Sequence record: ON529853.1
Length of the DNA stretch: 64,000 bases
Reading direction: 5' to 3' (one strand)
In this document: positions 1-64,000 of the stretch, piece after piece
How the letters are laid out: every line of letters starts with the position of its first letter
How positions within the stretch are numbered: the stretch's first letter is position 1
Made by a program: the position numbers and the translations under genes
The notes under the pieces: generated by a model
What the model saw: only the letters and a program-made list of their open reading frames with translations
What the model was told of the DNA's origin: nothing
Databases searched by the model: none

Positions 1-212
1 ATGTAACCCCCGGCGGCGCCGACGATCGAGCCAAAGGTGCCGTGGGGGACGCTGGCGCCGCCCGCCCCCCAGGCCTTGACCTCGATCAACTTGCATCCTG
101 CGGGGATTTTGCGAAGTTCGCGAGTCCGCGTGAAGTTGATGATGTTCAGGCCCAGCGTGAGCGGGACGGCCGAGGCGCTACGCGCGGCGGCGACGAAGCC
201 AGGGATCAACAT
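1..212 (-). CDS. 5' part of a glycine-rich-module virion protein (runs off the window edge)
   Basis: ATG at 212 overlaps the fibre stop (TGATG). Reads MLIPGFVAAARSASAVPLTLGLNIINFTRTRELRKIPAGCKLIEVKAWGAGGASVPHGTFGSIVGAAGGY, the same 'xWGxGG...GGY' module start seen in the 48.3-56.4 kb protein. Not in the ORF track. Confidence 0.75.
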   Translation of the reverse strand, partial: MLIPGFVAAARSASAVPLTLGLNIINFTRTRELRKIPAGCKLIEVKAWGAGGASVPHGTFGSIVGAAGGY

Positions 213-3200
213 CAGACCGGCTCCAGATCGCCGAACAGCGTCCAGACGTCGGGCGCGGTCTGCACCAGCGACGCCACGGAATGAGGCCTACGCAGACGCG
301 GCATCATGTCCGCCGGATATTCCAGCGTGACGCCCGCTCCGGCCAGGACCGTGAGGGTCCCGGCGGCGCCGCGTTTCACCGAGACCGAGGCGCCCACAGG
401 GAAGGCCACAGCCGAATGCGGAGGCACCGTGACGGTCCGGTTGAACGTCGAGGCGAAGGTGCGGAAACCGCGCCGGTCGTCCAGCGTGAGGACATAGTCC
501 CCGTCTGCTTCAGCCTGGACGCTGATCTTCAACAGGTCCTGCTCGAACGCCGGAGCGAGATCGTCGGTCGTCGTCAGACGCCGCCACCCTTGCACCGGCG
601 GAGTCGAGACCATGACGATCTGGCCCGGCGCGCCGGGCACACCGGACGCGGGCGTGTTCGTCGGCGGAACGCCAATGCCGATCCCGGTCTGATAGTGGGG
701 ATCATCCGTACCGCCAGGCACGAGCCGATCGCCCGCAACGAGGGTGCCGACAACGCCTGCGGCTGCGTTCAGGTAGCCAGACCCGCCGCCGCCCGCGCGA
801 CCATCGCCGCCGCCGCCGCCGCCGCCGTAATAGCCGCCGCCGCCGCCCGCGCCATCGTCCGCCGTCGTCACGAAGCGATCAGCGCCCGCGCCGCCGACGC
901 CGCCCATCAGGTAGCCGCCGAACTTGTCCGACGCCGCCGGTGTGGCGGCGGCATAACCGCCCGCCGTCTGCGTGCCGCCCGTGCCGCCGCTGCTGCTGGC
1001 GTTTTGACCCGCCACGCCGCCGCCGGCGCCGCCGGCCGTGACATAGCCGCTGCCGCCGCCGCCGCCGCCAGCGACCGCCATCAGGACGCCATTCTTCCAT
1101 ACACGGGCCGAACCGCCGCCGCCGCCGGGCATGACGTCGCCCATGCGGCCTTCGCCGCCGTCAGGCCAGCCGCCGAAGCCCGCGCCAACAGACCCCGGCG
1201 TGCGAATCCCTGCGCCGCCGCCCGTGGGAACGTCCAGTTCGATGACGTCACCGTCCGCGACCGGAATGGTCGCCACGGTGAACCCGCCTGCGCCTGACGT
1301 TCCCCCCTGGGAGCCGCTATAGGAGCCGCCGCCGCCGCCCGCGCCCCACATGTGGAACGTCAGGCTGGTGTAGGGTCCGACGACCGTGAAGGTCTGCCGG
1401 GCGCCGGTGGCCTGATAGGTCTGGGTCGCGGGCAGGGTGTTGGGCACCAGAGTCGCAACCCAGGCCTCGCCAATGTCGTCGCGACGCTGATAGATGGTCC
1501 CGAGCGGCGCGACGACTTCCGGCTCGCCCGTGCCGGCCACGCCGGTTTCCGGCGTTTCCGGCGTCCACTGGCCGTCCCGGTAGGTCAGCACCGTCCCTTG
1601 AGTCGCCGCCGTGTCGGCGACGTTGACCAGGTCCGTCAGCGACAGATTTCCGGTATAGCGCGACCACCCGCCCTGCGGCTCCGCCGGCCCCTTCAGGATC
1701 ACGGAGACAAAGCCCGCCTCCGTCATGCCCGTGAAGGCCGCCTTCGGGGCGATCGACGCGGAAGCCGAGACGACGGCCGAAGCCAGGACGGCGCGGCGGT
1801 TTGAAGTGCTCACCGTGCCGGAGTCCTGCGCCAGGACGGTCCAGGGCGCGGTGACCGTCAGGGTCGCCGAGGACGGTCGTACGGCATAGAGCGCCAGGGC
1901 CAGAGAATCATGGTTCTCCGGGGCCGTCAGCGGTGCGCGGTCGACCCCGGAGGCCGACGCCAGGTAGGTCGTCTGATCTTCCCAGACGATTCCCGCGACG
2001 GCGTCCTCCCACGACGACAAGCCGGCAATCTCGAAGATCGCGACGGCGCCGGCGCTCGTGATGCTGGGCGTGGAGCCCGTGACGAAAGGCGTCAGGGTGG
2101 CGGTGTCGGCTCCGGTCGCCTGTCGATAGGCCATGGCCGGGATCACGCGATCCGCGCTCGAAACCGGCGCGTCCGGCACCAGGGTCCAACCGGAACCTGC
2201 CGTCGGGACGGTCTGCTCACACAGCAGCGCCACGAGCCAGTTCCCCGCTTGGGGCGTCGCCGGCAGGACCGCCGTGACCGGCGCGGGACCGGAGGCCCCC
2301 GTCGACACCATGGCGAGAACCTGCTGGACGATCGTCGGCGCCGGTGCCAAGGTCGGGGGATGGAAGTCGCTCTGGTAGACCTGCTGGGTCAGTTCGTCGA
2401 TGTAGAACGACCCCGCCGGCTTCAGGTCGACCGGAGGGCCTTCCCCTGAACCGATTTCGGCGTTCTCCAGGAAGAGCCCGCGTACGCCTGCGCCGGGACG
2501 CCAGGCGCCGCCTTTGAACGTGAGGACGTTGTCTTCCGCAGGCGGCGTGTCAAACGTGACGTCGGTCAGTTCCGACAGGGCGGGAACGCCGCCCGACGAC
2601 GCCGGCAGATTGCGGGCGCTCCAGACGCCATCCTTGAAGGTCAGGACCTGATCCGCCGCCGGGGCGGTGCTCAGGTCGACGCCGTCAAGCTGCCCGAGAC
2701 GATCGGGCAGGCGCTGCCACTGTCCGCTCGTGCCCGGCGCATCCGTCGCGCCGTTCACCAGGCAGATGTAGAAGACGCCGTCATGGGTGACGGTGTCGCC
2801 GGCCACATAGGGCTCGGCCGAGTAGACGCCGTTGCAGCGGATGTAGCTGAGCCGCACGTCGTCGGAACCACGATCAGACGTACCGTCTTTAGCGTACCGC
2901 AGGCGGATGGTGCGGGTCCCCGTAGCCAAGGGCGTCGTGAAGGTCTTGAAAGGATTCTCGGCGCCGCTGTCGGACAGGACCTGCACGTCGTCGACGTACA
3001 CCCGGAAAAGATCGACAGACGGTTCACTCTGCACCCGATACCGCAACGTGAGGTTGGGCGTCGTGGCATCAGCCACGACGGTGAAGGTGAACTCCGTCGC
3101 CGAGTTGGCCCCGATGATCGGAGACTTCAGCACCTTGGTGTAGGGTGCGTCGTCTTGATCGACAATGGCCCAGCCGGCGGCGTAGGCGTTAGCGAAGACG

Positions 3201-6200
3201 TCGGGAGGGAATCCCTCGAAATCGTAGGTGACGTATCCCGTCGTGACCCCATACTCGCCACGATGCGTCGGAATCTTCAGCGTGCCGTCCGCGAAGGGCA
3301 GGAACTCCAGCCCTTGCCCGTCCGCACGGACCGCGACGACCTTGCCGCCCTGGCCGGCATAGCTGGCGGGGGCGTCGATCAAGCGCGTGAAGGCGATCCG
3401 GTCCCGCGACCCCGTGGGGTAGAGGGTCGGCGCGGTCCATCCGGTCGCCGTGCCGCGCGAATAGGCGGTGGTCCAGTTGGTGCCGTCATCGGAATACTGG
3501 ACATCCCAGGCGATCGCACCGGTGCGGGTTCCGGCCGTCGTCAGTGAGACGTGCCCGATCTCGACCGGAGCGGCGAAATCGTACCGCAGCCACGTCCCGG
3601 TCGAGGCGTTGAACACCGACTGCCAATAGGTCGCGGTGTCCGCGTCGAACGCCTTGTCGGCGCTGTAGGTCGCGCTGCGGGTCGAGGACGCCGAAGGCGT
3701 TCCGCCGACCGCCAGTTGCGGGCCGCCGAAGACATGGGACATCACGACGTCGCGCACGGTGATGTAATCCGACACCGCCGTGCGGAAGTAGATACGCCAG
3801 CGCGTGTGGGCGCCGAACGACAGGTGCGCTGATACCGGCGCCACGTCTGACAGCCAGGCGCCGTTGCGGTAGGTCATGACCTGGTCGGCCGAGGGCTCGA
3901 CGGACACGTCCGACAGGTCGTTCAGCTTCGTGACCGACGGCACATAGGTCAGCGCCACGCCTGCGGCGTCCACGGCGACCAGCTTGCCGCCCTGCCCGCC
4001 CAGAGGGCCGGGTCCATCACCCAGCCGCGCGAAGGCCTGCTTCGACTGGGTCGGAGCCAGTTCCAGCGTCGCTCCATTGGCCCAGGAGGCGCGGACGTCC
4101 TTCCAGGCCGTGATCCAGGTGACGCCGTCATCGGAATACTGGACGCCGAGCGACGTCGCCGTGCGGCTGCTGTCCACGGTCAAGGTGACGTGGTTCACCT
4201 CCACCGGCGTCGGGAAGGCATAGCGAATCCAGGCGCCGTCGTTGTCGCCGTTGTTCTGCCACTTCGTGAGCGGATCGCCGTCAAACGCGTTGGCCGCGAC
4301 CTGCCCAGGCCAGGCCGTGGACGACGATGCCGTCCCGCCCGTCGCCAGTTGCGGGCCTCCGGCCGCCGCGCGGAAGATCAGTTCCTTGGCCGTGACCCAA
4401 CTGGCGGTGGAGGTGTTGTGGAAGATCACGCGCCAGTAGGCGTGGGCGCCGAATTTCACTTCGGACGGGGGCGGGGTTTCATGCTGCCAGGCGCCGTCGC
4501 GGAAGGTCAGGACCTCACCCGGCTGCGGCGCGGCCGTCCAGGGGCCGACGTCAGGCAGGTCCGCCAAGGCCGGATAGGTCGAGGAGACCATCACCTGACC
4601 AGCGAAAGAGTCGAAAGCGCCGTAGTTCCAGGTGCTGGTGCGCGTCGAGTTGGCGACGAGGCGCACCGATCGCGTCAGTGGCGGCAAGGCGTGCGTTACC
4701 GTCCCCGTCTGCCACGCGGCCGTGGTGAGGTACTGAGGCGAGGCGCCGCTGTCGATCGGCACGCCGGCGGCGTCAAGGGCCTCGATCGTGACCTGAGCCC
4801 GAGTCGCCTCCGTGCTGGTATAGATGTAGCGGAACGCCACAGTCACCGTGCCGCGCCCGGCGTCGATGAAGTCCGCGAGCGCGGGATCAAGCGCAATCGT
4901 CTGCGCCATTTCACACACGCCGGTATTCTGCGTCGCGCGGAAAGCATTGGCGCCGTCCGAGCCCGGCACAGCACCGGCCGTAAAGGCGCCGGCCGTCATC
5001 GTCCAGCCGGTCACACCCAACTCGGCTCCGGGATTGACGATCTCCAGCGGCAGGGCCTGACGCGCAGGATCGAGTTCGGCGGGGGCGAGATCATCCGCCG
5101 TCCAGACTCCGTCGCGATAGACGAGGCCCTGGCCGTCAACCGGCGGGGTCGTCAGATCGACGTCGGTCAGCGCCGCCAGGCTGGTGGTCAGGGCGTCGCC
5201 GTCCAGGGCGACCTTGATCCAGGCCGGCTCCAGGTTCTCCCCGTAGCGGTGCAGGGTGTCAAAATAGATCGCCGCATAGGCCCAGAGCGGCGAACCGGCG
5301 CCCAGGGTGGCCGTCACGGTGGCGTCGGCGTCCGGGTCGAGCGACCACGTCCCCGCGACGGACATGTTGAGGGCGTCGACGCGGTCCGCAATCGGCTCGT
5401 TGCCGAATTCACCCCGCAGGGTTCCAGGCGTGGTTCCGCCCTTCTCGAACAGGGCGCCGATCGCGAACGTGTAGGGACTGGAGGTCGGGGCCGTGTAGGC
5501 GGCCGGGGCGAAGGCGCCCGACGTCGAACCCGCCGCAAAGGCGGTCTGGTAGAAGTCAGCCCAGGCGTCGCCCAGGCCTGACACCTCATAGACAGCCCAG
5601 GCGTCTTCCGGGGTCGCCGTCGCCGTGATCGGCAGGGGGCTGGCCTCGGTATCGTCGATCTTCCGATAGGCGATGGTGACGTTGATGTCGGCGCCGGGCG
5701 CGGTGTTCACCACGGTCCACAGGGCGTCAAGCGACACCGGTCCGGAGGTCCCCGACGCGTACACCAGGATCAACCAGTTGCCGGCCTGAATCGGCTGGTC
5801 GTAAGCCCAGGTCAGCGGCCCCGGATTCGGCGACACGAAGCCACGGGTCTGCTCGATCTTGGCCGCCAGGCGCGGCGTCGCGCGCGACACATAGAGGTCG
5901 CCGGGATCGTGGCGCATGTAGAGCGACCCGGACGGCATGGCCCAGTCGGGCACGCCGACACCGGATTCAATCTGGCGCCCATCGTAGATATAGATTGGAT
6001 AGTCGCCGCCGGGTCCGGAACCGTCCGGCGTCCGTGCTTCCCAGTAGCCGCTGCCCTCGACCCCGGAGTCGATCCAGGTCAGGACCTGACCATTGGTCGG
6101 GTTGGGCGGCTGGCGCACATCGCCCAACATGCTCAGGCGCATGCGGCGGGCGCGCCAGACGCCGCCGACGTCAACGACGTTGACGTAGGTCAGAACCTCG

Positions 6201-9200
6201 CCGAATTCAGGCGAGGGTTCCGTCAGGTCAACGTCGACGAGATCGTCCAGCGTGGTCGGAATCATCGGCGGGTTCAGCAGGTCCGCGTAGTCGACCTTGG
6301 CCGCGTCCTCGGCCGTCCACACGCCGTCTTTGAACGTCAGCAGTTGATCGGCCGTCGGCGCGACCGTGAGATCGACGTCCGTCAAGTCGTTCAGCGTCGC
6401 CGGGATCGACGGTTTGGGGACGAACTCCAGTCCACTCTCGTCGGCCTTGACCTGGACCAGCTTGTTCGCCTGGGCGACGTAGGTCGAAGGCGTGTCGCGA
6501 TGGTCAAGGAAGCTGGTGGTCACGCCCGGTCGCGTGAAGACGCGCTGCTGCGCGGTCGTCCATCCGGTCTGGCCCGCCACGGTCCAACCGGCGAACCAGG
6601 TCACGCCGTCGTCGGAATACTGCACGCGCAGCACTTCAGGCGAATAGTTGGTCGCCCACCCCGCCACCGCCGACGCGGTGACGGCGATTTCCTGCAACGC
6701 CACCGGGGCGGCGAAATGATAGCCGATCCAAGCGTCCGGAAGCGCGGCCGTCCAGGCGTCCCCGGTCGTGCCGTCAAAGGCGCCGTTCTGGTTCCCGCCC
6801 GTACCGATCGCCGTTCCGCCGGTCGCCTGTTGCGGCCCGCCGGGGACGGCGCGCAGCAGCAGTTCCGCGATGACGACGGTGGTCGTTCCGGGATAGGCGG
6901 CGGTGTCGTCCACGACGACGCGCCAGTAGGCGTGGCGACCGAGATCGGTCGGGCTCGTGACCGGGGTCCAAAGCCCGCCGCGACGGCCCAGGAGATCACC
7001 ATCCTGCTGACCGGCGGTGGCGGCGTCCGTGAGATCATCCAACGCGATGTCAGGCAGGACGGTCGCCGCCGGCGGCTCCGCGATCCATTCGCCGTCTTTG
7101 AAGGTCAGCACCTCGCCGTTGACCGGCGCCGGATTCAGGTTGACGTCGCCCAGGTCGGCCAGGTCGGAGATCGGCGGCGTGAACACCGCATACTCCAGCT
7201 TGGTGCCGTCCTCGCTGACCCGGACGACCTTGCCGCCATGGGCCGTCATCGGCCCCGGAGAATCCGAAAGCTGGGCGAACGACAGCTTGGCGCGCGTGGG
7301 AATCGATTCGAGCGTCTCGGCGGCGCCCCAGCCCGAAACCCGCGTCTCGCTCCAGGCGGTGATCCAGGTCAGGCCGCCGTCGTCCGAAAACTGTACGTCC
7401 CAGGCAATCGGCAACTGGCGCAGCGCCGCCGGCGTCAAGGTCAGGGCGTTGATTTCGACAGGGGCGGCGAAGGTGTAGCGCAGCCAGGACTCATCGGCCG
7501 CGTCGGACGGCGCGCGCCAATAGGTGGCGGGGTCGTCGTCGAAGGCGGCGGCGGCGGGAAAGCCCGAAGGCTCCGCGCTGGCGGCGGGCGTCCCGCCGAC
7601 GGCCGCCTGAGGCAGGCCCGCCCCCTCACGCAAGATCAGCGCGGTGATGTCGATGGCGACGGCGGCGGGCGTGCGGAAGAACAAACGCCAGTCGCGGTGT
7701 TCGCCGAAGCGCAGGCCTTCCCCGGCGATCGCCTGGGGCGGGGCGTAGACCCAGACGCCGTTGTAGAAGGTCAGCAGGTCGCCGTTCAAGGGCGTGCCCG
7801 CCGAGAAGTCGACATCCGTCAGGTCGTCGAGCGCCTGGGGGATGGCCGCCGTCGCCGAGGGTTGCGGAGTCCAGAAGCCGCTTTTGTAGGTCAGGACGTA
7901 GTCTTCGGTCGGCGGGCCGTCGGGATAGGCGACGTCCGTCAACTCGACCAGCGCGTTGGCGCCGCCGCCGGTTGCGGGCACGGGCTCGGAGCCCCAAACG
8001 CCGTCGCGGTAGGTCAGCACCTCGCCCGCCGCCGGATCGACGATCGTGACGTCCGTCAATTGGTCGAGGGTGGTCGCACCGCCGCCGCCGCCGCCCGAGG
8101 GGGCCGGCACGAAGATCAGGCCCGTGCCCGCCGGGTTGACGGCGACGAACTTGTTCTGGGCGTTCTGGTAGTTCGCGGGCGTGTCGGTTAGACCGATGAA
8201 GGCGACGTCCACCGCGTTGAGGACGTATTCGAATCCGTCCTCATTACCGTTGACGCGGACGAAGCGTCCGCCGGCGCCGACCATGGAGGCGACGCCGGCC
8301 ATTTCAGTGATCGAGGGGCGCACATATTCCAGCGCCGTGCCGTTGGCGTTGACCCGCAGATAGCGCAGCGCGTTCGCCGGGGCCATCGCGCCGGGGCCGT
8401 CGGACAGATCAGCCAGCTTCAGGCGGCCGAAGACCATGCCGCTCTGGGTCGAGTTGACCCGCAGCACCATGCCGGCGGCGTCCGTGTAGACGTTCGGCGT
8501 GTCGGACAGTTCGGTGAGACGCAGGGACCCGAAGATCAGGCGGTCTTCATCCGGGGCGACCCGCGCCATCTTGCCGGCCTGCCCCGTGAAGCTGTTCGGC
8601 GTGTCCAGGAGTTCGGTGAAGTTGACCGGACCGCCCGTTCCCGGCGCATATTCCCAGCCGGTGCCCGCCGCGTTGACGCGCAGGTAGGTGAGGGCGTCAG
8701 CGAACACCGGGGCGCCCGGACCATTCGACAGGTCGGCGACCGTCGGCATGGCGAATTGAACGCCGTTGTTGGTGGCGTTTACCTGGACGAACTTGCCCGA
8801 CTGCCCGGCATAGGAGTTCGGGAAATCCGAGTTCTCGCGCAGGTAGGGGGTGGCGTAGGTCAGGCCAGAGCCGCCGGCGTTGACGACGACGTGGCGGTTT
8901 GCGGAGCCCGCGTAGCTGTTGGGCGTGTCGTCCAGATCGACGAACGAGTTGACGTTGGCGGCCGAGGAGACGAACTCCAGCCGGGTGCCGGCGGCGTTGA
9001 CCGCCACCAGGCTGCCGGCGTTCCCGGCCAGGGAGGAGGGCGTGTCAGTCAGTTGGGCGAAAGACATCGCCAGCGTCCACGGACTCCAGGAATTGGTCGC
9101 GGCGTTGTAGCGGAGCAGTTGCCCGTCGGTCGGCATTCCCGACACGTCGGACAGGTCGCGCAGCAGTCCCATGCCCGAAATGGGGTCAGGAACGACGAAG

Positions 9201-9559
9201 CGCACGTCGGCGCCGTCCGACACCACCAGACCGATCCGATTGGCGGGAAGTTCCGCCGACAAGCCGGTTCCGGCGACCTTGACCACGACCGAGGCCGTGC
9301 CCTGGTTCTCGATGGCGAACCAGCGCGGCGTCCCCGGAACCGTCACGGTCCGCGCCGCCGTATGCCCCGCGAACTGAAGCAGGAAATACTTGGTGAACTG
9401 ATCGGTGTTGAGGGTGACGTCACCCGCTGCCAGCGACACCGTCAACGCGTCGTTCATCGCCGCTTCGAGAATGGCGATCGCGGTATTGATCGTCGCCTCC
9501 TTCTGCTCCTGGTTGGCGGCAACCTGGGGCAGGTGGAGAATCGGGGTGTAGTCGGTCAT
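212..9559 (-). CDS. Giant tail fibre/adhesin (3115 aa): DUF2793-like N-terminus, LxDLxDV/DTPxSY spacer repeats, four discoidin-like 'GxHxxWR' domains, one Gly-rich module
   Basis: N-terminus MTDYTPILHLPQVAANQEQKEATINTAIAILE resembles DUF2793; repeated FGEHRDWR, LGRHAYWR, FGAHAYWR, FGAHTRWR domains; lies downstream of the tail-tip genes. Confidence 0.85.
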   Translation of the reverse strand: MTDYTPILHLPQVAANQEQKEATINTAIAILEAAMNDALTVSLAAGDVTLNTDQFTKYFLLQFAGHTAARTVTVPGTPRWFAIENQGTASVVVKVAGTGLSAELPANRIGLVVSDGADVRFVVPDPISGMGLLRDLSDVSGMPTDGQLLRYNAATNSWSPWTLAMSFAQLTDTPSSLAGNAGSLVAVNAAGTRLEFVSSAANVNSFVDLDDTPNSYAGSANRHVVVNAGGSGLTYATPYLRENSDFPNSYAGQSGKFVQVNATNNGVQFAMPTVADLSNGPGAPVFADALTYLRVNAAGTGWEYAPGTGGPVNFTELLDTPNSFTGQAGKMARVAPDEDRLIFGSLRLTELSDTPNVYTDAAGMVLRVNSTQSGMVFGRLKLADLSDGPGAMAPANALRYLRVNANGTALEYVRPSITEMAGVASMVGAGGRFVRVNGNEDGFEYVLNAVDVAFIGLTDTPANYQNAQNKFVAVNPAGTGLIFVPAPSGGGGGGATTLDQLTDVTIVDPAAGEVLTYRDGVWGSEPVPATGGGANALVELTDVAYPDGPPTEDYVLTYKSGFWTPQPSATAAIPQALDDLTDVDFSAGTPLNGDLLTFYNGVWVYAPPQAIAGEGLRFGEHRDWRLFFRTPAAVAIDITALILREGAGLPQAAVGGTPAASAEPSGFPAAAAFDDDPATYWRAPSDAADESWLRYTFAAPVEINALTLTPAALRQLPIAWDVQFSDDGGLTWITAWSETRVSGWGAAETLESIPTRAKLSFAQLSDSPGPMTAHGGKVVRVSEDGTKLEYAVFTPPISDLADLGDVNLNPAPVNGEVLTFKDGEWIAEPPAATVLPDIALDDLTDAATAGQQDGDLLGRRGGLWTPVTSPTDLGRHAYWRVVVDDTAAYPGTTTVVIAELLLRAVPGGPQQATGGTAIGTGGNQNGAFDGTTGDAWTAALPDAWIGYHFAAPVALQEIAVTASAVAGWATNYSPEVLRVQYSDDGVTWFAGWTVAGQTGWTTAQQRVFTRPGVTTSFLDHRDTPSTYVAQANKLVQVKADESGLEFVPKPSIPATLNDLTDVDLTVAPTADQLLTFKDGVWTAEDAAKVDYADLLNPPMIPTTLDDLVDVDLTEPSPEFGEVLTYVNVVDVGGVWRARRMRLSMLGDVRQPPNPTNGQVLTWIDSGVEGSGYWEARTPDGSGPGGDYPIYIYDGRQIESGVGVPDWAMPSGSLYMRHDPGDLYVSRATPRLAAKIEQTRGFVSPNPGPLTWAYDQPIQAGNWLILVYASGTSGPVSLDALWTVVNTAPGADINVTIAYRKIDDTEASPLPITATATPEDAWAVYEVSGLGDAWADFYQTAFAAGSTSGAFAPAAYTAPTSSPYTFAIGALFEKGGTTPGTLRGEFGNEPIADRVDALNMSVAGTWSLDPDADATVTATLGAGSPLWAYAAIYFDTLHRYGENLEPAWIKVALDGDALTTSLAALTDVDLTTPPVDGQGLVYRDGVWTADDLAPAELDPARQALPLEIVNPGAELGVTGWTMTAGAFTAGAVPGSDGANAFRATQNTGVCEMAQTIALDPALADFIDAGRGTVTVAFRYIYTSTEATRAQVTIEALDAAGVPIDSGASPQYLTTAAWQTGTVTHALPPLTRSVRLVANSTRTSTWNYGAFDSFAGQVMVSSTYPALADLPDVGPWTAAPQPGEVLTFRDGAWQHETPPPSEVKFGAHAYWRVIFHNTSTASWVTAKELIFRAAAGGPQLATGGTASSSTAWPGQVAANAFDGDPLTKWQNNGDNDGAWIRYAFPTPVEVNHVTLTVDSSRTATSLGVQYSDDGVTWITAWKDVRASWANGATLELAPTQSKQAFARLGDGPGPLGGQGGKLVAVDAAGVALTYVPSVTKLNDLSDVSVEPSADQVMTYRNGAWLSDVAPVSAHLSFGAHTRWRIYFRTAVSDYITVRDVVMSHVFGGPQLAVGGTPSASSTRSATYSADKAFDADTATYWQSVFNASTGTWLRYDFAAPVEIGHVSLTTAGTRTGAIAWDVQYSDDGTNWTTAYSRGTATGWTAPTLYPTGSRDRIAFTRLIDAPASYAGQGGKVVAVRADGQGLEFLPFADGTLKIPTHRGEYGVTTGYVTYDFEGFPPDVFANAYAAGWAIVDQDDAPYTKVLKSPIIGANSATEFTFTVVADATTPNLTLRYRVQSEPSVDLFRVYVDDVQVLSDSGAENPFKTFTTPLATGTRTIRLRYAKDGTSDRGSDDVRLSYIRCNGVYSAEPYVAGDTVTHDGVFYICLVNGATDAPGTSGQWQRLPDRLGQLDGVDLSTAPAADQVLTFKDGVWSARNLPASSGGVPALSELTDVTFDTPPAEDNVLTFKGGAWRPGAGVRGLFLENAEIGSGEGPPVDLKPAGSFYIDELTQQVYQSDFHPPTLAPAPTIVQQVLAMVSTGASGPAPVTAVLPATPQAGNWLVALLCEQTVPTAGSGWTLVPDAPVSSADRVIPAMAYRQATGADTATLTPFVTGSTPSITSAGAVAIFEIAGLSSWEDAVAGIVWEDQTTYLASASGVDRAPLTAPENHDSLALALYAVRPSSATLTVTAPWTVLAQDSGTVSTSNRRAVLASAVVSASASIAPKAAFTGMTEAGFVSVILKGPAEPQGGWSRYTGNLSLTDLVNVADTAATQGTVLTYRDGQWTPETPETGVAGTGEPEVVAPLGTIYQRRDDIGEAWVATLVPNTLPATQTYQATGARQTFTVVGPYTSLTFHMWGAGGGGGSYSGSQGGTSGAGGFTVATIPVADGDVIELDVPTGGGAGIRTPGSVGAGFGGWPDGGEGRMGDVMPGGGGGSARVWKNGVLMAVAGGGGGGSGYVTAGGAGGGVAGQNASSSGGTGGTQTAGGYAAATPAASDKFGGYLMGGVGGAGADRFVTTADDGAGGGGGYYGGGGGGGDGRAGGGGSGYLNAAAGVVGTLVAGDRLVPGGTDDPHYQTGIGIGVPPTNTPASGVPGAPGQIVMVSTPPVQGWRRLTTTDDLAPAFEQDLLKISVQAEADGDYVLTLDDRRGFRTFASTFNRTVTVPPHSAVAFPVGASVSVKRGAAGTLTVLAGAGVTLEYPADMMPRLRRPHSVASLVQTAPDVWTLFGDLEPV

Positions 9560-9593
9560 TGAGGCGTCGCCGGAGAACAGGCTGGAAGAGAAG

Positions 9594-9965
9594 TCAGGCG
9601 GTCAGCAGGAAGACGTCGACGCCGTCCGAAACCACGAGTCGGCGCGCGCCGACCGCAAGAGCGGCGGTCGCGCCCGTCGGCGAGCATTGCAGGGTCAGCG
9701 CCGCCGAGCCCTCGTTGGAGGCGGCGAAGAAACGCGGCGTCGCCGGAAGGGTGACCACCAGCGGCACGGCGTGGCCGCTGAACCGCAGGTGGAAGGCCCG
9801 TGTGAACTCAGCCTTGCTCAGGGTCTTCGGAACCGTGGTCAGGGTGATGACGCGCTGGGCGTTGGCGGCCTGCTCCAGCACCGACACCGCCGTATTGATC
9901 GTCGCTTCTTTTTGGTTCTGGTTGGGGCTGACCTGGGTGATGTCCAGGATCGGGGAGTTCGCCAT
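9594..9965 (-). CDS. DUF2793-like fibre-attachment protein (123 aa)
   Basis: MANSPILDITQVSPNQNQKEATINTAVSVLEQA is paralogous to the fibre N-terminus. Confidence 0.8.
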   Translation of the reverse strand: MANSPILDITQVSPNQNQKEATINTAVSVLEQAANAQRVITLTTVPKTLSKAEFTRAFHLRFSGHAVPLVVTLPATPRFFAASNEGSAALTLQCSPTGATAALAVGARRLVVSDGVDVFLLTA

Positions 9966-10046
9966 CTATCATCCATGCCGAAACCGGCCGTCGCACAGGA
10001 CAGCGCGGGAGCGCCGGACAAGCCCGGCGCGATTACAGAGGGGGTC

Positions 10047-13000
10047 TTAAAAATCCTGCCAGGGCTCGATCGAACGAACACCGGGGAAACCACGGCCAAC
10101 CGCAGTAGATAGTTGATAGATCAGAACGTGGATCGAGTCAAGATTTACGTCAAAGGGTTCCAGGAATCCCGACACATCGAACGTCAGCGTCGCGCTGTCC
10201 GTCTCCGCCCGGTAGAGCACCTGGCTCTCGGCAGGGACCTCGTCGCTGCGCGACAGGTCGCCGGAGAACGGTGCCTTGAGGATGAAGACCTCATAGCGTT
10301 CACGGCCTTCATTCAGCGGGACCGATCCGGTCAGGTCCTGCATATTGCCGCCCATGCGCGTCCGCCGCTTCCACGTCAGGGTCACGCTGGAGCCGCTCAC
10401 GGACCGGCGGATGTCCTTGGGCGCGTAGGGCATCAGATCGCGCGGCTCGTAGCGGGTGATGGTGGCCGGCGACAACTCCGGCTTGATCCCGTCGCCGACC
10501 GCCCGGTGCCAGCGGGTCTTTGCGCGCTGATCCAGCAGTTCGGCGCCCGGTTCGATCGTGTTCGGCGAGAGGACGACGAACATCTCGCCCAGGCCGTGCG
10601 AGGCGCAGGCGTATTCAGTCCCGCGTCGTCCGCGCAGGAGATTCCAGATCGTCCAGGACCCGTCGGCGTTCTCCACGCAATCGCGGAACTGGATCAGTTC
10701 GGCGCCGAGCGCGCACAGGTTGGCGCCGTCCCACAGTTCGTCGTCGGTGATCGATTCCAGTTCGAACCAATCGATCGTCGGCCAGAGCGTGATCCGGGTC
10801 TCCCAGTCGAGCCCGTGCGCGCCGTGTCGCGGCGGCGGCACGATGCCCGACACCTGCGCCCACTCCGTATCCTGATCCGTCAGGTAGACGAGTTCATAGC
10901 TGGCCCCGTCAACGGACCGCCACATCCCGGCGCCGTCGAACGGCGTCTGTCCGCCGTGGGCCACACCGAGATAGTGCAGCGAATAGGCGCCGCCCGTATC
11001 GTCGGCGTCGCGCATCAGCGGGGTGTTCAGCACGATCGCCTTGGCGGCGCGCGGCGGGATGAACGGGAGAGGATCGATCACCCCCGACCCGCCGTCCGCC
11101 ACGGCGTCGCTTTCATAGGCCATAGAGTCCTGGCTGAAGGTCTCCAGGGCATAAGCCCAGTTGGCGCCGAACTCGGTCTGATGCAGACGTTCGCGATAGC
11201 GGCGGCCGTCGGTGAAACGCACGTCGACGATGTCGGCGGGATCGAGATCGATATAGGCCCAGGGCAGGCTGGTGGTGTGTTGCGTGCGCTCGGCCCACTG
11301 CGCCCAGAGCATGCGATTGACCTGATCCTTCGCCTCTTTCGCCGTCATGACGACGCCGATCTCCATCGACACCTGCTGATAGGAGAACATCGCCGGGATC
11401 GGATTGGAGATGCGGCGGGTCTGGGCGGTCGAGGTCTCGAAGTCCTGATCCCAGTTCATGTAGGACAGGTGAACGCGGCGCGGCATGTCGGCGTCCTGGA
11501 TGCGGCTTTCCTTCCAGTAATCGACCCCCTGGCCGTCGCCGCTCGTGCCCAGAAGTCGGGAGGTGATGCGGCGCACGGGCTGGCCCACGCGCGTTTCGTT
11601 CGATCCCGCCCCGCGCATGACGCCGACCATGACGCCGTTGCGCTCCACCAGGTCGAACATGTAGAGCATGCGAAGCTGCGCCAGCACCGAGCGCAGGTCG
11701 GACAAAGACGCCCAGCCGTATCCGCGCACAGGTTGAGTCTGCAAGGCGGTGAGGTCGTACTGCGCCGGCGTCAGGCCCGCCCGATTCAGCAAAAGCGCCA
11801 CGAGCCCCGCCAGCGTCGTGGACTCAGCCTTAACCGTCAGGCCCTTGCGGATGACCTGGACCCCCTGGGTGCCCCCGTAGGTCACGATCTGACCGTTGGC
11901 CGGATCAGCGTACTGGCTCACGACCGTCAGGAAGTTGACCGTGTTTCCGGTCGGTCCGTAGATGGGCTGGCCGCGATAGAGGAGATTGGACTGGGTCGTC
12001 TCCACGGCCGCCTGCGACATCCAGTCAGGATCGATCGCCGCGTAGGGGTCGTGAATCTCGACGATGTAGTCGCCGGAGGCTGCGTTCATCTTGTAGAGAC
12101 GCGACCCGGACACCCACCAGAACTCGCCCGTCGTCAGCACGGACGATTGCACCCCGGCGACCCCGGCGTTGAGCGCGTTTTTACGCCAGGCCCAACGGTT
12201 CTGTTCCGGCAGATACTTACCGATGAAATGACGTTGGGCGTTACGCCACACCAGCAACACGCCCTTGTCGGCGGGGTCGTAGTGGCATCCCAGCACCTGG
12301 AAGTTGCTGATCGCCCCCTCATTCTCAATGGCGACGACTTCGGTTTTCGCCCATCCACCGGCCTGGGACACGCGATACAGGCGCAGGTGCGTGACCATGC
12401 CGCCCGAGGAGTCGCCGCCCTCGAAGATGTAGAAGGTCGCGCTCGGCTCGCCAGAGACCCCCACGTAGTAGCTGGAGCCGTAGACGCCGCGACTCTGCGA
12501 CCCCAGATCGGCCAGGCCGCCCAGACCGAACGACGAGGTGCACAAGGCGCGCTGATAGCCCAGAACGCTGGCATACATACACCATTCACGGCCCTCGCGA
12601 TCGACGCTGAACGCGCCCACGCGGTTGCCGGAGGGAAACTCGGTCGTCGAGTTGGACGACTGCCCGAACCGCCCGATCACCTCATAGGTCACAGGGTCGT
12701 AGAGAATGAACGGCTCGGAGTTGGAGAACCCGCCGTCGCCCTGGGTGACCAGGGCGCCCGTGCTGGGCGAGACGCCCAACAAAGCCGCCAGACCCGGCGT
12801 GGCGCCGCGCCCTTCCTCACTCTGGCTGGAGGGACGCAAGGTGGCGATGCCGCCGTTCGTCAGGCCCACGGCGAGCATGTCCATCTCGCCGTTGTAGGCG
12901 ACCTCAGACGTCTGGTAGCTGGTGATGCGCGAGAAGGCGATCGGCGAGGCGCGGCCGATGATTTCGCCCTCTCCGTCGCCCTGGGCGAACACCTCGACGC

Positions 13001-13517
13001 TGATCTGAGGGATCGAATTACCGAAGTCTTCCAGAGGCATGTCCTGGAACAGAATATAGGCCAGGCCGCGATAGGCCGGCGTATTCCCTTCTCCCACGAT
13101 CTTCTCGATCGTCGGATCGGGCATCTGGTTTTCCCCACCGTCGTAGACCTTGAATTTGAAGGTCTTCTTGATGGCGAGTTTGCCGGTGCCGGTGGCGTCG
13201 TAGATCAGCTTATGGTTGGCCCAAATCTTACGAACGTTCGTGATCGGACCCCGGCAAATCGCCATCGCGAACGTGCCGGTGTAGAGGTAGTATTTGTAGC
13301 GCTTTAGCGCGACCGTCTTCTTCTTCTTGATCTCCTTGATCTTGTCGGTCCAGATCATGTTGCCCGCCACCCGGACGATTCCATAGGCGTTCGGGATCGC
13401 CGCTCCATAGGTGGAGGCGGAGATTTTCAGGTCCTTCAGGCGAGGTCCTTCGGCCGGGAACAGGAAACCGATCCCGATCTGGGCCACCGCCATAACGGCG
13501 AACGAAAACGGGTCCAT
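10047..13517 (-). CDS. GTA-like tail-tip/host-specificity protein, paralogue 2 (1156 aa)
   Basis: GPRLKDLKISASTYGAAIP...GNMIW, PAYRGLAYILFQDMPLEDFGNSIPQISVEV and C-terminal NLLRGRRGTE motifs of the GTA/phage tail-tip family. Confidence 0.85.
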   Translation of the reverse strand: MDPFSFAVMAVAQIGIGFLFPAEGPRLKDLKISASTYGAAIPNAYGIVRVAGNMIWTDKIKEIKKKKTVALKRYKYYLYTGTFAMAICRGPITNVRKIWANHKLIYDATGTGKLAIKKTFKFKVYDGGENQMPDPTIEKIVGEGNTPAYRGLAYILFQDMPLEDFGNSIPQISVEVFAQGDGEGEIIGRASPIAFSRITSYQTSEVAYNGEMDMLAVGLTNGGIATLRPSSQSEEGRGATPGLAALLGVSPSTGALVTQGDGGFSNSEPFILYDPVTYEVIGRFGQSSNSTTEFPSGNRVGAFSVDREGREWCMYASVLGYQRALCTSSFGLGGLADLGSQSRGVYGSSYYVGVSGEPSATFYIFEGGDSSGGMVTHLRLYRVSQAGGWAKTEVVAIENEGAISNFQVLGCHYDPADKGVLLVWRNAQRHFIGKYLPEQNRWAWRKNALNAGVAGVQSSVLTTGEFWWVSGSRLYKMNAASGDYIVEIHDPYAAIDPDWMSQAAVETTQSNLLYRGQPIYGPTGNTVNFLTVVSQYADPANGQIVTYGGTQGVQVIRKGLTVKAESTTLAGLVALLLNRAGLTPAQYDLTALQTQPVRGYGWASLSDLRSVLAQLRMLYMFDLVERNGVMVGVMRGAGSNETRVGQPVRRITSRLLGTSGDGQGVDYWKESRIQDADMPRRVHLSYMNWDQDFETSTAQTRRISNPIPAMFSYQQVSMEIGVVMTAKEAKDQVNRMLWAQWAERTQHTTSLPWAYIDLDPADIVDVRFTDGRRYRERLHQTEFGANWAYALETFSQDSMAYESDAVADGGSGVIDPLPFIPPRAAKAIVLNTPLMRDADDTGGAYSLHYLGVAHGGQTPFDGAGMWRSVDGASYELVYLTDQDTEWAQVSGIVPPPRHGAHGLDWETRITLWPTIDWFELESITDDELWDGANLCALGAELIQFRDCVENADGSWTIWNLLRGRRGTEYACASHGLGEMFVVLSPNTIEPGAELLDQRAKTRWHRAVGDGIKPELSPATITRYEPRDLMPYAPKDIRRSVSGSSVTLTWKRRTRMGGNMQDLTGSVPLNEGRERYEVFILKAPFSGDLSRSDEVPAESQVLYRAETDSATLTFDVSGFLEPFDVNLDSIHVLIYQLSTAVGRGFPGVRSIEPWQDF
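10113..10146 (-). promoter_or_regulatory. Internal sigma70-like promoter AAATC-TTGACT-N17-TATCAA upstream of the DUF2793/fibre genes
   Basis: One of five copies of AAATCTTGAC, all on the minus strand with a 17-nt spacer. Confidence 0.55.
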
Positions 13518-16500
13518 CAGAAGGTCTCGTCGGGAGCAACGGAGCGCAGCGCCGGGAAGCCCCGGCCCACGGCGTCGGAAAGCTGGTAGATCACCAGATG
13601 CAAGGTGTCGGTGAGAGGGTCGAAGCCGTCTTCGGCCTGGGCCGCCGTGTCGTAGACGAACTGAGGCGTGGCCGTCTCGTACCGGCGGCGGTAGGTTTCG
13701 GGGCCGCGCCCGCGTGACCGGTCGCCGTCAAAGGGGGCGTCCAGCACGTAGGCCTCATAGCGCTCGATCCGTTCCGCCAGGGGCACTTCGCCGGTGCCGT
13801 CCTGCATGTTGCCGCCGAAACGGGTGCAGCGGCTCCAGGTGACCGTGAAGTCGTTGGTCGTTTCAGCCTTCGCCCGCCGCAGATCGGCCGGAGGATAGGG
13901 CATGAGGTCACGCGGTTCGTAGGCCAGGCTCAGAACGCCCTGGGTCGCCAGCGATCCGCCCGAGGCGACCGCCTTGAAGAAGCGGGCCTGACCGCGCGCG
14001 CTGGTCTGATCGACGGCGAAGCCGACCGTATCCGACGACAGGAAGACAAAACGTTCGCCGGCTTTGTGGCCGTCGCAGGCGTATTCCGTGCCCCGGCGCG
14101 CGCGCAGCAGATTCCACAGACTCCAGGTGCCGTCTTCGTTCTCGACGCAGTCCCGGAACTGAATGATCTCGTCGCCGACCAGGGCGAGGTTGGCGCCGGC
14201 CCAGAGTTCGTCGTCGGTGACGGATTCCACCACGAACCAGTCCACCGCCGGCCGGATCGTCAACCGGCTGGTCCAGTCCAGGGCATAGGCCCCGAACGGC
14301 GGCGGCGGCAGAACGTCTCCGATGATGGTGCCCCACTCCAGGTCGGAGTCCGGCGACGGGATGACATCATAGTCGAGGTTGTTGACCGAACGCAGCAAGG
14401 CTCCGCCCGTCCAGGCCTGCTCCATGCCGTTGCCGAGCCCGACATAGTAGATGCTGGCCGACCCGCCCTGATCGTCCATATCGCGCATCAGGGGCGTATT
14501 GAACACGAACGGAAGCGCCAGGCCCGGCGGCAGGATGGCGGACGACCCTCCAGACCCTGCGCCGCCGTCCGCCTCCATTTCATCCCACCCGTCATAGGCG
14601 CCAGAGTCCTGGGCGTAGCATTCCGTGCCCATGATGAAGTCGGCGCCGATCTCGGTGCGGTCGATGCGATCCTCATAAAGGCGGCCGTCGTCCATCCGCA
14701 CATTGATGGTGTCGCCAGGATCGAGCATCAGGTAGGACCAGGGCAGGAAGGTGCGATGGCGCACCCGTTCCGCCCACTGCGCATACAGCATCTTGTGGAC
14801 CTGGGCCTTGGCCTCTTTCGCCGCCATGACGATGTTGATCTCCATGCTCACCTGCTGTCGCGAGAACATGGTCGGGACCGGCGAGGCGATCCGCACGGAA
14901 TGGGCCGTCGAGGTCTCAAAGTCGCGATCGACGTTCATGTAGGAGATCGTGACGCGCGCCGGCAGATCGGCTTCCTGAAGGCGCGTTTCGCTCCAGAAAT
15001 CGGTGGCTTCCGGCGATGACGACCCCAGCGCCGCTTGCGGGATGACCTCGACCGGTACGCCCATGCCGTTGGTGTCGTCCGCCCGCATGGACGCCACCAG
15101 CAGGCCTTCCCGCTCCACCAGATCGAACAGGAACAGGCGACGCAGTTCGTCGAGCACGCCCTTGATGTCGGTGGCCGACGCCCAGCCGTAGCCCCGGATC
15201 GGAATCGCATAGAGCGCCGACAGGTCGGTGCGCATCAGCGGCATGCCGCCTTCTTCGAGAAGGCGCGCCACGATGGTGCCGACGCTGACGCCGGTGGCGA
15301 TGTTCGTCGCCTTGACGACGCCGTCCACTCCGTCGAGTGCGATCAGCAACCCGCGCTGGGCGTCGATCGCCTGGAGCGTCGCCACGCCGCCGACGTAAGG
15401 CTCCTTGAGCGGAATACCCGCGCCTTGCGTGCTCTCGATCATGTTCACAGTGCGCCCTGCCGCCTGTCCGCCGGACATGTAGTCATGCTGCGCATAGGCT
15501 TCAGGGCTGTCGGCGTAGGCCCAGCCGAATTCGTAGTAGTCCGCCAGAACCTGAGGATAACGGGCCAGATAGTCCGCCCAGTCAGGCGTGCCGGTGGCTT
15601 CACCGGCGTCTTCGCCGTCGATCGGCGTGCCCGTTGCGGTGTCCAGGAGATAGACGCGCCCCTCCACGAGCCATGCAAGCTGGGACTCCAGCGTGCGGCT
15701 CTCCGGCGCGATTTGGGGCGGGTATCCGGGGATGGCGCGCGACCAGGCGACGGCGCCGGTGTCCTCGTTCCACTTGGTCAGATAGGCCTGACCGCCGCGC
15801 TTCATGAAGATCAACACGCCGGGCATGCCGGCATCCCACAGGACGGGTCCGACCTCGGTCCCCTCGATCTCGGCGAGGTCTTCAATCCCGTCGGCGGTCA
15901 CACGCGACAGGCGCAAGGACGCGCCCGTCGGGCGGACGACGTAGAAGATCGCCGAAGCGGCGATGTCGGTCGGGTCGCGACCGACCATCCGGGCGCCGGA
16001 GCCCAGAGACCCCGTCCAAAGGACGTCGAGCGTGGCGGCGTCGTGCAGGCAGGCGACTCCAGCCCCATCTACAGCCAGGACCCGCATCGCGCCGTTGCTG
16101 GCCGAGGCGGGGGCCGCGCGGACGTACTGGAGCGAGGGCGTATGGGTGGCGACCAGTTGCAGGGAGAAGGGGTCCAGGCGGCCCAGGGCGTTGGGGCCGC
16201 CCTCGGGGCCGAACAGGGTGAACAGGGAGCCGTCGACGCCGCCGCACAGGAGACGGTTGAGCCGCTCGCCCTCGGGATAGCCAAGGGTCTCGGCCGGGTA
16301 GAAGACGCGAGCCTTGCCGTCGCGCAGGCTGACGGATTTAATGGCGTCGTCGTAGCGCAGGTAGAAGATCGCGCGCGGGAAATCGAAAACCGCTTCACCC
16401 TGGTCGCGCTCGCGGTCAAGGTCCGTGACGCCGTCCTGTTCGGTCAGCGGCGTCACCACCACGGTGGTGGTTTGCTCACCCACCATCACCTCGGCGGTGA

Positions 16501-17074
16501 TCTGGGGAATGCGGTTGCCGAAATCCTCCAGAGGCATGTCGTCGAACAGGATATAGGCCAGCCCCCGGAAGGCCGGCGCGTTGCCTTCGCCCAGGTTGGT
16601 TTCGATGGCGGAATCCGGCAACTGATCCTCATCGCCGCGATAGAAGCGCATCCGGTATTTGGAAACGCCCTGCCCCGTCACACGCTGGGTGATCGCTTCC
16701 TTGACCGAGTTGGGTTGGGTCGCCTGCGTGGGGCTGACGCCGCCCGTGGCGTCGTAGATCAGCTTGTTGTCGGCCCAGATGCGACGGATTTCGCGCACCG
16801 GCCCCTGGCACAGCCCCATGGCGAAGGTGCAGAAGTAGGTATACTGGTTATAGTATCCGCCCTTGCCGGACTTCTTCTTCTTGTTCTCCCGGATCGGCAT
16901 CGACCAGATCATGTTGCCCGGCACCCGCGTCAGGCCGAACACCCAGGGAATGGCGGCGCCGTAGGTCGAGGCGCTGATCTTCAGGTCCTTCAGGCGCGGG
17001 CCTTCGGACGGGAACAGATAGCTGATCCCGACCTGGGCCACCGCCATCATCGCCATGCTGAACGGATCAGCCAT
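13517..17074 (-). CDS. GTA-like tail-tip/host-specificity protein, paralogue 1 (1185 aa)
   Basis: Same N- and C-terminal motifs as 10047-13517; its stop overlaps the next start (TGATG). Confidence 0.85.
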   Translation of the reverse strand: MADPFSMAMMAVAQVGISYLFPSEGPRLKDLKISASTYGAAIPWVFGLTRVPGNMIWSMPIRENKKKKSGKGGYYNQYTYFCTFAMGLCQGPVREIRRIWADNKLIYDATGGVSPTQATQPNSVKEAITQRVTGQGVSKYRMRFYRGDEDQLPDSAIETNLGEGNAPAFRGLAYILFDDMPLEDFGNRIPQITAEVMVGEQTTTVVVTPLTEQDGVTDLDRERDQGEAVFDFPRAIFYLRYDDAIKSVSLRDGKARVFYPAETLGYPEGERLNRLLCGGVDGSLFTLFGPEGGPNALGRLDPFSLQLVATHTPSLQYVRAAPASASNGAMRVLAVDGAGVACLHDAATLDVLWTGSLGSGARMVGRDPTDIAASAIFYVVRPTGASLRLSRVTADGIEDLAEIEGTEVGPVLWDAGMPGVLIFMKRGGQAYLTKWNEDTGAVAWSRAIPGYPPQIAPESRTLESQLAWLVEGRVYLLDTATGTPIDGEDAGEATGTPDWADYLARYPQVLADYYEFGWAYADSPEAYAQHDYMSGGQAAGRTVNMIESTQGAGIPLKEPYVGGVATLQAIDAQRGLLIALDGVDGVVKATNIATGVSVGTIVARLLEEGGMPLMRTDLSALYAIPIRGYGWASATDIKGVLDELRRLFLFDLVEREGLLVASMRADDTNGMGVPVEVIPQAALGSSSPEATDFWSETRLQEADLPARVTISYMNVDRDFETSTAHSVRIASPVPTMFSRQQVSMEINIVMAAKEAKAQVHKMLYAQWAERVRHRTFLPWSYLMLDPGDTINVRMDDGRLYEDRIDRTEIGADFIMGTECYAQDSGAYDGWDEMEADGGAGSGGSSAILPPGLALPFVFNTPLMRDMDDQGGSASIYYVGLGNGMEQAWTGGALLRSVNNLDYDVIPSPDSDLEWGTIIGDVLPPPPFGAYALDWTSRLTIRPAVDWFVVESVTDDELWAGANLALVGDEIIQFRDCVENEDGTWSLWNLLRARRGTEYACDGHKAGERFVFLSSDTVGFAVDQTSARGQARFFKAVASGGSLATQGVLSLAYEPRDLMPYPPADLRRAKAETTNDFTVTWSRCTRFGGNMQDGTGEVPLAERIERYEAYVLDAPFDGDRSRGRGPETYRRRYETATPQFVYDTAAQAEDGFDPLTDTLHLVIYQLSDAVGRGFPALRSVAPDETF

Positions 17075-17078
17075 TGTC

Positions 17079-17495
17079 TTAGTCCTCCACGCCGGGGAAA
17101 TCGAGCACGCAGCGCAGGCGGGTCGACCAGTAGCCGTCCCATTCCTCTTCGATCACGCTGCGCTTGGAGAGCGAGGCGTGCAGGAGGTAGGGTCGGTCGT
17201 ATTTTTCAGTGATGATGCCGATGTGGCAGGGTTGGTGCTGGTCGCGCAGGATCACCGCCGCGCCCGGCGCGATCACCTGGGGGTCGCGGTAGATCATGAA
17301 GCGCTTGACGTGATCGACGAAGCGGCCGTCAGGGTTTCGCGAATAGCCTTCGATGTCCTCGTAAGGCACGTCGAAAGCCGCGCCCACCACACAGACCAGG
17401 CCGATGCAGTCGACGCCGGTCGAGGTGCGCCCCCTGTGGCGCCAGGGCACGCCCAGCAGTCGGCGGGCTTCATTGATGATGTCTTGACGCAGCAT
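17079..17495 (-). CDS. NlpC/P60 family tail-associated peptidase
   Basis: LLGVPWRHRGRTSTGVDCIGLV (catalytic Cys) and PCHIGI (His); GTA-like position. Confidence 0.9.
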   Translation of the reverse strand: MLRQDIINEARRLLGVPWRHRGRTSTGVDCIGLVCVVGAAFDVPYEDIEGYSRNPDGRFVDHVKRFMIYRDPQVIAPGAAVILRDQHQPCHIGIITEKYDRPYLLHASLSKRSVIEEEWDGYWSTRLRCVLDFPGVED

Positions 17496-17499
17496 GGAG

Positions 17500-19173
17500 T
17501 TACATCGCCGGGGCGTTGGGGGTCTGGTAGTATTTGTCCTGGCCCGGCACGTCGGGTTCGCCCCGGAAGTTCAGGATGTTGGCGAACTTGTCCTTGCAGG
17601 TGGCGCGGGTCTTGTCGCAGCCGGGGTGGATGACGAAACGGTCGCCGGCGCGGGGGATGTGGTAGGGGCGCTGGAACAGCGTCACGGAGGCGGCGGCGGA
17701 CACCTTGATCTCCTGGGCGCGACCGGCGTTCAGGCCGGTCTCCCACATGATCAGGCCGCCGTCGTAATAGCCGACGGCGTCGCCCAGCGCCGAGGTCACG
17801 ACCGTGCGGCCGCCGTCCGAGGTGCCGATCACGGTCATCGACTTCTTGTAGGACTTGACCGCTTTCCAGGTGACGGCCCCGTCCTGAATAGTGTCCCCCA
17901 GGAGGTTCGACCAGGCGGGTTCATCGGCGCCAGAGACGCCCGAGGTGACGCACTGGAAGGCCACGTCGCCGTACTGGGACGACGACCCGAGCGTGCCGTT
18001 GGGGAAGTTGACCGCGAGCGTGACCGTGTCGAAAGCGGCGCCTTCGGAATAGCGGCTGCGCTTGTGCGCGAAGAGGTCGACCCGCAGGCGGCGGGTCCCC
18101 GCCGGGATCAGGACGTCGCGCACGATCTCCTGGAACCAGCGGTCTTCGGCCGTCTTTTTGAGGCCCGTGTCGTAGATGGCCGAGGCCCCGATCTGGACGC
18201 CGGCGCCGTCCAGGGCGAAAACCCGGAACCGCGCCCCCGCTTCCTTGGGGTTGACGCAGGCGTACCAGACGGTGGCGAACAGGCGGCACAGGCCGGTGTC
18301 GAGTTGTTCCGCGTCGCCGCCTTGGGCGATCAGGTCGACATCCTGATACATGCCGATGTCCGCGACCGTGTGGCCGCCGCCATCGTTGTTGGTCAGGTCC
18401 GACACGGTCCAGCCGTCGTCGGTGCCGAAGGCTGCGTAGGAATCCTTGCCGCCGAGCCCGAAGAAGGGAGTCTGGCGGACGGTCCAACGCCCGCGCGCGT
18501 CGCCGTAGCTGGTCCAGCCTTCAATATCGCGAACCGTCACGGGCAGGGTGGCCGCGTCCTGGTCGAAGGACGGGTTTTGCAGCGACAGGTTCAGGTATCC
18601 GGTCGCCACATTGATGATGCCGCGCACGACGTCGCCTCGGCGATAGAAGCCGCCGGGACGCCAGTCGGCGGGGCTGATCGCCACGCGGCAGCGGCGATCG
18701 CCCAGGTCCGCACGGCACTCGGGCGCGTAGCCCTCGCCGATGCGGTAGGTATAGACCTGGGTCAGCCCACGCAGTTCGGCGATGAAGGTCGAATCCTCGT
18801 TCATCGTCACTTCGCCGAGCCAGCCCGTGCGCAGGGTCGTGGACCCCGAATCCGGCTCCATCCAGTTGACGATGAAGACGCGGACCTCGGCGAAATCAAA
18901 CAGGCCGCTCGCCACGTCGGAGCGCGCGATGTGCTTGGAATTCAGGATGCCCCGAACCTCCATCTGGTCGACTTCCAGATCGAGGCCGGTGGTGATGGAG
19001 GTGCGGGCGAACGAGGAATAGGGGACGTATTCCGAAGAGCCGATCCGCAGGACCTGATCGTGGTCGGTGAACCGGAACGAGCGCCCGTCCTTGCGGATGA
19101 TCTCCAGGCAGGTGCACAGCGTGGTGACGCCTTGGCGGATATGGCTCTTCAGGGCGGGAGTGAGGTCTTTCAT
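17500..19173 (-). CDS. DUF2163 baseplate hub protein with central insertion
   Basis: LCTCLEIIRKDGRSFRFTDHD N-terminus; CRADLGDRRC; C-terminal GCDKTRATCKDKFANILNFRGEPDVPG. Confidence 0.9.
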   Translation of the reverse strand: MKDLTPALKSHIRQGVTTLCTCLEIIRKDGRSFRFTDHDQVLRIGSSEYVPYSSFARTSITTGLDLEVDQMEVRGILNSKHIARSDVASGLFDFAEVRVFIVNWMEPDSGSTTLRTGWLGEVTMNEDSTFIAELRGLTQVYTYRIGEGYAPECRADLGDRRCRVAISPADWRPGGFYRRGDVVRGIINVATGYLNLSLQNPSFDQDAATLPVTVRDIEGWTSYGDARGRWTVRQTPFFGLGGKDSYAAFGTDDGWTVSDLTNNDGGGHTVADIGMYQDVDLIAQGGDAEQLDTGLCRLFATVWYACVNPKEAGARFRVFALDGAGVQIGASAIYDTGLKKTAEDRWFQEIVRDVLIPAGTRRLRVDLFAHKRSRYSEGAAFDTVTLAVNFPNGTLGSSSQYGDVAFQCVTSGVSGADEPAWSNLLGDTIQDGAVTWKAVKSYKKSMTVIGTSDGGRTVVTSALGDAVGYYDGGLIMWETGLNAGRAQEIKVSAAASVTLFQRPYHIPRAGDRFVIHPGCDKTRATCKDKFANILNFRGEPDVPGQDKYYQTPNAPAM

Positions 19174-19176
19174 GGG

Positions 19177-19827
19177 TCAGCCCTGGAACAGGTCGTTCCA
19201 GTCGCGGACTTCGACCAGGGGGATCGAGGACCAGGACTGGGTCAGCCAGAACTCGTGCGTCGAATCGAGGTGGTCGGTGTCGAAGCGCACCGGAACATGG
19301 AACTCGGCCGCGCCGATCATGATCGGCGCGGTGTTGAGCGGCGGGACGGCGAAGATGATCTTGCCGGTGTCGTGATCGATCGTGTAGTCGACGCCCTGCA
19401 CTTGGACGGCCGCGCCCATCTTGACGCCGGCCACGGTGTTCCAGGCGATCTTGTAAAGCTTGCGCTGATAGACGTAGTTCTGCGCCGTCGCCGGGTTCTG
19501 GTCGTTGTAGGTCTTGATGATCTGGAACTCGGTCTGCACGCCGTCGCCCAGCGCGATGACCTGCTGCTTCAGGCGAAAATCGTTGTAGTCCTTGAAGCGG
19601 AACCCGAAGGCGCGGCCGCGCCGGGCGTAGAAGAACGCCGTCAGTTCGTCCATCTGCTCCTGGCTCTTGATGCCGTGGCTGACGTCGTACTCGGCGCGCG
19701 TCATCGACCAATCGATGTTGCGCTGCTCGTAGCCGGAGTCAGCGGTGAAGATCGTCGTCTTGAATTTCGGGCCGCCCGACGAGCCGTAGGAAATCTCCGT
19801 CGGGAAAAGCACCTCGTGAAAGGCCAT
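19177..19827 (-). CDS. DUF2460 distal tail protein (216 aa)
   Basis: MAFHEVLFPTEISYGSSGGPKFKT...FFYARRGRAFGFRFKD...EFHVPVRFDTD; start taken at ATG 19827. Confidence 0.9.
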   Translation of the reverse strand: MAFHEVLFPTEISYGSSGGPKFKTTIFTADSGYEQRNIDWSMTRAEYDVSHGIKSQEQMDELTAFFYARRGRAFGFRFKDYNDFRLKQQVIALGDGVQTEFQIIKTYNDQNPATAQNYVYQRKLYKIAWNTVAGVKMGAAVQVQGVDYTIDHDTGKIIFAVPPLNTAPIMIGAAEFHVPVRFDTDHLDSTHEFWLTQSWSSIPLVEVRDWNDLFQG

Positions 19828-19829
19828 GG

Positions 19830-21617
19830 TTAGTCCAACTCCAGTTCGGACCAATCCCGCACTTCGACGAGGGGGATGGAGTCCCAGGACCGATAGGTCC
19901 AAAAATCATGCTTCATGTTGAGGTGATCGGTGTCGAAGCGGACCCCGATGTGGAACTCGGCGCTGTCCAGGGTCAGCACTTCCGGCGCGGTGTACGCGAC
20001 GCCCTCGAAGTCCGTGGAATAGACGGAGGGCGGGTCGATGGTCGGGATGCCGCCGAACGCTGCGACGTATTTGCGGCCGGGGTCGTAGACCTGATATTCG
20101 CCGCCCGATTCTGGCGTCCGGCGCGACACCAGGACCCCGGTCTCGGTGTTGATGCTCCACAGGCGATTGCCGAACGGCGTGCCGACGCCCCGCACCCAGC
20201 AGAGTTCGCCGTTCAGGACCGTCTGGCCGTTGGTCAGGGCGCGGAACGGCGTCAGCGACGGCGGCATGCGGCGGGTCCAGGCCCATTTCCCCTCTTCCGG
20301 CAGGAACAGGCCGCACCAGTAGTCGTAGCTGAACGAGGAGTTGTTGATCCCCTCCTCGCCGTTCCAGAAAATCAGAAGCCCTTCGGTCTTCTTATCGTAA
20401 TAGACCGCGTCGGGACGCGCCGTGCTCGCGCCCCACTCGACGGCGGTCCAGACCGTGCCGCCAAACCAGATCGACAGACCGCAGCCGTTCCCCGGCGAGG
20501 TGTCCGGCCGCTCATGAACGAAGGCGAAACCGTTGGTCTTGTAGGGGCAGGCGGCGATATACCGCGCGTTGATGGACAAGCCGCCGTACTGCCCCAGGCG
20601 CGCCACCCGTTGCAGGGTTTCGGTGGTATAGACGTCCACATACCCGAAGGTGTCGCCGTTCAGCAGATACTGCTCGTTCATGGATACGGCGCCGGGCGCG
20701 ATCGGCTCCTGGATCACGGGATTCCATACGGTTCCGGGCGCGCCCTGGGCGACGAACTGCATCGTACGTCCGTCGATTTTCGCGATGGTGTTCGCCATCG
20801 TCAGGTAGACCATACCGGCCGGACTGACGGCGACGATGTGGTTGAAGGGCGCCCCGCCTGGAATCTGCATCGTCAGATGCGTCGCCTGAGCGTCTTCCTT
20901 GGCGGTGGGAAGGTGGAAGCGCCGCAGGACGAAATAGCCCAGTCCCGTCCCAGCCCAACCTCGGGCAAAGGCGTGCCCGGACTCCGAGGCGTAGAACAGG
21001 ACCGGCCGCGTCACTGACCCGCTGCCGTAGCTGTTCCCGAGGAGCGCGCCCGGATCAAGCGGCGGCTGGAAGGTCACCCGCTGGTAGGGCGCCGTCGCCG
21101 CGTAACGGCCGCCCCACATCGGCGTGTTCAAGGACAGCTTGCCGGTGTTGTAGTCCAGCTTGTAGTGACGCGACGCCGAGATCGATTTCGTCAGGGTCGA
21201 ACCGTCGATCTGAACGCCTTTCTCGGAGTTCCACTCGACCTTCTCGATCCGACGCGTGGTGAGGAACGTCTGTCCCGTCGCCGACGTGTTCCGGTATTCC
21301 TTGTGAAGCGGGTAGGTGTGCGTGGCGTAGTCGCCCTGACCCAGGGTGACGTTTTCCAGGCGGTAGTCGTTGAAATCCTTGAACCGGAACCCGAAGGCGC
21401 GGCCGCGCCGGTTCATGAAGAAGGTCGTCAGGGCCTCCGCCTGATCCTGCGACTTGACGCCGTGACTGACGTCATATTCCGCACGCGTTTCAGGCCAGTG
21501 GTCGACCCGCGCCTCGAAACCGGAGTCCGCCTCCCAGACCGAAGTCTTGAACTTCGGTCCGCCCGACGATCCATAGGAGATGTCAGGCGGGAAGAGGACG
21601 TCGTGAAAATCGGACAT
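19830..21617 (-). CDS. DUF2460 paralogue with a ~370-aa insertion (595 aa)
   Basis: Same N-terminus (MSDFHDVLFPPDISYGSSGGPKFKT) and C-terminus (EFHIGVRFDTD) around an unrelated beta-rich insert. Confidence 0.85.
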   Translation of the reverse strand: MSDFHDVLFPPDISYGSSGGPKFKTSVWEADSGFEARVDHWPETRAEYDVSHGVKSQDQAEALTTFFMNRRGRAFGFRFKDFNDYRLENVTLGQGDYATHTYPLHKEYRNTSATGQTFLTTRRIEKVEWNSEKGVQIDGSTLTKSISASRHYKLDYNTGKLSLNTPMWGGRYAATAPYQRVTFQPPLDPGALLGNSYGSGSVTRPVLFYASESGHAFARGWAGTGLGYFVLRRFHLPTAKEDAQATHLTMQIPGGAPFNHIVAVSPAGMVYLTMANTIAKIDGRTMQFVAQGAPGTVWNPVIQEPIAPGAVSMNEQYLLNGDTFGYVDVYTTETLQRVARLGQYGGLSINARYIAACPYKTNGFAFVHERPDTSPGNGCGLSIWFGGTVWTAVEWGASTARPDAVYYDKKTEGLLIFWNGEEGINNSSFSYDYWCGLFLPEEGKWAWTRRMPPSLTPFRALTNGQTVLNGELCWVRGVGTPFGNRLWSINTETGVLVSRRTPESGGEYQVYDPGRKYVAAFGGIPTIDPPSVYSTDFEGVAYTAPEVLTLDSAEFHIGVRFDTDHLNMKHDFWTYRSWDSIPLVEVRDWSELELD

Positions 21618-21647
21618 GGTGGGGGTGCGGCTCGGGAGAGAACAGCC

Positions 21648-21681
21648 TTGATGCCACGTCAGGCCCCGTTCGTCAAGATTT
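21648..21681 (-). promoter_or_regulatory. Promoter AAATC-TTGACG-N17-CATCAA upstream of the tail-tip genes
   Basis: Shared motif in the intergenic gap; preceded by an 11-bp inverted repeat at about 21691-21713. Confidence 0.6.
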
Positions 21682-21719
21682 ACGGCAGTGGGCGCCGTGA
21701 TTCACGGCGCCCTTTACGC

Positions 21720-24700
21720 TTAACTCAGGTTGCGGGTCGAAGCGCGCTTGAGGTCCCGGTTCTGCTGGCGCTGGATCGAGCCCTGCGACTTGCGGAACGC
21801 GTCCGGGTTGGGCGCAATGACCGTGATGTTCGACGTCACGTTGGCGCCGCCGCCCGTCTGGACGTTGCCCATGTCGACAGGGACCGAGCGCCCGTTCGGC
21901 AGGGGAATGATGGCTTCATTCGGGTGAACGATCGCCGGCATGCCGCCGTTCGAGGTGTTGGCGGTGCCGACGTCGTAGTGCGGCGCCTTGCCCCAGTCCA
22001 TGCCGGCGTTGGTGACGTAGCCGCCGTCGGCGAACTGCTTCATCACGCCGGACGCCATTTCCATGTAGGTCCCCACCTTACCCCAGGTGCCGCCGGTCAG
22101 CATGTTGGCCCCGAAGTTGATCACATCCGCGATCGGGTTGGAATGAGCGGCGATCGCGGTGGCGTCGACCGTCACGCCGCGATGTTCGCCGATGACGCCC
22201 TTGACGGCCTCGGGGTCCTTCTCAGGCGTCTTCTTCTTCTTGAAAAGGTCCGCCAGGGTGCTGATCAGGGCAGCCCCCTGCATGAAGCCAGCGCCCCGTT
22301 CTTCCATGGTCCGACCCTTGCCGAACATTTCACCCACGAACGACAGCGGGCTGTCCGCCTTGCCGTTCTTGCCCCGGCCGAAGACGTTCGACATGGTCGG
22401 CATGGTGAACTTGCCGCCGCCGGCGAAGCCGGGCAGGCCGTCGACCAGGCCGCCGTTGGCGTAGGCCTTGCCGTTGTTGATCGCTTCCAGGAGGGCGCGG
22501 TTCTGCGACGTCGCGGCCGCGTTGATGACGAACTCGCCGTTGGACAGGCGGGCGTTGATGTCATCCGAGCGCGGGCCGCCGCGACCCGAGACATAGCCGC
22601 CGTCAGCATAGAGACCGGTCAGGTCAGGCGCGAACGACTTACCTTCGAAAGTGAAGCCTGAGGTGGCGTCGCCGCCGCCGAGGCCTGGGATCGAAGGCAT
22701 GCCTCCGCCGGAGCCGCCGGAGCCAGCGAGCGCGGCAGCCGCCTCCGTGAGCGCGACCGTCGCCTGGTTGAATTGCTCGATCGCCATTTGGAACTGGGCG
22801 ATCACCCCGTTGAACCCACCGGACACGCTCATCAGGGCGCCCGCAGCGGACTGCAAGGCCTGGCCGGAGGCATCTGCACCCGAGCCTGCCGACAGGGCGT
22901 CCGCCGCCAGAGCGACAGGACCGGGCGCCGGCGCCGTCGCCGCCGCGCCCGCCGTGTTGAAGCGCGAGGTGCGCTCCGAAGTCGGGGAGGCTTCGCCGCC
23001 GAACAGGTTCAGCGCCTTACGGAAGATGGACGTGGTGTCGCGGTTGCGGCCGACATTGTCAGGCGCGGCAGGCAGCGTGCTCTGCACCGTGGGGGCGGTC
23101 ATCAGGCGACCCAACGACGGCAGCGGCGACAGACTGACCGACGCCATCGGGTCCATGACTTCGCCGCCGAGCGACGGCGCCTTCAGGCCGAGCGTCGTCA
23201 TCGTGCGGTCCATCAGGCCCTGGACGTAATCCAGGGGTCCGGCCGGCGCAGGCGCCGCAGCGGCCGCCGCCGGGGACTTCAGTTGACCCGGTTGGATGGT
23301 GCCGTTGCGCACGCCGGCGGCGGTCGTCAGCGTGCTCTCGCTGGTCGACTTGAGGATGCGCGAGATCGCGCCGTCGGGGTCGAAGTAGGCCGCGATGGTC
23401 GTCAGGGCGTTCGCGGCGTCGGTCAAGGCCTTGACCTCGGCGTTGACCGCTTCCTGCTGGTTCTTCTGGGCGTCGAGCAGCGCTTGCTGGGCCGCCAGGT
23501 CCGACTGTGCGTCTGCCTTGGTCTTGTCGATCATCGCCACGGCGGCGTTATACTGAGCGGTGGCCGCCTCCAGCCCGGCTTGCGCCTCCGAGCCCGGCTT
23601 CTTGACGCCCATGACGCCAAGCAAGCCGCTGAGCGCGTCATCCACCGTCGCCTTCACGATCTGACGGCGGATGTTCTTGAACATCGCCTGCCAATCGACG
23701 TCTTCGCCCATCAATTCATCGGTGATGCCGTCGGAGAGGCCTTCCATGAAGGCGCCCTTGATGCTTTCCATGCGCTGGGCGAACGGCTCCAGGCCGTCGA
23801 CCCAGGCCGCGAAGCCGGGCGGGTTCTCGATGGTGTGGCGGGCTTCAGCCAGAGTCTTCGCCAGCTTAGCCATGACCGGCTCAGCCGCTTCAAGCTGCGC
23901 CAGGGTCGCGTTCGGCATGTTCGTCAGATCGCGCAGGATGTCGCGATAGGAGGCGCGGTATCCTCGCATCGTCTTATCCGTCGCAGAATCGATGCCGTCG
24001 CTCAGACCAACGATGATCGAGCGCAGGGTCTCGGCCTGATCCGACATGGCCTGAACGTCGGCCGTGCGGGACAGGGCCGTCATCAGGGCCGGGTTGGCCT
24101 CGACCTGGGCGCGCTTCTGATCGAAGGTGCCGCCCTGAACCGACTGGTTGATCAGGTCGTTCAGATAGGTGTCGCGGTTGGACACGGCGCCGCTGACCTT
24201 GCCTACGCGCATCTGCGCTTCGTTCAAGGTGTCCATCAGGCGCACCTGGGCTTCCAGAGCCTTGGTGCGGTCCCGTTCCATTTCCCATTGCTGGCGGGCC
24301 GTGTTCAGGCTCTCGACCTGGATGTCCTTGCCGGTCAAGCGCAGGCCGTTGACGTGTTCCGCCCACTTGGCCTCGTCCTGCATCAACTCGATCGGGTAGC
24401 CTTGCTCCTTCAGTTCGTTGATGCGGTCCTGCCACTCGGCCTCCTTGCCCATGCCGCGCAGCGTCATGAGGGTCAGGTCGTTGGTTTCGCGCGCCAGCCG
24501 GTTCGCCTTGGCGACCGGGTTCATGGCGTCTTGCAGTTGCTTGGCCTGACGAGCGATGGCGTCGGCGATCTGGTCGCGGATCGGCGACGTGACCAGGGCG
24601 GCGTCTGGTCCGTTTTCCTTACGCAGGTCTTCATCGGCCTTGGCGATGTCGTTCAGCTTCTCCAACATGGCGTCGAAGGTCGCGTTCGCCTGAGACGCCG

Positions 24701-27700
24701 GGTCCGGCAAGGCGAGGATGGATTGCATCGCCTTCCAGGTGTTGAGGTGCTTGTTCTGCGCCTTCTCAATGTCGTCGGACGCCGCTGCGGCCACGCCCGT
24801 GACATCAGACGTATCGAACCCTTGGCCGCGTTGACCGACCTTGCCCTGGCCCCAGTTGTAGAGGTCCTGGAGCGTCGCGGTGCCGTTCTTGAAGACCGGA
24901 TTCTTGTTGTATTGGTCCTGGTTTCCGACGCGGGCTTGGGCCACGGTCTGCGTGGGGTCCTCAGCATACTTCGTCAGCATGTTCTTGGCGCCAGACGTGC
25001 CGAGGAAGTGGGCCAGATACTGCTCGCCGGCGTTGGCGTCGCGCTTCAGGACGTCGCGCAGCGCCGCCTGATTTTCCGCCATATAACGCGCGGTGGCTTC
25101 CATGTTCAGGTTAGCGTCGCGGCGGGGATCGGCGGCGCCCATCGTGCGGCTGGTCACTTGCGGACCATCCTTCATGACGCGGTTCCACGTCCCGAGGGTG
25201 AACTGGCCGAGGCCGACGGCGTCGCCGCCCGTGCCCGCGATGTTCTTGTCCCAAGAACTCTCAGCCTGGATCAGGCGCGCCATGACCGCCGGGTCGACGC
25301 CGTTCTTAGTTGCCGATGCGTTCATCGCCGCGCGATACTGCGTGGGCACGTTCACGCCGCCCAGGGAGGCGCGTTGCGCCGCGTATTCCTGGGTTTTGGC
25401 GACGGTTTGCGAGGCGGTGAAGGCGGCGTAATCGCGGTTCCAGGCCGCACGCGTCTCTTGATTCAGCGGCGTCGAGGACTGCGGCGCGATCATGTTGGTC
25501 GCCAGGCCCAGAGCCGGGTTCAGAGCACCCGCGACGCGAAGGCCTCCACGCACCAGCGGGTTCTGCAACAGGGCGTTGGCCGAACCCGGTCGAGCGGGCG
25601 CGGGCACACCAGGCGCCTGGGTGCGAGTGCCGAAAGTCGGCGCCAGGGCGTTCGGTCCGGCCGCCTGGTAGTGATCGAAGATCGCCTTGGCGAGGTCTTC
25701 TTGCGAACCCGCCGTCAGGCGCTTGCCGCCGATAACCTGCGTATAGGTTTGGCGCGAGCCGGCGGCGGCCGCCGTCGGTGCTGCGGCCGGGGCCGTCGAA
25801 GCCGTTGCGGCGCGCGCCGTTTCAATGTTGCGGGCGGTGCGTTGTTCAGCCGTCAGCGACGGGTTGGCCTTGTCGAAAGAGCCGTCCGCCAGGGCGTTGA
25901 TGCGCTCCATGACCGAGTTCACGGTCGGGACCTTGAAGTTGTCCTTAAGCTTGTTGGCGGCTTCCAGTTGCATGTTGGCCGCGCGCAGTTGGTCGTCCGC
26001 CGCCTTCTGGGCCTGAAGTTGGCGCGTGGCTTCGCGCAGGCGCTCCTCAGCCGCCTCATTGCCGCGCTCGCTTTCGCGGCGCTTGTTCGCAGCGGTCAGG
26101 GTCGCGGTGATGCCGTCCGTCATCCGCTTCTGGATCGAATCCGGACCGTTGTCCGCCCAGTCCTTGGACATGGCGCCCATTTCGGCCTTGGCGCCGGCGA
26201 CGTCGCCCGTGGCGACCTTGTAGGCCGCCACGCCCAGGTGGACGAGCACGCCGATGGTGTCGCCGAGGACTTCTCCCAGATAGGAGAGCAGAACGGTCGT
26301 GGTCTGGAACGCCATGCCCATGGCGTCCAGGGATTCTTGCGGCCCCTTCGTGCCCAGCATCCGGCCGAACAGGTCCTGGAACCAGGTGCCGATCTTATCG
26401 CTGACGCCCGACAACCAGCCCATCATGATGTCGCCGAACTTGACGGTGTTGTTGCCCAGCTTGGTCGTCTTGTCCGACAGGATCGTCAGGGCGGCACCCA
26501 CGCCGACGGCGGCGATGCCGAGCGCGCCGAACGTGACGCCCAGAGCCATCGCCCCCGACTTGAGCGCGCCCATGGCGACCGAAGGCGCGGCGCGGGCGGC
26601 GGTCATCGCGCCGGCGCCCAGGGTGGACATGAGCGGCGTGCGCGCGGTCTGGGTCGCCAGACCGGCGTTGCGCATCGACAGCACTTCAGCGGTCGCGCCC
26701 ATAGGACGCTGGATGTTGGAGAAACGGGCGCGGCGGCCGAAGCCGCTCATCGGCGGTACAGGGGGAGCCGCGTTCATCTGCGCCAGGCGACCCGCACCCG
26801 GTGCGTGGCCGCGCGCGTTGCGCCAGTTCTGGATGTCGACCATGGTGGCGCCGCTCAGGGCCGCGTCGGCGGCGAGTGCGGGTCCGTTGACCTTGATCCG
26901 GCCGCGCGCAGCCGGAATCAGGTCCCCGGCGATGTCGGAACCCTCGACCGCCTTCTTGGCGATCGCAAGACCGGTGATCGCCTTGGTCAGTTGCGTGATC
27001 GAGCCCACCGCCGTCATGGCGGACTGGCCCCAGGACAGGAAGGTCTTGGCGACGAACATGGTCGCCAGCGCCTTGCCGGCGAACAGGACCTTGTCGAAGT
27101 TCTCGGCCAGCCAGGCTGCGGCGTCGGCCGCCTTGCGAACCATCGCCGCCAGGTTCTGACCCAGTTGCTGGGCGAGGGCCTGGAACTTCGGCTTCAGTTT
27201 GAAGATGCCGTTCTCGGTGGTGCCGAACATCTCGGCCAGACGGCTGAACTGGACGCCGAGTTCAGCAATGAAGCCGGACTTGCCGATCTCTTGCTGGAAG
27301 ACCGTGAAGGCCGTCTTCAGTCGGTTCAGTGCAACGTCGGGACGATCTTTGACCAGTCCCATCAGGCCGCCGAACATGGTGTTCAGTTCTTCAGCCCAAA
27401 GCTTAGTGAACTCGGGCGACATGATCTTGCCCAGGCTCATTTCCTTGAAGAACTGAGCAGTCGACACTGCTTCACCCTTCATGCGCTGCAACGCGCGTCG
27501 ACCTGCTTCAGCGTTACCGGGGATTTGCTCGCCGATCTGGCGCGAAAACTCTTCGGAGGAGACTTTTCCTTTTTGAATCATCTGCGTAAGCCCGTACATG
27601 GCATACCCAGTTTGCTCAGCGGAGGCGCCGACAACTTGCAGAGTTTGAGTGACCGAGCGGAAGATCGCGGACGATTCCTTGGCGCTCATGCCCGCCGCAC

Positions 27701-29018
27701 CCGACGAGATCGTGAAGCGGCCGAACGGCTCGGCGACCTGGTTCAGCGCCAGGCCCATGTCGAAGACGGTGCCGATGAACTCCTGCGTCGCCTGCTTGGA
27801 GCCTTCCGCCGACTTGGTGGAGAAGAGCATCGCCTTCTCCAGCTTCTGGAGTTCGATGCTGGCGTCGTAGACGCCCTTGATCATCCCGCCGATGGTGAAG
27901 GCGCCGAAGGCGTGGGTGAACAGGGTGGAGGCCTGGTAGGCGAGGTCGAACCGGTGGTTCAGGCCGCGCAGGCGCTCTCCCAGGGTGTAGGAGGATTTGC
28001 CGGCCTTCTCGGCCTGGGCCGAATAGGCGTCGAGCGAGCCGCCGGCCTTGCCGGCGCCCGAGGCGGTGCTGTTCAGTCCCGGACCATGGTCTCCGCCGCC
28101 GCCGCCCGCAGCCGCACCGGCCCCGCGACGCCGTCCGCCGCCGCCCAGGTTGAACCGACCGCCAGGCATGGCGGACAACGCCGACGCCGCGCGCGTCGCG
28201 GACGCCGCGATCAGGTCGAGGTCGTGCGCCACCGCGCGTGCGTTGGGGATGGGCTTGGCCGAGGCCAGCACCCGGAACATCTTGTCGAGACGGTCGATCG
28301 AGCCCTTGCCCGGCGCCTTGAAGCCTTCCATGGCGCGACCGAACTCCATCAGGGAGCGGGCGGTGGCGGGATCGAACTTCAGGCGCTGCGAGCGCGCGGC
28401 GACCTCAATGAAGTCGACCCAGGACTTCAGCTTGGACTGGCTGATGGCGCGGGTCTTGGCCGCGTTGTCCATCGCCTGGGCGAACATGTTGAAGCCCACC
28501 ATAGCAGCGGCGCCGCCGCCGCGCAGTTGCGCAGCGCGGGCGCCGACTTCGATGAACTTGACCCAGGAGGCCAGCTTGGAAGAGGAGATGTCGCGGGTCT
28601 TGGCGGCGCGATCCATCACGCCGATGAAGGAGTTCATGGCGGCGACCGCGCCGCCGTCCATCTTCAGGCGCGAGGTCTGGGCGCCGATCTGGATGAACTT
28701 GGACCAGGAATCGATCTTGGTCTTTTCGATTTCCTTGGTGCGCGCCACAGCGTTCATCACGCGCGCGAACTCGGCGACGGCCTTGGTGCCGTCGGAGTTG
28801 ATCTTGATCTTGTTGATCGCCGCAGCGACCTGGGCGAACCGCTCCATGTTCGCCATGGAGCCCTTGATCGCCCGGTCGGCGCCGGCCATGCCTTGCGACA
28901 GGCCGGTCGCCATCCGGTTTGCAGCCGCTCCCGTTTCGTCGAGCGCACGCGCCAGGGCGTGCAGGTCGGCCTGAGCCGAACCCGAATCGATTTTTACGTT
29001 AAGCGGTTGAGTATCCAT
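21720..29018 (-). CDS. Tape measure protein (2432 aa) with an internal lytic-transglycosylase-like domain
   Basis: Ala-rich helical protein; LTQMIQKGKVSSEEFSRQIGEQIPG tape-measure motif; LIQAESSW...GLGQFT SLT motif; follows the tail chaperones. Confidence 0.92.
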   Translation of the reverse strand: MDTQPLNVKIDSGSAQADLHALARALDETGAAANRMATGLSQGMAGADRAIKGSMANMERFAQVAAAINKIKINSDGTKAVAEFARVMNAVARTKEIEKTKIDSWSKFIQIGAQTSRLKMDGGAVAAMNSFIGVMDRAAKTRDISSSKLASWVKFIEVGARAAQLRGGGAAAMVGFNMFAQAMDNAAKTRAISQSKLKSWVDFIEVAARSQRLKFDPATARSLMEFGRAMEGFKAPGKGSIDRLDKMFRVLASAKPIPNARAVAHDLDLIAASATRAASALSAMPGGRFNLGGGGRRRGAGAAAGGGGGDHGPGLNSTASGAGKAGGSLDAYSAQAEKAGKSSYTLGERLRGLNHRFDLAYQASTLFTHAFGAFTIGGMIKGVYDASIELQKLEKAMLFSTKSAEGSKQATQEFIGTVFDMGLALNQVAEPFGRFTISSGAAGMSAKESSAIFRSVTQTLQVVGASAEQTGYAMYGLTQMIQKGKVSSEEFSRQIGEQIPGNAEAGRRALQRMKGEAVSTAQFFKEMSLGKIMSPEFTKLWAEELNTMFGGLMGLVKDRPDVALNRLKTAFTVFQQEIGKSGFIAELGVQFSRLAEMFGTTENGIFKLKPKFQALAQQLGQNLAAMVRKAADAAAWLAENFDKVLFAGKALATMFVAKTFLSWGQSAMTAVGSITQLTKAITGLAIAKKAVEGSDIAGDLIPAARGRIKVNGPALAADAALSGATMVDIQNWRNARGHAPGAGRLAQMNAAPPVPPMSGFGRRARFSNIQRPMGATAEVLSMRNAGLATQTARTPLMSTLGAGAMTAARAAPSVAMGALKSGAMALGVTFGALGIAAVGVGAALTILSDKTTKLGNNTVKFGDIMMGWLSGVSDKIGTWFQDLFGRMLGTKGPQESLDAMGMAFQTTTVLLSYLGEVLGDTIGVLVHLGVAAYKVATGDVAGAKAEMGAMSKDWADNGPDSIQKRMTDGITATLTAANKRRESERGNEAAEERLREATRQLQAQKAADDQLRAANMQLEAANKLKDNFKVPTVNSVMERINALADGSFDKANPSLTAEQRTARNIETARAATASTAPAAAPTAAAAGSRQTYTQVIGGKRLTAGSQEDLAKAIFDHYQAAGPNALAPTFGTRTQAPGVPAPARPGSANALLQNPLVRGGLRVAGALNPALGLATNMIAPQSSTPLNQETRAAWNRDYAAFTASQTVAKTQEYAAQRASLGGVNVPTQYRAAMNASATKNGVDPAVMARLIQAESSWDKNIAGTGGDAVGLGQFTLGTWNRVMKDGPQVTSRTMGAADPRRDANLNMEATARYMAENQAALRDVLKRDANAGEQYLAHFLGTSGAKNMLTKYAEDPTQTVAQARVGNQDQYNKNPVFKNGTATLQDLYNWGQGKVGQRGQGFDTSDVTGVAAAASDDIEKAQNKHLNTWKAMQSILALPDPASQANATFDAMLEKLNDIAKADEDLRKENGPDAALVTSPIRDQIADAIARQAKQLQDAMNPVAKANRLARETNDLTLMTLRGMGKEAEWQDRINELKEQGYPIELMQDEAKWAEHVNGLRLTGKDIQVESLNTARQQWEMERDRTKALEAQVRLMDTLNEAQMRVGKVSGAVSNRDTYLNDLINQSVQGGTFDQKRAQVEANPALMTALSRTADVQAMSDQAETLRSIIVGLSDGIDSATDKTMRGYRASYRDILRDLTNMPNATLAQLEAAEPVMAKLAKTLAEARHTIENPPGFAAWVDGLEPFAQRMESIKGAFMEGLSDGITDELMGEDVDWQAMFKNIRRQIVKATVDDALSGLLGVMGVKKPGSEAQAGLEAATAQYNAAVAMIDKTKADAQSDLAAQQALLDAQKNQQEAVNAEVKALTDAANALTTIAAYFDPDGAISRILKSTSESTLTTAAGVRNGTIQPGQLKSPAAAAAAPAPAGPLDYVQGLMDRTMTTLGLKAPSLGGEVMDPMASVSLSPLPSLGRLMTAPTVQSTLPAAPDNVGRNRDTTSIFRKALNLFGGEASPTSERTSRFNTAGAAATAPAPGPVALAADALSAGSGADASGQALQSAAGALMSVSGGFNGVIAQFQMAIEQFNQATVALTEAAAALAGSGGSGGGMPSIPGLGGGDATSGFTFEGKSFAPDLTGLYADGGYVSGRGGPRSDDINARLSNGEFVINAAATSQNRALLEAINNGKAYANGGLVDGLPGFAGGGKFTMPTMSNVFGRGKNGKADSPLSFVGEMFGKGRTMEERGAGFMQGAALISTLADLFKKKKTPEKDPEAVKGVIGEHRGVTVDATAIAAHSNPIADVINFGANMLTGGTWGKVGTYMEMASGVMKQFADGGYVTNAGMDWGKAPHYDVGTANTSNGGMPAIVHPNEAIIPLPNGRSVPVDMGNVQTGGGANVTSNITVIAPNPDAFRKSQGSIQRQQNRDLKRASTRNLS

Positions 29019-29039
29019 TGGCCCTAAGGGGGATCACCC

Positions 29040-29462
29040 CTAGTGAGGGTTACCCAAAGCGTTGGTGCGCTGTTTAGAAGGAGGGGGCTTGTTGCCGTGT
29101 TTCTGCGCTTCCTTTTCTTGGGAATCCTTGACGAAGCCCATATACTTCTCGTCGAGACGTTCGACGTAGAAGAGGAAATCTTGAGACTGCTCGTAGCTGA
29201 ACCGCCGCAGACGGCAGTAGGCTTCGACTTCAGTGATCGGGATGCGCTGTGGGCCGGAGAAGCCAATGGGACGCACGTTCGAGAGCCGCCAGAAGCCGTC
29301 CATTGCCCAGCGAAGGTCGTCGTAGACCGGAACCGGGGGAGGACCCTCGGGCTCAAGGGGAGGGAGCCCCTTGAGCGCGCGAGCCTCGTTTTTGAACGCC
29401 AGGGCCTTGAGGTCCTGGGGGGTGGACTTCAGCGTGCTTTCGAGCGCGCTTAGGAGTTTCCC
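29040..29462 (-). CDS. Tail assembly chaperone GT extension, reached by a -1 frameshift
   Basis: The -1 frame is open from the slippery G-GGA-AAC (29462-29456) through GKLLSALESTLK...LRWAMDGFWRLSNVRPIGF to the stop at 29040. Confidence 0.8.
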   Translation of the reverse strand, partial: GKLLSALESTLKSTPQDLKALAFKNEARALKGLPPLEPEGPPPVPVYDDLRWAMDGFWRLSNVRPIGFSGPQRIPITEVEAYCRLRRFSYEQSQDFLFYVERLDEKYMGFVKDSQEKEAQKHGNKPPPSKQRTNALGNPH

Positions 29463-29866
29463 ACCCCGCCCTCGCGGGCCTCGTCCTTGAAGTTCTGCGC
29501 TTCGAGCGAGAACTGGATGACGAAGTTCGCCATCTTGGGCAGGGCCTTCAGGATGGCGTAGGCTTCGTCGGCGGTGTACGGAACGATGTCGCCAGCGGCG
29601 TTTTTCACGTTCTTCCAGTCGGCGATGACAGCGCCGGCCAGGACCCGCAGGCCGATTTCTTCGTTCTTGTCTTCGGGAATCTTGGAGCCGACGCGCACCA
29701 GTTGCGCGTAGGGCTTCATCAGGTCGTCGCGCAGGTCCGAAACGACCTTGGCGCCGAAGGCCCGAATCTTGAAGGCGGTGCCGGAGCCGAGTTCGACCCA
29801 GCGGCCGTGCTCTTCGCTTTCCTTGTTGGAGGCGAAGATGTCGAAGAGGTTCAGAGCGTCGCTCAT
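29450..29866 (-). CDS. Tail assembly chaperone G (138 aa)
   Basis: MSDALNLFDIFASNKESEEHGRWVELG; SD AAGGA; lies between the major tail and tape measure genes; ends GTG GGA AAC TCC TAA. Confidence 0.85.
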   Translation of the reverse strand: MSDALNLFDIFASNKESEEHGRWVELGSGTAFKIRAFGAKVVSDLRDDLMKPYAQLVRVGSKIPEDKNEEIGLRVLAGAVIADWKNVKNAAGDIVPYTADEAYAILKALPKMANFVIQFSLEAQNFKDEAREGGVGNS

Positions 29867-30112
29867 GAGGTTTTCCTTAAAGTCAGGGAGAGGAAAAAGA
29901 GGGGGGGCGCGTCCCTGGGGTACAGCGGGCAGCCGGGACGCGAAGCTGGCCGTGATCTTGTTCGAGCACCCTCGGGGAAGGGTGGGCGGTGCTGGCCCCG
30001 ACTCCTGCACCGCCCTGCTCACGCGTGAGACTTTCGATGCCCGAAGGCGATCTCTGGTCTGTCGGGGAAAGAGGGGAGAGTCACGTTAGACCGGCTAACG
30101 TGACTCCAAAGT

Positions 30113-31948
30113 TTAAGCCGTGGTCGCCAGGATCGACGAGTAGCGGTCGATCTGGATTTCGCAGCCCGTGACGGCGTCGCGCTTGGCGCCGAACTCCATG
30201 TTCTCCATGACGTCCTGGTTGCCGCCGGGCGGGTTCACGGTGTCGGTGGTGAAGTTCGCCGCCGGGACCGTGTATTCGTAGTGGTTGCCCAGAACGTCTT
30301 CGATCGAGAACTCGATCGACACGGTGCGGTGTTCGATGAACTTGTCCCACAGCGAGCCGTCGGCGAAGTAGGCCACCAGGTTGCCGGTGATTTCCATGCG
30401 GCCCGCGCCGATGCCGGCGGGGAACTTGTAGGAAACCGCGTTCTGGTCACGCAGGTTGTTGTTGCCGTTCATCGTGATCGACTGGATCGCGGTGGACAGT
30501 TCTTCACCGTTGATGATGATGGCGCCGACGTTGACGGTCGCGTTGGCGACCGGGGTCGAGGTCGTCTCCAGGACGGTGTAGGGCGCCGCGCCCAGCTTGG
30601 TGGTGCCCTGACGCTTGGTCTGGCGGCCGTTGAAGCCGAACGATCCGGTCAGGATCGAGTTCGAGGCGATGTTGTAGCTGAAGGTGCCGACGCGCAGGCC
30701 GTCGGTGATCCAGTATTGGTCGACGTCTTCGAAGCCGGTCTCGATGGTGAACGACTGCGGCGTGATCTCGTCGGCGTCCGACGGGTTACGCAGCATCGAG
30801 CCCTTGATCGTGACCTTCAGTTCGCCGGCGTTGTCGAAGGTGTCAGGCGACGGCGTGACCGTGATCTTGTCGTCGGTCATGGTGTCGACCTTGAACACGC
30901 CGTGCAGGGTGGCGTTGCCGCCCGCGAAGTCGACGACCGCGATGGCGTTGCCCGAGTCCAGGGTCTCCAGCATCTGACCGCCGGTGCGCAGCAGGTTCTT
31001 GACGGTCACGACGCCCAGGGCGGCCGTGGCCGAGACTTGCAGTTCGCCGCGCACGCGCTTGGCGTTCAGTTCGGCCGCGAACTTGGCGGCCTGTTCGGTG
31101 ACGTCAGCGCCGAGGTCGACGCCTTCAGCCGAAGGCGGAACCGAACCGCCGAACTGGAAGACCAGGGTCTTGTCGCCGTCCGAGACGGTGACGCGCGAAC
31201 CCACGGCGGGAACCGCCGAGAAGGTGATGGTGCCGGTCTCGATGCCCAGGCCGTCGATGAACAGCTTCTGGCCGACGTGCAGTTGGCCCGCCGCAATGGC
31301 GCCGGCGAAGGCGTTGGTGCCGTTCGAATCAAAGGCCGATTCGCCGGCGGTGCCCGCACGAATGTCGGTGTTGTTCAGCACGATGACGTCGTTGGCGTCG
31401 ATCATCGCGGTGTAGGCGGAGCCGTTTTCGGCTTCGCCGGTCGTTTCAGCGACCGTGATCTCGGTGCGGTTGGCGCCGGCGTTCCAGGTGATCGAATCGA
31501 TCTGCCAGTAGGCGTTGTTCGCCGACTTCAGGAAGCCCGAAGTCTTGATGCGGCGGCCCGTGAAGAAGTAGTTGGTGACGTCCACGCCCTTGACGTGCAG
31601 GACCGAGGCCGAGGCCCAGGCCAGGGCGGTGCCCTTGACCGAGTCGAAGGTCATCGGACGCGTCCAGGCGCCGTAGACGAACGCTTCCATCAGGTCGTCA
31701 TGCGAGCCGGCCGAATATTCGATGTTGATTTCACCGGCCGAGCGGGCGCCCGTTTCGATGTAGTCAGCCACCATGCGGTCAGCCCGGATTTCTTCCGAGG
31801 TCGCGGTTTCTTTGTTGGCGTTGATGGTCGAGCCGGTGTAGCGCACTTCACGAGTGCGGCCGGCAGCGGGAGTGGTGCCCCAGGCGTTGTCGTCTTCCTT
31901 CAGCATGCGAAGACGGGCGCGGTTGGAGTCAGCGAAGATTTGGACCAT
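30113..31948 (-). CDS. Major tail tube protein (611 aa)
   Basis: MVQIFADSNRARLR...ATSEEIRADR...SAGEINIEYS tube-type N-terminus; upstream of chaperone and tape measure; start taken at ATG 31948. Confidence 0.85.
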   Translation of the reverse strand: MVQIFADSNRARLRMLKEDDNAWGTTPAAGRTREVRYTGSTINANKETATSEEIRADRMVADYIETGARSAGEINIEYSAGSHDDLMEAFVYGAWTRPMTFDSVKGTALAWASASVLHVKGVDVTNYFFTGRRIKTSGFLKSANNAYWQIDSITWNAGANRTEITVAETTGEAENGSAYTAMIDANDVIVLNNTDIRAGTAGESAFDSNGTNAFAGAIAAGQLHVGQKLFIDGLGIETGTITFSAVPAVGSRVTVSDGDKTLVFQFGGSVPPSAEGVDLGADVTEQAAKFAAELNAKRVRGELQVSATAALGVVTVKNLLRTGGQMLETLDSGNAIAVVDFAGGNATLHGVFKVDTMTDDKITVTPSPDTFDNAGELKVTIKGSMLRNPSDADEITPQSFTIETGFEDVDQYWITDGLRVGTFSYNIASNSILTGSFGFNGRQTKRQGTTKLGAAPYTVLETTSTPVANATVNVGAIIINGEELSTAIQSITMNGNNNLRDQNAVSYKFPAGIGAGRMEITGNLVAYFADGSLWDKFIEHRTVSIEFSIEDVLGNHYEYTVPAANFTTDTVNPPGGNQDVMENMEFGAKRDAVTGCEIQIDRYSSILATTA

Positions 31949-32019
31949 AGGTCGAACGGTTCCACGAGGTTGGAGACAGGCGGGCAGCGACCGCCCCGGT
32001 CTACGCCTCGAATGCACGG

Positions 32020-32053
32020 ACCCTACTCGAAAAGACCCTCAATGTCAAGATTT
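32020..32053 (-). promoter_or_regulatory. Promoter AAATC-TTGACA-N17-TAGGGT upstream of the major tail gene
   Basis: Shared motif, intergenic. Confidence 0.65.
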
Positions 32054-32087
32054 CAGGCATTGACTGCCGCGTTTCGCGGCAGTAGGC

Positions 32088-32567
32088 TTAGTCGCGGAAG
32101 TCGCTCGCCTTCGGATCGCGGTGGTAGAAGTGGAACGTCCCGTCGCAGATGATCTGGAAGTAGCCGTTCTTGGCCCCCGTGAACGGGGTCTTCACGTTCG
32201 ACACCAGCAGCTTCAGATGCCCGTCCGGCGCCACTTCCTTTTCGCGCCGGTTCATCTCGCGTCGGATGGCGTCAGCGACCGTGATTCCGGGGCCGGACCC
32301 GATCGCCTCGGGCACCATGATGTCGAACTGATAGATGCCCACGGTCATTTCGAAACCGCGTCGGCCGCCGAGTTCCGCCTGGCGAGACCCGCCGGTGCGG
32401 AACCAGAAGGAGGCGTAGATCGCCGCCTTCTCGCTGCCCTTCTTCACCGCCGGCTTGGTGAAAGGCTCGTTCATCAACTCCACGCGCGTGCCGTCGAGGC
32501 CGCCTTTGAGGGCGGCCTGGAGGGCGGCTTTATCGAGCACGCGGCGCAGGCTGTTGAAGACGTCCAT
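32088..32567 (-). CDS. Putative tail terminator protein
   Basis: Size and position before the major tail gene; TVGIYQFDIMVPEAIGSG motif. Confidence 0.6.
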   Translation of the reverse strand: MDVFNSLRRVLDKAALQAALKGGLDGTRVELMNEPFTKPAVKKGSEKAAIYASFWFRTGGSRQAELGGRRGFEMTVGIYQFDIMVPEAIGSGPGITVADAIRREMNRREKEVAPDGHLKLLVSNVKTPFTGAKNGYFQIICDGTFHFYHRDPKASDFRD

Positions 32568-32596
32568 GAAGAGTTCCTTGGCTGCAAGTTCCGGGC

Positions 32597-33088
32597 CTAG
32601 AAGACCCCGGCTTGCACCTCCGCGATCGCCAGTCGCACAATGCCCTTCTTCGAGCGGGACAGTTCCGGGGTCGGCAGTTGGCCGTACTCCAGCCCGACGG
32701 CGCTGTCGGAGGTGTTGGTGAGATAGATGTCGACCGGGGTCTTGGCCTTCAACGCCGCCGCCAGCGAGCGCCGGGGGCGCTGTTCGTTGACCTTACGGCG
32801 GGGCTCGTCGCCCAGAGCCATGGAGTTGGTCGGCCCCGGATCAATGCCGGCGCCGCGCGGCGCTTCATGGGCGGTGTCCGGGCGCAGGGTCGACCAGCGC
32901 CAGTTCAGGATCGTGTCGCCTTCCCAGACCGGGGTGTTCGCCAGGATGCGCTCATTCAGCGCCACCAGGATGGCGTCCGCCTTGCGATCGTAGGTGGTCT
33001 CGACGTGGTCGAAGAACTTCTCGAACGTGTGGGCGAAGGGATTGTTGACCTGGACCCCGACCTTGGTCCCGCTACGGGAAAAGGCCAC
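32597..33088 (-). CDS. Putative tail completion/neck protein (HK97 gp10-like position)
   Basis: TPVWEGDTILNWRWS and IYLTNTSDSAVGLEYG motifs; synteny. Confidence 0.6.
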   Translation of the reverse strand: MAFSRSGTKVGVQVNNPFAHTFEKFFDHVETTYDRKADAILVALNERILANTPVWEGDTILNWRWSTLRPDTAHEAPRGAGIDPGPTNSMALGDEPRRKVNEQRPRRSLAAALKAKTPVDIYLTNTSDSAVGLEYGQLPTPELSRSKKGIVRLAIAEVQAGVF

Positions 33089-33463
33089 CTAGCTGGCCCG
33101 GCATTGCAGCTTCGCCAGCAGCGAAGCCGGATCGGTCAAAACCCGAATGATCTGCCACTTCAGGCCTTCGTCATCGGTCAGGATGTCGGTGTCCTTGGGG
33201 AAGACGCCCAGTTCGTCCATGGGGAAGAGGACCTTGGTGTCGGTCACCACGATCAGAGGGTCGGCCTCTTTCTCCTTCGACGAGAAGGAGGTGAAGACGA
33301 CCAGGTTCAGGGTCTTGTCGGCATAGCCCTGGGTCACCTCTCCGGTGTCCAGGTCGCGCGTGGGCGCGGCGCCGGCGATGTGATAGGTCGCCTTGCGCGG
33401 GACGTCGTCCAGCGCCAGGAAAGCTTGCCGCACGGCGCGGCGAAGGGTCGCCTTCAACGCCAT
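33089..33463 (-). CDS. Putative head-closure protein
   Basis: 124 aa, synteny within the head-tail joining cluster. Confidence 0.55.
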   Translation of the reverse strand: MALKATLRRAVRQAFLALDDVPRKATYHIAGAAPTRDLDTGEVTQGYADKTLNLVVFTSFSSKEKEADPLIVVTDTKVLFPMDELGVFPKDTDILTDDEGLKWQIIRVLTDPASLLAKLQCRAS

Positions 33464-33468
33464 GGCGG

Positions 33469-33999
33469 TTAGGTCCGGACGATGCGCTTGAAGCCGGGAC
33501 GACGGCCGGTCTTGGCGCCGCCCAGGTCCTCCAGCATCGCCAGCAGGAACTCCGGCATGACGCCCTCGCGTTCACCGCTGTCCTTGAACTTGACCTGGAT
33601 GACGTCGACCTTGATCTCGCTGAACTCGCCCGAACCGCCGTCGGCGTTGGCGCGGGTCCAGTCGGACGTCATCAGATAGGCGGCGAACTCCGCCGTCGCC
33701 TCTTTCAGAAGGCGGGGGATCACGTTGTCCGGGATCATCACGCCGTCCAGGGTGACGCCGGCGCGCGGCCAGGCCAGACCGGAGTCCGGCTCGACGCGCG
33801 TGCCGTGCCATTTGAAACGGATGTCCAGCACCTTGGAGGCGCGGACGAGGAGGCGCTGCTTGTCCTCCTCCTCCTGATCGAGCCAATCGGCCGAGATGTG
33901 ACCGTTCGCCTCGATATAGTCGTCGGCGAATTCAACCGTGCAGTAGGAGTTGGCCTGGGGGTCGCCGAGACCGTCCTCGACCACAAAGTTGAATGCCAT
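33469..33999 (-). CDS. DnaT-like head-tail adaptor protein
   Basis: VEDGLGDPQANSYCTVEFADDY...LAWPR...IP..LKEATAEFA motif typical of this adaptor family. Confidence 0.75.
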   Translation of the reverse strand: MAFNFVVEDGLGDPQANSYCTVEFADDYIEANGHISADWLDQEEEDKQRLLVRASKVLDIRFKWHGTRVEPDSGLAWPRAGVTLDGVMIPDNVIPRLLKEATAEFAAYLMTSDWTRANADGGSGEFSEIKVDVIQVKFKDSGEREGVMPEFLLAMLEDLGGAKTGRRPGFKRIVRT

Positions 34000-34050
34000 T
34001 CTGGGAAAGTGCTCCGAACAGAGTCACGCTTCGTAGGGAAACGTGACTCC

Positions 34051-34875
34051 TTAACGCGGCGCAGAGTGCACGAAATCGGGCAAACTGTCAAGGTTTCCGT
34101 GGCCCGCCTGGGCCGCCTGAGCGGCCTTGCGCACGCGGTTGCGATGCGAGATGGCCTTGACCCACTTCTTCGCCATCTCCGAGCGGACGACGTCGTCCTC
34201 GGTGAACTCGACGATGTCCATGATCTCCCAGTCGTCGGAGATGTTGACGATCTCTTCCAGGCCGGAGTTGTGGATGTCGATCTGCGAGTGGTCGCCGGCG
34301 ACAACGACCTGGGTGCCGTTGCCCGTGCGGGTCAGCAGCAGGTAGAGGTCGTCGAACTCGGCGTTCTGGGCTTCGTCCAGGATGACGCAGGCGTTGTCGA
34401 AGGTGCGGCCGCGCATGTATTCGAACGGCACGATCTCGAACTTGCCCTCCGACTTCCACATCTCCAGTTGGGTCTTGGAGACCTCGGCGCGGATGCCTTC
34501 GATGACCGGCGTCAGCCAGGGGGCCATCTTGGCTTCGATGTTGCCGGGCAGGAACCCGATCTGGTGACCCTTCTTGGAGGCGGTCACCCGGCTGATGATG
34601 ATCTTCTCGATGTCGCCTTTGAGCATGCGCTGGGCGGCGATCCGGGCGGCCAGGTAGGTCTTGCCGGTGCCCGCCGGCCCGATGGCGAAGACCGAATCGC
34701 CCTCCTTCAGCACTTCCAGGTAGTCCGCCTGGTTCTCGGTCTTGGCGACCAACGGCTTGGCCGTGTGCTTGGTCTGCTTGGCGGAGCGTTCGGCGCGGCG
34801 GGCCGCGCGTGCTTGAGCCTTGGTGAGGGGCCGTTCGTGCATCGGTTCGAACGGGGAGTAGGCGGGTTCAGTCAA
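34051..34875 (-). CDS. phoH: PhoH family ATPase
   Basis: GPAGTGKT, IGFLPG, YMRGRTF, ILDEAQN, LTRTG, GDHSQID, DVVRS motifs. Confidence 0.95.
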   Translation of the reverse strand: MTEPAYSPFEPMHERPLTKAQARAARRAERSAKQTKHTAKPLVAKTENQADYLEVLKEGDSVFAIGPAGTGKTYLAARIAAQRMLKGDIEKIIISRVTASKKGHQIGFLPGNIEAKMAPWLTPVIEGIRAEVSKTQLEMWKSEGKFEIVPFEYMRGRTFDNACVILDEAQNAEFDDLYLLLTRTGNGTQVVVAGDHSQIDIHNSGLEEIVNISDDWEIMDIVEFTEDDVVRSEMAKKWVKAISHRNRVRKAAQAAQAGHGNLDSLPDFVHSAPR

Positions 34876-34902
34876 GCAACTGTCCTGGGCTATGGCTGGT
34901 GA

Positions 34903-35154
34903 TCAGCCGGGTGTGGCCTCCAGACGGATCGCGCTGGCGGCCTGACAGTGGAGGAGGTTGGAGCGGAAATGCTCCACCAGGTCTCCGAGGATCGCCATGC
35001 TTTCAGGAGTGAGGTCCTCCAGGAGCATGTCGTTCATCGCGGCGGCGCCGCGAATCATGTCCATGTGTCGAGACGCGATGTCCACGCTGGGCGACTCCAC
35101 CGTCTGAACGAATGCCGCCACGGGCGGGAACGAAGGAGCGAGTGCGGCGTTCAT
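34903..35154 (-). CDS. Hypothetical protein (83 aa)
   Basis: SD GAGG before ATG; fills the gap in the operon. Confidence 0.55.
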   Translation of the reverse strand: MNAALAPSFPPVAAFVQTVESPSVDIASRHMDMIRGAAAMNDMLLEDLTPESMAILGDLVEHFRSNLLHCQAASAIRLEATPG

Positions 35155-35256
35155 CGGGGTTCCCTCAGAGGAAGTGCTTAACTGAGAGGAACCTAACCCG
35201 ACCTTAGGGGAAGGCGCAAGGACGGTCTGGGAACATTCCCCTACCGCGTGAGTGGT

Positions 35257-35697
35257 TTAGCCTGCTCCCGTAACCATGGTTACAATGGCGCCGACGACCG
35301 CCGCCAGCAGGGCCGAGCCCCCGGCGGTCAGCGGACCGATGATGATTTCCATTCGCGTCAGGCGCTTTTCCAACGCCAGCTTGTCGGCGGTGAACTCGCG
35401 CTCAAGCCGATCCAGTTCATCGGCCGCCTCTTTTTCGACGCGGGCGGTTTCCTGGGCGGCGGCCTTGAGGTCGCGTTCCAGGCTGGCGATCTTCTGCGGC
35501 TGATCCTGGGCTTCGATGCGCGTCAGGCGGTCGCGCACATCCTTCATGTCTTCCCGGAAGCCGTCGAAACGGGTGTCGACCTTGTCGACAAGCCGATCCA
35601 TCTTGTCGTTCAGCGTCGTGAAGAGACGATCAACGGCGTCGCGGAAGCGATCCTCGGGGGTCATGCCCACCGCCGGAATGGGACTGTTACCGGCCAT
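35257..35697 (-). CDS. Coiled-coil protein with a C-terminal hydrophobic helix
   Basis: Heptad-rich body; C-terminus IIIGPLTAGGSALLAAVVGAIVTMVTG. Confidence 0.7.
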   Translation of the reverse strand: MAGNSPIPAVGMTPEDRFRDAVDRLFTTLNDKMDRLVDKVDTRFDGFREDMKDVRDRLTRIEAQDQPQKIASLERDLKAAAQETARVEKEAADELDRLEREFTADKLALEKRLTRMEIIIGPLTAGGSALLAAVVGAIVTMVTGAG

Positions 35698-36187
35698 CGA
35701 CAGAGACCTCCTCGATCTGAGCGATGCCGCACACTGCGACCACGTCTCCGTTCACCATGATGGGCCACTTCCAGCCCGCGAAGCGCAGCAGGGCGCCGCT
35801 GGTCGCGTGGGGCACCACGCCGTCCACCAGGATCGTGCGGCGCTCAATGACGCACTGAAGGTCTTCATCTTCAAATTCACTGGCGTCGCCGTGGTCCCAG
35901 ATGGCGTGGTCAGGCTGCGCCAGGTAGTCGAGCGCGGTCACGCCGGTCATGGCGGTGTAGGGGCGATTGACGTGCACCATGACGAACGATCCGTCCGCTT
36001 GCAGCGCCTTGATCCAGGCCGGCAGGGGCATGTGCTCGAAGAAGCCCGTCATCAGCAGACAGGGGTCCTCCGACCGGCACTCTTCGGCGGCGTCGCGCAA
36101 AATGTTAAGCAGGGCTTCCACGTCTTGACGCGGTTTCTGCGGGATACCCGTCGGGTGGGCCGAAGGGCTGTTGTCGTTGTTCGACAC
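35687..36187 (-). CDS. Stand-alone PAS-domain protein (166 aa)
   Basis: FFEHMPLPAWIK...FVMVHVNRPYTAMTG...DHAIW...EFEDEDLQCVIE...WKWPI...VVAVCGIA follows the PAS_4 pattern. Confidence 0.75.
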   Translation of the reverse strand: MSNNDNSPSAHPTGIPQKPRQDVEALLNILRDAAEECRSEDPCLLMTGFFEHMPLPAWIKALQADGSFVMVHVNRPYTAMTGVTALDYLAQPDHAIWDHGDASEFEDEDLQCVIERRTILVDGVVPHATSGALLRFAGWKWPIMVNGDVVAVCGIAQIEEVSVDGR

Positions 36188-36228
36188 GGCCTTCGTCCCC
36201 GACGGTTAGCACGTTGATAATGACGCGG

Positions 36229-36262
36229 AGGCTACGCGGAAACCCCTTGAAAGTCAAGATTT
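36229..36262 (-). promoter_or_regulatory. Promoter AAATC-TTGACT-N17-TAGCCT upstream of the PAS gene
   Basis: Shared motif, intergenic. Confidence 0.6.
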
Positions 36263-36316
36263 TTGGCAACGATTGCCAGCCAATAAATTCCTTGACGAAG
36301 CACAGCGCCGGAATCA

Positions 36317-36411
36317 CAACACCCCGCACCGGACGGGGGCCAGTGCGGGGTGTTGCTTGACGACGGAGGACAGGGTCAGCCGGACTAGGCCCCGTGGCTG
36401 ACGACGTGCCT
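36317..36411 (-). ncRNA. Candidate ~95-nt small RNA
   Basis: TTGACA-N17-TACAGA promoter (36446-36418); GTCAGCC/GGCTGAC hairpin; 16-bp terminal hairpin 36317-36355; no ORF. Confidence 0.4.
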
Positions 36412-36463
36412 GATGCTTCTGTACGTGGAGGTGCGCCGCGTGTCAACCCTCTCGGTCAGATAA

Positions 36464-36544
36464 TGGCGGGGGCGGAGGGAATCGAACCCCCTGGTTGACG
36501 CCTTCGGAGGGCGTTGCCTACATTCCGGTCGGCACTTCGCCCCC
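36464..36544 (-). tRNA. tRNA-Arg(CCG)
   Basis: GGGGGCG/CGCCCCC-G-CCA; anticodon loop CTCCGAA; enlarged D-loop. Confidence 0.85.
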
Positions 36545-36582
36545 GAGGCGGTGGGCCGGGCGGACCCGGCGTTAAGTAAGAG

Positions 36583-36664
36583 TGGCGCCCAAGGCAGGAT
36601 TTGAACCTGCGTTTGCAACTCCGCTACGGATAAGGCCTTCGTAGGACCCCTCGGTTACTTGGGC
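36583..36664 (-). tRNA. Atypical tRNA-Arg(ACG): D-arm absent, long variable region
   Basis: GCCCAAG/CTTGGGC-G-CCA; only 8 nt between acceptor and anticodon stem; loop CTACGAA; T-arm GCAGG-TTCAAAT-CCTGC. Confidence 0.65.
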
Positions 36665-36667
36665 ATT

Positions 36668-36751
36668 TGGCTCCTATGAGAGGACTCGAACCTCTAAGTC
36701 TTGCGACGGTCGATTAACAGTCGACTGCGTTTACCATTCCGCCACATAGGA
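36668..36751 (-). tRNA. tRNA-Asn(GTT) with long variable arm
   Basis: TCCTATG/CATAGGA-G-CCA; loop CTGTTAA. Confidence 0.9.
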
Positions 36752-36776
36752 ACAAACTGAATACTGATGTTTTACC

Positions 36777-36850
36777 TGGTTCTGGCTCTAGGAATCGAAC
36801 CTAAATCTCGGAGACCAAAACTCCGCGTGATACCGTTACACTAAGCCAGA
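36777..36850 (-). tRNA. tRNA-Gln(TTG)
   Basis: TCTGGCT/AGCCAGA-A-CCA; loop TTTTGGT. Confidence 0.9.
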
Positions 36851-36861
36851 TCAGGAAAACT

Positions 36862-36939
36862 TGGTAGGAGGTACTGGATTCGAACCAGTGAAATGTCGGT
36901 ATGTAACACCGATGCCTTGGGCCGCTTGGCGAACCTCCC
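36862..36939 (-). tRNA. tRNA-Val(TAC)
   Basis: GGGAGGT/ACCTCCT-A-CCA; loop GTTACAT. Confidence 0.85.
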
Positions 36940-36984
36940 ATGAAAGAGTAGCGTATCTCCACTACTCAGTGACAAAAGTAAAGT

Positions 36985-37061
36985 TGGTCCTAGCACCAGG
37001 ATTTGAACCTGGGACCGAGCGGTTATCGACCGCGCGCTCTACCAAACTGAGCTATGCTAGG
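36985..37061 (-). tRNA. tRNA-Ile(GAT)
   Basis: CCTAGCA/TGCTAGG-A-CCA; loop TCGATAA (C33). Confidence 0.85.
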
Positions 37062-37065
37062 GCTG

Positions 37066-37140
37066 TGGTAGCGGATACAGGAATCGCACCTGTGCTTGTC
37101 GGCGTGTCATACCGATGCCTTTCTACTTGGCTAATCCGCC
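37066..37140 (-). tRNA. tRNA-Val(GAC)
   Basis: GGCGGAT/ATCCGCT-A-CCA; loop ATGACAC; T-loop TGCGATT. Confidence 0.85.
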
Positions 37141-37153
37141 ACACAGGAAAAGG

Positions 37154-37228
37154 TGGCCCACCCAGGAGCGCTCGCATCTCCGTCTCGGGGATTTCACTCC
37201 CGTGCTAATCTGTCTCAGCTATGAGTGG
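37154..37228 (-). tRNA. Atypical tRNA-Phe(GAA)
   Basis: CCACTCA/TGGGTGG-G-CCA; loop GTGAAAT; aberrant T-arm. Confidence 0.65.
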
Positions 37229-37229
37229 A

Positions 37230-37313
37230 TGGTGGGAAGGGAGAGAATTCGCACTCTCACAGCTTGCGCGGGGGATTTACAGTCCCTTGGGCTCACTCGT
37301 GCCCAGCCTGCCC
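37230..37313 (-). tRNA. tRNA-Tyr(GTA)
   Basis: GGGCAGG/CCTTCCC-A-CCA; loop CTGTAAA; long variable arm. Confidence 0.85.
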
Positions 37314-37379
37314 AAAATGTTACGGCTCAGTCGCCGCCGGTCATGGTGATCTCCTGGATCAGATGAAGGTGTTGAAACG

Positions 37380-37414
37380 GAAAAGGCCCGCCTGGTGGAA
37401 ACCAGGCGGGCCTT
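37380..37414 (-). terminator. Intrinsic terminator (attenuator A) ahead of the 9-tRNA operon
   Basis: GGCCCGCCTGGT-TTCC-ACCAGGCGGGCC followed by TTTTCCGTTT. Confidence 0.85.
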
Positions 37415-37445
37415 CGAAACTTGGGTGTTCTAAGTGGGTATCAGA

Positions 37446-37541
37446 TTAAATCTGCGTCCCACCATCGCCCATGCACGAATGGCCCGCCCGGTTAAACCGG
37501 ACGACCTGAATCTGCTGCACGTTGTTGCGATAGGTGAACAT
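37446..37541 (-). CDS. Leader peptide A (31 aa, leaderless): MFTYRNNVQQIQVVRFNRAGHSCMGDGGTQI
   Basis: ATG lies 7 nt after the -10 box; 16 of codons 2-18 are read by the nine downstream tRNAs. Confidence 0.8.
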   Translation of the reverse strand: MFTYRNNVQQIQVVRFNRAGHSCMGDGGTQI

Positions 37542-37548
37542 GAGGAGA

Positions 37549-37577
37549 CATTTACTACAGGTGGCGGGCAGTGTCAA
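37549..37577 (-). promoter_or_regulatory. Promoter A: TTGACA-N17-TAAATG
   Basis: Perfect -35 and 17-nt spacer; predicted start falls at the leader ATG. Confidence 0.7.
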
Positions 37578-37788
37578 CATTATTGTCGACGATGGACCCA
37601 AGTTTTTTCGATCTCGCGATCCCAGACGCCCCAATTGCCGTCCGTCGGATAGTCGCGGTAGCGCCAGCCGCCGCAGTAACGGCACATGGCTTCGGTCTGG
37701 TCAGCCTCAGCGGGATGCGGCTCGCAGTCCCCCGAGACGTCGCACAAAGGCCACCCGTCCGGCCCCAGGGTGGGGTCGTCCGGGTCCG

Positions 37789-38085
37789 TCACAGCGTGTA
37801 GTCGACAGCGGGGTCGGGAAGCCAGACCTCTTCCAGCAGACGTTCCTGCCACTGGGCCTCGTGGTCCCAGGACAGGATCACGCCGGACCGCGTTTCGCTG
37901 CCGTCGGTCAGCGTCGCGCAGCCGTAGACGTCAAAGGGAGGCGCGCCATCATAGGAATGATGGCGCAAGGTATAGTGATGGGGACCGTTGCCGCCGCACC
38001 AGCGCACCAGAACTTTCGCTCCGTCGGGGAGAGCGCGGATTTCGGCCGGGGTCAGCCTGGGGGTATCGGGGACGGCGTGGGTCAT
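37789..38085 (-). CDS. Hypothetical protein (98 aa)
   Basis: TGATG overlap with the upstream gene. Confidence 0.7.
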   Translation of the reverse strand: MTHAVPDTPRLTPAEIRALPDGAKVLVRWCGGNGPHHYTLRHHSYDGAPPFDVYGCATLTDGSETRSGVILSWDHEAQWQERLLEEVWLPDPAVDYTL

Positions 38086-38348
38086 CAGGCGGGGTTCGGC
38101 GGCGTATACGGCATGGGGCGCAGACGGGGCTCGGTGCGCGGATGACTGATTCCGGTCGGCATGATGTTCAGTTGCAACCCGGCGCCCCGGCGCAGCAGCA
38201 TCATGAAGTCATGGGCACGCACAGCCTCGGCCGGCGAGGCGAATGCCAGTTCGATCAGCACGCGATTGCTGTCGGTGCTGCACGCGGTCGCGATCTCGTC
38301 AGGCTCCAGGTCCAGAGCCTGCGTGGGACTGATGTTGAGCCGGCTCAT
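38085..38348 (-). CDS. Hypothetical protein (87 aa)
   Basis: MSRLNISPTQ; ATG overlaps the def stop (ATGA). Confidence 0.65.
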   Translation of the reverse strand: MSRLNISPTQALDLEPDEIATACSTDSNRVLIELAFASPAEAVRAHDFMMLLRRGAGLQLNIMPTGISHPRTEPRLRPMPYTPPNPA

Positions 38349-38887
38349 GCGCGTTTCATCCGACGCACGTTGTCCTGGTGCTTCTTCAGCAGCATCGCCC
38401 GCTTCAGCGGCGAGACCCGGTCGATGTTGCGCACCCCGTCCAGGTGGTCCATCTCGTGCTGAAGGCAAATGGCCTTGTAGCCCTTGCCGGAGAGGCTCTG
38501 CATACGGCCGTGAATGTCCTGGTATTCGACCGTCACTTCCCGATGCCGTCGCACGGGGAAAAAGACGCCCGGCATGGACAGGCATCCCTCCGGCATCTCG
38601 ATCATGTCCTCGGACTTGTCGACGAACGTCGGGTTGATCAGGATCAGTTTGGGACGATCGACCATGGCGTCCTGCACCGGCAGGCCAACATCCGGCAGGT
38701 CGATCATGGTGAAGATGCGCAAGGGCACGCCGACCTGAACGGCGGCGAGCCCCGCGCCTTCCGCCAGCAACATGGTGTCGACCATGTCGAAGCAGAGCGC
38801 CCGCACCTCGTCGGTGATCTCGAAGACCGTATCAGAGGGCTTCGTCATCCGGGCGTCGGTGCAGGGGATGATCTGGCGCAGCGCCAT
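38345..38887 (-). CDS. def: Peptide deformylase
   Basis: GAGLAAVQVG, EGCLS and HEMDHLDG motifs. Confidence 0.97.
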   Translation of the reverse strand: MALRQIIPCTDARMTKPSDTVFEITDEVRALCFDMVDTMLLAEGAGLAAVQVGVPLRIFTMIDLPDVGLPVQDAMVDRPKLILINPTFVDKSEDMIEMPEGCLSMPGVFFPVRRHREVTVEYQDIHGRMQSLSGKGYKAICLQHEMDHLDGVRNIDRVSPLKRAMLLKKHQDNVRRMKRA

Positions 38888-39114
38888 TAGGGCAGGCTCC
38901 CCAGGCCGCCGGCGGCGGAAGCCCGCCCATCACGCCAGCGGCCGACGGCGCTGACCATCCGATCGGCCTGGCCCTCGACGACTTCCAAGACGTCGATCGC
39001 CTGCATCAGCGCCATGCGCGCGTCTTCCAGGTCAAGGTCCTGGAGTTTGACAATGCGGCCCCGCACCACGACCTGATAGTCGTGGTACGGCGCCCGTTCG
39101 GCCACTTCGGACAT
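38887..39114 (-). CDS. Hypothetical protein (75 aa)
   Basis: Coupled to def (TAATG). Confidence 0.65.
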   Translation of the reverse strand: MSEVAERAPYHDYQVVVRGRIVKLQDLDLEDARMALMQAIDVLEVVEGQADRMVSAVGRWRDGRASAAGGLGSLP

Positions 39115-39117
39115 GGC

Positions 39118-39411
39118 TCAGATTTCGCCGAGCGCGCTCAGGTACAGGTCCAGGATGGCGTCTTCTTCCTGGCGCTTGGCCTTGTCCTGCTTGCGCAGGC
39201 GCAGCACCTTGCGCAGAATCTTCACGTCGTATCCCTCGCCCTTGGCTTCGGCGAAGACTTCCTTCATGTCGACCATGACGGCCTGCTTGTCCTCTTCGAG
39301 GCGCTCCAGCCGCTCGATGATCGAGCGCAGGCGGCCCTGGGCGGAGGCGGTCAGGGCGTCGTCGGCCGACATGGCGTTGGCGGGCTCGACGCCGGTGGTG
39401 GTCTCGGTCAT
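39118..39411 (-). CDS. gapR: GapR/DUF2312 nucleoid-associated protein homologue
   Basis: LRSIIERLERLEEDKQAVMVDMKEVFAEAKGEGYDVKILRKVLRLRKQD...EEDAILDLYLSALG. Confidence 0.9.
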   Translation of the reverse strand: MTETTTGVEPANAMSADDALTASAQGRLRSIIERLERLEEDKQAVMVDMKEVFAEAKGEGYDVKILRKVLRLRKQDKAKRQEEDAILDLYLSALGEI

Positions 39412-39435
39412 AGGTCTCTCGGGGTTGGTCGCCGG

Positions 39436-39681
39436 TTATCCGGTGATGAGGAAACGGAGGACGGCGAGAAGTTCGCGGTCCGCATCAGGCTGTAGGGCCT
39501 TCTGGTCGATGAGGCGCAGGGCGGCGTTCTTGCGCGCCTGCTTCTTGGCGGCGTGGACGCCGAGAGTTTGCGCCAAGGCGCGCATCTCGGTCTCGTCCAC
39601 ATAGGCGCCGAGCGCATCCCCATACCGCCGGTTGGCGGGATAGGTGGCGTAGTCGGGGGCGAGCGGCGGTAGGCCGTCCAT
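39436..39681 (-). CDS. Hypothetical protein (81 aa)
   Basis: MDGLPPLAPDY; SD GGAG. Confidence 0.6.
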   Translation of the reverse strand: MDGLPPLAPDYATYPANRRYGDALGAYVDETEMRALAQTLGVHAAKKQARKNAALRLIDQKALQPDADRELLAVLRFLITG

Positions 39682-39857
39682 CACATGTCTCCACAAGGAT
39701 CGTGCAGGGTGTCGCCCTGGTCGAGGTCCTCGACGAAACGGCCGTCCCGGAAACGACCGGTGGTGGTCTGGCCGTTGAGCCGGCGCACGACCCGCAACTG
39801 ATGGTCCAGCCAGTAGTAGGGCACGCCCCACGCCTCGCGGTAGACCGGCTCGGTCAC
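39681..39857 (-). CDS. Hypothetical protein (58 aa)
   Basis: GTG start overlaps the DUF4170 stop. Confidence 0.55.
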   Translation of the reverse strand: MTEPVYREAWGVPYYWLDHQLRVVRRLNGQTTTGRFRDGRFVEDLDQGDTLHDPCGDM

Positions 39858-40114
39858 GAGTAGGTCGCGCCTGAAGCGCGAACCACCAGATCGGCGACAG
39901 GTTTGCCGTGGGCGACGATCATCTCGTCGTAGGTGTTGATGTGGAAACGCATCAGGGCGTTGTCGACCGTCTGCCAGGCGTAGGCCTTCCACGCGTCGCG
40001 GGCGTCTTCGCGGCGCGTGAAAGACCCCACGAAGATGATCTTGCGCGGATCGCGGAAGGCTTCGTCGCGGGGATGGGGGTGCTCGCCCCCATAGACGTAA
40101 TAGGTGTCAGGCAT
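39854..40114 (-). CDS. DUF4170 family protein
   Basis: YVYGGE...F.D...IFVGSF...EDARDAWKAYAWQTVDNALMRF pattern. Confidence 0.75.
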   Translation of the reverse strand: MPDTYYVYGGEHPHPRDEAFRDPRKIIFVGSFTRREDARDAWKAYAWQTVDNALMRFHINTYDEMIVAHGKPVADLVVRASGATYS

Positions 40115-40116
40115 GC

Positions 40117-41004
40117 TTACAAAGTCACGATCAATCGGGGATTGAAGTTCGGGTTCAGTTCATGCCCGACATAGCCGCGCGGATTGCAGATCACGCGGGT
40201 CTCGCCGATCTGGTAGTCGCTGCTGTCATGCATATGACCATGGACCCACAGGGCGGGCTCCCATTCCAGCATCAGCGGCTCCAGCCGCGAGGCGTAGGCC
40301 GGGTTCAGCGGCGATCCCCGATAGCGATGGTGGCTCGACTGCTCCGACGGCGCATGGTGAGTAATCACCACGGTCGGGCCGTCATGCGGAACCCGTAGCG
40401 TTTCGGCCAGGAAGAACCGGCTCTCCAGGTGAAGGCGCCGCGTGTCTTCCGCCGTCAGGCGCTGCTGCTGCTTCAGTTCGATCTGCTGATAGTCGTTCAT
40501 ATCGGACTGGGCGTGCCGGATCGACAAGGGCCAGGTCCCGTAGAGATCGAAGTCGGTCCACAGGGTGGCGCCGAGGAACCGGACGTCGCCCATATGGACC
40601 TGCTCGTTATCCATGACGAAGACGCGGGCGGGCGCCAGTTCGTCCGCCTTGGCCTTCATCTTCTCGATGTGGCGGTGGTAGCGCCGCTTGCCGTAGAACT
40701 CGTGGTTGCCCGGCACATAGAGGCAAGGGACGTCAGGGAAATGACGCGCCAGCCAGATCACGCCGACGACGCCCGTCGCCAGGTCGCCGGCGGCGATGAC
40801 CAAATCGATCTCGTCCGCCGTCGGCGCCGTCCAGGTGCGCCGGTCCATGCCGCCGAACTCCAGATGGAGGTCCGACAGGATCAGGGCGCGCAAGGGCCGT
40901 CGTCCGGACCGGCGCTGCGCCAGGCCGGCTTCGATGTCGGCCTGCATGTCGGCCGCAGCCGCCACGGTGAACTCCATCTCAGCCTTGCTCCACTCGGTCT
41001 CCAT
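40117..41004 (-). CDS. Calcineurin-like metallophosphoesterase
   Basis: LSDLHLE, AAGDL, VPGNHEFY, VITHHAP, WVHGHMH motifs. Confidence 0.93.
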   Translation of the reverse strand: METEWSKAEMEFTVAAAADMQADIEAGLAQRRSGRRPLRALILSDLHLEFGGMDRRTWTAPTADEIDLVIAAGDLATGVVGVIWLARHFPDVPCLYVPGNHEFYGKRRYHRHIEKMKAKADELAPARVFVMDNEQVHMGDVRFLGATLWTDFDLYGTWPLSIRHAQSDMNDYQQIELKQQQRLTAEDTRRLHLESRFFLAETLRVPHDGPTVVITHHAPSEQSSHHRYRGSPLNPAYASRLEPLMLEWEPALWVHGHMHDSSDYQIGETRVICNPRGYVGHELNPNFNPRLIVTL

Positions 41005-41024
41005 CGTGGAGCATCCTTGAAATC

Positions 41025-41143
41025 TGGAGCGGGTGGACAGACTCGAACTGCCGCCTCCGGGTTAGCCACCCGGCGCTCCTGGGTCCACGCGAACCCCCGA
41101 CGATGATTCGCGTGATCATCGTCGGCCCTAGAGCCTCACCCGC
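41025..41143 (-). ncRNA. 119-nt tRNA-like RNA: Gly-type acceptor, GCT anticodon, two-hairpin D-loop insertion
   Basis: GCGGGTG/CACCCGC-T-CCA; D-stem GCTC/GAGC around 52 nt; CCGGG-TGGCTAA-CCCGG; GGCAG-TTCGAGT-CTGTC. Confidence 0.7.
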
Positions 41144-41255
41144 ATAAGTTGGCAGGAGTTTTCAGATATGGCGAGCCATACCCAGGGCGACCCTCCTGCC
41201 AGGAACCCCCGTCTCGGTTTCTTTCACCGGCCCCGACACGAGCACCTGTCAAAGC

Positions 41256-41336
41256 CTATTTAGCCGTCAGGCTTGTGAGAACAAGAGAGGCGATTAGGCG
41301 CCTCTCGATGAACCACGTTGCGGACGGACGTAACAT
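41256..41336 (-). CDS. Possible leader peptide MLRPSATWFIERRLIASLVLTSLTAK
   Basis: Lies after TTGACA (41378-41373) and before a structured stretch and the tRNA-like RNA. Confidence 0.35.
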   Translation of the reverse strand: MLRPSATWFIERRLIASLVLTSLTAK

Positions 41337-41383
41337 CGGCTTGCCGTGATTACTGGCAGACGGCGCCGTAGCTGTCAACAATG

Positions 41384-41414
41384 AAAAACGCCCCGACCTT
41401 TCGATCGGGGCGTT
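41384..41414 (-). terminator. Intrinsic terminator closing tRNA operon B
   Basis: AACGCCCCGA-N8-TCGGGGCGTT followed by TTT. Confidence 0.8.
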
Positions 41415-41416
41415 CT

Positions 41417-41728
41417 TCAGAGATTCGCCATCCACTGCTTGCGGCAGCGGGTGTGGTCCTTCCAGGACTTGCCGCCGGGACGCGACGCCATGAGGTCGTC
41501 GTAGGACGACGGCAGGACCATCCGGCGGCCACGGGCGCGGTAGAGGCGGTCGTGGGCTTCGCCGGTGTTGCGACGCCGCTCCTGCATGGTGCGGGGGCAG
41601 CGATGCATGTAGCGCCAGCGATGGCGGAAACGCCGGCAGCGGTAGGGCTCGCCGGGCTCCAGGTAGAGGACGCGCCAGCCCACGAAGTAGAAGCCGGTGT
41701 GGGTGACGCGTTCAAATTGGGGCTTCAT
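41417..41728 (-). CDS. Basic hypothetical protein (103 aa)
   Basis: SD AGGAGG; followed by the terminator. Confidence 0.75.
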   Translation of the reverse strand: MKPQFERVTHTGFYFVGWRVLYLEPGEPYRCRRFRHRWRYMHRCPRTMQERRRNTGEAHDRLYRARGRRMVLPSSYDDLMASRPGGKSWKDHTRCRKQWMANL

Positions 41729-41828
41729 GACAGCCTCCTGCTAGGTTGAGTACCTAGCGGGTGCTGTATTCCAGGTAGAATTTGATCATGGCCGCATCCT
41801 ATCTCAAGCGGGGCGGTTCGTCGAGGAA

Positions 41829-41917
41829 TGGCGGATGGGGCAGGGATCGAACCCGCGTAACCCTCTCGGGTGTCGACCGCTTAGCAAGCGGCTGCCTTAC
41901 CTCTCGGCCACCCATCC
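41829..41917 (-). tRNA. tRNA-Ser(GCT)
   Basis: GGATGGG/CCCATCC-G-CCA; loop TTGCTAA; long variable arm. Confidence 0.95.
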
Positions 41918-41924
41918 GGGGTGA

Positions 41925-42009
41925 TGGCGGTGCGCCAGGGAATCGAACCCTCAACCTTGCGGTCGGCGACGGTTTTCAAGGCCGCTTGTCCCCATGGACG
42001 CTGCACACC
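41925..42009 (-). tRNA. tRNA-Ser(TGA) with a compact 4-bp/4-nt D-arm
   Basis: GGTGTGC/GCGCACC-G-CCA; D-arm GTCC-ATGG-GGAC; loop CTTGAAA. Confidence 0.8.
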
Positions 42010-42014
42010 AAAGA

Positions 42015-42105
42015 TGGCGGACGGCACGCGATTCGAACGCGTGGGACCCAGGGGGTCCGCCTGCTTTCCAAGCAGGTGCCTTAAGCCGGGCTCAGCCAGC
42101 CGTCC
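42015..42105 (-). tRNA. tRNA-Ser(GGA)
   Basis: GGACGGC/GCCGTCC-G-CCA; loop TTGGAAA. Confidence 0.95.
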
Positions 42106-42110
42106 GGTCT

Positions 42111-42328
42111 TGGTGGAGGCGAGGGGATTCGAACCCCCGTAGACGCCGAACCCCCGCATTACCGAGGGCCGATCTCAGGTTTAGAACGCGTGTGCCGTCC
42201 TGACCATCTTCCGCAGGCCAGGAGGTCTATCGTAACGACCCCGTCGATCGGTTGCCTCTGCGTCCCGGATTTACCCGGACCGTTGTTCTGTTCCACGGTG
42301 CTCATGCCGAAACCCGAGCGACGCCCCC
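42111..42328 (-). ncRNA. ssrA: One-piece compact tmRNA (218 nt)
   Basis: 5' GGGGGCG...GGTTTCGGC; 3' GGGGG-TTCGAAT-CCCCT-CGCCTCC-A-CCA; G3:U70 and A73 Ala identity; no anticodon arm. Confidence 0.8.
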
Positions 42329-42338
42329 GTGAAGGAAA

Positions 42339-42426
42339 TGGAGGATGGTGTGGGATTCGAACCCACGGAACCTTGCGGTCCTCCGGCTTTCGAAACCGGC
42401 GCGATCGGCCACTCCGCCAACCATCC
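42339..42426 (-). tRNA. tRNA-Ser(CGA)
   Basis: GGATGGT/ACCATCC-T-CCA; loop TTCGAAA. Confidence 0.92.
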
Positions 42427-42433
42427 AGAACAG

Positions 42434-42622
42434 TCAGGCCGAGGCCGGACTGTAGTTGTCGATGTCGTCGACCCGGATCGCCGTGCCCGCCGCAATCTGG
42501 CGGTCGGCGCTCAACAGGTCGGCGACCAGGTCGTCGGCCGAGACGGCGGTGCCGAGGGTGGCGAACTTCACGTTCACCAGGCGGCCGTCCGCAAACATCT
42601 CGTCGATCGCGGCGCGATCCAT
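42434..42622 (-). CDS. Hypothetical protein (62 aa) inside the tRNA operon
   Basis: MDRAAIDEMFADGRLVNVKF; SD-like AAAGG. Confidence 0.65.
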   Translation of the reverse strand: MDRAAIDEMFADGRLVNVKFATLGTAVSADDLVADLLSADRQIAAGTAIRVDDIDNYSPASA

Positions 42623-42655
42623 GATAGACCTTTCTGCCGGACGCGCCGGCGGTGA

Positions 42656-42726
42656 TGGTGGAGACAGTGGGGCTCGAACCCACCAAGGCGTCCTTGCAAA
42701 GGATGCCTGCGCCCTGCGCTGTCCCC
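42656..42726 (-). tRNA. Compact tRNA-Ala(TGC)
   Basis: GGGGACA/TGTCTCC-A-CCA (G3:U70); loop TTTGCAA; tiny D-arm. Confidence 0.8.
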
Positions 42727-42763
42727 GTAGGGGTTGATCGTCAGCCATGCTGACAACCATTGT

Positions 42764-42839
42764 TGGTCCTGGCACTCAGATTCGAACTGAGCCATCGTGC
42801 TCCACAAACACGCGCCTCCACCGCAGAGGCTTTACCAGG
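42764..42839 (-). tRNA. tRNA-His(GTG), no G-1, A73
   Basis: CCTGGTA/TGCCAGG-A-CCA; loop TTGTGGA. Confidence 0.88.
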
Positions 42840-42841
42840 GT

Positions 42842-42929
42842 TGGTCGCGACGACAGGGATCGAACCTGCCCGGCCTCTCGGCCACTACCACCTCAAGGTA
42901 GCGCGTCTACCAGACTCCGCCACGTCGCG
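42842..42929 (-). tRNA. tRNA-Leu(GAG)
   Basis: CGCGACG/CGTCGCG-A-CCA; loop TTGAGGT. Confidence 0.95.
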
Positions 42930-42938
42930 ATCGAATGT

Positions 42939-43024
42939 TGGTGCCCGACCCCGGACTCGAACCGGGACGCCACGAGGGCCACGCCTTTTGAGGGCGCTGT
43001 GTCTACCGTTCCAGCCAGACGGGC
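42939..43024 (-). tRNA. tRNA-Leu(CAA)
   Basis: Loop CTCAAAA; long variable arm; CCA end. Confidence 0.92.
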
Positions 43025-43033
43025 AGTGAAAGA

Positions 43034-43120
43034 TGGTGCGGGTGAGAGGATTCGAACCTCCCCGGCACAAAGGCCACGAGTACCTGAGACTCGCGCGGCT
43101 ACCAACTTCGCCACACCCGC
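43034..43120 (-). tRNA. tRNA-Leu(CAG)
   Basis: GCGGGTG/CACCCGC-A-CCA; loop CTCAGGT. Confidence 0.95.
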
Positions 43121-43125
43121 ATTTT

Positions 43126-43207
43126 TGGAGAACCCTGGTGGAGTCGAACCACTTGCGCCTGGATTAAAAGCCCAATCCCGGCCACCCGGATTTAACGCTC
43201 AAGGTCC
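43126..43207 (-). tRNA. Atypical tRNA-Lys(TTT)
   Basis: Loop CTTTTAA; ~10-nt linker before the D hairpin; U73. Confidence 0.65.
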
Positions 43208-43220
43208 CCTAAAATGATGT

Positions 43221-43311
43221 TGGTGAACGTGGTCGGACTCGCACCGACGATGAAGGTTGTAACCTAACGGGATTAAGAGCCCCGGCCTCTCGCTACTGAG
43301 GTGACACGTCC
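43221..43311 (-). tRNA. tRNA-Lys(CTT) with long variable arm
   Basis: GGACGTG/CACGTTC-A-CCA; loop CTCTTAA; T-loop TGCGAGT. Confidence 0.8.
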
Positions 43312-43349
43312 AAAACTGTTGTTCTTCTCCTGAAGACTTGATATGTGCA

Positions 43350-43420
43350 TGGAGCCGGCGGACGGTGTCGAACCGTCCCATGTCCACTACGAAAGGTCAG
43401 CCCTGCCACCAGGCGCCGGC
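43350..43420 (-). tRNA. Compact, degenerate tRNA-Thr(CGT)
   Basis: GCCGGCG/CGCCGGC-T-CCA; loop TTCGTAG; weak anticodon stem. Confidence 0.6.
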
Positions 43421-43428
43421 GTTGTTGT

Positions 43429-43499
43429 TGGTGCCAAGGGAGGGAGTCAAACCCTCGCTGAACCCATACCAAGGGCTCGACCGATCACCCGGCCTTGGC
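43429..43499 (-). tRNA. Compact tRNA-Thr(GGT)
   Basis: GCCAAGG/CCTTGGC-A-CCA; loop TTGGTAT. Confidence 0.75.
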
Positions 43500-43507
43500 G
43501 TTGAAGA

Positions 43508-43582
43508 TGGTCGGAACACCGGGATTCGAACCTGGGACCCCTAGCTTCCCGAGCCAGTGCGCTACCGCTGCGCTACATTCCG
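43508..43582 (-). tRNA. tRNA-Pro(GGG)
   Basis: CGGAATG/TGTTCCG-A-CCA; loop TCGGGAA (C33, A37). Confidence 0.85.
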
Positions 43583-43591
43583 ATTTGAAGA

Positions 43592-43668
43592 TGGTCGGCG
43601 AGGGAGGATTCGAACCTCCGATCCCTCCGACCCGAACGGAGTGACTTACCAGACTTGCCCACACGCCG
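43592..43668 (-). tRNA. tRNA-Pro(CGG)
   Basis: CGGCG.../...CGCCG-A-CCA; loop TTCGGGT. Confidence 0.92.
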
Positions 43669-43677
43669 ATGGAAACG

Positions 43678-43711
43678 AAAAAAGGCCCCGGAGGCTATGC
43701 GCCTGGGGCCT
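43678..43711 (-). terminator. Intrinsic terminator (attenuator B) just before the 15-tRNA + tmRNA operon
   Basis: GGCCCC-AGGC-GCATA-GCCT-CC-GGGGCC followed by TTTTTT. Confidence 0.8.
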
Positions 43712-43782
43712 GAAACAACTGCTGTTTTGGGATTCAGCAGGTGATCGGCCCCTTAAGGGCGCCTCACCTGCGAGGACTGGAC

Positions 43783-43917
43783 TTAGGGCCAGCCTTCCAA
43801 GGAGACGCCACCGGTGGTGGGGGACTTCGGCGACAGTTTCGTCGGCGCATGCGCGAGCGTCGACAGCGCCGTGGCGGCGGTCGAAAGATGGCTCAGCTTG
43901 TGCGACAAGGTAGTCAC
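43783..43917 (-). CDS. Leader peptide B (44 aa): MTTLSHKLSHLSTAATALSTLAHAPTKLSPKSPTTGGVSLEGWP
   Basis: GTG start downstream of promoter B; codons 2-35 encode only T, L, S, H, K, A, P, the amino acids of the downstream tRNAs. Confidence 0.8.
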   Translation of the reverse strand: MTTLSHKLSHLSTAATALSTLAHAPTKLSPKSPTTGGVSLEGWP

Positions 43918-43969
43918 GATGAAGGTCCAGTCCGAAGAAGGAGCGCGAATGCGCTGTGATGAAGTCTGA

Positions 43970-43998
43970 TCTCTACAGGAAGCTTGAGCGTATGTCAA
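43970..43998 (-). promoter_or_regulatory. Promoter B: TTGACA-N17-TAGAGA
   Basis: Perfect -35 and 17-nt spacer. Confidence 0.7.
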
Positions 43999-44195
43999 GA
44001 ACTTCAGCAGAAAAAGTTGGTAGAGGGGCTGATCGCGCTTGTCGAGCGACCCTCTCGAAACGCCTTGTGCCAGGATCGGCGGCGATCGTCAACAGGGAAA
44101 ATGCACGCGCGCGGCCGAGGGGGAGCGGAAGACCGCGCGCGTGCCCGGCAGACCGTCGGGGGACGGGGCCTGGGTCGTCGGGGGACGGGGAGGGG

Positions 44196-44432
44196 TCAGC
44201 CGGCGCGGCGCTTGAGCGTCTCGTGCAGCGGCGGATAGGGGACCGGGCCGTAGATCACCTCGACGAGGCGAGGGCGGCGGCCGGTGCGGATTTTGGAAGG
44301 CAGGGGCACGTTGCGGCGCCGCAGTTCGGCGGCGGCGGCGGCGCTCGCCAGGGAGCCTGACAGGTAGACGCCGATCAGTTCGGCGACCGTCAGGGTCATC
44401 ATGCGCTGGGCGCGGGTGGTGTTGTGAGCCAC
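44196..44432 (-). CDS. Hypothetical protein (78 aa)
   Basis: GTG start with SD GGAGA. Confidence 0.6.
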   Translation of the reverse strand: MAHNTTRAQRMMTLTVAELIGVYLSGSLASAAAAAELRRRNVPLPSKIRTGRRPRLVEVIYGPVPYPPLHETLKRRAG

Positions 44433-44530
44433 GAGGGTCTCTCCATCTGGATGTGATCCAGGCGGGAGACGCGGTTTCGCGCTGGGTGACCGGTGTGGTC
44501 CCCGTCCTGGAAATTACCAGATGCGAGAGT

Positions 44531-44722
44531 TTAGTCGGAGGGCTTGGCCCCGAAGACCGAGGCGATCGCCGTCAAAGCCTTCTTGACCCGGTTGGGTCGC
44601 TGGGTCAGCGCCGAGGCGCAGACCTTCTTGATTTCGTCGAGGGTGAGCGAGGCCGGGTCACGCAGGCCGCGCGCGGCGATCGAGCCGACGCTGGCGGAGG
44701 TGACTTCGGGGGTGGTGCTCAT
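44531..44722 (-). CDS. Hypothetical protein (63 aa)
   Basis: MSTTPEVTSASVGSIAARGL; SD GAGG; directly after tRNA-Asp. Confidence 0.65.
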   Translation of the reverse strand: MSTTPEVTSASVGSIAARGLRDPASLTLDEIKKVCASALTQRPNRVKKALTAIASVFGAKPSD

Positions 44723-44733
44723 GGAAAAACCTC

Positions 44734-44808
44734 TGGCGAGTCCAAGGGGAGTTGAACCCCTCTCTCCACCGTGACAGGGTGGTGTCCTAACCGATAGACG
44801 ATGGACCC
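44734..44808 (-). tRNA. tRNA-Asp(GTC)
   Basis: GGGTCCA/TGGACTC-G-CCA; loop CTGTCAC. Confidence 0.95.
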
Positions 44809-44839
44809 GTATCAGAGGGTCGATCCGCAGGAAGATGCT

Positions 44840-44917
44840 TGGAAGGGCGCCGGAGACTCGAACTCCGCTCACTTGGTTGAAAGCCAAGTATCCTGCAAAC
44901 CGCTAGACGAGCGCCCC
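44840..44917 (-). tRNA. tRNA-Glu(TTC)
   Basis: GGGGCGC/GCGCCCT-T-CCA; loop CTTTCAA. Confidence 0.93.
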
Positions 44918-44951
44918 ATAAAGCACAGGGCGTCGAACACGAGAGCCGCGA

Positions 44952-45017
44952 TTAGGCGGCGGTCGTATCTCGGCCCTGGAAGGCCTCTCGTTCGTAGCTG
45001 GTCAGACGGTAGGTCAT
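44952..45017 (-). CDS. Leaderless short ORF MTYRLTSYEREAFQGRDTTAA
   Basis: ATG lies 6 nt after the -10 of TTGACA-N17-TACAAG (45052-45024). Confidence 0.5.
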   Translation of the reverse strand: MTYRLTSYEREAFQGRDTTAA

Positions 45018-45229
45018 TTGGTGCTTGTAACAGAACTGTCGGTGGGTGTCAAGAAGGACGGCGAATCTTTTTTGGCCTTTCGGGCGGGACGATCTTCCTC
45101 GCCCTCAGGCTCGGCCGCGTCCCAGCCCATCCACAGGGCCGCGAGAAAGGCAGGCGGACCCATCAGGGCTTCCAACCGCTTCAAGGCCCGGTCGTTGGCC
45201 GCCAGGAAGGCGTCGCCGTATTCAAGCAT
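45014..45229 (-). CDS. Possible hypothetical protein (71 aa)
   Basis: SD GAGG before ATG 45229; overlaps a promoter. Confidence 0.4.
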   Translation of the reverse strand: MLEYGDAFLAANDRALKRLEALMGPPAFLAALWMGWDAAEPEGEEDRPARKAKKDSPSFLTPTDSSVTSTK

Positions 45230-45247
45230 GGAACCTCGGAGGATACA

Positions 45248-45669
45248 GGGACAGGCTTCAATGGGCGGCGTTTGACCGCGCCCATCTCGGCGGTAGCAGC
45301 GCACCAGCCCTGCTCGGCTGGCCCCGCCCCTCGTTCCGGCATGTGCCAGGATCGACGGCAAAGGTCAAGGGGGGAATTGCGGTGGGTACAGCTTCAACCG
45401 GCCTTGCGGCCTGCGGGTCTTTCGGGCGTCCTGCCCACCGCGCCTACTACGACGCCTTTTTCGGCCCCGGCGCGCCGGAGAAGAAAAATCGACGGGTGAC
45501 CGCTACCGGCCTCGCCTGCTGGCCCGTCCCAGCGCCTGACCTTCTCGACGCGACGCCCTTGTGGGCGTTATGGCCTTCCCGTCCGAAGACAGACGCCGCG
45601 AAGGGTCAGCGGGACCGCATGATCGTCAGCCGCACGGCCAGCGCAGCGAGAGGTTCAGAGGCCTGTCCC
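45248..45669 (-). ncRNA. Candidate ~420-nt multi-domain structured RNA
   Basis: Terminal 9-bp helix GGGACAGGC/GCCTGTCCC; several nested helices; UUCG and GCAA tetraloops; starts 8 nt after the tRNA-Gly CCA. Confidence 0.6.
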
Positions 45670-45677
45670 GGAAAGAG

Positions 45678-45752
45678 TGGAGCGACTGGTCGGAATCGAA
45701 CCGACGTCCCCAGGTTGGAAGCCTGGTGCTAAGGCCCCTCAGCTACAGTCGC
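45678..45752 (-). tRNA. tRNA-Gly(TCC)
   Basis: GCGACTG/CAGTCGC-T-CCA; loop CTTCCAA. Confidence 0.95.
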
Positions 45753-45766
45753 AGTATAAAACAAGG

Positions 45767-45842
45767 TGGAGCGACTCTCGGGACTCGAACCCGACCCTGC
45801 GCGTTGGCAACGCGTTGTACCCACCCATAATACGTGAGTCGC
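45767..45842 (-). tRNA. tRNA-Gly(GCC)
   Basis: GCGACTC/GAGTCGC-T-CCA; loop TTGCCAA. Confidence 0.92.
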
Positions 45843-45854
45843 ATGGTTAATAAA

Positions 45855-45936
45855 TGGCACGGGTGGAGGGATTCGAACCCCCGACATATGCTGGTTTTGG
45901 AGACCAGTGCCTTGAGCCAGACTTGGCGACACCCGT
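45855..45936 (-). tRNA. tRNA-Trp(CCA)
   Basis: ACGGGTG/CACCCGT-G-CCA; loop CTCCAAA. Confidence 0.92.
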
Positions 45937-45949
45937 GTAAACTTGAAGG

Positions 45950-46474
45950 CTACTTGTAGCGCTCTTGGAGGAACTTGACAACCCGCTGCGGCGTACTTTC
46001 GTCTGCGGTGGTCCGGAAATCGATCCGGTCCCCCAACAGCGCCAGCAGTTTCTTGTCCACCTCCAGGGCCTCCCTCTCGTTGTGGTGGCGGCCGTAGGTC
46101 TGATAGGCGGACGCCGGTCGATCGAGCCAGACGTTGACGTTCTCGTAGGAATCAAAGAGGTCGAAGACCTCCTGGTGGAACTCCGGCTGGGCGTAGTCGC
46201 CCTGGCCGTAGATGCAGCCCAGCAGCAAGGGGCTGTCGGTCAGAATCCAGTCGACGTGCCCGAGAAACCGTTTCAGCCGCGACGCCTGCTTCCAGGTGAC
46301 GCGCCGTTGATCCGCCAGGGTCGCCCAGTCCTTAGAGACAGAACGCTCAGTGGCGTATTCCTCGACCTGGGCGGCGCGGTAGCCGCCGATCTTCATGTGA
46401 AAGAAGGTGCCGGCCTTGACCGTCGACTTTCCGCCGCACGGGCCGGACCAGAAGTTCAGGACACGCGTCGTCAT
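45950..46474 (-). CDS. P-loop NTPase, NadR/AAA_28-like
   Basis: LNFWSGPCGGKST Walker A; QVEEYA; WILTDSPLLL. Confidence 0.8.
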   Translation of the reverse strand: MTTRVLNFWSGPCGGKSTVKAGTFFHMKIGGYRAAQVEEYATERSVSKDWATLADQRRVTWKQASRLKRFLGHVDWILTDSPLLLGCIYGQGDYAQPEFHQEVFDLFDSYENVNVWLDRPASAYQTYGRHHNEREALEVDKKLLALLGDRIDFRTTADESTPQRVVKFLQERYK

Positions 46475-46545
46475 TCAGCAAACGGACTTTCAACCGGCTG
46501 GCAGGATTCAGGTTTTGCGGGGGTGGCGCAGTGCGCCGGCAGGTC

Positions 46546-46845
46546 TTAGCTGCGCCAGCTTCCGTCGGCGTCGTCAACGACGTCCGTGGAATCCAGGTCG
46601 GCTTCGACCGTCCGGCGCTGTCGACCTCGGCCGCGTCCGCGCGGCGCCTCTTCAGCATCCTCGGGCTCGGCCAAGACGATGAGGGCCTCGACATCGTCGA
46701 CGACGATCTCAACCGGAGCGACGACTTCGACGCGAGTCCAGGGCGTGCGCGACCAGCCGTGCTCAAGCACGAGGTTGCTCGCCTTCGCCGTGGGAACGTC
46801 GAAGGGCTCGCAAGTTTCCGGATGATAAACGCGCTCGGTAGCCAT
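46546..46845 (-). CDS. Acidic hypothetical protein (99 aa)
   Basis: Preceded by TTGACA-N17-TAAGGT (46882-46854). Confidence 0.7.
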   Translation of the reverse strand: MATERVYHPETCEPFDVPTAKASNLVLEHGWSRTPWTRVEVVAPVEIVVDDVEALIVLAEPEDAEEAPRGRGRGRQRRTVEADLDSTDVVDDADGSWRS

Positions 46846-46890
46846 AGTGAGGGACCTTATACGAACTGCACGCGATTGTCAATTATTACG

Positions 46891-47676
46891 TCAATCGAGC
46901 GCCCATCGGAACCATACGGCCTTCTTCTCTCCCGGCGTTTCCGCGTATTCAGCCTCCACGGGCGTGACGAAGTCGTTGAGGAAGGCGCCGTTCAGAAAAT
47001 CGCCCGTCGCCCGATGGCCGAGGATGAAGCGCGGGGGTCCGCCAGGTCCGTAGGTGTCGAACCCTTGACCGATGCGTCCGCCCGCAAGGCGTCGAACCGT
47101 ACACGCGGCCTGGGTCCAGAGGTAGGCGCGGTAGCGGCCGCGCCGCAGGCGCGTGTTGAGCGCCAGGCGCAACATGGACCCGACAGGCGGGGCTGCCTCA
47201 ATGTGGGAGAAGACGAGTTGATCGGCGGCGTCATACAGGCCGATCCGCACCGCGCCGGCGCCGGCAGTCACCCAGACGCCGGCTTCGACCAGGCGAATCG
47301 TATCCGAGGCGACGTAGAAATCTTCAAACAGAATGGTTTCGGGCGGCAGGTCGACATCTTCCGGAGCCCCGTCCAAGGCCAGGCCAGGAACGGCGAACCC
47401 GCCCGGCGGCAAGTCTACCGCCACGACCCCGTCGACGACCGCCAGCGGCGCGAGGTCCGGGTCCCAAACCAGGACGCCGGCCTTGCGCGTCAGGGGCGCG
47501 CCTTGCGGTCCTGCCGCCGGGGCGACGCCGGAGACGGCGGCCGGCAGGTGGATGGATTCAGGGCGTCCCTCGACGCGAATGTGCAGCGTCCGGTCAGCCG
47601 TGTTGTGCCCGACCTGACCCGGCAGCAGATGCGGGCGCGCCTTCGGCGTGGAGGAGTGTTTGTTCTGGACCGCCAT
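46891..47676 (-). CDS. Virion accessory protein (261 aa)
   Basis: TGATG coupling; beta-sandwich-like C-terminus similar in style to the end of the giant Gly-rich protein. Confidence 0.7.
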   Translation of the reverse strand: MAVQNKHSSTPKARPHLLPGQVGHNTADRTLHIRVEGRPESIHLPAAVSGVAPAAGPQGAPLTRKAGVLVWDPDLAPLAVVDGVVAVDLPPGGFAVPGLALDGAPEDVDLPPETILFEDFYVASDTIRLVEAGVWVTAGAGAVRIGLYDAADQLVFSHIEAAPPVGSMLRLALNTRLRRGRYRAYLWTQAACTVRRLAGGRIGQGFDTYGPGGPPRFILGHRATGDFLNGAFLNDFVTPVEAEYAETPGEKKAVWFRWALD

Positions 47677-48287
47677 CAGAGGAACCGCAGGGAAACGACA
47701 TGGTGTTGAGGGGTAGGGGACCAGGGAGACACCGTCCGCACCTGCTCCACGATCATGTTCGACGTCGTCGGCGTGGTCTCGATCGTGTAATGCCCCGGCG
47801 CCAACGAGAGATCAAAACCAGGCTCCAACGTGAGGACGCCATTGATGGCGAAGGCGTGCGTTACGATCATGACGCCTTTTGCATCGAGAAGGCGGGCCGT
47901 CAGCGTGCCCGTCCCGCCTGCGCCGCGCACCCGCATCGCGATCAACTGGGCCGGCTCCAGCAGAGTGATCGAAGCGGTCCGCACCACGGAGCCGAACGGG
48001 AGCAGGCTCACTTCCAGGGGCGCACATCCGGGCAGAACCCACAGCTTGCGATCCATGGGTCGGCCGCCGCCGCCGGCCTGTAGCGGCCCGTGCACGACGC
48101 CGCCCTCCGTCATCAGGCGGACGTCGTCGCCGCCGAGCGTGCGTTCGGGCAGCAGGGGCACGTCCATATCGAACGCATCCGTCCCGACGCCCAGGATGCG
48201 GGCCGCCGGATCGAGCGTCAGTTCGCCCGGCGCGCGCGGCTGGGGCGGGTTGGCCTCATAGGGCGTCAGGTAAATGGTGTCAGGCAT
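47676..48287 (-). CDS. Virion accessory protein (203 aa)
   Basis: MPDTIYLTPYE; ATG overlaps the stop of the giant protein. Confidence 0.7.
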   Translation of the reverse strand: MPDTIYLTPYEANPPQPRAPGELTLDPAARILGVGTDAFDMDVPLLPERTLGGDDVRLMTEGGVVHGPLQAGGGGRPMDRKLWVLPGCAPLEVSLLPFGSVVRTASITLLEPAQLIAMRVRGAGGTGTLTARLLDAKGVMIVTHAFAINGVLTLEPGFDLSLAPGHYTIETTPTTSNMIVEQVRTVSPWSPTPQHHVVSLRFL

Positions 48288-51200
48288 CAGGCGGTCGCCC
48301 ATACATAGGCCACGGCCAACGCCTCTCGGGCGCTTGGCGCGGGCGCGTCCAGCAGGTTGCCCGTATCGGGCGCGGAAAGGTCACCCACCAACGCCATATC
48401 CGAGGCGCGGGATTGCGGGACGCGGCGCGTCGTCAGGACGGGCGCGACGCCCGTGACGGCGATCATCGCCGCGTGCCAGCCGGCCGAGAGCGTCACAGCC
48501 TGTTCGACCGGCTTAGGTCCGACCGCTCCGGCGGCGGATACCTGGACGCTCAGGGCGACATCACCCGGCGTCTGGGTCGCCGGGTCCCATTGACAGACGC
48601 CGAACCGGATCGTTCCGGCGGACGCCACGGCGGTGGTGACGCCGAAGCGACTGAAGCGGGTCTGACGCGGCAGGAAGAACGGTCGGTAGACCACCTTGCC
48701 GACCGGCGGCTGGTCCGCCGAAGCGTCCAGGCCGCAGTCCGTCAGGTAATGATCCCCGGCGCGGGCCGGCAACAGAACAGGCGCGTCGTACACCGGCGCT
48801 GGTGAGCGCCACGTTCCATCCGCGTAAAGGATGTCCCCCGGCGCGCCGCCTTCGGGAGCCACGCCGCCACGCGCGATCCGCCCGAGCGGGCGCGACTGCA
48901 TCGTACCGCTCTGGTCGGTGGCGAAGAGGAGACCGTCGGTTTCGTTCAGGGCGATTTCCAGGGGCTCAAGCGCGACGGGCACATTGCCCTGCACCAGAGT
49001 GCGTTTATAGCGGATCACCACGCCGCCCGATCCCGAAACGAGCACGCCGTCTCCGTCTTCGACGTAGCCTTCCGGCGGCTGGAGGTAGAGCGTCGGCAAG
49101 GCGCCGGTGGCCGAGGTGCCGCCGGAGCCTTCCGATTCAGGCGGCGACACCAGGATGACGGAATCGCTCAGGTCGCCGTCCACGACCGCCGCCGTCAGTT
49201 CGGCGGCGAAGCCGCGCGGCGGGTTCACATAGATGCGGTCGAAGTAGTTGATGCGGACCAAAGCATTCCGGCTAAACGCCGCCTGGGGCGTGCCGACCAG
49301 AATGAGACCCAGATCACGCGAAACGCTCGCCGTCACCTCGATCAGCGGATCGCCGCTCATGCCGACACGGATCGTTGCGAAAGGCCCGCCCGCCTGCCCG
49401 TTACTGACGATGGCGTTCGCCGCGCCCGTCGCGTCACCCACGGCGAACGCGATCGAGATGTCGTTGTCGAACGGCGCCGTCGTATAGGTGACCGGCAGTT
49501 CGCCCAGACCATCGAGCGTGGTGATCTGAATCGGTCCGCCGAAATCAACGGAGGCCGTTTCATTCGGTCCGCGCAGTTCGCCTTGCGGCGCTTCGGTCCG
49601 CACGATCCAGATGAATTGTTGTCCCGGCGTCGGTTTCCAGCCGGCGCTGCCCTCGGCGAACCCGTCCGGCGGGGTCAGGGAGACCACGCTGTCGACCTCG
49701 CCCACCCACATGTCAGCGACACCCATCTCGCCTTCGATCGGCGAGAGGCTGATTTCCAGCGGGTCGAACATCTCGAACCCGGCGCCAAGGATGTAGTTCA
49801 TCGGCTGGAGCGTGACCGCCAGGGTCTCCTCCAACTTGATATTGGCCCCGGCCTCCAGGTCCACGGTCGGCGGGAAGGGGTAGTAGAGGTCCTCGCCCAA
49901 GCCCGTCACGACGACGGCGTCCGTCTGCGGCTGGCCGCCCAGGTCGCCGGAGACGTAGATGGTGGGCAGGTAGGCGCCGATGCCGCCCTGAGCGGTGGCC
50001 TGCGGGTCCATCATGAGGATGGTTTCGCCCAGGTCCCCCGAGCCTTGAGCGCCCATGGAGATGGCGCCCACAGGGGGAACCACAGTGACTACAGGCAGAG
50101 AACCTGAGGCGTTCGCAGCTTTCGAGCCCTCGCCGGCGCCGACCGTCGAGGTCACCTGGACCGTGCCGATGGACGTGATATTGACCAGCGCCGGAATCGA
50201 CAGGCCGCCCTCGAAGACCGACAGGGCCGCCAGGCCAGGTCCGCCCGCAAACGCCGGTTCCACGAAGAAGTTGGGCGTGCCGCCCACGGCGGTGCCCGGC
50301 AGATAGGAAGGATGGTCGGCCCCCGCCGGCGTGCCCGTCGTCGACGTCTGCGTGACGCCGTCCGTCAGCAGTTCCCCGAGGAAGGCCGAGCCGCCGCCGG
50401 CCGCTCCGGACGCCGTGCCATTGTTGCCTGCCGCGCCGCCGCCGCCATAATAGCCGCCGCCGCCGCCCGCCCCGGAGGCGACGCCGCCTGAGCCGCCCGC
50501 ACCGCCTTCGCTGGCTTCCAGCGGGAAACCGTCGCCGCCGCGCAGATAGGCGCCGTTGCCGTTGCCGCCGGTGTTGGTCGCGCCGACGCCGCCTGCGGTC
50601 TGGCTGCCCCCGGCGCCCGCGTACACGGTGCCGCCGAGGCCGGCGCCGCCGCTCAGGCCGCCGCCGAAGCCGCCGGGACGGGCCGCTACGCCCGCGCCGC
50701 CGCCGCCGCCGCCCGCAATCGCCACCAGCACGCCGTTGCGCCAGACACGGGTCGAGCCGCCGCCGGCCCCCATGGCGTAGCTGCCCGCCCCGCCGCCGCC
50801 GCCGTCAGGCCAGCCGCCGTAAGCGCCCATGAAGTCCCTGGGCGTTGCGCCGCCCTGGCCCACTTCGAACCGCAGGTGGTCGCCAGACTGGAACAGGACG
50901 ACACCGGACAGCAGGCCGCCAGCGCCGCCCAGCGAGGTGCGGGCGATCGTATTGTTGACGAGTTGCGAGGCCGAACCGCCGCCGCCCCACAAGGTGAGAT
51001 TGACGCCCCCCTCGAAGGTCGTGATGTAGTCACGAGAGCCTTGGCGGTCTCCCGGCAGGAGGGTCTCGCCGAGCGTCAGCGGGGCCAGAGCCGCGCCGGG
51101 CGCGAACTCCATAACTGCGCGGCCGTCACCGCCTGGAAGGATGGTGGCCTTCAGCGCCTGCGCGCCGCCAACGCCCACACCGGCGACGTAGTCGACGTCG

Positions 51201-54200
51201 TTTTGACGCGGGGGGTTGCGCCCCGCGCCGCTTTCAAGGCGGTGATTGTAAGCCTGCGGACCGCCGTAGCTGGACCCGCCGCCGGCGCCGCCGGCGGTGG
51301 CCGCCGCCAGATTGAGCCCAGCCGCGCCGCCGTAGTAGCCGCCGCCGCCGCCGGGGCCAGCGGCCGCCGCCGCCGCCGTATCAGCGGTCGACCCGTCCGG
51401 GTAGCCGTGGCCGCCGTAAAGGTAGGCTCCGGTCGAGATCGAGGTCGGCAGCCGCGTGCGCACCAATCCGCCGCGATAATCCCGTCCGCCGCCGCCGATC
51501 GTGTTCGACGGGCCAACGCCGGTCACACCAATGCGGGCGCCGCCTGCACCGCCATCGCCGGGGACGGCGGCCGAATACCAGCTATTGCCGCCGCCGCCGC
51601 CGGCCGCCACCAATTGCAGGACGCCGTTGACCCAGACGCGCGAGGAACCGCCGCCCGACCCCGCCAGGTTGGTCCCGGCCGCCTCGTACTTGCCGCCGCG
51701 ACCGCCATCAGGCCAGCCGCCCAGGCCTGCGGCCATGTCCGTCGGCGCCGGCGCGCCGCCGCCCGAGGCGACATCGACTTGAACGATGTCGCCGGGCTTG
51801 ACCAGGAACTCCGCCTGGCTGAAGGCGCCGGCGCCCGCGACCCCAGGCGTCGTGACCGTCCCGCGCACTGCTCCCGAGCCGCCGCCGCCCCACAACTTGA
51901 CCGTCAGGAGGCCGGCGGTGGTGACTTTGAACAACCGTTCGGAACGGATGCAGTCGAGCGCGGTCTTGCCCGTGGGCAGATCGAGCGGGATCAGATAGTT
52001 GAGAACGGCGAGGCCGTCGCCGCCTGGCGCGGGATTCTGGGCCAGGGTGGTGGTGCCGCCGGACCCGAGCGAGGTGCCCGCGACAAATCCAGGGACGCCG
52101 GTCCCGCCCAGCCCGACGACGCCTGACCCGTTCGCGGGGATCAGGTGGGAGCCGCCGCCGGCCGATCCCGCGATGCCTGCGGTGTTCGCCGTGCCGGAAC
52201 CGCCGCCATAGTAGCCGCCGCCGCCGCCCGGTCCGGTCGTCAGGCCGTTGCCCAAGGAGCCCGTGCTGTAGCGGGCGTTGTTGACCCGGAAGCCGTTGCC
52301 GCCCCGGAGATAGCCGCCGCTGTAGGAGGCGTCGGCTGGGGCGGCGGTGTTGACGCCGCCTGCGGACTGCGTGCCGCCGGTGCCGTATTTCAGGTTGAGG
52401 TTGTTGGTGGGGCCGCCGTTGGCGCCGCCGCCCGCGCCGCCGGCCTCGGCCACAGAGGACCCGCCGCCGCCGCCACCGCCACCGCCGGCGACCATAATGA
52501 GGACGTCGTTTTTGTAGAGACGCGTCGAGCCGCCGCCACCGCCCCAGCCGACCGCGCCGGAGAGGCGCGCGCCGTCGCCGCCGTCAGGCCAGCCGCCCCG
52601 GCCGCCGCCGGTCGGGGAGAAGGCTTGACCCCCTTGGCCGACCTCGACCCGCAGGCTGTCGCCAGGGTCGACATCCACGGCCGCACTGACGTACCCGCCA
52701 GCGCCGCCAGCGCGGAACGTGCCGACCGTGGGTCCGGCGCCGCCGCCGCCCCACAGATTGACGTTGATCGTGCCCTTCTGGGTGATCGTGATCGTGCGCG
52801 CCGTCGCCGTATGGCTGAAGACGTTGGTGCCCTGGACCAGAGTGGTCGGCTCAAGCGGGGTCGCCGGAGGGGTCTCATCGAACCGGATGAAGACCTGGCC
52901 GTCTCCGCCCATGGTGACCCAGGGCTGCGTGAGGACGGCGGACGCACTGGCGGGGCGCGCGACGCCCGTGACGTATTCAGGCAGGTCCGCGCCGGGCGGC
53001 GTGACCGTGAGGCTGGCCGTCGCATTGGTGCTGTTCTCAGGCGCCAGCGAGGAACCGCCGCCGCCGCCGCCGGCGACCGTGACAGCGCCAGCGAGCGTAT
53101 CGCAGCCGCCGCCGCCGCCGTAGTAGCCGCCGCCGCCGCCAGGCCCCATCCCTTCGCCGACGGACTCCGGCGACCCGCCGGTCGGATAGCCGTTGCCGCC
53201 CTGGAGGTAGCCGCCGGTGTAGGAAGTGTCGGCCGGGTAGGCCTTGTTGGTGCCGCCCGCCGTCTGCGTTCCGCCCCGCCCATTGGCGAGGTTGCCGTTG
53301 TTGTTCGGGCTGCCCTCTCCGCCCGTCTCGCCGCCGCCGCCGCCGCCCGTCGCCGTATTGAGACCGGCGCCGGCCGCGCCCGCGCCGCCGGCGACCGCCA
53401 GCAGACTGCTGTTGAAGTAAATCCGCGTCGAGCCGCCGCCGCCGCCCCAACCGATCGCCGTGGAGCCCATGGCGCCGTTGCCGCCGTCGGGCCAGCCGCC
53501 CAGACCGCCCGCCGTGGGGGTCGGACCTCGCCCGCCTTGCGCAACCTGGAAGCTGAAGGTGTCGCCCGGCACGACGTTGCGGGTGAACGAAACCATGCCG
53601 CCCGCGCCGCCGTTGGCGAGCGTACCCGTGCCCGCCACGCCGCCCGCACCCGCGCCCCAGGCGCGGATCGTCACCTTACCAGGCTTGGTGGCGGTCCAGG
53701 TCTGAACCTCGGCCCCCGTGTAGAGGCGCGTCCGTTCAGGCGCAACGGTCTGCTTGGCGACAAGCGCCAACACCGCCAGACCGTCGCCGCCATTCGTCGT
53801 GGTGGCGAGGTTCGTGGTGCCGTAACCGCTGGATGCAACGCCCGCAATGTAGTCAGGGTCCGTGGCGTTGGGGGCGCCGTTCGAGCCGGTGGTGGAGGCG
53901 GCGCCGGTCTCCGTGCCGCCCACCTTGCCATTGTTCCAGCGCAGCGTGTAGCCGTCGTATCCGGGATGGACGTAGCTGGAGCCGCCGGCGGACCCCGCGC
54001 CGGAGCCGCCGGAGCCGCCGCCGTAATAACCGCCGCCGCCGCCGCCGCCATTGCGGGTGTCAGCGGTGGTCCGATCCTGCCCCTCGCCGTAGCCGTGCCC
54101 GCCGCGCAGCAGCCCGCCCGTGGCGACCGCGTCGCCGTAGCGGCCGACCGCGAAACCGCCCGCCGCCTGGGAGCCGCCTGCGCCGTAGTTGGCGCCGCCG

Positions 54201-56431
54201 CCGTACTCGCCGTAGTAGTAGCCGCCGGAGCCGCTGTAAGATGCGCCGCCGACGCCGCCGCCCGCGCCCGCGACCGCCACAAGCACGTCGTTGATGTAGA
54301 TGCGCGTCGAGCCGCCGCCGCCGCCGCCGCAATAGGACGTCGAGGCGTAACCGCCGTGGCCGCCGTCGGGCCAGCCGCCGAGGCCGCCTTCAGTGATCGC
54401 CGAGGGCTTGCGCCCGCCTTGGCCCACTTCGACCTTGACGGTGTCGCCGGCCTTGACCGGGATCGCGACGTGCGTGAAGCCGCCCGCGCCGGCGTAGCGG
54501 GTGCCCGAGGTGCTGTATCCGCCCGCGCCGCCCGCGCCCCAAAGCTTGGCTTCCAGGAGAGAATCCTGAGCGACCGTGTATTCCTTGGCGGCCCCCTGGA
54601 AAGCGAGGGAGGTCTTGCCGGACGGCAACTCAGGCGTGGGCGGCGGCGGTTCGACGCTCAGGATCGCGAGGCCGTTGCCGCCGGGAGCCGCCTGGTTCGT
54701 GGGCGCGCTCTGCGGAGAGCCGACCGCCACGCCAGCGACGTAATCCGGGTCCGACGTCGACGGCGGGGTGGGTCCCGTGCCTTTGGTCAGTACCGCAAGA
54801 TCAACGGTGGGATGCGTGTAGGACGAGCCGCCGCCAGCGCCGGAAGAGTTGGTGGACGCCAGGCCCGACGACCCGCCGCCGCCATAATAGCCGCCGCCGC
54901 CGCCCGCGCCCACGTTGCCGCTGGAGTTGGAGGTCGTGACCGGATAGGAGACGCCGCCGCCCGAACCGCCTTTCAGGTAGCCGCCCGAGGACTGGACGTC
55001 GGTCGTGCGTTGCAGGTTGACGCCGCCCGCGCTCTGCGAGCCGCCGGTGCCGCGCCAGGCGCCGTTCGTCTCGCCGTCCGAGGCGACCAAACCGCCGCCC
55101 GCGCCGCCGTAGCCGCGCGACGACGTCGAATTTTCATTGACGCTGCCGCCGCCGCCGCCGCCCGCCACGGCGATCAGGGCACCGTTGCGATACAGGCGCG
55201 TAGAACCGCCGCCGGAGCCTGCGGAGCGGGTGTCCTGCTGGAAGCCGCCGCGCCCGCCGTCGGGCCAGCCGCCGTTGCCTGCGCCCGAGCCGATGGCGCC
55301 GTTATTGGAGCCGCCTGAAGCGACTTCCAGGGTCAGGATGTCGCCGGCGCTGAAGCGCGCTACGCCCGAGACGAAGCCGCCGGGACCGCCGTAAGAGGCT
55401 TCGCGCGAAACGATGACGGAGCCGCCCGACCCGCCGCCGCCCCACAGCTTGAAGGCGATCTGACAATCCTGCGGGATTTCGTAGGTCTTGGCCGAGCCCG
55501 TGTAGGGCATGGCGTGCTTGTTGCCCGGCTCGAAGCTGGGCGGAGCAGGCGGCGCGCCCAGTTCCAGGACCGCCAGGCCGTGGCCGGCGGGGAGCGCCAT
55601 GACGCCCGTGGAGCCGTTGTTGGCCCCGACCGCGACGCCGGCGACGTAGTCAGCGTCGTCTTGCTTCGGCGGCGTTTTACCGACGCCGCCGATGTTGGCG
55701 GGGGATTCGACCGTGGGGGCGAGATACGATGAACCGCCGCCAGCGCCCGACGACAGGTTGGTGGTCCATTGGCCGGAGCCGCCGCCACCGCCATAATAGC
55801 CGCCGCCGCCGCCACCGCCGTTCTTGTTGTCGCCGTTACCGAAGAAGCCGGAGCCGCCCTTGCGCGCCGCGCCCTGCTTGGCGGCGTTGTTGGACGGGTT
55901 GGAGAACCCGCCCGCTGACTGCGTGCCGCCCAGGCCTGCCCAACCCGCCGTCCCGAAGCCGTCTTGTCCCACGAGACCGCCGCCGGCGCCGGAGTAACCC
56001 AGGGCCACCGTGGTGCCGGTTTCATTGTGGTTGGCGCCGCCGCCGCCGCCCGCGATCGCCACCAGGACGTCGTTGATGTAGAGGCGCGTCGAGCCGCCGC
56101 CGCCGCCTGCGGCGCGAATGGTGAAGGCGTAACCCCCTTCGCCGCCGTCAGGCCAGCCGCCCGGCGAGGTTTTGGTGCCGGTGAGGGGATCGGTGGTTCC
56201 GCCGCCCCCGACCTCGACCTTGACGACGTCGCCGGCCGCCACCAGAATCAGACCCGAGACCCAGCCGCCGGCGCCGCCGTAGCCGACGCGGGGCGCAACG
56301 TTCGAGGCGTTCGAACCGCCGCCGCCGCCGCCCCACAGCTTGAAGGTCAGCGCGCCGGCCGAAGCGGCGGTGAAGGTCTGGGCGGCGCCGGTGAAGCTGA
56401 CCTTGGTTTTGCCGGTGGTAAGATCAGCCAT
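48287..56431 (-). CDS. Giant glycine-rich repeat protein (~2714 aa, 7 modules); putative fibre or filament
   Basis: Seven ~295-aa modules starting xLWGGGG, with GGWPDGG, GGGGSTR, GGGGGYYGGG and DYVAGV; SD GAGG before ATG 56431. Confidence 0.85.
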   Translation of the reverse strand: MADLTTGKTKVSFTGAAQTFTAASAGALTFKLWGGGGGGSNASNVAPRVGYGGAGGWVSGLILVAAGDVVKVEVGGGGTTDPLTGTKTSPGGWPDGGEGGYAFTIRAAGGGGGSTRLYINDVLVAIAGGGGGANHNETGTTVALGYSGAGGGLVGQDGFGTAGWAGLGGTQSAGGFSNPSNNAAKQGAARKGGSGFFGNGDNKNGGGGGGGYYGGGGGSGQWTTNLSSGAGGGSSYLAPTVESPANIGGVGKTPPKQDDADYVAGVAVGANNGSTGVMALPAGHGLAVLELGAPPAPPSFEPGNKHAMPYTGSAKTYEIPQDCQIAFKLWGGGGSGGSVIVSREASYGGPGGFVSGVARFSAGDILTLEVASGGSNNGAIGSGAGNGGWPDGGRGGFQQDTRSAGSGGGSTRLYRNGALIAVAGGGGGGSVNENSTSSRGYGGAGGGLVASDGETNGAWRGTGGSQSAGGVNLQRTTDVQSSGGYLKGGSGGGVSYPVTTSNSSGNVGAGGGGGYYGGGGSSGLASTNSSGAGGGSSYTHPTVDLAVLTKGTGPTPPSTSDPDYVAGVAVGSPQSAPTNQAAPGGNGLAILSVEPPPPTPELPSGKTSLAFQGAAKEYTVAQDSLLEAKLWGAGGAGGYSTSGTRYAGAGGFTHVAIPVKAGDTVKVEVGQGGRKPSAITEGGLGGWPDGGHGGYASTSYCGGGGGGSTRIYINDVLVAVAGAGGGVGGASYSGSGGYYYGEYGGGANYGAGGSQAAGGFAVGRYGDAVATGGLLRGGHGYGEGQDRTTADTRNGGGGGGGYYGGGSGGSGAGSAGGSSYVHPGYDGYTLRWNNGKVGGTETGAASTTGSNGAPNATDPDYIAGVASSGYGTTNLATTTNGGDGLAVLALVAKQTVAPERTRLYTGAEVQTWTATKPGKVTIRAWGAGAGGVAGTGTLANGGAGGMVSFTRNVVPGDTFSFQVAQGGRGPTPTAGGLGGWPDGGNGAMGSTAIGWGGGGGSTRIYFNSSLLAVAGGAGAAGAGLNTATGGGGGGETGGEGSPNNNGNLANGRGGTQTAGGTNKAYPADTSYTGGYLQGGNGYPTGGSPESVGEGMGPGGGGGYYGGGGGCDTLAGAVTVAGGGGGGSSLAPENSTNATASLTVTPPGADLPEYVTGVARPASASAVLTQPWVTMGGDGQVFIRFDETPPATPLEPTTLVQGTNVFSHTATARTITITQKGTINVNLWGGGGAGPTVGTFRAGGAGGYVSAAVDVDPGDSLRVEVGQGGQAFSPTGGGRGGWPDGGDGARLSGAVGWGGGGGSTRLYKNDVLIMVAGGGGGGGGGSSVAEAGGAGGGANGGPTNNLNLKYGTGGTQSAGGVNTAAPADASYSGGYLRGGNGFRVNNARYSTGSLGNGLTTGPGGGGGYYGGGSGTANTAGIAGSAGGGSHLIPANGSGVVGLGGTGVPGFVAGTSLGSGGTTTLAQNPAPGGDGLAVLNYLIPLDLPTGKTALDCIRSERLFKVTTAGLLTVKLWGGGGSGAVRGTVTTPGVAGAGAFSQAEFLVKPGDIVQVDVASGGGAPAPTDMAAGLGGWPDGGRGGKYEAAGTNLAGSGGGSSRVWVNGVLQLVAAGGGGGNSWYSAAVPGDGGAGGARIGVTGVGPSNTIGGGGRDYRGGLVRTRLPTSISTGAYLYGGHGYPDGSTADTAAAAAAGPGGGGGYYGGAAGLNLAAATAGGAGGGSSYGGPQAYNHRLESGAGRNPPRQNDVDYVAGVGVGGAQALKATILPGGDGRAVMEFAPGAALAPLTLGETLLPGDRQGSRDYITTFEGGVNLTLWGGGGSASQLVNNTIARTSLGGAGGLLSGVVLFQSGDHLRFEVGQGGATPRDFMGAYGGWPDGGGGGAGSYAMGAGGGSTRVWRNGVLVAIAGGGGGGAGVAARPGGFGGGLSGGAGLGGTVYAGAGGSQTAGGVGATNTGGNGNGAYLRGGDGFPLEASEGGAGGSGGVASGAGGGGGYYGGGGAAGNNGTASGAAGGGSAFLGELLTDGVTQTSTTGTPAGADHPSYLPGTAVGGTPNFFVEPAFAGGPGLAALSVFEGGLSIPALVNITSIGTVQVTSTVGAGEGSKAANASGSLPVVTVVPPVGAISMGAQGSGDLGETILMMDPQATAQGGIGAYLPTIYVSGDLGGQPQTDAVVVTGLGEDLYYPFPPTVDLEAGANIKLEETLAVTLQPMNYILGAGFEMFDPLEISLSPIEGEMGVADMWVGEVDSVVSLTPPDGFAEGSAGWKPTPGQQFIWIVRTEAPQGELRGPNETASVDFGGPIQITTLDGLGELPVTYTTAPFDNDISIAFAVGDATGAANAIVSNGQAGGPFATIRVGMSGDPLIEVTASVSRDLGLILVGTPQAAFSRNALVRINYFDRIYVNPPRGFAAELTAAVVDGDLSDSVILVSPPESEGSGGTSATGALPTLYLQPPEGYVEDGDGVLVSGSGGVVIRYKRTLVQGNVPVALEPLEIALNETDGLLFATDQSGTMQSRPLGRIARGGVAPEGGAPGDILYADGTWRSPAPVYDAPVLLPARAGDHYLTDCGLDASADQPPVGKVVYRPFFLPRQTRFSRFGVTTAVASAGTIRFGVCQWDPATQTPGDVALSVQVSAAGAVGPKPVEQAVTLSAGWHAAMIAVTGVAPVLTTRRVPQSRASDMALVGDLSAPDTGNLLDAPAPSAREALAVAYVWATA

Positions 56432-56454
56432 CAGCAAGCCTCAGACGCAGAAAG

Positions 56455-56565
56455 GCGCCCGGCGACGAACGCCGGGCGCGAAAAGGTTTGGAAAGAGCGG
56501 GGGAGACGCGCCGTCACAGCAGACCAAAGGTGAACCGAAGCCCGTCTTGTAGCACAAGACGGGCT
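56455..56565 (-). terminator. Two GC-rich hairpins between the structural genes and the giant protein
   Basis: 10-bp stem 56455-56479 followed by CTTTCT on the minus strand; 11-bp stem 56539-56565. Confidence 0.5.
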
Positions 56566-56596
56566 CGATTGCCAGGAATTACGGCAGCGACTGCTG

Positions 56597-57010
56597 TTAG
56601 TTCTGGAAGCGCAGGGGCGCCGAGAAGGTCACAGCGAACGAGGCGTTCGTCGACGAGATTTCCTGGTTGAAATCGACGTAGGCGACCAGCGGGTTGGCTG
56701 CGGCGGCGCCGGCGGCGAAGTAGATCACCGCGCCGCGCGCCGTCACCGTGGCGTTGGACCAGGCGACGTTGGAGAAGGACAGGTCGACGCGGTTGCTGAC
56801 GTTGTCCTTGGAGACCGTCACGGTGGTGCCCTGTCCGCCGGCGGTGTAGCCGGTGCCGGTCACCTCATTGGTGACGTCCGTCATGCGCGTGTGCGACTTC
56901 ACGGCGTTGTATCCGGCGCCGACCAGCGCGACTTTGAAGCCGGTGACGTCGAATTCAAGGTCCCCTTTGCAGAGGTCCTCGATCATGGAGTTGTAAACGA
57001 GAGAGGCCAT
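56597..57010 (-). CDS. Conserved phage virion protein (137 aa)
   Basis: FKVALV...NEVTGTGYTAGG...VAWSNATVTARGAVIY...LVAYVDF motif common in virion proteins. Confidence 0.75.
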   Translation of the reverse strand: MASLVYNSMIEDLCKGDLEFDVTGFKVALVGAGYNAVKSHTRMTDVTNEVTGTGYTAGGQGTTVTVSKDNVSNRVDLSFSNVAWSNATVTARGAVIYFAAGAAAANPLVAYVDFNQEISSTNASFAVTFSAPLRFQN

Positions 57011-57062
57011 GGGGTTTCTGTCTCCTAGAGGCCGTTAAAGTTGAGTTCCGACCGGCCCCCGG

Positions 57063-57752
57063 TCAGAAAGTTCCGCCGTCAATCTTGACGTTGGTGAGGG
57101 TCACGCCATCCAGGATTCCACCGGTGACGTTGATGCTGTCGGCGTCCTGGAGCGCCATGGTGCCGAGGTCGCCAGGGGTGCCCGAGCCGGACCCGACGCC
57201 GGTTGCGCCGATGTAGCGGTAGGCCTCGAAGTAGACGCCGTGGCTGGCGACCGAGACCGCGCCGGTCCCGATCGTGGCGGTCTTGCCTGCCGGGATCGTG
57301 CCCGTGAAAATCAGAACCCCGGCGGCGTAGTCGAACACCCACTCTTCATCGGTGGTGTCCGGGAAGATGCGGGCCGCCGGGCCGACGTTGGGGTCGCCGA
57401 TGAAGACCTTGACCGCGTAGCCGGAGCCGAAGGTCGGGGCGATGAAGTTGTTCGCCCGCGAAGCGATGTCGCCGTGGGCGGTGGTCGCCAGCCAGGCCAC
57501 GTTCGCCGGCGAGGTCGGATCAGCCGTGGCGCGGATGCGCTGGGCGCCGGCGTAGGCCTGGATGAAGGCGTTCGCGACCGGCGTGGCCGGGATGTCATCC
57601 CCCTGCTGCCACACCGTCGACGGCAGCACCGGGGACGGCGAGGCGATCGTCTCGTTCGAGCCGAACTTGAGCGCCGCGCCGGCCGTCTTGGTGACGCCGA
57701 AGATGATCTTCTTCCAGAGGAAGTCGATCTTTTCGCTGTCGAGAATCGCCAT
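57063..57752 (-). CDS. Virion accessory protein, domain A only (229 aa)
   Basis: MAILDSEKIDFLWKK; paralogous to the N-terminus of 57765-59936. Confidence 0.8.
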   Translation of the reverse strand: MAILDSEKIDFLWKKIIFGVTKTAGAALKFGSNETIASPSPVLPSTVWQQGDDIPATPVANAFIQAYAGAQRIRATADPTSPANVAWLATTAHGDIASRANNFIAPTFGSGYAVKVFIGDPNVGPAARIFPDTTDEEWVFDYAAGVLIFTGTIPAGKTATIGTGAVSVASHGVYFEAYRYIGATGVGSGSGTPGDLGTMALQDADSINVTGGILDGVTLTNVKIDGGTF

Positions 57753-57764
57753 CGTCCGCGCGCC

Positions 57765-59936
57765 TTAGTTCGTGAACGACAGCGCGGTGATGGACTGCCC
57801 CGCGTTCAGGCGGAAGCGGACGAGGATTTCGTTGCCCGTGGCGTTCGTCGACGACTGCGTGCCGAAGGTGATCTGGAACGCGCCCGTCCCGCCGGTCATG
57901 ACCGAACCCAGGGCGCAGCCCGCGTCCGTATCGCCGGCTTCGCCGGGGACGCCGGCGCCGTCGTAGGGCTTGAAGGCGTTCCACCAGCCGTTCGGTGCGT
58001 TGGGCGCACTGTCCGAAGCGCCGGGCAGTTTGATGCGGCAGTCGGCGTAGGTGCCGGTGACGTTGATCTTGAAGGCCGACAGGGCCGCGCGGTTGAAGCT
58101 GAAGGTGGCGTACTGCTCGCCCGAGCGGCCGACCGACATGTTGGGGCCGGCGGGCAGGTAGGCGCTGTAATCGGTCTGGTCGTGCTTCAGCACGCCGCCG
58201 ACCACCAGGGCCTCATGGGTCGCCGGGGTGGGCGTGGAATCCCAGGTCGCGGCGGCGCCGGCGGGGGTCGGGCCGGCGGCAAGCGACTTGCGCACGGCGG
58301 CGTTGCTGTTGGGTGCAGAGCCCAGGCCGCTGACCGGGACGGACATCTCGTTGATGCGGCTTCCGGCAGCGCCGCGCTTGACCAGGATGTTCTTGGCCTG
58401 GATCGTCGTGGCGGCGGTCGCCCCGTTGACGTTGCGGGCCGTGGCCTGGAGAACGCCGACGTTGTGGACGTTCGTCCCGTCGATCGCCACGGTCGCCGGG
58501 GTGATGGCGACCGCCGCGACGTCGCCGCGCGCCATGGGCGTCGTGATGCCCAGGGCGGCGTAGCCCAGGGTGTCCGCCGAGATGATCCCGTTGGTGCCCG
58601 AGATCACCAGCGGGTCCGCGCCGCCGTAGTAGGTCTCGCCCGGAACCAGGTTGGCGAGCGTCAGACCGACCGTCAGGGTCGCGTTGTCGCCGTAGTGCGG
58701 CACGCCCGAGGAATAGGCCAGCGTACCGGCGGCGGCCTGGACGACCGTGCCGGCCGAGATGGTCGGGTTGCCGGCGCCGGCGTCGCGTACGAAGAAGACC
58801 TCATTGGTCTGGCCCGCGCCGGAGTGGGCGATGCGCGCCTTGTTGACGCCGATCAGCGCCGCGAAGCCGGTCAGGCTGACGTCGATGGATTTCCAGAAGC
58901 CCGGCGTGGCGGCGGGGAAGTCTTTCTGATCGGCGATCGTCAGACCGTCGGTCGTGCCGTTGTCGGCCGTCCCCGTGAGGACCTTGGTGGCGACCACGAC
59001 GCCGTTGAGCGAGGCCGTGATGGAGCCCGCGTCGCCGGGACCGACGTCGCCGAACACGTTCGAGTTCACCCCGGCGGCGGTGATGCGCGTGACGGTGTCG
59101 CCCGCGACCAGGGTCGAGGCGGCGTGATCGGTCACGCCGGTCGCCAGGCGCGGAGAGTTTCCAGCGGCGTTCGCCACCGACAGGGCGCCGTTCGGGAACA
59201 TCGGCGGCTGGCTCGGGACCAGCTTGCCCAGAACCTCGTTGAGGCGATCCACGGCTTCCGACACCGGCGTGGCGTCGTCCAGCGGCACAGCGCCCGGCGT
59301 CCAGGACCCGTCTCCATGGGCGACGATGTCGCCCAGGGGCAGTTCAAAGCCGTCCGAGGCGCCCGACTTGGGGATGCCGCGCAGGCCTTGATACTGGTAG
59401 GCCTCCAGGTAGATGCCCGAGGTGGCGATGTCGACGGTGCCCGTACCGATCGAGGCCGGCTTGGAGGTCGGAATCGTCGAGGCGAACAACAGGACGCCGG
59501 CGGCGTAGTCGAACACCCACTCTTCATTGGTGGTGTCAGGGAACAGACGGGCGGCCGGTCCCACGGCGGGATCGCCGATGTAGACGCGGGCGGCGTAGCT
59601 GGAGCCGAAGGTCGGCGGGATGAAGTCGGTCAGGCGCGTGTCGATGTCGCCCTGCGTCTCCGTCGCCAGCCAGGTCAGGTTCGGCGTCGAGGTCGGGTCG
59701 GTGGTGGCGGCGATGCGGGCCGCGCCCGAGCGCACCTTGACTTCGGTCGTGTCATCGGTCGGCGCGAAGGCCGGGATCAGGTCGGTCGCGCCCCAGATCG
59801 ATTCCGGATAAACTGGCGACGGCGACGGGATGGTTTCGTTGGAGCCGGCCTTGTCGGCCGCCTTGGCCGACTTGGTCGTGCCAAAGCCGATCTTCTTCCA
59901 CAGAAGGTCCAGCTTCTCAGAGTCTACAATTGCCAT
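57765..59936 (-). CDS. Virion accessory protein, domains A+B (723 aa)
   Basis: MAIVDSEKLDLLWKK...GDGSWTPGAVPL...QITFGTQSSTNATGNEILVRF. Confidence 0.8.
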   Translation of the reverse strand: MAIVDSEKLDLLWKKIGFGTTKSAKAADKAGSNETIPSPSPVYPESIWGATDLIPAFAPTDDTTEVKVRSGAARIAATTDPTSTPNLTWLATETQGDIDTRLTDFIPPTFGSSYAARVYIGDPAVGPAARLFPDTTNEEWVFDYAAGVLLFASTIPTSKPASIGTGTVDIATSGIYLEAYQYQGLRGIPKSGASDGFELPLGDIVAHGDGSWTPGAVPLDDATPVSEAVDRLNEVLGKLVPSQPPMFPNGALSVANAAGNSPRLATGVTDHAASTLVAGDTVTRITAAGVNSNVFGDVGPGDAGSITASLNGVVVATKVLTGTADNGTTDGLTIADQKDFPAATPGFWKSIDVSLTGFAALIGVNKARIAHSGAGQTNEVFFVRDAGAGNPTISAGTVVQAAAGTLAYSSGVPHYGDNATLTVGLTLANLVPGETYYGGADPLVISGTNGIISADTLGYAALGITTPMARGDVAAVAITPATVAIDGTNVHNVGVLQATARNVNGATAATTIQAKNILVKRGAAGSRINEMSVPVSGLGSAPNSNAAVRKSLAAGPTPAGAAATWDSTPTPATHEALVVGGVLKHDQTDYSAYLPAGPNMSVGRSGEQYATFSFNRAALSAFKINVTGTYADCRIKLPGASDSAPNAPNGWWNAFKPYDGAGVPGEAGDTDAGCALGSVMTGGTGAFQITFGTQSSTNATGNEILVRFRLNAGQSITALSFTN

Positions 59937-59948
59937 GCCAGGGCCGCC

Positions 59949-61991
59949 TTAATTCGTGAAGGAGAGCGCGGAGATCGCCTGGCCCTGGACCAGCTTGAAC
60001 CGCACGAGGATGAGATTGTCGGTCGCGTTCGTGGACGACTGCGTGCCGAAGGTAAGGGTGAAGGCGCCCGAGGCGCCCGTCATGACGCTGCCGGAGGCGC
60101 AGCCCGCGAGCGGGTCGCCGGCTTCGCCGGGAACGCCCGCGCCGTCGTAGGGCTTGAAGCCGTCCCACCAGCCGCCCGGCGCGTTGGGCTGCTGATCGGA
60201 GACGCCAGGCAGTTTGACCCAGCAGCCGGCGTAGGCTCCGGTGACGTTGATCTTGAAGGCCGAACGGGCGGCGCGGCGGAAGGCGAAGGTGGCGTATTGC
60301 GCGCCGTCGCGGCCGACCGACAGGTCCGGACCGACGGGCAGGTGGCCTTGAGCGTAGTTCGAGCGGTTGTGCGCCAGCACGCCGGCGACGACCGCCGCCT
60401 CGTGCGCGGGCAGGGCCGTCGCGGCGTCCCAGGAGCCGTGAGGAGCGGCAGGCGTGTCGCCGGCGGCCGTGGACACCCGCACCGCGTTGAGGCCGTTGGG
60501 CAGCGCCCCCAGGCCCGTCACGGGCACGTTCATTTCGTCGAGGCGCGCGCCTGCGGCGCCGCGCTTGATCAGGATGGTCGGTCCGCCCAGGTCGACCGTG
60601 GTCGCGCCGTTGACGTTGCGGGCCACGCCGCTGATCTTGCCGGACAGATGGCCCGAGCCATCGACCGTGATGGTCTGCGGGGTCACGGCCTGGGCCGTCA
60701 GGGTGTTGCGCGGCAGCGGCGCGTCGATCCCGATCGCGGGGACGTAGCTGAAGGTCTTGGTCGCGATCACCGGGCCGGTGAACTGGATCGGGTCGCCGCC
60801 GCCGTAGTAGGTCTCGCCCGCCAGATTGGCGATCGACATGGAGACCGTGAGGGTGGCGCCGTCGCCGTAATGGGGGACGCCCGAGGAATAGACCAGGGTT
60901 CCGGCCGACGCCTGCGTCACCGCGCCCGCGCTGATGGTCGGGCTGGCGGTCAGATCATCACGCATGAAGGTGACGATGTTCGTGGGGCCGGCTTCGGTGT
61001 GGTCGATCTGCGCCGCGTTCAGACCCTGCGGAACGGGGACGCCCGTCAGACGCACGTCGAACGACTTCCAGAAGCCCGGCGTCTCTACCGGGAAATCCTT
61101 CTGATCCGAGATCGTCAGGCCGCCGTAGGTGCCGTTGTCCGACACGCCGTCAAGCAAGCGCGAGGCGACCAGGGCGCCGTTCAGGTAGACTTCGAGTTGG
61201 CCGACATCGCCCGGACCGACATCGTTCAGGGCCGTCGTCTGGACGGCGGAGGCGGTGATGCGCGTGACCGCCGTGCCCGGCGTCAGGGTGGCGGTGGTGT
61301 TGTTGGTGTAGCCTTGGACCAGGCGCGCCTGGTTCCCCGCCGTGTTCGAAACGGCGATGGCCCCGTTCGGGAACATCGGCGGCTGCGACGGGATCAGCTT
61401 GCCCAGGACTTCGTTGAGGCGGTCGACGGCCTCGGAGACCGGGGTTTCGTTGACCAGGGGCACGGCGCCCGGCGTCCAGGAGCCGTCGCCGAACTCGACG
61501 ATGTCACCCAGGACGACATGGAAACCGTCCAGGTTGTCGATCTTGTCGGCGGCGTCTTGCAGGCGGACGTTGACCTTAGAGATCGCCGTGGCGACATCGG
61601 TGGTTTCGTCCAGATCGACGGCGCCGCTTCCCCACAGGCCTTCGCCGGTGTCGGGATCGACGCGATCGCCCAGCGGGATGTTGGTCCCGATGGGCGAGAA
61701 GTTCGCGAGGGCCAGGTTCAGGCGCTGGAGCGCCTCGGCCATGTTGTCGGTCGGTTCCAGCACCACCAGACCGCCGGTCCAGTCGGTGCGGTCGCCCAGG
61801 TAGATTTGATCCGCGTCGCGCGCCTCGGCGACGACGACGCTGACCGAACCGTCAGCCCCATACTCGCCCGCGAACAGAAGGCCGCAGGTGTAACCCTCGT
61901 CTTCCGGCGGGGTCTTGGCGAAGAGGGGGAACGCCCGGTGGGTTTCGACGTCGACTGCGACATCGCCCGTGACGTCGACGAGCAGAGCCAT
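59949..61991 (-). CDS. Virion accessory protein, different N-terminus + domain B (680 aa)
   Basis: MALLVDVTG...GDGSWTPGAVPL...TLTFGTQSSTNATDNLILVRF. Confidence 0.8.
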   Translation of the reverse strand: MALLVDVTGDVAVDVETHRAFPLFAKTPPEDEGYTCGLLFAGEYGADGSVSVVVAEARDADQIYLGDRTDWTGGLVVLEPTDNMAEALQRLNLALANFSPIGTNIPLGDRVDPDTGEGLWGSGAVDLDETTDVATAISKVNVRLQDAADKIDNLDGFHVVLGDIVEFGDGSWTPGAVPLVNETPVSEAVDRLNEVLGKLIPSQPPMFPNGAIAVSNTAGNQARLVQGYTNNTTATLTPGTAVTRITASAVQTTALNDVGPGDVGQLEVYLNGALVASRLLDGVSDNGTYGGLTISDQKDFPVETPGFWKSFDVRLTGVPVPQGLNAAQIDHTEAGPTNIVTFMRDDLTASPTISAGAVTQASAGTLVYSSGVPHYGDGATLTVSMSIANLAGETYYGGGDPIQFTGPVIATKTFSYVPAIGIDAPLPRNTLTAQAVTPQTITVDGSGHLSGKISGVARNVNGATTVDLGGPTILIKRGAAGARLDEMNVPVTGLGALPNGLNAVRVSTAAGDTPAAPHGSWDAATALPAHEAAVVAGVLAHNRSNYAQGHLPVGPDLSVGRDGAQYATFAFRRAARSAFKINVTGAYAGCWVKLPGVSDQQPNAPGGWWDGFKPYDGAGVPGEAGDPLAGCASGSVMTGASGAFTLTFGTQSSTNATDNLILVRFKLVQGQAISALSFTN

Positions 61992-61992
61992 A

Positions 61993-62364
61993 TTAGCGGA
62001 GACGGACCTGGATGTGGTCCTGCGGGATGATGATCCCTTGACCGGATTCGGTGGCCCGCGAAGTGCGCAGGCGGCCGTAGAGGACCATGTCCCCTTCGGC
62101 GTCGAAGATAGCGAAGTAGTTGACCTGGACCCAGTCGTTGATCGCCGGACCGAAGGCCAGCGGTCCAACCGAAGTCAGGTTGGTGATGCCGGCGGCGACG
62201 GTCTTGGCGAGCGTGATCGGCTGGCGAGCGTAACCGAGGTCCGCCGCCGGTTCGACGATCAGCGTGCCGTCAGGCTCGGGTGCAGACGCGAGCAGGCCCA
62301 GGGTGAGATCATCACCCCAGGCCGCGATGATCGCGTCGTGAGTCTTATACGACAGGTTGGGCAC
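61993..62364 (-). CDS. Phage tail/virion protein (123 aa)
   Basis: LGLLASAP...GYARQPI...AFGPA..DWVQVNYFAIFDAEGDM motif. Confidence 0.7.
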   Translation of the reverse strand: MPNLSYKTHDAIIAAWGDDLTLGLLASAPEPDGTLIVEPAADLGYARQPITLAKTVAAGITNLTSVGPLAFGPAINDWVQVNYFAIFDAEGDMVLYGRLRTSRATESGQGIIIPQDHIQVRLR

Positions 62365-62375
62365 GGTGGAGGGCC

Positions 62376-62924
62376 TTACTTGACCTTGCGACCGCGACGG
62401 GGGGTCTTGGCGACGGTGGTCGTGTCGGCGGCGTCTTCGACAGCCGGGACGTCGATGGCGTCTTCATCGTCCAGGTCGGAGGCGTCTTCCGCCGGGGCGG
62501 CGGAGAAGTCCTTGACGGCGGGCTCCGGCAGATGCGCGGCGGCGGCGGCCGCTGCGGCGGCCTTGGCCTGCACCTCAGCCTGAGCGACCAGCGCGGCTTG
62601 AGCGGCGGCGGCTTCCAGGGCTTGTTGCTGGGCGATCGCTGCGGCCATGGCGGCTTGCTGCTGTTGCAGGGCCTGGGCGGCCTGGGACGCGGCCGGCGAC
62701 TGACCATTCTCGTCCTTGCCGGTGGCGCGGTCGAGCACGCGCTGCGAGGGCGCGGGGCCTTCCGGCGGGGTCACGGTGGCGAAGGGGGCGTAGGCGGCGG
62801 GGTTCGCCGGCACGAAGCGCGACCAGGTGTAACCGGCGCCCACGACGAGGTCACGCGCGTTGGGGCGGGTGTGCTTCTCGGGGTTGCCGTTGGGGTCGTA
62901 GATGATGACGGTGTTGTCGGCCAT
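62376..62924 (-). CDS. Ala/Gln-rich hypothetical protein (182 aa)
   Basis: MADNTVIIYDPNGNPE; first gene after the promoter at 62993-63026. Confidence 0.7.
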   Translation of the reverse strand: MADNTVIIYDPNGNPEKHTRPNARDLVVGAGYTWSRFVPANPAAYAPFATVTPPEGPAPSQRVLDRATGKDENGQSPAASQAAQALQQQQAAMAAAIAQQQALEAAAAQAALVAQAEVQAKAAAAAAAAAHLPEPAVKDFSAAPAEDASDLDDEDAIDVPAVEDAADTTTVAKTPRRGRKVK

Positions 62925-62992
62925 GTGCGGCGTAAATCCTGCGTATCGGGTAGATGCGAAAAAGGGCGCAGTCGAGCCGCGCGAGACTAGGC

Positions 62993-63026
62993 TTTCTGGC
63001 ATGAATCCTGCTCAAAGTCAAGATTT
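62993..63026 (-). promoter_or_regulatory. Promoter AAATC-TTGACT-N17-CAGAAA
   Basis: Shared motif, intergenic. Confidence 0.55.
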
Positions 63027-63074
63027 CCAGCACTGAGCGCCAGGAATCACGGCAATGGGAGTCCCCTTCGTCGC

Positions 63075-63123
63075 GACGCCGGCTCGATCCACATATCCAC
63101 AACAGCGACGCTTCTGTGGATAA
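63075..63123. promoter_or_regulatory. Cluster of DnaA-box-like sites
   Basis: CGATCCACA (63075), ATATCCACA (63083) and perfect TGTGGATAA (63115) between divergent promoters. Confidence 0.55.
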
Positions 63124-63137
63124 GTCAGGATTCCTGA

Positions 63138-63166
63138 TTGACGGCTCAGGGCGACCCCGCTAAATC
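63138..63166 (+). promoter_or_regulatory. Plus-strand sigma70 promoter TTGACG-N15-GCTAAATC
   Basis: Matches the Caulobacter housekeeping consensus TTGACG...GCTANAWC. Confidence 0.75.
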
Positions 63167-63171
63167 CCTAA

Positions 63172-63690
63172 TCGTCGCTTCGGAAACGGAGCGGCCGGCA
63201 ACCGGGCCTCGGCCCGACTAGCCGGGCTCTGAAGGGTATGCAGTCCTGGACTGATCCTGACAGAGTTGAAGCCGGACGCCGGGGTGACCCGGTCCATCCG
63301 CCGAGACATGGTATCTCAAGGCTGCCGCAGCCCAAGAGACCGATCCTCGGGCCGCCAAAGGTCGTAAGACTGATGGTCAGGCGCATCAGCCGGTCGGCGC
63401 AGCGATGTGACGATGGGTCCTAAGGCGCCACGGACTTCGCACCCTCGGGTGCGGGAGCCAAGGCGTAGAGATGCAGTTCAGGGCCTTCGGGCTGTGGTTC
63501 TGTAGGTCAAGTCCAGCCACGGCGACGTGGGCGGCCCGCTGACCCCACCTTCTTCGGGGAAACCTGATGCCCTGGTGGACTCTCCCGCCCCTCGCTGTAA
63601 TGGCGCAGGACGGGCGCGACGTCGAACCAGAACCAGATTGTCGGGAAGGCCCGCCTCGTATCTCCGGATGCAGGCGGGCCTTTTGCGTTT
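63172..63690 (+). ncRNA. Candidate ~510-nt structured non-coding RNA
   Basis: Bounded by a promoter and a terminator; no credible ORF; GAAA and UUCG tetraloop hairpins; opposite strand to all genes. Confidence 0.65.
63646..63690 (+). terminator. Intrinsic terminator
   Basis: AAGGCCCGCCT...AGGCGGGCC followed by TTTTGCGTTT. Confidence 0.85.
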
Positions 63691-63998
63691 CAGCCCTCAG
63701 GCGCCGCAGCGATCACCAGGGTGTAGGGGTACTGGACGGTGGTCACCCCGATCTGCACGCCCACCATGATAGTGATGGCGGTCTCGGCGAGTTCGACCAT
63801 AAACCCCGTCCCCACAATATAGGCGAAGCCTTCCTCATCCACGATGATGCGGCCGTCCTCGGTGAGGAACATGAAGCGTCCGCCGGCGTCGTCGATCAGG
63901 CTATAGTTGGCCCAGGGCTGATCCACCTTGACCATGGCGACGCCGTGCGCGGCGGACGTCTTGTCGACCAGGGGATGCAGGGGGTGAATCTCATAGCC
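63690..63998 (-). CDS. 3' part of a hypothetical protein entering from the window edge
   Basis: Frame is open to the window edge (GYEIHPLHPLVDKTSAAHGVAMVKV...); convergent with the ncRNA terminator. Confidence 0.65.
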   Translation of the reverse strand, partial: GYEIHPLHPLVDKTSAAHGVAMVKVDQPWANYSLIDDAGGRFMFLTEDGRIIVDEEGFAYIVGTGFMVELAETAITIMVGVQIGVTTVQYPYTLVIAAAPEG

Positions 63999-64000
63999 GG

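Follow-up and report, generated by a model that had tools for sequence, protein, structure and literature searches.

Predicted leader-peptide attenuators matched to the amino-acid sets of tRNA operons in a giant Brevundimonas phage

Introduction

Among enterobacterial amino-acid operons, ilvGMEDA (Leu/Val/Ile) and thr (Thr/Ile) are governed by multivalent leader-peptide attenuators. In pheST, with its leader pheM, attenuation governs a component of the translation machinery by sensing the charged tRNA which that component produces; a comparable leader is absent at the E. coli tRNA-Phe gene pheV. T-box elements need no ribosome: uncharged tRNA is bound directly, by one specifier codon together with a conserved T-box sequence. 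Particular tRNAs are depleted by anticodon nucleases and by PARIS-type systems, a loss for which phage tRNAs can compensate. Phage tRNA arrays, such as those of T5 and vibriophages, have been viewed as codon-usage helpers, as compensators of shut-off or as a means of counter-defence. The tRNA array of phage phiCbK has been discussed among the arrays to which these views apply (PMC3556154). We found no earlier description of phage tRNA operons under leaders of the kind reported here, and the genome papers on phiCbK, the Brevundimonas phages and Lacusarx are silent on leaders and attenuation.

Results

The DNA analysed, a stretch of 64 kb referred to as the 64-kb window, derives from the giant phage Brevundimonas phage vB_BpoS-Bambus (ON529853.1). 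Two units on its minus strand share the order TTGACA promoter, short ORF, intrinsic terminator and tRNA array (Table 1). The minus strand has 11 copies of TTGACA and the plus strand 3. The promoters and terminators of both units were absent from the output of a simple scan, and the -10 elements are weak relative to the E. coli consensus. Terminators A and B are stable GC-rich hairpins with T tracts, located immediately 5' of the first tRNA; the homologous sites in phiCbK have been independently annotated as terminators.

A preliminary description of this DNA had assigned the two operons the non-overlapping amino-acid sets FYVIQNR (set A) and PTKLHAS (set B), and the tRNA predictions of ARAGORN and Rfam agree with that partition. 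Each set consists of exactly the seven amino acids of the corresponding leader's sensing window. Arg-ccg was detected by Rfam and relaxed ARAGORN, and seven tRNAs (Tyr, Phe, Thr, both Lys, Ser-tga and Arg-cct) appeared only at relaxed ARAGORN or Rfam thresholds; several of the tRNA predictions score low. All seven carry an encoded CCA end, and a Tyr, Lys or Thr tRNA is annotated at corresponding positions in relatives. Many of the phage tRNAs depart from typical structure: the Lys, Asn, Arg and Trp tRNAs are oversized, and T loops are unusual.

Table 1. Positions of the tRNA operons, leaders and neighbouring features in the 64-kb window.
Feature	Position	Strand	Details
tRNA operon A	36465..37313	-	Tyr-gta, Phe-gaa, Val-gac, Ile-gat, Val-tac, Gln-ttg, Asn-gtt, Arg-cct, Arg-ccg
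Shine-Dalgarno AGGAGA and mini-ORF MTGGD*	37327..37355	-	between terminator A and tRNA-Tyr
Region 4, leader A	37374..37395	-	CCAGGCGGGCC + T tract TTTTCCGTTTC; 3' arm of intrinsic terminator A
Region 3, leader A	37402..37416	-	CGAA + GGCCCGCCTGG; 5' arm of terminator A
Leader A ORF	37446..37541	-	31 codons + stop, MFTYRNNVQQIQVVRFNRAGHSCMGDGGTQI*; sensing window 37488-37532 = YRNNVQQIQVVRFNR
Region 2, leader A	37476..37491	-	CCGGGCGGGCC + TTCG; partner is region 1 or region 3 (antiterminator)
Region 1, leader A	37497..37504	-	TCGTCCGG, codons Val-Val-Arg; pairs with region 2
Promoter A, -35 hexamer	37572..37577	-	TTGACA; leader A ATG 30 nt downstream
Peptide deformylase gene	38345..38887	-	Pfam PF01327, E = 8e-43; same GenBank annotation; in the protein-coding block between operons A and B
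tRNA operon B	41829..43668	-	Pro-cgg, Pro-ggg, Thr-cgt, Lys-ctt, Lys-ttt, Leu-cag, Leu-caa, Leu-gag, His-gtg, Ala-tgc, 62-aa ORF, Ser-cga, tmRNA-like RNA, Ser-gga, Ser-tga, Ser-gct
tmRNA-like RNA	42111..42328	-	inside operon B; 7-bp acceptor stem with G3:U70, T arm, encoded CCA
Leader B regulatory RNA (predicted pairing)	43671..43820	-	P0/P1 43820-43797 (ORF end), P2 43771-43757, P3 43752-43735, P4 43724-43700, P5 + T tract 43695-43671 (intrinsic terminator)
Leader B ORF	43783..43917	-	GTG start, 44 codons + stop; sensing window 43813-43914 = TTLSHKLSHLSTAATALSTLAHAPTKLSPKSPTT
Promoter B, -35 hexamer	43993..43998	-	TTGACA; GTG start of leader B 75 nt downstream
Probable third unit (C)	44734..45052	-	TTGACA 45052-45047; leaderless ORF MTYRLTSYEREAFQGRDTTAA* 45017-44952; hairpin holding the stop codon; then tRNA-Glu, tRNA-Asp
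Fourth tRNA cluster	45678..45936	-	Trp-cca, Gly-gcc, Gly-tcc; directly after a protein gene

The leaders are composed in the amino acids of their own operons. Leader A encodes M-F-T-YRNNVQQIQVVRFNR-AGHSCMGDGGTQI, in which 15/15 residues of the sensing window belong to set A and 0/15 to set B; leader B, reading TTLSHKLSHLSTAATALSTLAHAPTKLSPKSPTT-GGVSLEGWP from its GTG, has own-set residues at 34/34 consecutive codons and set A residues at 0/34. These counts bear out the earlier observation that each sensing window uses its own set and avoids the other apart from one Thr in leader A, which lies outside the sensing window. All seven amino acids of set A are sampled in leader A and all seven of set B in leader B. 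A search of the 64-kb window in all six frames turned up no longer run of either set; the runners-up measure 11 codons for set A (an Arg run) and 27 for set B (an Ala/Thr low-complexity stretch). Binomial probabilities, to be read as orders of magnitude with sensing windows delimited post hoc, are 2e-8 for leader A and 6e-13 for leader B. In GenBank, leader A and several leader B homologues are labelled hypothetical proteins.

The match holds at the amino-acid level. Sensing at codon resolution, as had been suggested, was not borne out: 27 codons of Bambus leader B are readable by the operon's own tRNAs, versus 25.2 expected from synonymous codon usage. ACC, GCC and CGC codons in the sensing windows have no cognate among the phage tRNAs, those of the operon included, so a stall at these codons could not be relieved by operon products.

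The short distance between promoter A and the ATG suggests that the leader A mRNA is probably leaderless. This spacing is constant at 29-31 nt in Bambus, Kikimora, CcrSC and phiCbK, and the start is fixed by upstream in-frame stops in Kikimora. The GTG of leader B is fixed in the same phage by upstream in-frame stops together with an AAGGA Shine-Dalgarno sequence, and a promoter-to-start spacing of 75-77 nt is also found in leaders of XM05, L02 and Lacusarx. Start and stop codons of the leaders are conserved and their indels are in frame, as in Rogue leader A (a 3-nt deletion) and Kabachok leader B (one codon deleted); the C-terminal tails diverge among relatives. The constant 29-31 nt spacing, the in-frame indels and the conserved start and stop codons are signs of leader translation. 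The mini-ORF downstream of terminator A is retained with synonymous changes in five Brevundimonas phages, and variants occur in Rogue and RB23.

In leader A, three helices (1:2, 2:3 and 3:4) exclude one another, and each is backed by compensatory changes. Helix 1:2 (hairpin, -15.4 kcal/mol) is paired in 94.6% of cells with 2 compensatory pairs, the antiterminator 2:3 (duplex, -31.8 kcal/mol) in 92.9% with 3, and the terminator 3:4 (hairpin, -29.2 kcal/mol) in 99.4% with 4; slid controls gave 23-61% pairing. Alignment columns 48, 54, 146 and 154 covary jointly over all three helices. When folds were computed with a ribosome footprint, region 2 captured the 5' arm of terminator A unless the ribosome stood on codons 15-25. 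Full-length equilibrium folds favoured the terminator at most ribosome positions, so the switch would have to be kinetic, like that of trp. For leader B, the detailed pairing scheme (P0-P5) is a predicted model; the RNAalifold consensus comprises P2:P3 and the terminator, and phiCbK leader B shows an analogous five-element chain with different sequences. This RNA has almost no sequence variation among relatives, hence no covariation signal to read. The pairing model offers no evident route by which the five- or six-element chain would relay a stall early in the sensing window of 34-40 codons. The sorting of tRNA genes into sensor-matched operons, put forward in the preliminary description, is supported: a leader ORF spelled in the operon's own amino acids heads each operon, a terminator comes next, and the whole has the architecture of a translation-sensing attenuator, with compensatory changes in the three alternative helices of leader A.

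Both leaders are retained in 18/18 Caulobacter and Brevundimonas phages examined, which span several genera. Replacements remain within the set, for example N>Q, Q>R, N>Y, V>F, T>K and H>P, and by our own count from the alignment 13/14 of the alternative states seen at leader A residues belong to the set. The Bertelyviruses CcrSC, RB23 and CcrBL9 carry a tRNA-Trp at the end of operon B, and only in these does the leader B sensing window contain a Trp codon. The distant relatives Erythrobacter XM05 and L02 and Sphingobium Lacusarx divide the amino acids differently, and their leaders match the new division. XM05 distributes all 20 amino acids over three operons, whose leaders have own-set counts of 16/17 for {P,M,V,I,N,A}, 14/15 for {K,G,D,E,R,F} and 22/24 for {S,Y,L,T,H,Q,C,W}; the L02 and Lacusarx leaders give 19/19, 15/16, 22/23, 14/14 and 20/20. 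No matched leader was found in the T5 tRNA region, taken as a negative control, where the best in-set run is <=8. As judged from these genomes, leader composition co-evolves with operon tRNA content when tRNAs change operon.

A further stretch upstream of tRNA-Glu and tRNA-Asp is probably a third leader unit. Its own-set codons number only 3, which alone is not significant; its peptide is similar to the X2 leader of XM05 and L02. No leader was found upstream of the fourth tRNA cluster. The tmRNA reported within operon B is upheld as a conserved tmRNA-like RNA at that place (about 42328-42111), the 233-nt spacer being >93% conserved between lineages otherwise about 79% identical. Its assignment as a tmRNA proper was not supported: the Rfam tmRNA score of 31.9 bits falls short of the gathering score (47), and no tag frame could be recognised. 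The deformylase placed between the operons by the preliminary description is confirmed by its Pfam match.

Discussion

We propose, with a probability of about 0.8, that both units act as ribosome-mediated (leader-peptide) transcription attenuators, each controlling a phage tRNA operon, a reading drawn from sequence. The anatomy of the units suggests conditional expression, in which the phage very probably makes a block's tRNAs only when ribosomes are short of them; translation of the leader ORFs, the direction of the switch and its physiological trigger are likewise what we infer. Transcription would initiate at a host-type promoter and first yield a short mRNA whose codons demand the amino acids of the tRNAs encoded immediately downstream. 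With charged tRNA ample for every one of these codons, the ribosome would cross the sensing window and cover region 2 (leader A) or P1 (leader B), the terminator hairpin would form and RNA polymerase would halt ahead of the tRNA genes. Should even one of these tRNA species (six to eight per leader) be scarce, the ribosome would stall within the sensing window, and the segment thereby freed would act as antiterminator by pairing with the terminator's 5' arm, leading to readthrough into the tRNA array. Fresh tRNAs would then lift the stall, forming a negative feedback loop.

The leaders might instead be translation-dependent timing or coupling devices, in which translation licenses readthrough or protects the transcript, and the match would reflect efficient translation by phage tRNAs, a positive feedback. 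The odd-numbered chain of leader B is consistent with this, as ribosome-free sequential folding also predicts the antiterminator; termination would then need ongoing translation, and the default without translation is ambiguous. Because the leader C hairpin has its 5' arm within the ORF, a ribosome located there would block hairpin formation. In leader A, however, the terminator arm is freed by a ribosome that has passed the sensing window and sits on region 2, the classical demand-sensing polarity, and mere efficient translation requires neither that every operon amino acid be sampled nor that others be excluded; we regard such devices as improbable. That the ORFs encode small functional peptides, or are untranslated RNAs that bind tRNA directly as a T-box does, with an incidental match, appears very improbable. 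T-boxes do show that tRNA-sensing RNAs exist, and the hypothetical-protein annotation would suit a peptide, but replacements preserve set membership rather than chemical similarity while the tails diverge, indels are in frame, and composition tracks operon content over three different amino-acid partitions. Moreover, a T-box relies on one specifier codon rather than on 15-40 codons sharing a frame, and Rfam gave no match at E <= 1 to a T-box or to any other cis-regulatory family.

A counter-defence purpose is a functional layer atop the attenuator mechanism, not an alternative to it. The attenuators would detect host tRNA cleavage or depletion by anticodon nucleases or tRNA-targeting immunity and switch on replacements, the tmRNA-like RNA and deformylase completing a rescue kit. 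This idea, which we hold to be speculative and rather unlikely, draws on the precedent of tRNA-depleting immunity offset by phage tRNAs, on the atypical tRNA structures, on an RNA ligase in relatives (annotated as a tRNA splicing ligase) and on the tmRNA-like gene within operon B. Yet no sequence feature points specifically to defence as the trigger, the deformylase lies outside both operons, and a sensor of 14-20 amino acids would equally suit general supply-demand control, for instance when the host is shut off or when late protein synthesis is heavy.

Viewed as leader-peptide attenuators, the phage units resemble several known systems in part. They share with T-box riboswitches the proposed sensing of a specific tRNA state and control of terminator readthrough upstream of translation-related genes, and differ from them in being ORFs with in-frame evolution and without a T-box match. 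As in T5, vibriophages and phiCbK, whose family belongs to the same lineage as Bambus, a large tRNA array resides in a large lytic phage; T5 lacks matched leaders, and earlier accounts treat such arrays as constitutively expressed cargo. Leader A has the classical four-segment switch of the trp and his leaders, but these, like pheST, sense a single amino acid, and pheST controls a synthetase rather than tRNA genes. Similarly to ilvGMEDA and thr, each phage leader is a short ORF rich in codons for several amino acids; alternative 1:2, 2:3 and 3:4 pairings end in an intrinsic terminator, and ribosome speed is proposed to set the level of readthrough. Unlike these operons, with which they have no sequence or Rfam-family relationship, the phage-borne elements regulate tRNAs instead of biosynthetic enzymes, the mRNAs of leaders A, C and X3 are probably leaderless, and each leader covers six to eight amino acids compared with two or three.

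The tRNA complement of the two operons

Window positions 36300-44100 match Brevundimonas phage vB_BpoS-Bambus (ON529853.1; 348 kb, Dolichocephalovirinae) at 100% identity, and every gene discussed here lies on the minus strand. ARAGORN at default settings recovered 20 tRNAs in the 64-kb window. Rfam together with relaxed ARAGORN added Tyr-gta, Phe-gaa, Thr-cgt, Lys-ctt, Lys-ttt, Ser-tga, Arg-cct and Arg-ccg, and part of the tRNA identities are relaxed-threshold predictions. The added genes are credible because each has an encoded CCA, their positions are conserved and relatives are annotated there with Tyr, Lys or Thr tRNAs; scattered false-positive predictions, unlike them, had no encoded CCA. 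With the list completed, operons A and B serve disjoint amino-acid sets, FYVIQNR and PTKLHAS, respectively, as the preliminary description had proposed. GenBank lists 24 tRNAs for this phage; the window contains at least seven beyond these. All array tRNAs (36465-45936, minus strand) carry an encoded CCA end. Several are atypical: lengths are 91 nt for Lys-ctt, 82 nt for Trp and Arg-cct and 71 nt for Thr and Ala, the 84-nt Asn tRNA has a short variable stem, and the T loops of Tyr and Phe read TGCGA.

The peptide deformylase reported between the operons was confirmed by Pfam (PF01327, 146 bits, E = 8e-43, above the gathering score) and belongs to a protein-coding block outside both. Operon B itself contains, flanked by tRNA-Ala and tRNA-Ser-cga, a 62-aa ORF (MDRAAIDEMFADGRLVNVKF..., 42434-42622, minus strand) that relatives also have annotated; a Pfam search gave no match for it. 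Just upstream of a metallophosphatase gene lies a tRNA-like sequence of 76 nt (41025-41100, minus strand), with a GCT anticodon and a terminal CCA. Five Brevundimonas phages conserve it at this position, and its length falls short of that of a normal tRNA-Ser. Directly past the last operon A tRNA (36320-36446, minus strand) is a further TTGACA, followed ~100 nt on by a hairpin and a T run, with no obvious ORF between TTGACA and hairpin; it is a candidate for a small RNA or a further regulatory unit.

A tmRNA had also been placed in operon B. The RNA concerned, 218 nt between Ser-cga and Ser-gga, does have a tRNA-Ala-like domain, with a seven-pair perfect acceptor stem (GGGGGCG with CGCCUCC, G3:U70 included), a T arm and an encoded ACCA, and it is >93% conserved between lineages that are otherwise ~79% identical. 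The full assignment did not hold: its score against the Rfam tmRNA model was 31.9 bits (gathering score 47), the matched region has just ~57 nt at a point where the model has 273, and no credible tag reading frame was found in it. On account of the sub-threshold score and the missing tag frame we call it tmRNA-like. ARAGORN at default settings made no tmRNA call for this RNA, at 42 kb.

Leader ORFs match the operons they precede

Short ORFs, leaders A and B, precede the two operons (table). The sensing window of each, the run of codons for its own operon's amino acids, consists entirely of own-set residues (15/15 in leader A and 34/34 in leader B), uses all seven of them and has no residue of the other set. 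In a six-frame translation of the 64-kb window, these runs are the longest of their sets. The earlier claim that each leader uses its own operon's amino acids and avoids the other's, apart from one Thr in leader A, stands. The sensing windows were delimited after inspection, and even allowing for this the match is far beyond chance.

Matching at the codon level, which had been claimed as well, could not be demonstrated. Window codons readable by the operon's own anticodons showed no excess over expectation from synonymous usage. All operon B anticodons are sampled by the leader in every lineage, yet P = 0.14-0.27 per lineage. Rare codons showed no consistent enrichment in the windows. Codon usage was taken from all long ORFs, which makes the table crude.

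Features of the leader units and their tRNA operons
Feature	Position	Strand	Sequence or content	Remark
Leader A -35 hexamer	37577-37572	-	TTGACA	30 nt before ATG
Leader A ORF	37541-37446	-	MFTYRNNVQQIQVVRFNRAGHSCMGDGGTQI, stop	ATG start
Leader A terminator	37416-37374	-	GC-rich hairpin and T tract	then tRNA-Tyr
Leader A region 1		-	TCGTCCGG	within Val-Val-Arg codons
Leader A region 2		-	CCGGGCGGGCC + TTCG	pairs with region 1 or 3
Leader A region 3		-	CGAA + GGCCCGCCTGG	pairs with region 2 or 4
Leader A region 4		-	CCAGGCGGGCC, then T tract	pairs with region 3
Helix 1:2			94.6% of cells paired	2 compensatory pairs
Helix 2:3 (antiterminator)			92.9% of cells paired	3 compensatory pairs
Helix 3:4 (terminator)			99.4% of cells paired	4 compensatory pairs
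Operon A tRNAs	36465-37313	-	Y, F, V, I, V, Q, N, R, R	ARAGORN and Rfam
Leader B -35 hexamer	43998-43993	-	TTGACA	75-nt 5' UTR after
Leader B ORF	43917-43783	-	(M)TTLSHKLSHLSTAATALSTLAHAPTKLSPKSPTTGGVSLEGWP, stop	GTG start
Leader B structured region	43724-43671	-	hairpin and T6 at end	then tRNA-Pro
Operon B tRNAs	41829-43668	-	P, P, T, K, K, L, L, L, H, A, S, S, S, S	ARAGORN and Rfam
Third unit (leader C)		-	promoter, leaderless ORF MTYRLTSYEREAFQGRDTTAA, hairpin round stop codon	heads tRNA-Glu, tRNA-Asp

The leader units were absent from the output of a simple promoter and terminator scan and were called instead from folds and conservation. In-frame stops close upstream in Kikimora and Gurke fix the start codons of leaders A and B, and in the same two phages an AAGGA Shine-Dalgarno sequence lies 5' of the leader B GTG. 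From these sequence signals we infer promoters, translation and conditional readthrough of the leader units. The third unit keeps Glu, Glu and Asp codons across all lineages and its leader resembles the K/G/D/E/R/F leader of Erythrobacter phage XM05; with just three own-set codons, leader C is not significant alone. A leader was also looked for at the Trp-Gly-Gly tRNA cluster, and none was found.

In every lineage, leaders A, B and C each have their stop codon in the loop of a small hairpin (37446-37470, 43783-43800 and 44952-44975, minus strand), and the hairpin sequence varies by lineage (homologues in loci L004, L006, L007 and L013). Between terminator A and tRNA-Tyr (37327-37355, minus strand) there is a strong Shine-Dalgarno sequence, AGGAGA, with a five-codon mini-ORF, MTGGD; five Brevundimonas phages retain both, differing by synonymous changes. 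The mini-ORF reads MNNGG in Rogue and MTGN in RB23; phiCbK has none.

Leader variation among close relatives

Leader A DNA is present in 45 phage records, exclusively from Caulobacter or Brevundimonas phages, and the leaders were compared in 18 of these. Start, stop and frame of leaders A and B are kept in all 18. Leader A peptides vary (YRNNVQQIQVVRFNR, YRQNVQNIRVVRFYR, YRQFVRQIQFVRVNR, YRQFVRQIQVVRNIR and YRNNVRQIRVRQFN), and those of leader B range from TTLSHKLS... via ALSHNSLSTKAASPASLSLAPLATATKPSTKPTTSASHST to STHKPSTLKPATGAASLAHASLLTPATSKPSLS. By manual count, 13 of the 14 alternative residue states of leader A belong to its operon's set; a single Ser in CcrBL9 does not. In the Bertelyviruses (CcrSC, RB23 and CcrBL9), operon B ends with a tRNA-Trp and the leader B window contains a Trp codon, found in no other phage compared.

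Two other readings of the leaders were considered. They could encode small proteins; since replacements stay in-set and indels are whole codons, selection acts on which tRNAs are called for and not on the peptide, and we reject this reading. They could instead belong to T-boxes, a reading rejected for want of an Rfam T-box match: cmscan of 34000-48000 at E <= 1 matched only tRNA, the tmRNA-like RNA and, by chance, sRNAs, with neither a T-box nor a leader family (His, Thr, Leu, Trp or Phe) among the matches. The best reading of these sequences is that the leaders are multivalent leader-peptide attenuators, in which transcription of each tRNA operon would depend on how efficiently ribosomes decode the codons that it serves.

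A predicted RNA switch in the leader transcripts

In both units an intrinsic terminator lies between leader and tRNAs, a hairpin of -29.2 kcal/mol with a T tract in A and a GC-rich hairpin with T6 in B; the homologous sites in phiCbK carry terminator annotation. The leader A RNA can form mutually exclusive antiterminator and anti-antiterminator helices that overlap the ORF, with predicted energies of -15.4 kcal/mol for 1:2, -31.8 for 2:3 and -29.2 for 3:4. Aligning 14 distinct leader A RNAs revealed compensatory changes in all three helices, and slid controls were 23-61% paired, no higher. Alignment columns 48, 54, 146 and 154 co-change in the Bertelyviruses, and a T-A pair is flipped in step in Colossus-type phages. 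These changes come from a handful of lineages and so represent few independent events.

When the transcript was folded before region 4, region 2 captured region 3 with the ribosome absent or in codons 2-14, and region 3 became largely free once the ribosome covered codons 15-25. Leader A folding, as modelled, has the polarity of classical attenuation: a ribosome stalled in the sensing window would lead to readthrough, and smooth translation to termination. The terminator is the equilibrium winner at most ribosome positions, and the predicted decision must therefore be kinetic, as in trp. For leader B, folding predicts a longer chain, with P0/P1 at the ORF end followed by P2, P3, P4 and P5, and an equivalent chain, of different sequence, exists in phiCbK. 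The leader B chain can be read as the same kind of switch; within each group its RNA varies too little for covariation, so the details of a switch there are predicted from folding.

Distant relatives partition the amino acids differently

Three distant CbK-like phages, Erythrobacter XM05, vB_EliS-L02 and Sphingobium Lacusarx, split the amino acids in other ways, and across these three partitions the leader codons again match the product of the genes that follow. In XM05, leader MRFVVAFMNNPAPAIMVPAV... precedes Pro, Pro, Met, Val-cac (seen by eye), Ile, Asn and Ala tRNAs (16/17 own-set); MTYGFTKRDRREGDERGFTS precedes Lys, Lys, Gly, Gly, Asp, Glu, Glu, Arg, Arg, Phe, Arg and Arg (14/15); and MFTQTALHLLTQTPLYCQWQYSCSSL precedes Ser, Tyr, three Leu, Thr, His, two Gln, Ser, Cys and Trp (22/24). 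Cross-set scores are 0-2, and the three operon sets are disjoint and jointly cover all 20 amino acids. L02 and Lacusarx leaders likewise match their own operons, as in MFTQTTLLTQCHYWQLLSSSSL (20/20). The rare residues Cys and Trp occur in leaders exactly where tRNA-Cys and tRNA-Trp come next. In Lacusarx, composition-matched leaders precede two operons; none was found upstream of operon 1 (L033 1575-1883; Pro, Met, Val, Val, Ala, Asn, Ile).

The distance from TTGACA to the start codon is a constant 75-77 nt for leader B and for the X1 and X2 leaders of the distant phages (Bambus 43918-43992; XM05 L031/L032, L02 L034, Lacusarx L033). It is 29-31 nt for leaders A, C and X3, matching expectation for leaderless mRNAs. 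A 5' UTR opening, CTTCATCAC, followed by a hairpin is common to Bambus leader B and XM05 X2, from very distant phages. In XM05 X3 (L031/L032, joined coordinates 7234-7540), a clear intrinsic terminator lies past the first tRNA, Ser-cga, and not directly past the leader; because of this, tRNA-Ser may belong to the regulatory region.

The tRNA region of phage T5, taken as a control, had no matched leaders, and E. coli pheV, a possible bacterial precedent, has no leader ORF. Searches by DNA pattern found nothing beyond known isolates in IMG/VR and, in two metagenome scans, zero and then nine chance matches (ordinary GC-rich terminators). A tblastn search for distant relatives with the neighbouring phosphatase was uninformative.

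Discussion

Phage tRNA arrays are usually viewed as passive, serving to adjust codon usage or to stand in for host tRNAs that have been degraded. The arrays described here appear to be under regulation, each with a sensor reading what its operon supplies. We propose, with a probability of roughly 0.6, a closed-loop tRNA homeostat in CbK-like phages of Alphaproteobacteria: two to three multivalent leader-peptide sensors would jointly follow the decoding of as many as all 20 amino acids, each activating only the tRNA operon that relieves the shortage, so that translation is kept up when the host tRNA pool collapses through shut-off or tRNA-targeting immunity. That tRNA-cleaving defences are the reason for the switch is an attractive candidate idea.

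The system offers a testable handle, phiCbK on Caulobacter, on the long-standing question of when and why large phages require tRNAs of their own. The leaders are also of use in annotation, having correctly predicted tRNAs (Tyr, Thr, His, Ala and Asn included) missed by standard pipelines and the original genome papers, and such short multivalent sensors of translational supply could serve as tRNA-availability reporters.

The genome papers of these phages do not mention leader control of tRNA operons, and no description of it was found in the literature, the coverage of which was incomplete, so that absence is not proof. As far as could be found, attenuators with this target, breadth and carrier are undescribed; the homeostat, if real, would be the first natural case of attenuation-regulated tRNA genes. 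Leader-peptide attenuation is itself an old class of mechanism (trp, his, thr, ilv, pheST) and textbook knowledge for amino-acid biosynthesis. The leaders described here differ from those systems in having tRNA genes as the target, in reading 6-8 amino acids per sensor and up to twenty per phage, and in being carried by a phage, and would, if the proposal is right, extend attenuation to tRNA genes and to the sensing of 6-8 amino acids at once.

Follow-up and report, generated by a model that had tools for sequence, protein, structure and literature searches.

A putative leader-peptide attenuator of a tRNA operon in the jumbo phage Bambus

The window analyzed here is a 64 kb stretch of DNA from the Brevundimonas jumbo phage Bambus, and its minus strand carries, at 37577-37381, a module that is quite probably a ribosome-mediated (leader-peptide) transcription attenuator of a phage tRNA operon. 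The order of elements along that strand is promoter, 31-codon ORF, strong intrinsic terminator and nine tRNA genes (Table 1). An attenuator had been proposed at this site in the first-pass annotation, and that interpretation is supported by the analysis presented below. Five sequence features that define attenuators of the trp/ilv type are present, namely a short ORF on the same strand, an excess of cognate codons, an intrinsic terminator, an antiterminator exclusive of it, and a protector lying in the sensor codons. There are no experimental data on the element, and both its function and the direction of the switch are inferred.

Organization of the locus and its conservation

The promoter previously read as TTGACA-N17-TAAATG was located, with the ATG 7 nt further on at 37541-37539. 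The 17-nt spacer varies freely among the 15 phages compared, while TTGAC stays invariant. Within the -10 hexamer it is the T and A at positions 1-2 that are best conserved (TAAAAG, TAGACA, TATAAG, TAGGGT and TAGCTT in relatives), and these are absent in Colossus and CcrPW, where the sequence is GACACA. In 15/15 phages the leader ATG lies exactly 36 nt from the initial T of the -35 box, and the placement of the ATG at the predicted +1, as suggested earlier, is thus kept in the relatives. No Shine-Dalgarno sequence was found ahead of the leader ATG in the 15 phages compared. The motif TTGAC-N18-TA occurred 10 times in the window against 1.4 occurrences expected, which is a seven-fold enrichment. 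From these sequence features, the A of the ATG is predicted to be the transcription start of a leaderless mRNA; no 5' end has been mapped and the start remains an inference. In Caulobacter crescentus, 9.6% of CDSs have leaderless mRNAs, whose translation efficiency is close to that of leadered mRNAs (PMC4117421). A consensus promoter/terminator scan overlooked both the leader promoter and the leader terminator. In the interval 37380-37314, neither the TTGAC-N18-TA motif nor a sigma-70-like site was found; absence of the motif does not exclude a promoter.

Table 1. Positions of the leader elements and of the tRNA genes downstream.
Feature	Position	Strand	Remarks
-35 box TTGACA	37572..37577	-	Leader promoter; TTGAC invariant in 15/15 phages
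-10-like hexamer TAAATG	37549..37554	-	17-nt spacer from -35 box; 7 nt to ATG
Leader ORF, 31 codons + TAA (MFTYRNNVQQIQVVRFNRAGHSCMGDGGTQI)	37446..37541	-	Frame, ATG and stop kept in 15/15 phages
Sensor tract, codons 4-18 (Y R N N V Q Q I Q V V R F N R)	37488..37532	-	Cognate to downstream tRNAs
Segment 1 (GTCCGGT)	37496..37502	-	5' strand of core protector hairpin
Segment 2 (AACCGGGCGGGCC)	37481..37493	-	Partner is segment 1 or terminator 5' arm
Inner antiterminator 5' strand (A-UUCG-UGCAUGGGCGAUG)	37463..37480	-	Paired with codons 4-11 in naked RNA (helix 0)
Antiterminator apical hairpin	37434..37462	-	Leader stop TAA (37448-37446) in loop
CGAA + segment 3 (GGCCCGCCTGGTT)	37400..37416	-	Antiterminator 3' strand and terminator 5' arm
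Segment 4 (ACCAGGCGGGCC) + TTTT tract	37381..37396	-	Terminator 3' arm
Regulated tRNA array (putative), nine genes	36468..37313	-	ARAGORN, Rfam, relatives
Tyr(GTA)	37313-37230	-	ARAGORN at 90% threshold only
Phe(GAA)	37228-37154	-	ARAGORN at 90% threshold only
Val(GAC)	37140-37066	-	tRNA gene 3
Ile(GAT)	37061-36985	-	tRNA gene 4
Val(TAC)	36939-36862	-	tRNA gene 5
Gln(TTG)	36850-36777	-	tRNA gene 6
Asn(GTT)	36751-36668	-	tRNA gene 7
Arg, anticodon register ambiguous	36664-36583	-	Rfam
Arg(CCG)	36542-36468	-	Rfam

The composition of the tRNA array was examined gene by gene. The nine tRNA genes listed in the first-pass annotation are real, with one reservation. Default ARAGORN and the GenBank record contain five of the nine only, and an Rfam search adds both Arg tRNA genes. 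The anticodon of the eighth gene (Arg) is ambiguous, being CCT in the ARAGORN fold against the ACG given originally. Even at E up to 10, the Rfam tRNA model missed the Tyr-like and Phe-like genes. Their acceptor stems are 7 bp long and the CCA is encoded, but their D and T loops are unusual. In relatives, a canonical Tyr tRNA is found at the Tyr slot, together with a Phe-like gene that shows compensatory acceptor-stem changes. Both Bambus tRNAs must be regarded as non-canonical, with no proof that they function.

Fifteen phages of the phiCbK group share the module, in which promoter, ORF, terminator and the same tRNA array are kept together regardless of upstream content; in phiCbK the module is preceded by a tRNA-Ser gene and a noncoding stretch. 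A scan of viral contigs gave no match with a first pattern, and with a second pattern returned three known phages only, putatively CcrBL10, Rogue and Karma. Metagenomes scanned with a pattern of segments 2, 3 and 4 yielded 30 matches, one of them a true homologue (L047). The other 29 were without the promoter and ATG geometry, and no tRNA was called downstream in 28 of these, one Gly tRNA being called behind the remaining one. Chance alone can therefore produce a GC-rich terminator preceded by a half-copy, and such an arrangement has no diagnostic value unless the ORF and the tRNAs accompany it.

Codon content of the leader ORF and the tRNAs downstream

Translation of the leader ORF (leader A) is inferred from its sequence. 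In all 15 phages frame 0 stays open over 31-32 codons, indels occur in multiples of 3, and the other two reading frames are usually interrupted. Codons 2-18 specify F T Y R N N V Q Q I Q V V R F N R, and the earlier claim that 16 of these 17 belong to the set {F,Y,R,N,V,Q,I}, matching the tRNAs downstream, held up (binomial P 5e-8). Among the 93,516 stop-free six-frame windows of 17 codons in the 64 kb, leader A was the sole one with at least 16 codons in the set. The match is concentrated in the sensor tract, where 15/15 codons were in the set against 2/13 in the remaining ORF (Fisher p = 3.6e-6); several of the sensor codons are minor (TAT, ATT, TTT). In all ten distinct lineages, 14-15 of the 14-15 codons of the tract were in the set, and substitutions there remained within it, the exception being the final codon (Leu or Trp in Colossus and CcrPW). 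One finding counts against the model, in that phiCbK-type leaders retain one Asn codon although the Asn tRNA slot is occupied by an Ile(AAT)-like gene.

The codon/tRNA match of leader A recurs in four further leader/array pairs. One of these involves a second leader in the window (leader B), which has 34/34 codons in the set {T,L,S,H,K,A,P}, and the tRNAs behind it are Pro, Pro, Thr, Thr, Lys, Lys, Leu x3, His, Ala and Ser; reciprocal comparison of the codon match of leaders A and B gave a Fisher p of 4e-10. In the distant Erythrobacter phage L02, the tRNA genes are grouped differently into three arrays with a matching leader before each. When each L02 leader was compared with its own array, the in-set counts were 17/27, 15/19 and 22/26, against at most 7/27 for any other pairing, and the rare Cys and Trp were also matched. 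For leader B, leader C and the Erythrobacter leaders only this match in composition is claimed, as their alternative structures were not analyzed in depth. A broader proposal, favored here but with clear reservations, is that demand sensing is modular in the phiCbK group and its distant relatives, with each tRNA array having its own promoter and codon-matched leader ORF and the abundance of charged tRNA setting transcription by way of ribosome-dependent attenuation.

The C-terminal half of the leader peptide, R-S-x-[MV]-x-D-G, is kept at the amino-acid level, with synonymous changes. This conservation is partly explained by RNA pairing, and a role for the peptide cannot be excluded. In GenBank the ORF is contained in a CDS of 44 aa, BAMBUS_04500, which starts within the -35 box. 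Its first 13 codons overlap the promoter and show mostly non-synonymous changes between Bambus and Domovoi/Kabachok, and this extension has no counterpart in Kikimora, Gurke, phiCbK and others. As a whole, the annotated frame is not kept under purifying selection in relatives. A zinc-ribbon (CxxC...HxC) was considered for the 44-aa protein and rejected, since the second Cys is Arg in Domovoi/Kabachok and the N-terminal extension is absent elsewhere. Pfam and PHROG searches with the leader peptides returned no match.

Alternative RNA structures and the inferred direction of the switch

The three alternative helices described in the first-pass annotation, a 1:2 protector, a 2:3 antiterminator and a 3:4 terminator, were found to be conserved with compensatory changes in 14-15 related phages. 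The local hairpin GTCCGGT-TTA-ACCGGGC is present, and the 13-bp pairing of AACCGGGCGGGCC (37493-37481) with GGCCCGCCTGGTT (37412-37400), including one G-U, was confirmed. In the 1:2 helix 93.9% of cells were paired and three pairs had changed on both sides, with slid controls reaching no more than 52%. The corresponding values were 98.1% paired for the 2:3 helix and 99.4% for the 3:4 helix, in each of which two pairs had changed on both sides; slid controls for the three alternative helices (94-99% paired) did not exceed 64%. Covariation specific to the 2:3 helix was seen in Bajun, where a G-C pair becomes A-U while the 3:4 pair becomes G-U, and in Colossus a G-U pair of the 2:3 helix is replaced by U-A.

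The terminator, GGCCCGCCTGGT-ttcc-ACCAGGCGGGCC-TTTT (37412-37381; -29.2 kcal/mol), consists of a 12-bp G+C-rich stem, a 4-nt loop and UUUU. In the records of phiCbK and Colossus, the homologous hairpins carry a rho-independent terminator annotation. The T tract of the Bambus terminator comprises just four U, which counts against the model. The antiterminator goes beyond the 13-bp 2:3 helix to form an extended hairpin of ~94 nt (nt 49-142 from the AUG; -53.6 kcal/mol). The UUCG/CGAA extension of the stem covaries (UCGCG/CGCGA, UUCGC/GCGAA and CUCG/CGAG), and in 15/15 phages the leader stop lies within, or overlaps, the loop of a local hairpin of 4-7 bp (mostly 5-7 bp), the stem of which differs in sequence between lineages. 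Both the extended antiterminator and the hairpin with the stop in its loop were found in every lineage. Of the antiterminator, RNAalifold applied to MAFFT alignments found the 2:3 stem alone; the interior is too divergent for sequence alignment, and its helices and apical hairpin were therefore judged per sequence. The protector likewise extends past its core hairpin, codons 4-16 (nt 10-46) pairing with nt 50-79 in the naked RNA, and because of this extension the whole tract of codons 4-18 is cognate rather than just the codons adjoining segment 1. Support for helix 0 (92.3% paired, modest covariation) is weaker than for the core 1:2 helix, and helix 0 was seen in single-sequence MFE folds of the lineages shown.

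Folding of the leader RNA as a whole gave a z of -6.06 relative to dinucleotide shuffles. The MFE structure of the nascent transcript was predicted to change from protector to antiterminator once segment 3 becomes available. At equilibrium, the full-length Bambus RNA favors the terminator with or without an imposed ribosome footprint, and the switch must therefore be kinetic; note, however, that the kinetics were not rigorously modelled. Between phages, equilibrium folding with an imposed footprint gave inconsistent terminator and antiterminator calls, and thermodynamic modelling of this kind cannot judge the switch. For the naked RNA, findpath barriers of about 18 kcal/mol from full protector to antiterminator, and about 10 from antiterminator to terminator, are indicative only.

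In the mechanism envisaged, host RNA polymerase would start at the A of the ATG and a 70S ribosome would translate the leaderless 31-codon ORF behind the advancing polymerase. A protector hairpin, with the sensor codons as its 5' strand, would sequester nt 49-79, the 5' strand of the antiterminator. With cognate aminoacyl-tRNAs plentiful, the ribosome would run through and occupy the antiterminator 5' strand, or the protector would re-form behind it, and in either event the terminator (37412-37385) would form and transcription would end after about 160 nt. Were any cognate tRNA scarce, the ribosome would linger in the sensor tract and keep the protector open, nt 49-79 could pair with nt 110-142, and with the terminator 5' arm captured the polymerase would continue into the nine tRNA genes. 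The link from stalling to read-through is inferred from the trp model. Since scarcity of tRNA would lead to read-through, the operon products are proposed to feed back on their own synthesis; the codon 'test track' and stop signal probably mean that the phage makes more of these tRNAs when its ribosomes are short of them, the physiological signal itself being an inference.

It could also be that read-through is the default state. Here the antiterminator would win in the absence of a ribosome, the 1:2 hairpin would serve for polymerase pausing or synchronization, and termination would require a pacing ribosome to occupy nt 49-96; delay in codons 2-16 would again give read-through, and trp-like super-attenuation would not be expected. 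The antiterminator is indeed far more stable than the core 1:2 hairpin (-53.6 against -13.5 kcal/mol), a transcript ending at segment 3 has the antiterminator as its MFE structure in all lineages, and the last 15 codons of the ORF follow the antiterminator 5' strand and end in the apical loop. This order of events is nevertheless considered unlikely, though it deserves to be kept in mind, as the protector spans all of nt 50-79 in MFE folds with no obvious toehold and its pairs covary as those of a true anti-antiterminator would.

Two further possibilities dispense with either the ribosome or the hairpin switch, and both are considered very improbable. The leader could be an RNA that acts independently of translation, as a riboswitch or T-box-like tRNA binder that uses codon-like triplets, or as a ~160-nt trans-acting small RNA. 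Its high degree of structure would suit such a role, and the terminated alphaproteobacterial attenuator RNA rnTrpL of Sinorhizobium meliloti is described as able to act in trans (PMC6614838). However, the cognate triplets lie in one frame between a conserved ATG and stop, with 3n indels and a constant ORF length, and fifteen consecutive specifiers for seven tRNAs would be unprecedented. Rfam scans (35000-47500 and 36440-37340) found no T-box (RF00230) and no other family matching the leader, which gave only sub-threshold chance matches to CyaR and Hrs10. A role in trans for the terminated RNA is not excluded but would be additional to attenuation. Alternatively, translation might be sensed without a hairpin switch, stalling or coupling in the leader governing Rho access, RNase cleavage or pre-tRNA processing. 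Leaders B, C and the Erythrobacter leaders match their arrays, yet not all of them have an obvious 1:2/2:3/3:4 arrangement, and a conserved mini-ORF with a Shine-Dalgarno sequence follows the leader A terminator; against this, the three exclusive, covarying helices of leader A together with a canonical terminator provide the simplest sufficient mechanism.

Finally, that BAMBUS_04500 is a small functional protein, with the hairpin terminating an upstream operon and the likeness of codons to tRNAs incidental, is scarcely tenable. In its favor are the CDS annotation, the overlap (TAATG) between the leader ORF and the stop of the gene upstream in Bambus, and a C-terminal motif conserved with synonymous changes. 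Against it, the N-terminal extension is unconserved (with no such start in Kikimora, Gurke or phiCbK), no domain match was obtained, no protein gene precedes the phiCbK module, and five independent leader/array matches, the confinement of the match to the protector strand and three covarying alternative helices would all be left unexplained.

Relation to known leaders and significance

Leader-peptide attenuation is textbook knowledge for amino-acid biosynthesis operons. In the trp attenuator of E. coli, trpL is a short ORF with regulatory codons, the 1:2, 2:3 and 3:4 helices are mutually exclusive, and the position of the ribosome decides termination. The phage leader shares the short ORF and the exclusive helices. 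It differs in preceding tRNA genes rather than biosynthesis genes, in sensing, as proposed, seven amino acids instead of one, and in being carried on an mRNA predicted to be leaderless. The phage ORF ends in the apical loop of the antiterminator, whereas the trpL stop lies between segments 1 and 2, and the protector and antiterminator are much longer in the phage, where tRNA abundance itself is the probable signal. Codons of several amino acids are mixed in one peptide in the enterobacterial leaders ilvL (ilvGMEDA; Ile/Val/Leu) and thrL (Thr/Ile), where, as here, leader codons relate to operon products. Those leaders sense only two or three amino acids, and their targets are biosynthetic enzymes, in contrast to the seven classes of the phage leader and its proposed control of decoding tRNAs, and the phage leader contains both Val and both Arg isoacceptor codon types. 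T-box riboswitches work without translation, a specifier codon and the T-box sequence making direct contact with one uncharged tRNA. The purpose, relaying tRNA status to translation-related genes through a terminator and antiterminator, would be shared with the phage leader, which is an ORF.

Two further comparisons come from alphaproteobacteria. The trpL/rnTrpL/peTrpL leader of S. meliloti is a ribosome-dependent attenuator that releases a short terminated RNA; it controls trpE(G), and its RNA and peptide are reported to have functions in trans, for which there is no evidence in the phage leader (PMC6614838, PMC7968998). Leaderless mRNAs of C. crescentus, a member of the Caulobacteraceae like the host of the phage, start at the A of the ATG, lack a Shine-Dalgarno sequence and are initiated by 70S ribosomes; they are ordinary protein-coding mRNAs, and a leaderless regulatory peptide ahead of tRNA genes is not described there (PMC4117421).

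Full-text literature searches and the phiCbK genome paper provided no published description of tRNA genes under leader-peptide attenuation. If the attenuator reading is correct, this would be the first case in which such a mechanism controls tRNA genes. Annotation would need correcting, as the leaders are now unannotated or recorded as hypothetical proteins and the records lack several non-canonical tRNAs. Synthetic biology could draw on natural codon sensors with multiple inputs, covering 5 to 8 amino acids. For the phages themselves, the tRNAs would regulate their own transcription through the ribosome in a direct feedback loop, and the grouping of phage tRNA genes into particular arrays would be explained. 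A tRNA supply that is regulated, and not constitutive, would join codon usage, host shut-off and tRNA-targeting defences in the debate on phage tRNAs, and would be a plausible answer of the phage to depletion or cleavage of host tRNAs during infection.

Leader A and the tRNA genes behind it

The window is identical (100%) to part of ON529853.1, the 348 kb genome of Brevundimonas phage vB_BpoS-Bambus (Dolichocephalovirinae), in which record coordinates are those of the window plus 248,000. Leader A, a minus-strand unit of promoter, short ORF and intrinsic terminator, lies between a run of small codirectional genes, including one for peptide deformylase, and an array of nine tRNA genes. Every element described in the first-pass annotation was found in place. 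In GenBank the ORF forms part of BAMBUS_04500, the ATG of which overlaps the stop codon of the upstream gene.

Coordinates and layout of the leaders and neighboring features (window coordinates unless indicated)
Feature	Coordinates	Strand	Sequence or layout
BAMBUS_04500 (GenBank CDS)	37580-37446	-	44-aa hypothetical protein
Leader A promoter	37577-37572 (TTGACA)	-	TTGACA, 17-nt spacer, TAAATG, 7 nt, ATG
Leader A ORF	ATG 37541; stop 37448-37446	-	MFTYRNNVQQIQVVRFNRAGHSCMGDGGTQI
Protector core hairpin		-	GTCCGGT-TTA-ACCGGGC
Segment 2	37493-37481	-	AACCGGGCGGGCC, complementary to GGCCCGCCTGGTT (37412-37400)
Leader A terminator	to 37381	-	GGCCCGCCTGGT-ttcc-ACCAGGCGGGCC-TTTT; -29.2 kcal/mol
Mini-ORF	37344-37327	-	strong Shine-Dalgarno (aggagatcaccATGACCGGCGGCGACTGA; MTGGD*)
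Tyr-like, Phe-like and two Arg tRNA genes	37313-37154; 36664-36468	-	
Second Val tRNA	36939-36862	-	anticodon TAC
Promoter and hairpin behind last Arg tRNA	36446-36320	-	TTGACA-N17-TACAGA, ~100 nt, CACCCCGCAC...GTGCGGGGTG-TTGTGATT
tRNA-like gene among Ser tRNAs	42111-42242 (to ~42330)	-	
Leader B promoter	43998-43993 (TTGACA)	-	TTGACA-N17-TAGAGA; 5' UTR about 50 nt
Leader B ORF	GTG 43917; stop 43785-43783	-	codons 2-35, TTLSHKLSHLSTAATALSTLAHAPTKLSPKSPTT
Leader B terminator	43710-43678	-	
Third promoter and ORF	45052-44920	-	TTGACA-N17-TACAAG-N6-ATG; MTYRLTSYEREAFQGRDTTAA
13-nt motif, two copies	45354-45342; 44078-44066	-	CGATCCTGGCACA
vB_EliS-L02 promoter-plus-leader ORFs	20829-21060; 22418-22600; 23995-24147 (L054, that phage's sequence)		
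vB_EliS-L02 leader			MFNVIAMNNPAPAIMVPVAMACVEGTRD, then Pro, Pro, Val, Ile, Ala, Asn
vB_EliS-L02 leader			MTFGRTKRDRREGDERGFTS, then Lys, Lys, Gly, Gly, Asp, Ile, Glu, Glu, Arg, Arg, Phe, Arg
vB_EliS-L02 leader			MFTQTALHLLTQTTLCWQCQYSSLSPF, then Ser, Tyr, Leu, Leu, Thr, His, Gln, Gln, Ser, Cys, Trp, Thr

Five of the tRNAs (Val-GAC, Ile, Val-TAC, Gln, and Asn) were called by ARAGORN under default settings and are in the GenBank record. The two Arg genes were contributed by Rfam, with scores just over the gathering score, while Tyr-GTA and Phe-GAA were called only when the ARAGORN threshold was lowered to 90%, at which setting exactly nine genes were returned, all on the expected strand. The count of nine is subject to qualification: for gene eight, an Arg tRNA, the anticodon register is ambiguous (CCT or ACG), and the Tyr-like and Phe-like genes are noncanonical, with complete acceptor stems and an encoded CCA, TGCGA-type T loops, no typical D loop and no match to the Rfam tRNA model. 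A canonical tRNA-Tyr occupies the Tyr slot in Kikimora, Gurke, and Bajun, and the acceptor-stem changes between the Phe-like genes of Bambus and Kikimora are compensatory. Array order behind leader A is kept as (Tyr) Phe Val Ile (Ile) Val Gln (Gln) Asn-or-Ile(AAT) Arg Arg (Arg).

Several further observations were made at these loci. Neither default ARAGORN nor the GenBank record includes the Tyr-like, Phe-like, and two Arg tRNA genes, four in all. A Tyr(GTA)-like gene is also present behind the leader in phiCbK (comparison sequence L007, ~1781-1865), contrary to the phiCbK paper, which reported no tRNA-Tyr in any phage of the group. The second Val tRNA carries CAC rather than TAC in 12/12 relatives scanned (Domovoi, Kabachok, Kikimora, Gurke, phiCbK, and others), and either anticodon can read the leader A GTG codon. 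The mini-ORF between the leader A terminator and tRNA-Tyr is kept in most relatives as MTGGD, MNNGG, or MTGN, and is missing from phiCbK and Bajun; it might load ribosomes onto read-through transcripts, its function being otherwise unassigned. The promoter directly behind the last Arg tRNA is followed by a terminator-like hairpin with no obvious ORF, and so could specify a small RNA. The long tRNA-like gene at 42111-42242 received no ARAGORN call and scored 31.9 bits against the Rfam tmRNA model (E = 8.5e-10), below the gathering score of 47; it has a canonical T arm, acceptor stem, and CCA at its 3' end, and could represent either a reduced form of phage tmRNA or a tRNA carrying a large insertion. 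Each copy of the 13-nt motif is preceded at 11-12 nt by a TTGAC box and followed by small genes, and the motif may represent a second promoter or operator type.

Codon content of the leaders

The first-pass annotation proposed that the leader peptide matches its tRNAs. Against a background of 0.30, taken from the long ORFs of the window, codons for the amino acids of the downstream tRNAs (set A: F, Y, V, I, Q, N, and R) made up 16/17 of leader A codons 2-18 (P = 5e-8), and no other stretch among 93,516 stop-free 17-codon windows (six frames, 64 kb) had at least 16, which upholds the proposal. Codons 4 (a conserved Tyr) through 18, termed the sensor tract, were 15/15 in-set, compared with 2/13, near background, in the rest of the ORF (Fisher p = 3.6e-6), and this split was found in 10/10 distinct lineages. 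Tract substitutions between lineages (N/Q, N/F, Q/R, Q/N, V/R, V/F, R/Q, F/N/V, and N/Y/I/F) all remain in-set; the sole exits, to Leu and Trp in Colossus and CcrPW, fall at the last tract codon, where segment 2 pairing constrains the codon. Among the tract codons are three minor ones, TAT, ATT, and TTT, which account for 32, 12, and 8% of the codons for their amino acids in phage ORFs; ATT is invariant across the 14-phage alignment. Lineages with an Ile(AAT)-like gene in the Asn slot have one Asn codon as opposed to two or three, and phiCbK-type leaders have an extra Ile codon; in this small sample it is suggestive that leader Asn and Ile codons track the tRNA content of that slot.

A second leader, leader B, precedes tRNAs for Pro, Pro, Thr, Thr, Lys, Lys, Leu (three), His, Ala, and Ser, the Thr and Lys assignments being our manual reading of the anticodon loops. 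After its start codon, 34/34 codons belong to set B, {T,L,S,H,K,A,P} (P = 7e-13), a composition unique among 71,984 windows. The two leaders are reciprocal: set A accounts for 18 codons of leader A and 1 of leader B, and set B for 5 and 37, respectively (Fisher p = 4e-10). Leader B is kept in Domovoi, Kikimora, Bajun, and phiCbK (annotated there as CbK_gp083), and its stop codon likewise lies in a hairpin loop. A third promoter and predicted leaderless ORF were observed directly 5' of tRNA-Glu and tRNA-Asp, with the pattern E-x-E...D conserved in phiCbK and Bajun (comparison sequences L019, 1045-1175, and L017, 948-1085). A long hairpin with a U-rich run behind it encloses the 3' end of this ORF and its stop, and the architecture may therefore differ from that of leader A.

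In the distant relative Erythrobacter phage vB_EliS-L02 (OL955261), the tRNAs are grouped otherwise than in Bambus, with a separate promoter and leader for each group; the third leader has the leaderless geometry TTGACA-N17-TATACT-N7-ATG. In the 3x3 table of leaders against tRNA groups, in-set counts on the diagonal were 17/27, 15/19, and 22/26, with at most 7/27 off the diagonal. Since the tRNAs are grouped differently from one phage lineage to another and the leaders change accordingly, the match cannot be explained by shared ancestry of one peptide. The OL955261 record carries no tRNA annotation; ARAGORN called 32 tRNA genes.

Alternative RNA structures and the inferred mechanism

Three alternative helices between leader A segments 1-4 had been proposed, a protector (1:2), an antiterminator (2:3), and a terminator (3:4). 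In the 14-phage alignment these were paired in 93.9, 98.1, and 99.4% of cells, with 3, 2, and 2 pairs changed on both sides, while the best slid controls reached 52, 55, and 64%, in keeping with all three. Note that, with few independent lineages, shuffle-based covariation statistics overstate independence. Two cases are particularly telling: in Bajun, a G to A change in segment 2 together with C to T in segment 3 leaves an A-U pair in 2:3 and a G-U pair in 3:4, and is antiterminator-specific; in Colossus, one column is altered jointly in segments 2, 3, and 4. The whole leader A fold gave z = -6.06.

The antiterminator exceeds the proposed helix: past the 11-13 bp of 2:3 it continues through UUCG/CGAA, which covaries (UCGCG/CGCGA, UUCGC/GCGAA, and CUCG/CGAG), and further inner pairs. 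The full hairpin is ~94 nt in every lineage (-53.6 kcal/mol in Bambus), and at its apex a hairpin of 4-7 bp, in most phages 5-7 bp, has the leader stop codon in the loop in 15/15 phages, on stems that vary by lineage (CAGAU/AUCUG, GGGAC/GUCCC, GAGGGU/GCCCUC, GGACCC/GGGUCC, and others). The protector is also longer, pairing nt 10-46 (codons 4-16, numbered from the A of the ATG) with nt 50-79, both in the single-sequence MFE folds for those lineages shown and in the centroid fold for Bambus. Its outer helices, UAUCGC/GCGAUG and CGUGCA/UGCAUG, were 92.3% paired in the alignment with modest covariation, and part of the Y-R and x-D conservation in the peptide is attributable to this extended pairing. 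The in-set tract coincides with the protector 5' strand.

The favored interpretation of these data is an inferred model of three long, mutually exclusive helices with common strands: P (nt 10-46/50-79), AT (nt 49-79/110-142), and T (nt 130-141/146-157). A ribosome slowed anywhere in codons 4-16 would occupy the 5' strand of P and leave nt 49-79 free, so that AT could form once its 3' strand is made, capture the terminator 5' arm and let polymerase proceed into the tRNA genes. An unslowed ribosome would cover the 5' strand of AT, along which the ORF runs to end in the apical loop, or would already be past, with P re-forming behind it; either outcome would allow T to form and transcription to stop at ~nt 160. 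In MFE folds of the growing transcript, segment 2 stays with segment 1 until segment 3 emerges, after which the antiterminator forms.

The main uncertainty is what happens in the absence of translation: trp-like termination or, in a default-on variant treated as a rival, read-through. The latter could be favored by AT being far more stable than the core 1:2 hairpin. The choice cannot be made by equilibrium folding, as full-length RNA favors T in most constrained folds and the findpath barriers (~18 kcal/mol from protector to antiterminator in naked RNA, ~10 from antiterminator to terminator) are indicative only. Under either variant, ribosome-mediated attenuation of the tRNA array is inferred; transcription start, translation, and regulated read-through are all undemonstrated.

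Conservation and novelty of the unit

Leader A was found by distant-mode search in 45 phage records, including seven Brevundimonas jumbo phages, Bajun, and the Caulobacter phages phiCbK, Karma, Magneto, Swift, Rogue, CcrBL10, Colossus, CcrPW, and RB23; a fifteenth leader A sequence was from one metagenomic contig. Among metagenome pattern matches, 29/30 were a chance GC-rich terminator with an upstream half-copy, without the ORF geometry or a matching array, and it is the combination of all of these that is diagnostic of the module. The first T of TTGAC lies exactly 36 nt from the ATG in every case, with the -35 box conserved, the T-A opening the -10 hexamer retained in most and the spacer free to vary, and no Shine-Dalgarno sequence precedes the ATG. 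The ORF has 31-32 codons, with indels in multiples of three. TTGAC-N18-TA occurs 10 times in the window (1.4 expected), mainly on the transcribed strand. In Caulobacter leaderless mRNAs are no rarity, numbering 375 (9.6% of CDSs), and their translation is efficient (PMC4117421).

The first 13 codons of BAMBUS_04500 span the promoter and are not conserved as coding, showing mostly nonsynonymous changes between Bambus and Domovoi/Kabachok, in which one Cys of an apparent CxxC is Arg; judged on sequence, this CDS is therefore probably annotated with the wrong start, as are the corresponding CDSs of Domovoi, Kabachok, and Papperlapapp. In Kikimora and Gurke the upstream gene's stop is immediately 5' of TTGACA, while the phiCbK module is preceded by a tRNA-Ser and some 350 nt of noncoding sequence. 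The nonconserved extension and variable upstream context indicate that the conserved unit is promoter, short ORF, terminator, and tRNA array, and rule out the tail of a protein operon; the phiCbK context likewise excludes a terminator of such an operon upstream. The leader peptides matched no protein family, and leader A matched neither T-box nor any other Rfam family.

Leader-peptide attenuation is a classical mechanism. Full-text literature searches found no description of leader peptides or attenuators ahead of tRNA genes, although not every subscription journal was covered and an earlier description cannot be fully ruled out. The phiCbK genome paper, in which tRNAs were the only RNA elements found by Rfam, does not contain the terms 'leader' or 'attenuat' (PMC3556154), and term look-ups returned nothing relevant in the phiCbK XRE/RNA-seq (PMC10688885) and Erythrobacter phage (PMC9127768) papers. 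What is new is the inferred targeting of tRNA arrays, together with a sensor spanning 5-8 amino acids, a start predicted to be leaderless and the placing of the stop codon in an apical loop. Leader A would follow the logic of the trp attenuator with a polyvalent sensor and, since the regulated products are the tRNAs that would relieve the stall, would exert negative feedback on their supply.

Follow-up and report, generated by a model that had tools for sequence, protein, structure and literature searches.

The tRNA-like element (TLE) described here is a real and selected phage RNA that has not been described before and that has, so far, a narrow distribution. It is encoded in a window of 64,000 nucleotides from sequence record ON529853.1, which is the whole stretch of DNA that was analysed and which is identical to the Brevundimonas jumbo phages vB_BpoS-Marchewka and Bambus (348 kb, Dolichocephalovirinae). 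The reading that we tentatively prefer, and hold to be quite possible, is that of a small functional RNA that derives from a tRNA and most closely resembles tRNA-Gly, which would be processed as a tRNA and act in trans as a mimic that does not decode. The element is annotated in none of the phage records that carry it, the original phage papers give only tRNAs obtained with ARAGORN, tRNAscan or Rfam (PMC3556154, PMC10070969), and a full-text search of the literature returned no description of a phage tRNA or tRNA-like RNA with a structured expansion of the D-loop. Table 1 provides an overview of the features of the region.

Table 1. Features of the TLE locus and its surroundings, in window coordinates; the TLE is read from 41143 to 41025.
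Feature	Position	Strand	Description	Basis
tRNA-like element (TLE)	41025..41143	minus	119 nt, full cloverleaf and encoded CCA	sequence, fold, covariance model
T arm and 3' end of TLE	41025..41052	minus	GGCAG-UUCGAGU-CUGUC (canonical loop UUCGAGU), 3' acceptor strand, U73, CCA	sequence, pair counts
Anticodon-like arm	41057..41073	minus	invariant 5-bp stem, loop U-N-G-Y-U-A-A (UGGCUAA in the window)	alignment
D-loop hairpin 2	41081..41096	minus	6 bp and tetraloop GCGU	folds
D-loop hairpin 1	41097..41125	minus	11 bp plus a C-G pair closing tetraloop ACGC, one bulged A	folds
Structured 5' leader	41144..41216	minus	73 nt, co-conserved with TLE	alignments, folds
TTGACA box, possible -35	41247..41252	minus	some 30 nt 5' of the conserved block	alignment
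Distal promoter-like block	41348..41378	minus	TTGACA-N5-GGCGCC-N3-TGCCAGTAATC, common to Colossus and PW	
Terminator-like hairpin	41384..41417		bidirectional, precedes the distal promoter-like block	
Metallophosphoesterase gene	40117..41004	minus	first of the downstream operon, start 20 nt past the CCA	PF00149, PF13773, phrog_1649
DUF4170 gene	39854..40114	minus	follows the metallophosphoesterase gene	
tRNA-Ser(gct), normal	41829-41917			ARAGORN
tRNA-Gly(tcc) and tRNA-Gly(gcc), normal	within 45678-45842			ARAGORN

The acceptor stem of TLE (GCGGGUG/CACCCGC) is followed by A8 and G9, a D-stem (GCUC/GAGC) with a D-loop of 52 nt, G26, an anticodon stem (CCGGG/CCCGG), a variable loop of 4 nt (AGGC) and the T arm. 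In the 5' to 3' direction the D-loop consists of UAGGG, hairpin 1, hairpin 2 and AG; the expansion, made up of two helices, begins after G19 and in a standard tRNA fold would sit at the outer corner of the L. The minimum free energy structure given by RNAfold is exactly the cloverleaf with the two hairpins (-62.3 kcal/mol, z = -3.1). Compared with canonical tRNAs (RF00005), and with tRNA-Gly in particular, TLE is alike in its 7-bp acceptor stem, 4-bp D-stem and 5-bp anticodon and T stems, in the T loop UUCGAGU, the GG of the D-loop, the encoded CCA and its site in or adjoining a tRNA cluster; G18, G19, the G53-C61 pair and the U at position -1 are canonical as well. It differs by an insertion of 45-52 nt in the D-loop and lacks U33, a conserved anticodon and the near-universal U8/A14/A21, in place of which A8/U14/G21 are found in all lineages. 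An earlier note on this DNA had described a cloverleaf with CCA and two hairpins in the D-loop, and this anatomy was borne out in every detail. The normal tRNA-Ser(gct) and both tRNA-Gly that it had placed elsewhere in the window are found there by ARAGORN, as is a normal tRNA-Asn(gtt), and its statement that TLE is no backup copy of a normal tRNA holds. Its interpretation of the RNA finds support in part, while the decoy, sensor and Gly-donor roles that it had put forward are hypothetical. A protein-coding reading was rejected, since the locus contains only short overlapping ORFs and the substitutions are compensatory in pairs, and an att site or integration remnant appears improbable, given the complete cloverleaf and the isolation of these phages as plaque-formers.

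Although the four standard helices, the T loop and the acceptor end are those of a tRNA, the intact element is recognised neither by ARAGORN, which reports 20 tRNAs in the window without TLE, nor by Rfam, which gives neither RF00005 nor any other family at the locus at gathering score or at E <= 10. In silico removal of the two hairpins is enough for ARAGORN to report a tRNA-Ser(gct) of 74 nt, a form that is still without U33, U8 and A14. A covariance model (R1) was built from four sequences, representing the Marchewka, Kikimora, Colossus and PW lineages, and scored 133.7 bits on the TLE of the window, with 105-130 bits for the remaining lineages.

Searching 50,697 phage records with blastn at E <= 10 revealed TLE in nine phages only, seven Brevundimonas phages together with the Caulobacter phages CcrColossus and CcrPW. 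Papperlapapp, Kabachok and Domovoi carry the same 119 nt as Marchewka and Bambus, base for base, with flanks that are about 5% different. Kikimora and Gurke have a TLE of 119 nt as well, in which both inserted hairpins are entirely different in sequence, and the elements of CcrColossus and CcrPW measure 126 nt and 125 nt, respectively. Two public runs, X8 (DNA), with a contig of 6.4 kb, and X10, supplied a fifth variant. In IMG/VR, scans with exact patterns retrieved Colossus, PW and, beyond them, only two chance matches in coding sequence, a pattern scan of metagenomes gave one chance match in a repeat-rich ORF, and two scans of GTDB (185,579 species genomes) yielded 0 matches and then 18 chance matches without T arms. 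With the covariance model no TLE was detected in the syntenic tRNA region of CcrSC. The family comprises five sequence variants from one phage subfamily, and the statistics given below are accordingly based on a small number of independent events.

In the four distinct TLE sequences every one of the four core helices is paired at 100%, with changes on both sides at the acceptor pairs 1:72 and 5:68 and at the T-stem pairs 51:63 and 52:62. Taking the structure as a whole, 91.6% of the cells are paired as opposed to 80% in shuffles, and the observed covariation score of the four database sequences was reached by 0 of 500 shuffles. Among the five phages whose flanks diverge by about 5%, TLE contains no substitution at all. 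The X8/X10 variant differs from Marchewka at seven positions inside TLE, all of them in hairpin 1; six of the seven form three double compensatory changes (41100/41122, 41101/41121 and 41104/41118), and the seventh, at 41119, turns an A-U into a G.U pair, while the 431 nt around TLE in the same X8 contig contain 46 substitutions and 13 gaps. Across the deep divergence of the family, with an identity of about 73% in the flanks and of about 60-68% in the neighbouring protein, the insertion still consists of two hairpins in every lineage, hairpin 1 differing in sequence in Kikimora, Colossus and PW, and the helices of both hairpins are kept by compensatory changes. According to the earlier note, insertion stems that decay at random in orthologues would speak against its reading, and the opposite is seen. 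Comparison of the sequences indicates that all helices of TLE and the anticodon-like arm are under purifying selection, and that selection acts on the base pairing of the inserted helices as well as on the complementarity of their loops.

This complementarity is found in every lineage, where the apices of hairpins 1 and 2 are mutually complementary, each time by a different sequence. The two loops are ACGC and GCGU in Marchewka, GGCC and GGCC in Kikimora, and GCGC and GCGC in both Colossus and PW, and the longest complementarity between the apices measures 8 nt in Marchewka, Kikimora and PW and 6 nt in Colossus. In random pairs of hairpins, at least 8 nt is reached with a probability of 0.001-0.006 and at least 6 nt with a probability of 0.017-0.029. 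Duplication of one palindrome was rejected as the source, because the Marchewka apices are complementary yet not identical. Selection for pairing can explain the pattern, and the pairing itself could be an intramolecular loop-loop kiss, an alternative conformer or a contact within a dimer.

The conserved block extends beyond the element itself into the leader at its 5' side, which carries an invariant GACGGGG motif, a conserved UCU(G)AAAAC and the sequence CUUAU immediately 5' of the first base of TLE. The closing stem of the leader co-varies, being GGCAGGAG/CUCCUGCC in Marchewka and GGUGG/CCACC in Colossus and PW, the inner hairpin has a different sequence in each lineage, and in the X8 variant the conserved block stops at 41216. 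A recurrent promoter or motif was rejected as an explanation of the leader, as its motifs occur only once in the window. The leader and the tmRNA-like gene close by have a string of 10 nt in common, which lacks significance (23 of 500 shuffles). A scan for sigma-70 promoters found no full promoter upstream of TLE. At the position of the TTGACA box three lineages align TTGACA, TTGAAG and TTCGAG, and this box, together with the end of the conserved block some 30 nt downstream of it, points to a probable transcript start. Further upstream, the distal promoter-like block has a single match in the window where 0 are expected. The only signal from an RNA library is one low-depth contig of 184 nt (40988-41160), from a run that is only guessed to be RNA, and since it spans both putative processing sites it carries no information on maturation.

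Downstream, TLE heads an operon of the metallophosphoesterase and DUF4170 genes in nine of nine phages, with a peptide deformylase a few genes later, and the operon is flanked by two tRNA arrays. The proteins encoded next to TLE are the metallophosphoesterase, DUF4170, a methyltransferase and unknowns. For the metallophosphoesterase no relatives were found in the PDB by sequence, and a search for its function gave no more than a match to a cAMP phosphodiesterase far below threshold. A separate tmRNA-like gene lies 1 kb from TLE, in the same cluster as further unannotated tRNA-like genes.

This arrangement brings in the main rival to a mimic, which we consider somewhat unlikely, namely that the leader and TLE together form a cis-acting element of the 5' UTR that serves the operon as a signal for processing, stability or translation, or as a conformational switch. 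RNase P could, for example, act as a 'punctuation' that leaves a short, defined 5' end by the Shine-Dalgarno sequence, or a switch could control the metallophosphoesterase, DUF4170 and the downstream genes. Such a role is favoured by the position of TLE directly upstream of the metallophosphoesterase gene in every case, whose start is 20 nt (Marchewka), 17 nt (Kikimora) or 124 nt (Colossus) away, and by the distribution of the two, which is the same among the phages examined, as both are present in the nine phages and both absent from CcrSC-type and phiCbK-type phages. The leader is co-conserved, its GACGGGG can pair with the 3' acceptor strand of TLE as an alternative to the acceptor stem, and the mutual pairing of the hairpin apices suggests alternative conformers. 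An element that always heads the operon and comes with a conserved leader fits a function in cis at least as naturally as a mimic. However, the invariant anticodon arm and the CCA are less well explained in this way, since a processing signal for RNase P is not expected to need either of them. More distant homologues of the metallophosphoesterase in Cr30, Rhizobium phage P10VF and Xanthomonas phage XbC2 also argue against it, being encoded without intergenic space and without a TLE, of which the covariance model detected none near these genes. The synteny of the region is moreover conserved anyway, which makes the linkage weak evidence. In Cr30 the metallophosphoesterase homologue lies one gene away from an RNA ligase, an observation to be taken as a hint only.

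Only positions 33 and 35 vary in the anticodon-like arm, and U36-A37-A38 are kept throughout. Position 33 is G, C, C and A in Marchewka, Kikimora, Colossus and PW, and never U, while position 35 is C, C, U and U, so that the Brevundimonas phages have GCU as the nominal anticodon, and Colossus and PW have GUU. The Ser anticodon, which the earlier note had presented as a feature of TLE, is therefore not conserved, and the G33 that it had pointed out is not fixed either. Two real tRNAs of these phages that are canonical in other respects, tRNA-Ile(GAU) and tRNA-Pro(GGG), also have C33, which is conserved across three genera, and the absence of U33 alone is accordingly no proof that an RNA does not decode. 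Judging from these sequences, C33 is a habit of the lineage and not a mark of TLE.

The relationship to tRNA-Gly is seen best under the covariance model, in which tRNA-Gly are the best-scoring ordinary tRNAs, with 52.9 bits for tRNA-Gly(gcc) of CcrSC, 52.5 bits for tRNA-Gly(tcc) of the window and 46.5 bits for the tRNA-Gly of Colossus, as opposed to about 45 bits for tRNA-Trp and tRNA-Ile. In a plain alignment against TLE, Gly(tcc) ranks first as well, at only about 68% identity. TLE and the phage tRNA-Gly have in common the 4-nt variable loop, C2-G71, G3-C70 and U73. These positions lend some support to the Gly acceptor signature that had been read from the window alone; its remaining pair, G1-C72, does not hold across the family, as it is A1-U72 in CcrColossus and CcrPW. 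It is likely, from these comparisons, that TLE descended from a copy of a tRNA-Gly. The identity set of E. coli GlyRS comprises G1-C72, C2-G71, G3-C70 and U73 together with C35 and C36. In TLE positions 35 and 36 are CU or UU, and the acceptor set is complete only in the Brevundimonas phages, so the element lacks the full identity set of a tRNA-Gly.

These properties bear directly on a second rival, an active tRNA of unusual build that GlyRS or some other synthetase would charge with an amino acid and that would read AGY/AAY codons on the ribosome or serve as a non-ribosomal aminoacyl donor. The intact cloverleaf, T loop and CCA, the invariant U36-A37-A38, the acceptor positions and model scores shared with tRNA-Gly and the occurrence of non-U33 loops in real tRNAs of these phages all speak in its favour, and a tRNA fused to the Spinach aptamer is reported to have stayed active in protein synthesis (PMC5397188). 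Against it, a single body carries either GCU or GUU, so that neither a codon nor an amino acid is preserved. C35 and C36, which GlyRS recognises in E. coli, are missing and G1-C72 is not conserved, SerRS would find no long variable arm, position 33 varies freely as opposed to the fixed C33 of the real tRNAs, A8/U14/G21 are unusual, and mistranslation would carry a cost. The C33 of bona fide tRNAs weakens the argument that the loop cannot decode. On balance, we regard a working tRNA as improbable.

An intron-containing or interrupted tRNA precursor, which the earlier note had listed among its possibilities, or a decaying tRNA pseudogene broken by palindromic DNA is very improbable, for although the insertion consists of near-perfect palindromes that could be inserted DNA and the standard tRNA finders reject TLE, its helices are kept by compensatory changes across deep divergence and are selected, the 45-52 nt are far below the size of a self-splicing group I intron, lie in the D-loop and match no intron family of Rfam, the tools gave no evidence of excision, the 'spliced' product would still be odd, and TLE carries zero substitutions where its flanks differ by about 5%.

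We thus return to the non-decoding mimic acting in trans, which is preferred to a decoder because the anticodon is not kept, position 33 drifts, the acceptor and the anticodon disagree and the corresponding normal tRNAs are present. According to this proposal, TLE would be transcribed from its own promoter together with the 73-nt leader and the metallophosphoesterase operon. Host tRNA-processing enzymes would then release it, RNase P cutting at the CUUAU|G junction and the 3' end being trimmed to the CCA. We infer this release from the U at -1, the T loop, the GG of the D-loop and the encoded CCA, which match the 20 tRNAs of the phage, in all of which, as in TLE, the CCA is encoded. The free RNA would act in trans, presenting its L-shaped body and an anticodon stem-loop like that of tRNA-Ser(GCU) or tRNA-Asn(GUU) to a tRNA-binding factor, and the rigid two-helix module at the elbow might exclude it from normal translation or offer a second surface for binding or dimerisation.

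The most plausible candidate for the partner is a host tRNA-targeting enzyme, for which TLE would be a non-cleavable bait or an inhibitor. Phage tRNAs are reported to alter their anticodon loops and to escape host tRNA nucleases in this way (PMC10264068, PMC11555353), and since the C33 of the tRNAs of these phages fits this published idea, a bait directed at a nuclease is the most attractive hypothesis for the partner. In its specific form we consider the proposal unlikely; TLE would then belong to a new class of phage tRNA mimics, with an elbow module that docks onto itself or dimerises, and would lure an immune nuclease of the host that attacks tRNAs, which could not cleave it, or some different tRNA-binding factor. 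The nuclease-escaping phage tRNAs resemble TLE in being tRNA-shaped with an anticodon loop that departs from the host norm; however, they are working decoders with a fixed anticodon, whereas TLE switches its anticodon between lineages and has an extra domain (PMC10264068; PMC11555353).

Other structured RNAs with tRNA-like parts are instructive for comparison. The Y RNAs of the YrlA type contain a tRNA-like domain and are bound by Ro60/Rsr (PMC4201824), and Y RNAs have been reported in phages including CcrColossus (PMC12135203). YrlA and TLE are alike as non-decoding mimics of the T, D and acceptor region of a tRNA, and YrlA is a substrate of tRNA-modifying or tRNA-processing enzymes. The topology is different, as in YrlA the stem that binds Ro60 is built from the two ends and takes the place of the anticodon arm, and a loop closes the 'acceptor', whereas TLE has a closed anticodon arm and an open acceptor that ends in CCA. 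A link to Y RNA and Ro60 was rejected on account of this topology, the lack of a match to Y RNA in Rfam and the lack of a TROVE gene beside TLE in Colossus or among the annotations of the window. With tmRNA, TLE has in common a tRNA-like module of acceptor and T arm with CCA within a larger structured RNA. In tmRNA the insertion replaces the anticodon arm, whereas TLE possesses this arm and has its insertion in the D-loop; identity as a tmRNA was rejected, since the 3:70 pair is G-C and not G3.U70, the anticodon arm is present and neither ARAGORN nor Rfam reports a tmRNA at the locus. The stable RNAs C and D of phage T4 (species 2 and 1) are small, encoded in the tRNA cluster, matured with the tRNAs and of unknown function. 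They may resemble TLE, which matches no family in Rfam, in this general description.

TLE is a natural example of how much structure can be tolerated at the D-loop corner of a tRNA. Genes of this type are invisible to ARAGORN, Rfam and the published annotations, and the content of tRNA-related RNAs in jumbo phages is consequently under-counted. If TLE is indeed a bait, the metallophosphoesterase made alongside it may deal with the products of RNA cleavage, and the pair would represent an RNA-based counter-defence distinct from the supply of replacement tRNAs. The tRNA clusters of phages are now read as weapons in the fight over the host tRNA pool, and should TLE prove to be a mimic, phages would evolve tRNA mimics and not only spare tRNAs.

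The leader that precedes the tRNA-like element carries an invariant 5' motif, GAGACGGG (GACGGG in the version of CcrColossus and CcrPW), for which the 3' acceptor strand and discriminator region of the element provide a complementary sequence (CCCGCUC / CCCGUU). Of the five full-length RNAfold predictions, four contained this long-range helix; in that of CcrPW, the motif was paired elsewhere. In the precursor of the element, this helix and the acceptor stem would be competing structures. Since both of its strands are invariant, covariation is uninformative on this pairing. The positions of the helix and of the other features in the window are listed in the table.

Features in the window around the tRNA-like element
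Feature	Position	Strand	Basis or remark
Long-range helix, leader with acceptor 3' strand	41216-41204 with 41035-41026	minus	RNAfold and complementarity
N-terminal extension of the metallophosphoesterase	40894-41004	minus	
Arg(CCG)-like gene, D arm oversized	36464-36544	minus	covariance model
Ser(UGA)-like gene	41925-42009	minus	covariance model; annotated tRNA-Ser at the same position in Domovoi
tRNA-like gene, 71 nt, D arm reduced	43350-43420	minus	covariance model
tRNA-like gene, 71 nt, D arm reduced	43429-43499	minus	covariance model
tRNA-Asn(gtt), 84 nt	36668-36751	minus	
tRNA-Ile(gat), C33	36985-37061		anticodon loop sequence
tRNA-Pro(ggg), C33	43508-43582		anticodon loop sequence

In the Marchewka group, the metallophosphoesterase downstream of the element is annotated with an N-terminal extension of 37 residues, which is missing in Kikimora, CcrColossus and all other homologues, whose alignments begin at residue 38. 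The extension is either a lineage-specific addition or the product of a mis-called start codon, which affects the distance from the element to the true start. At the syntenic position of the element and the phosphoesterase gene, CcrSC contains a 1.5-kb stretch without annotated genes (22985-24491 of the compared DNA stretch L038, 83157-84663 of the record), in which the covariance model of the element found no copy.

A tmRNA-like RNA of 218 nt was also identified, the ends of which (5' GGGGGCG and 3' CGCCUCC) are base-paired and form a G3.U70 pair, and the 3' part of which comprises the T arm GGGGG-UUCGAAU-CCCCU, the discriminator A and CCA. The Rfam tmRNA model scored 31.9 bits against a gathering score of 47 (E = 1.8e-11, 261 nt searched), ARAGORN made no call for this RNA, and the source paper reports that no tmRNA was found. 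The sequence is 95-100% identical across all seven Brevundimonas jumbo phages; between Marchewka and Kikimora, the identity is 96%, compared with about 73% in the neighbouring intergenic DNA. No blastn match was obtained in CcrColossus or CcrPW. A putative tag frame would start at GCA and end in ...AHAF-stop.

With the covariance model of the element, four more CCA-ended tRNA-like genes were detected in the window, for which neither ARAGORN nor Rfam gave a call; one of the two 71-nt genes has a Thr(GGU)-like loop. In addition, the tRNA-Asn(gtt) appears to possess a long variable arm, an unusual feature for tRNA-Asn.

U33 is near-universal in tRNAs. It is replaced by C33 in several otherwise canonical phage tRNAs of the window and of the compared phage DNA stretches L017, L002 and L038. 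The anticodon loop of tRNA-Ile(GAU) reads UCGAUAA in Marchewka, CcrColossus and CcrSC, and that of tRNA-Pro(GGG) reads UCGGGAA in Marchewka and Kikimora and UCGGGAU in CcrColossus; C33 is additionally present in Pro(CGG) of CcrColossus and Ser(GGA) of Kikimora. This substitution may allow the phage tRNAs to evade some nuclease that requires U33.
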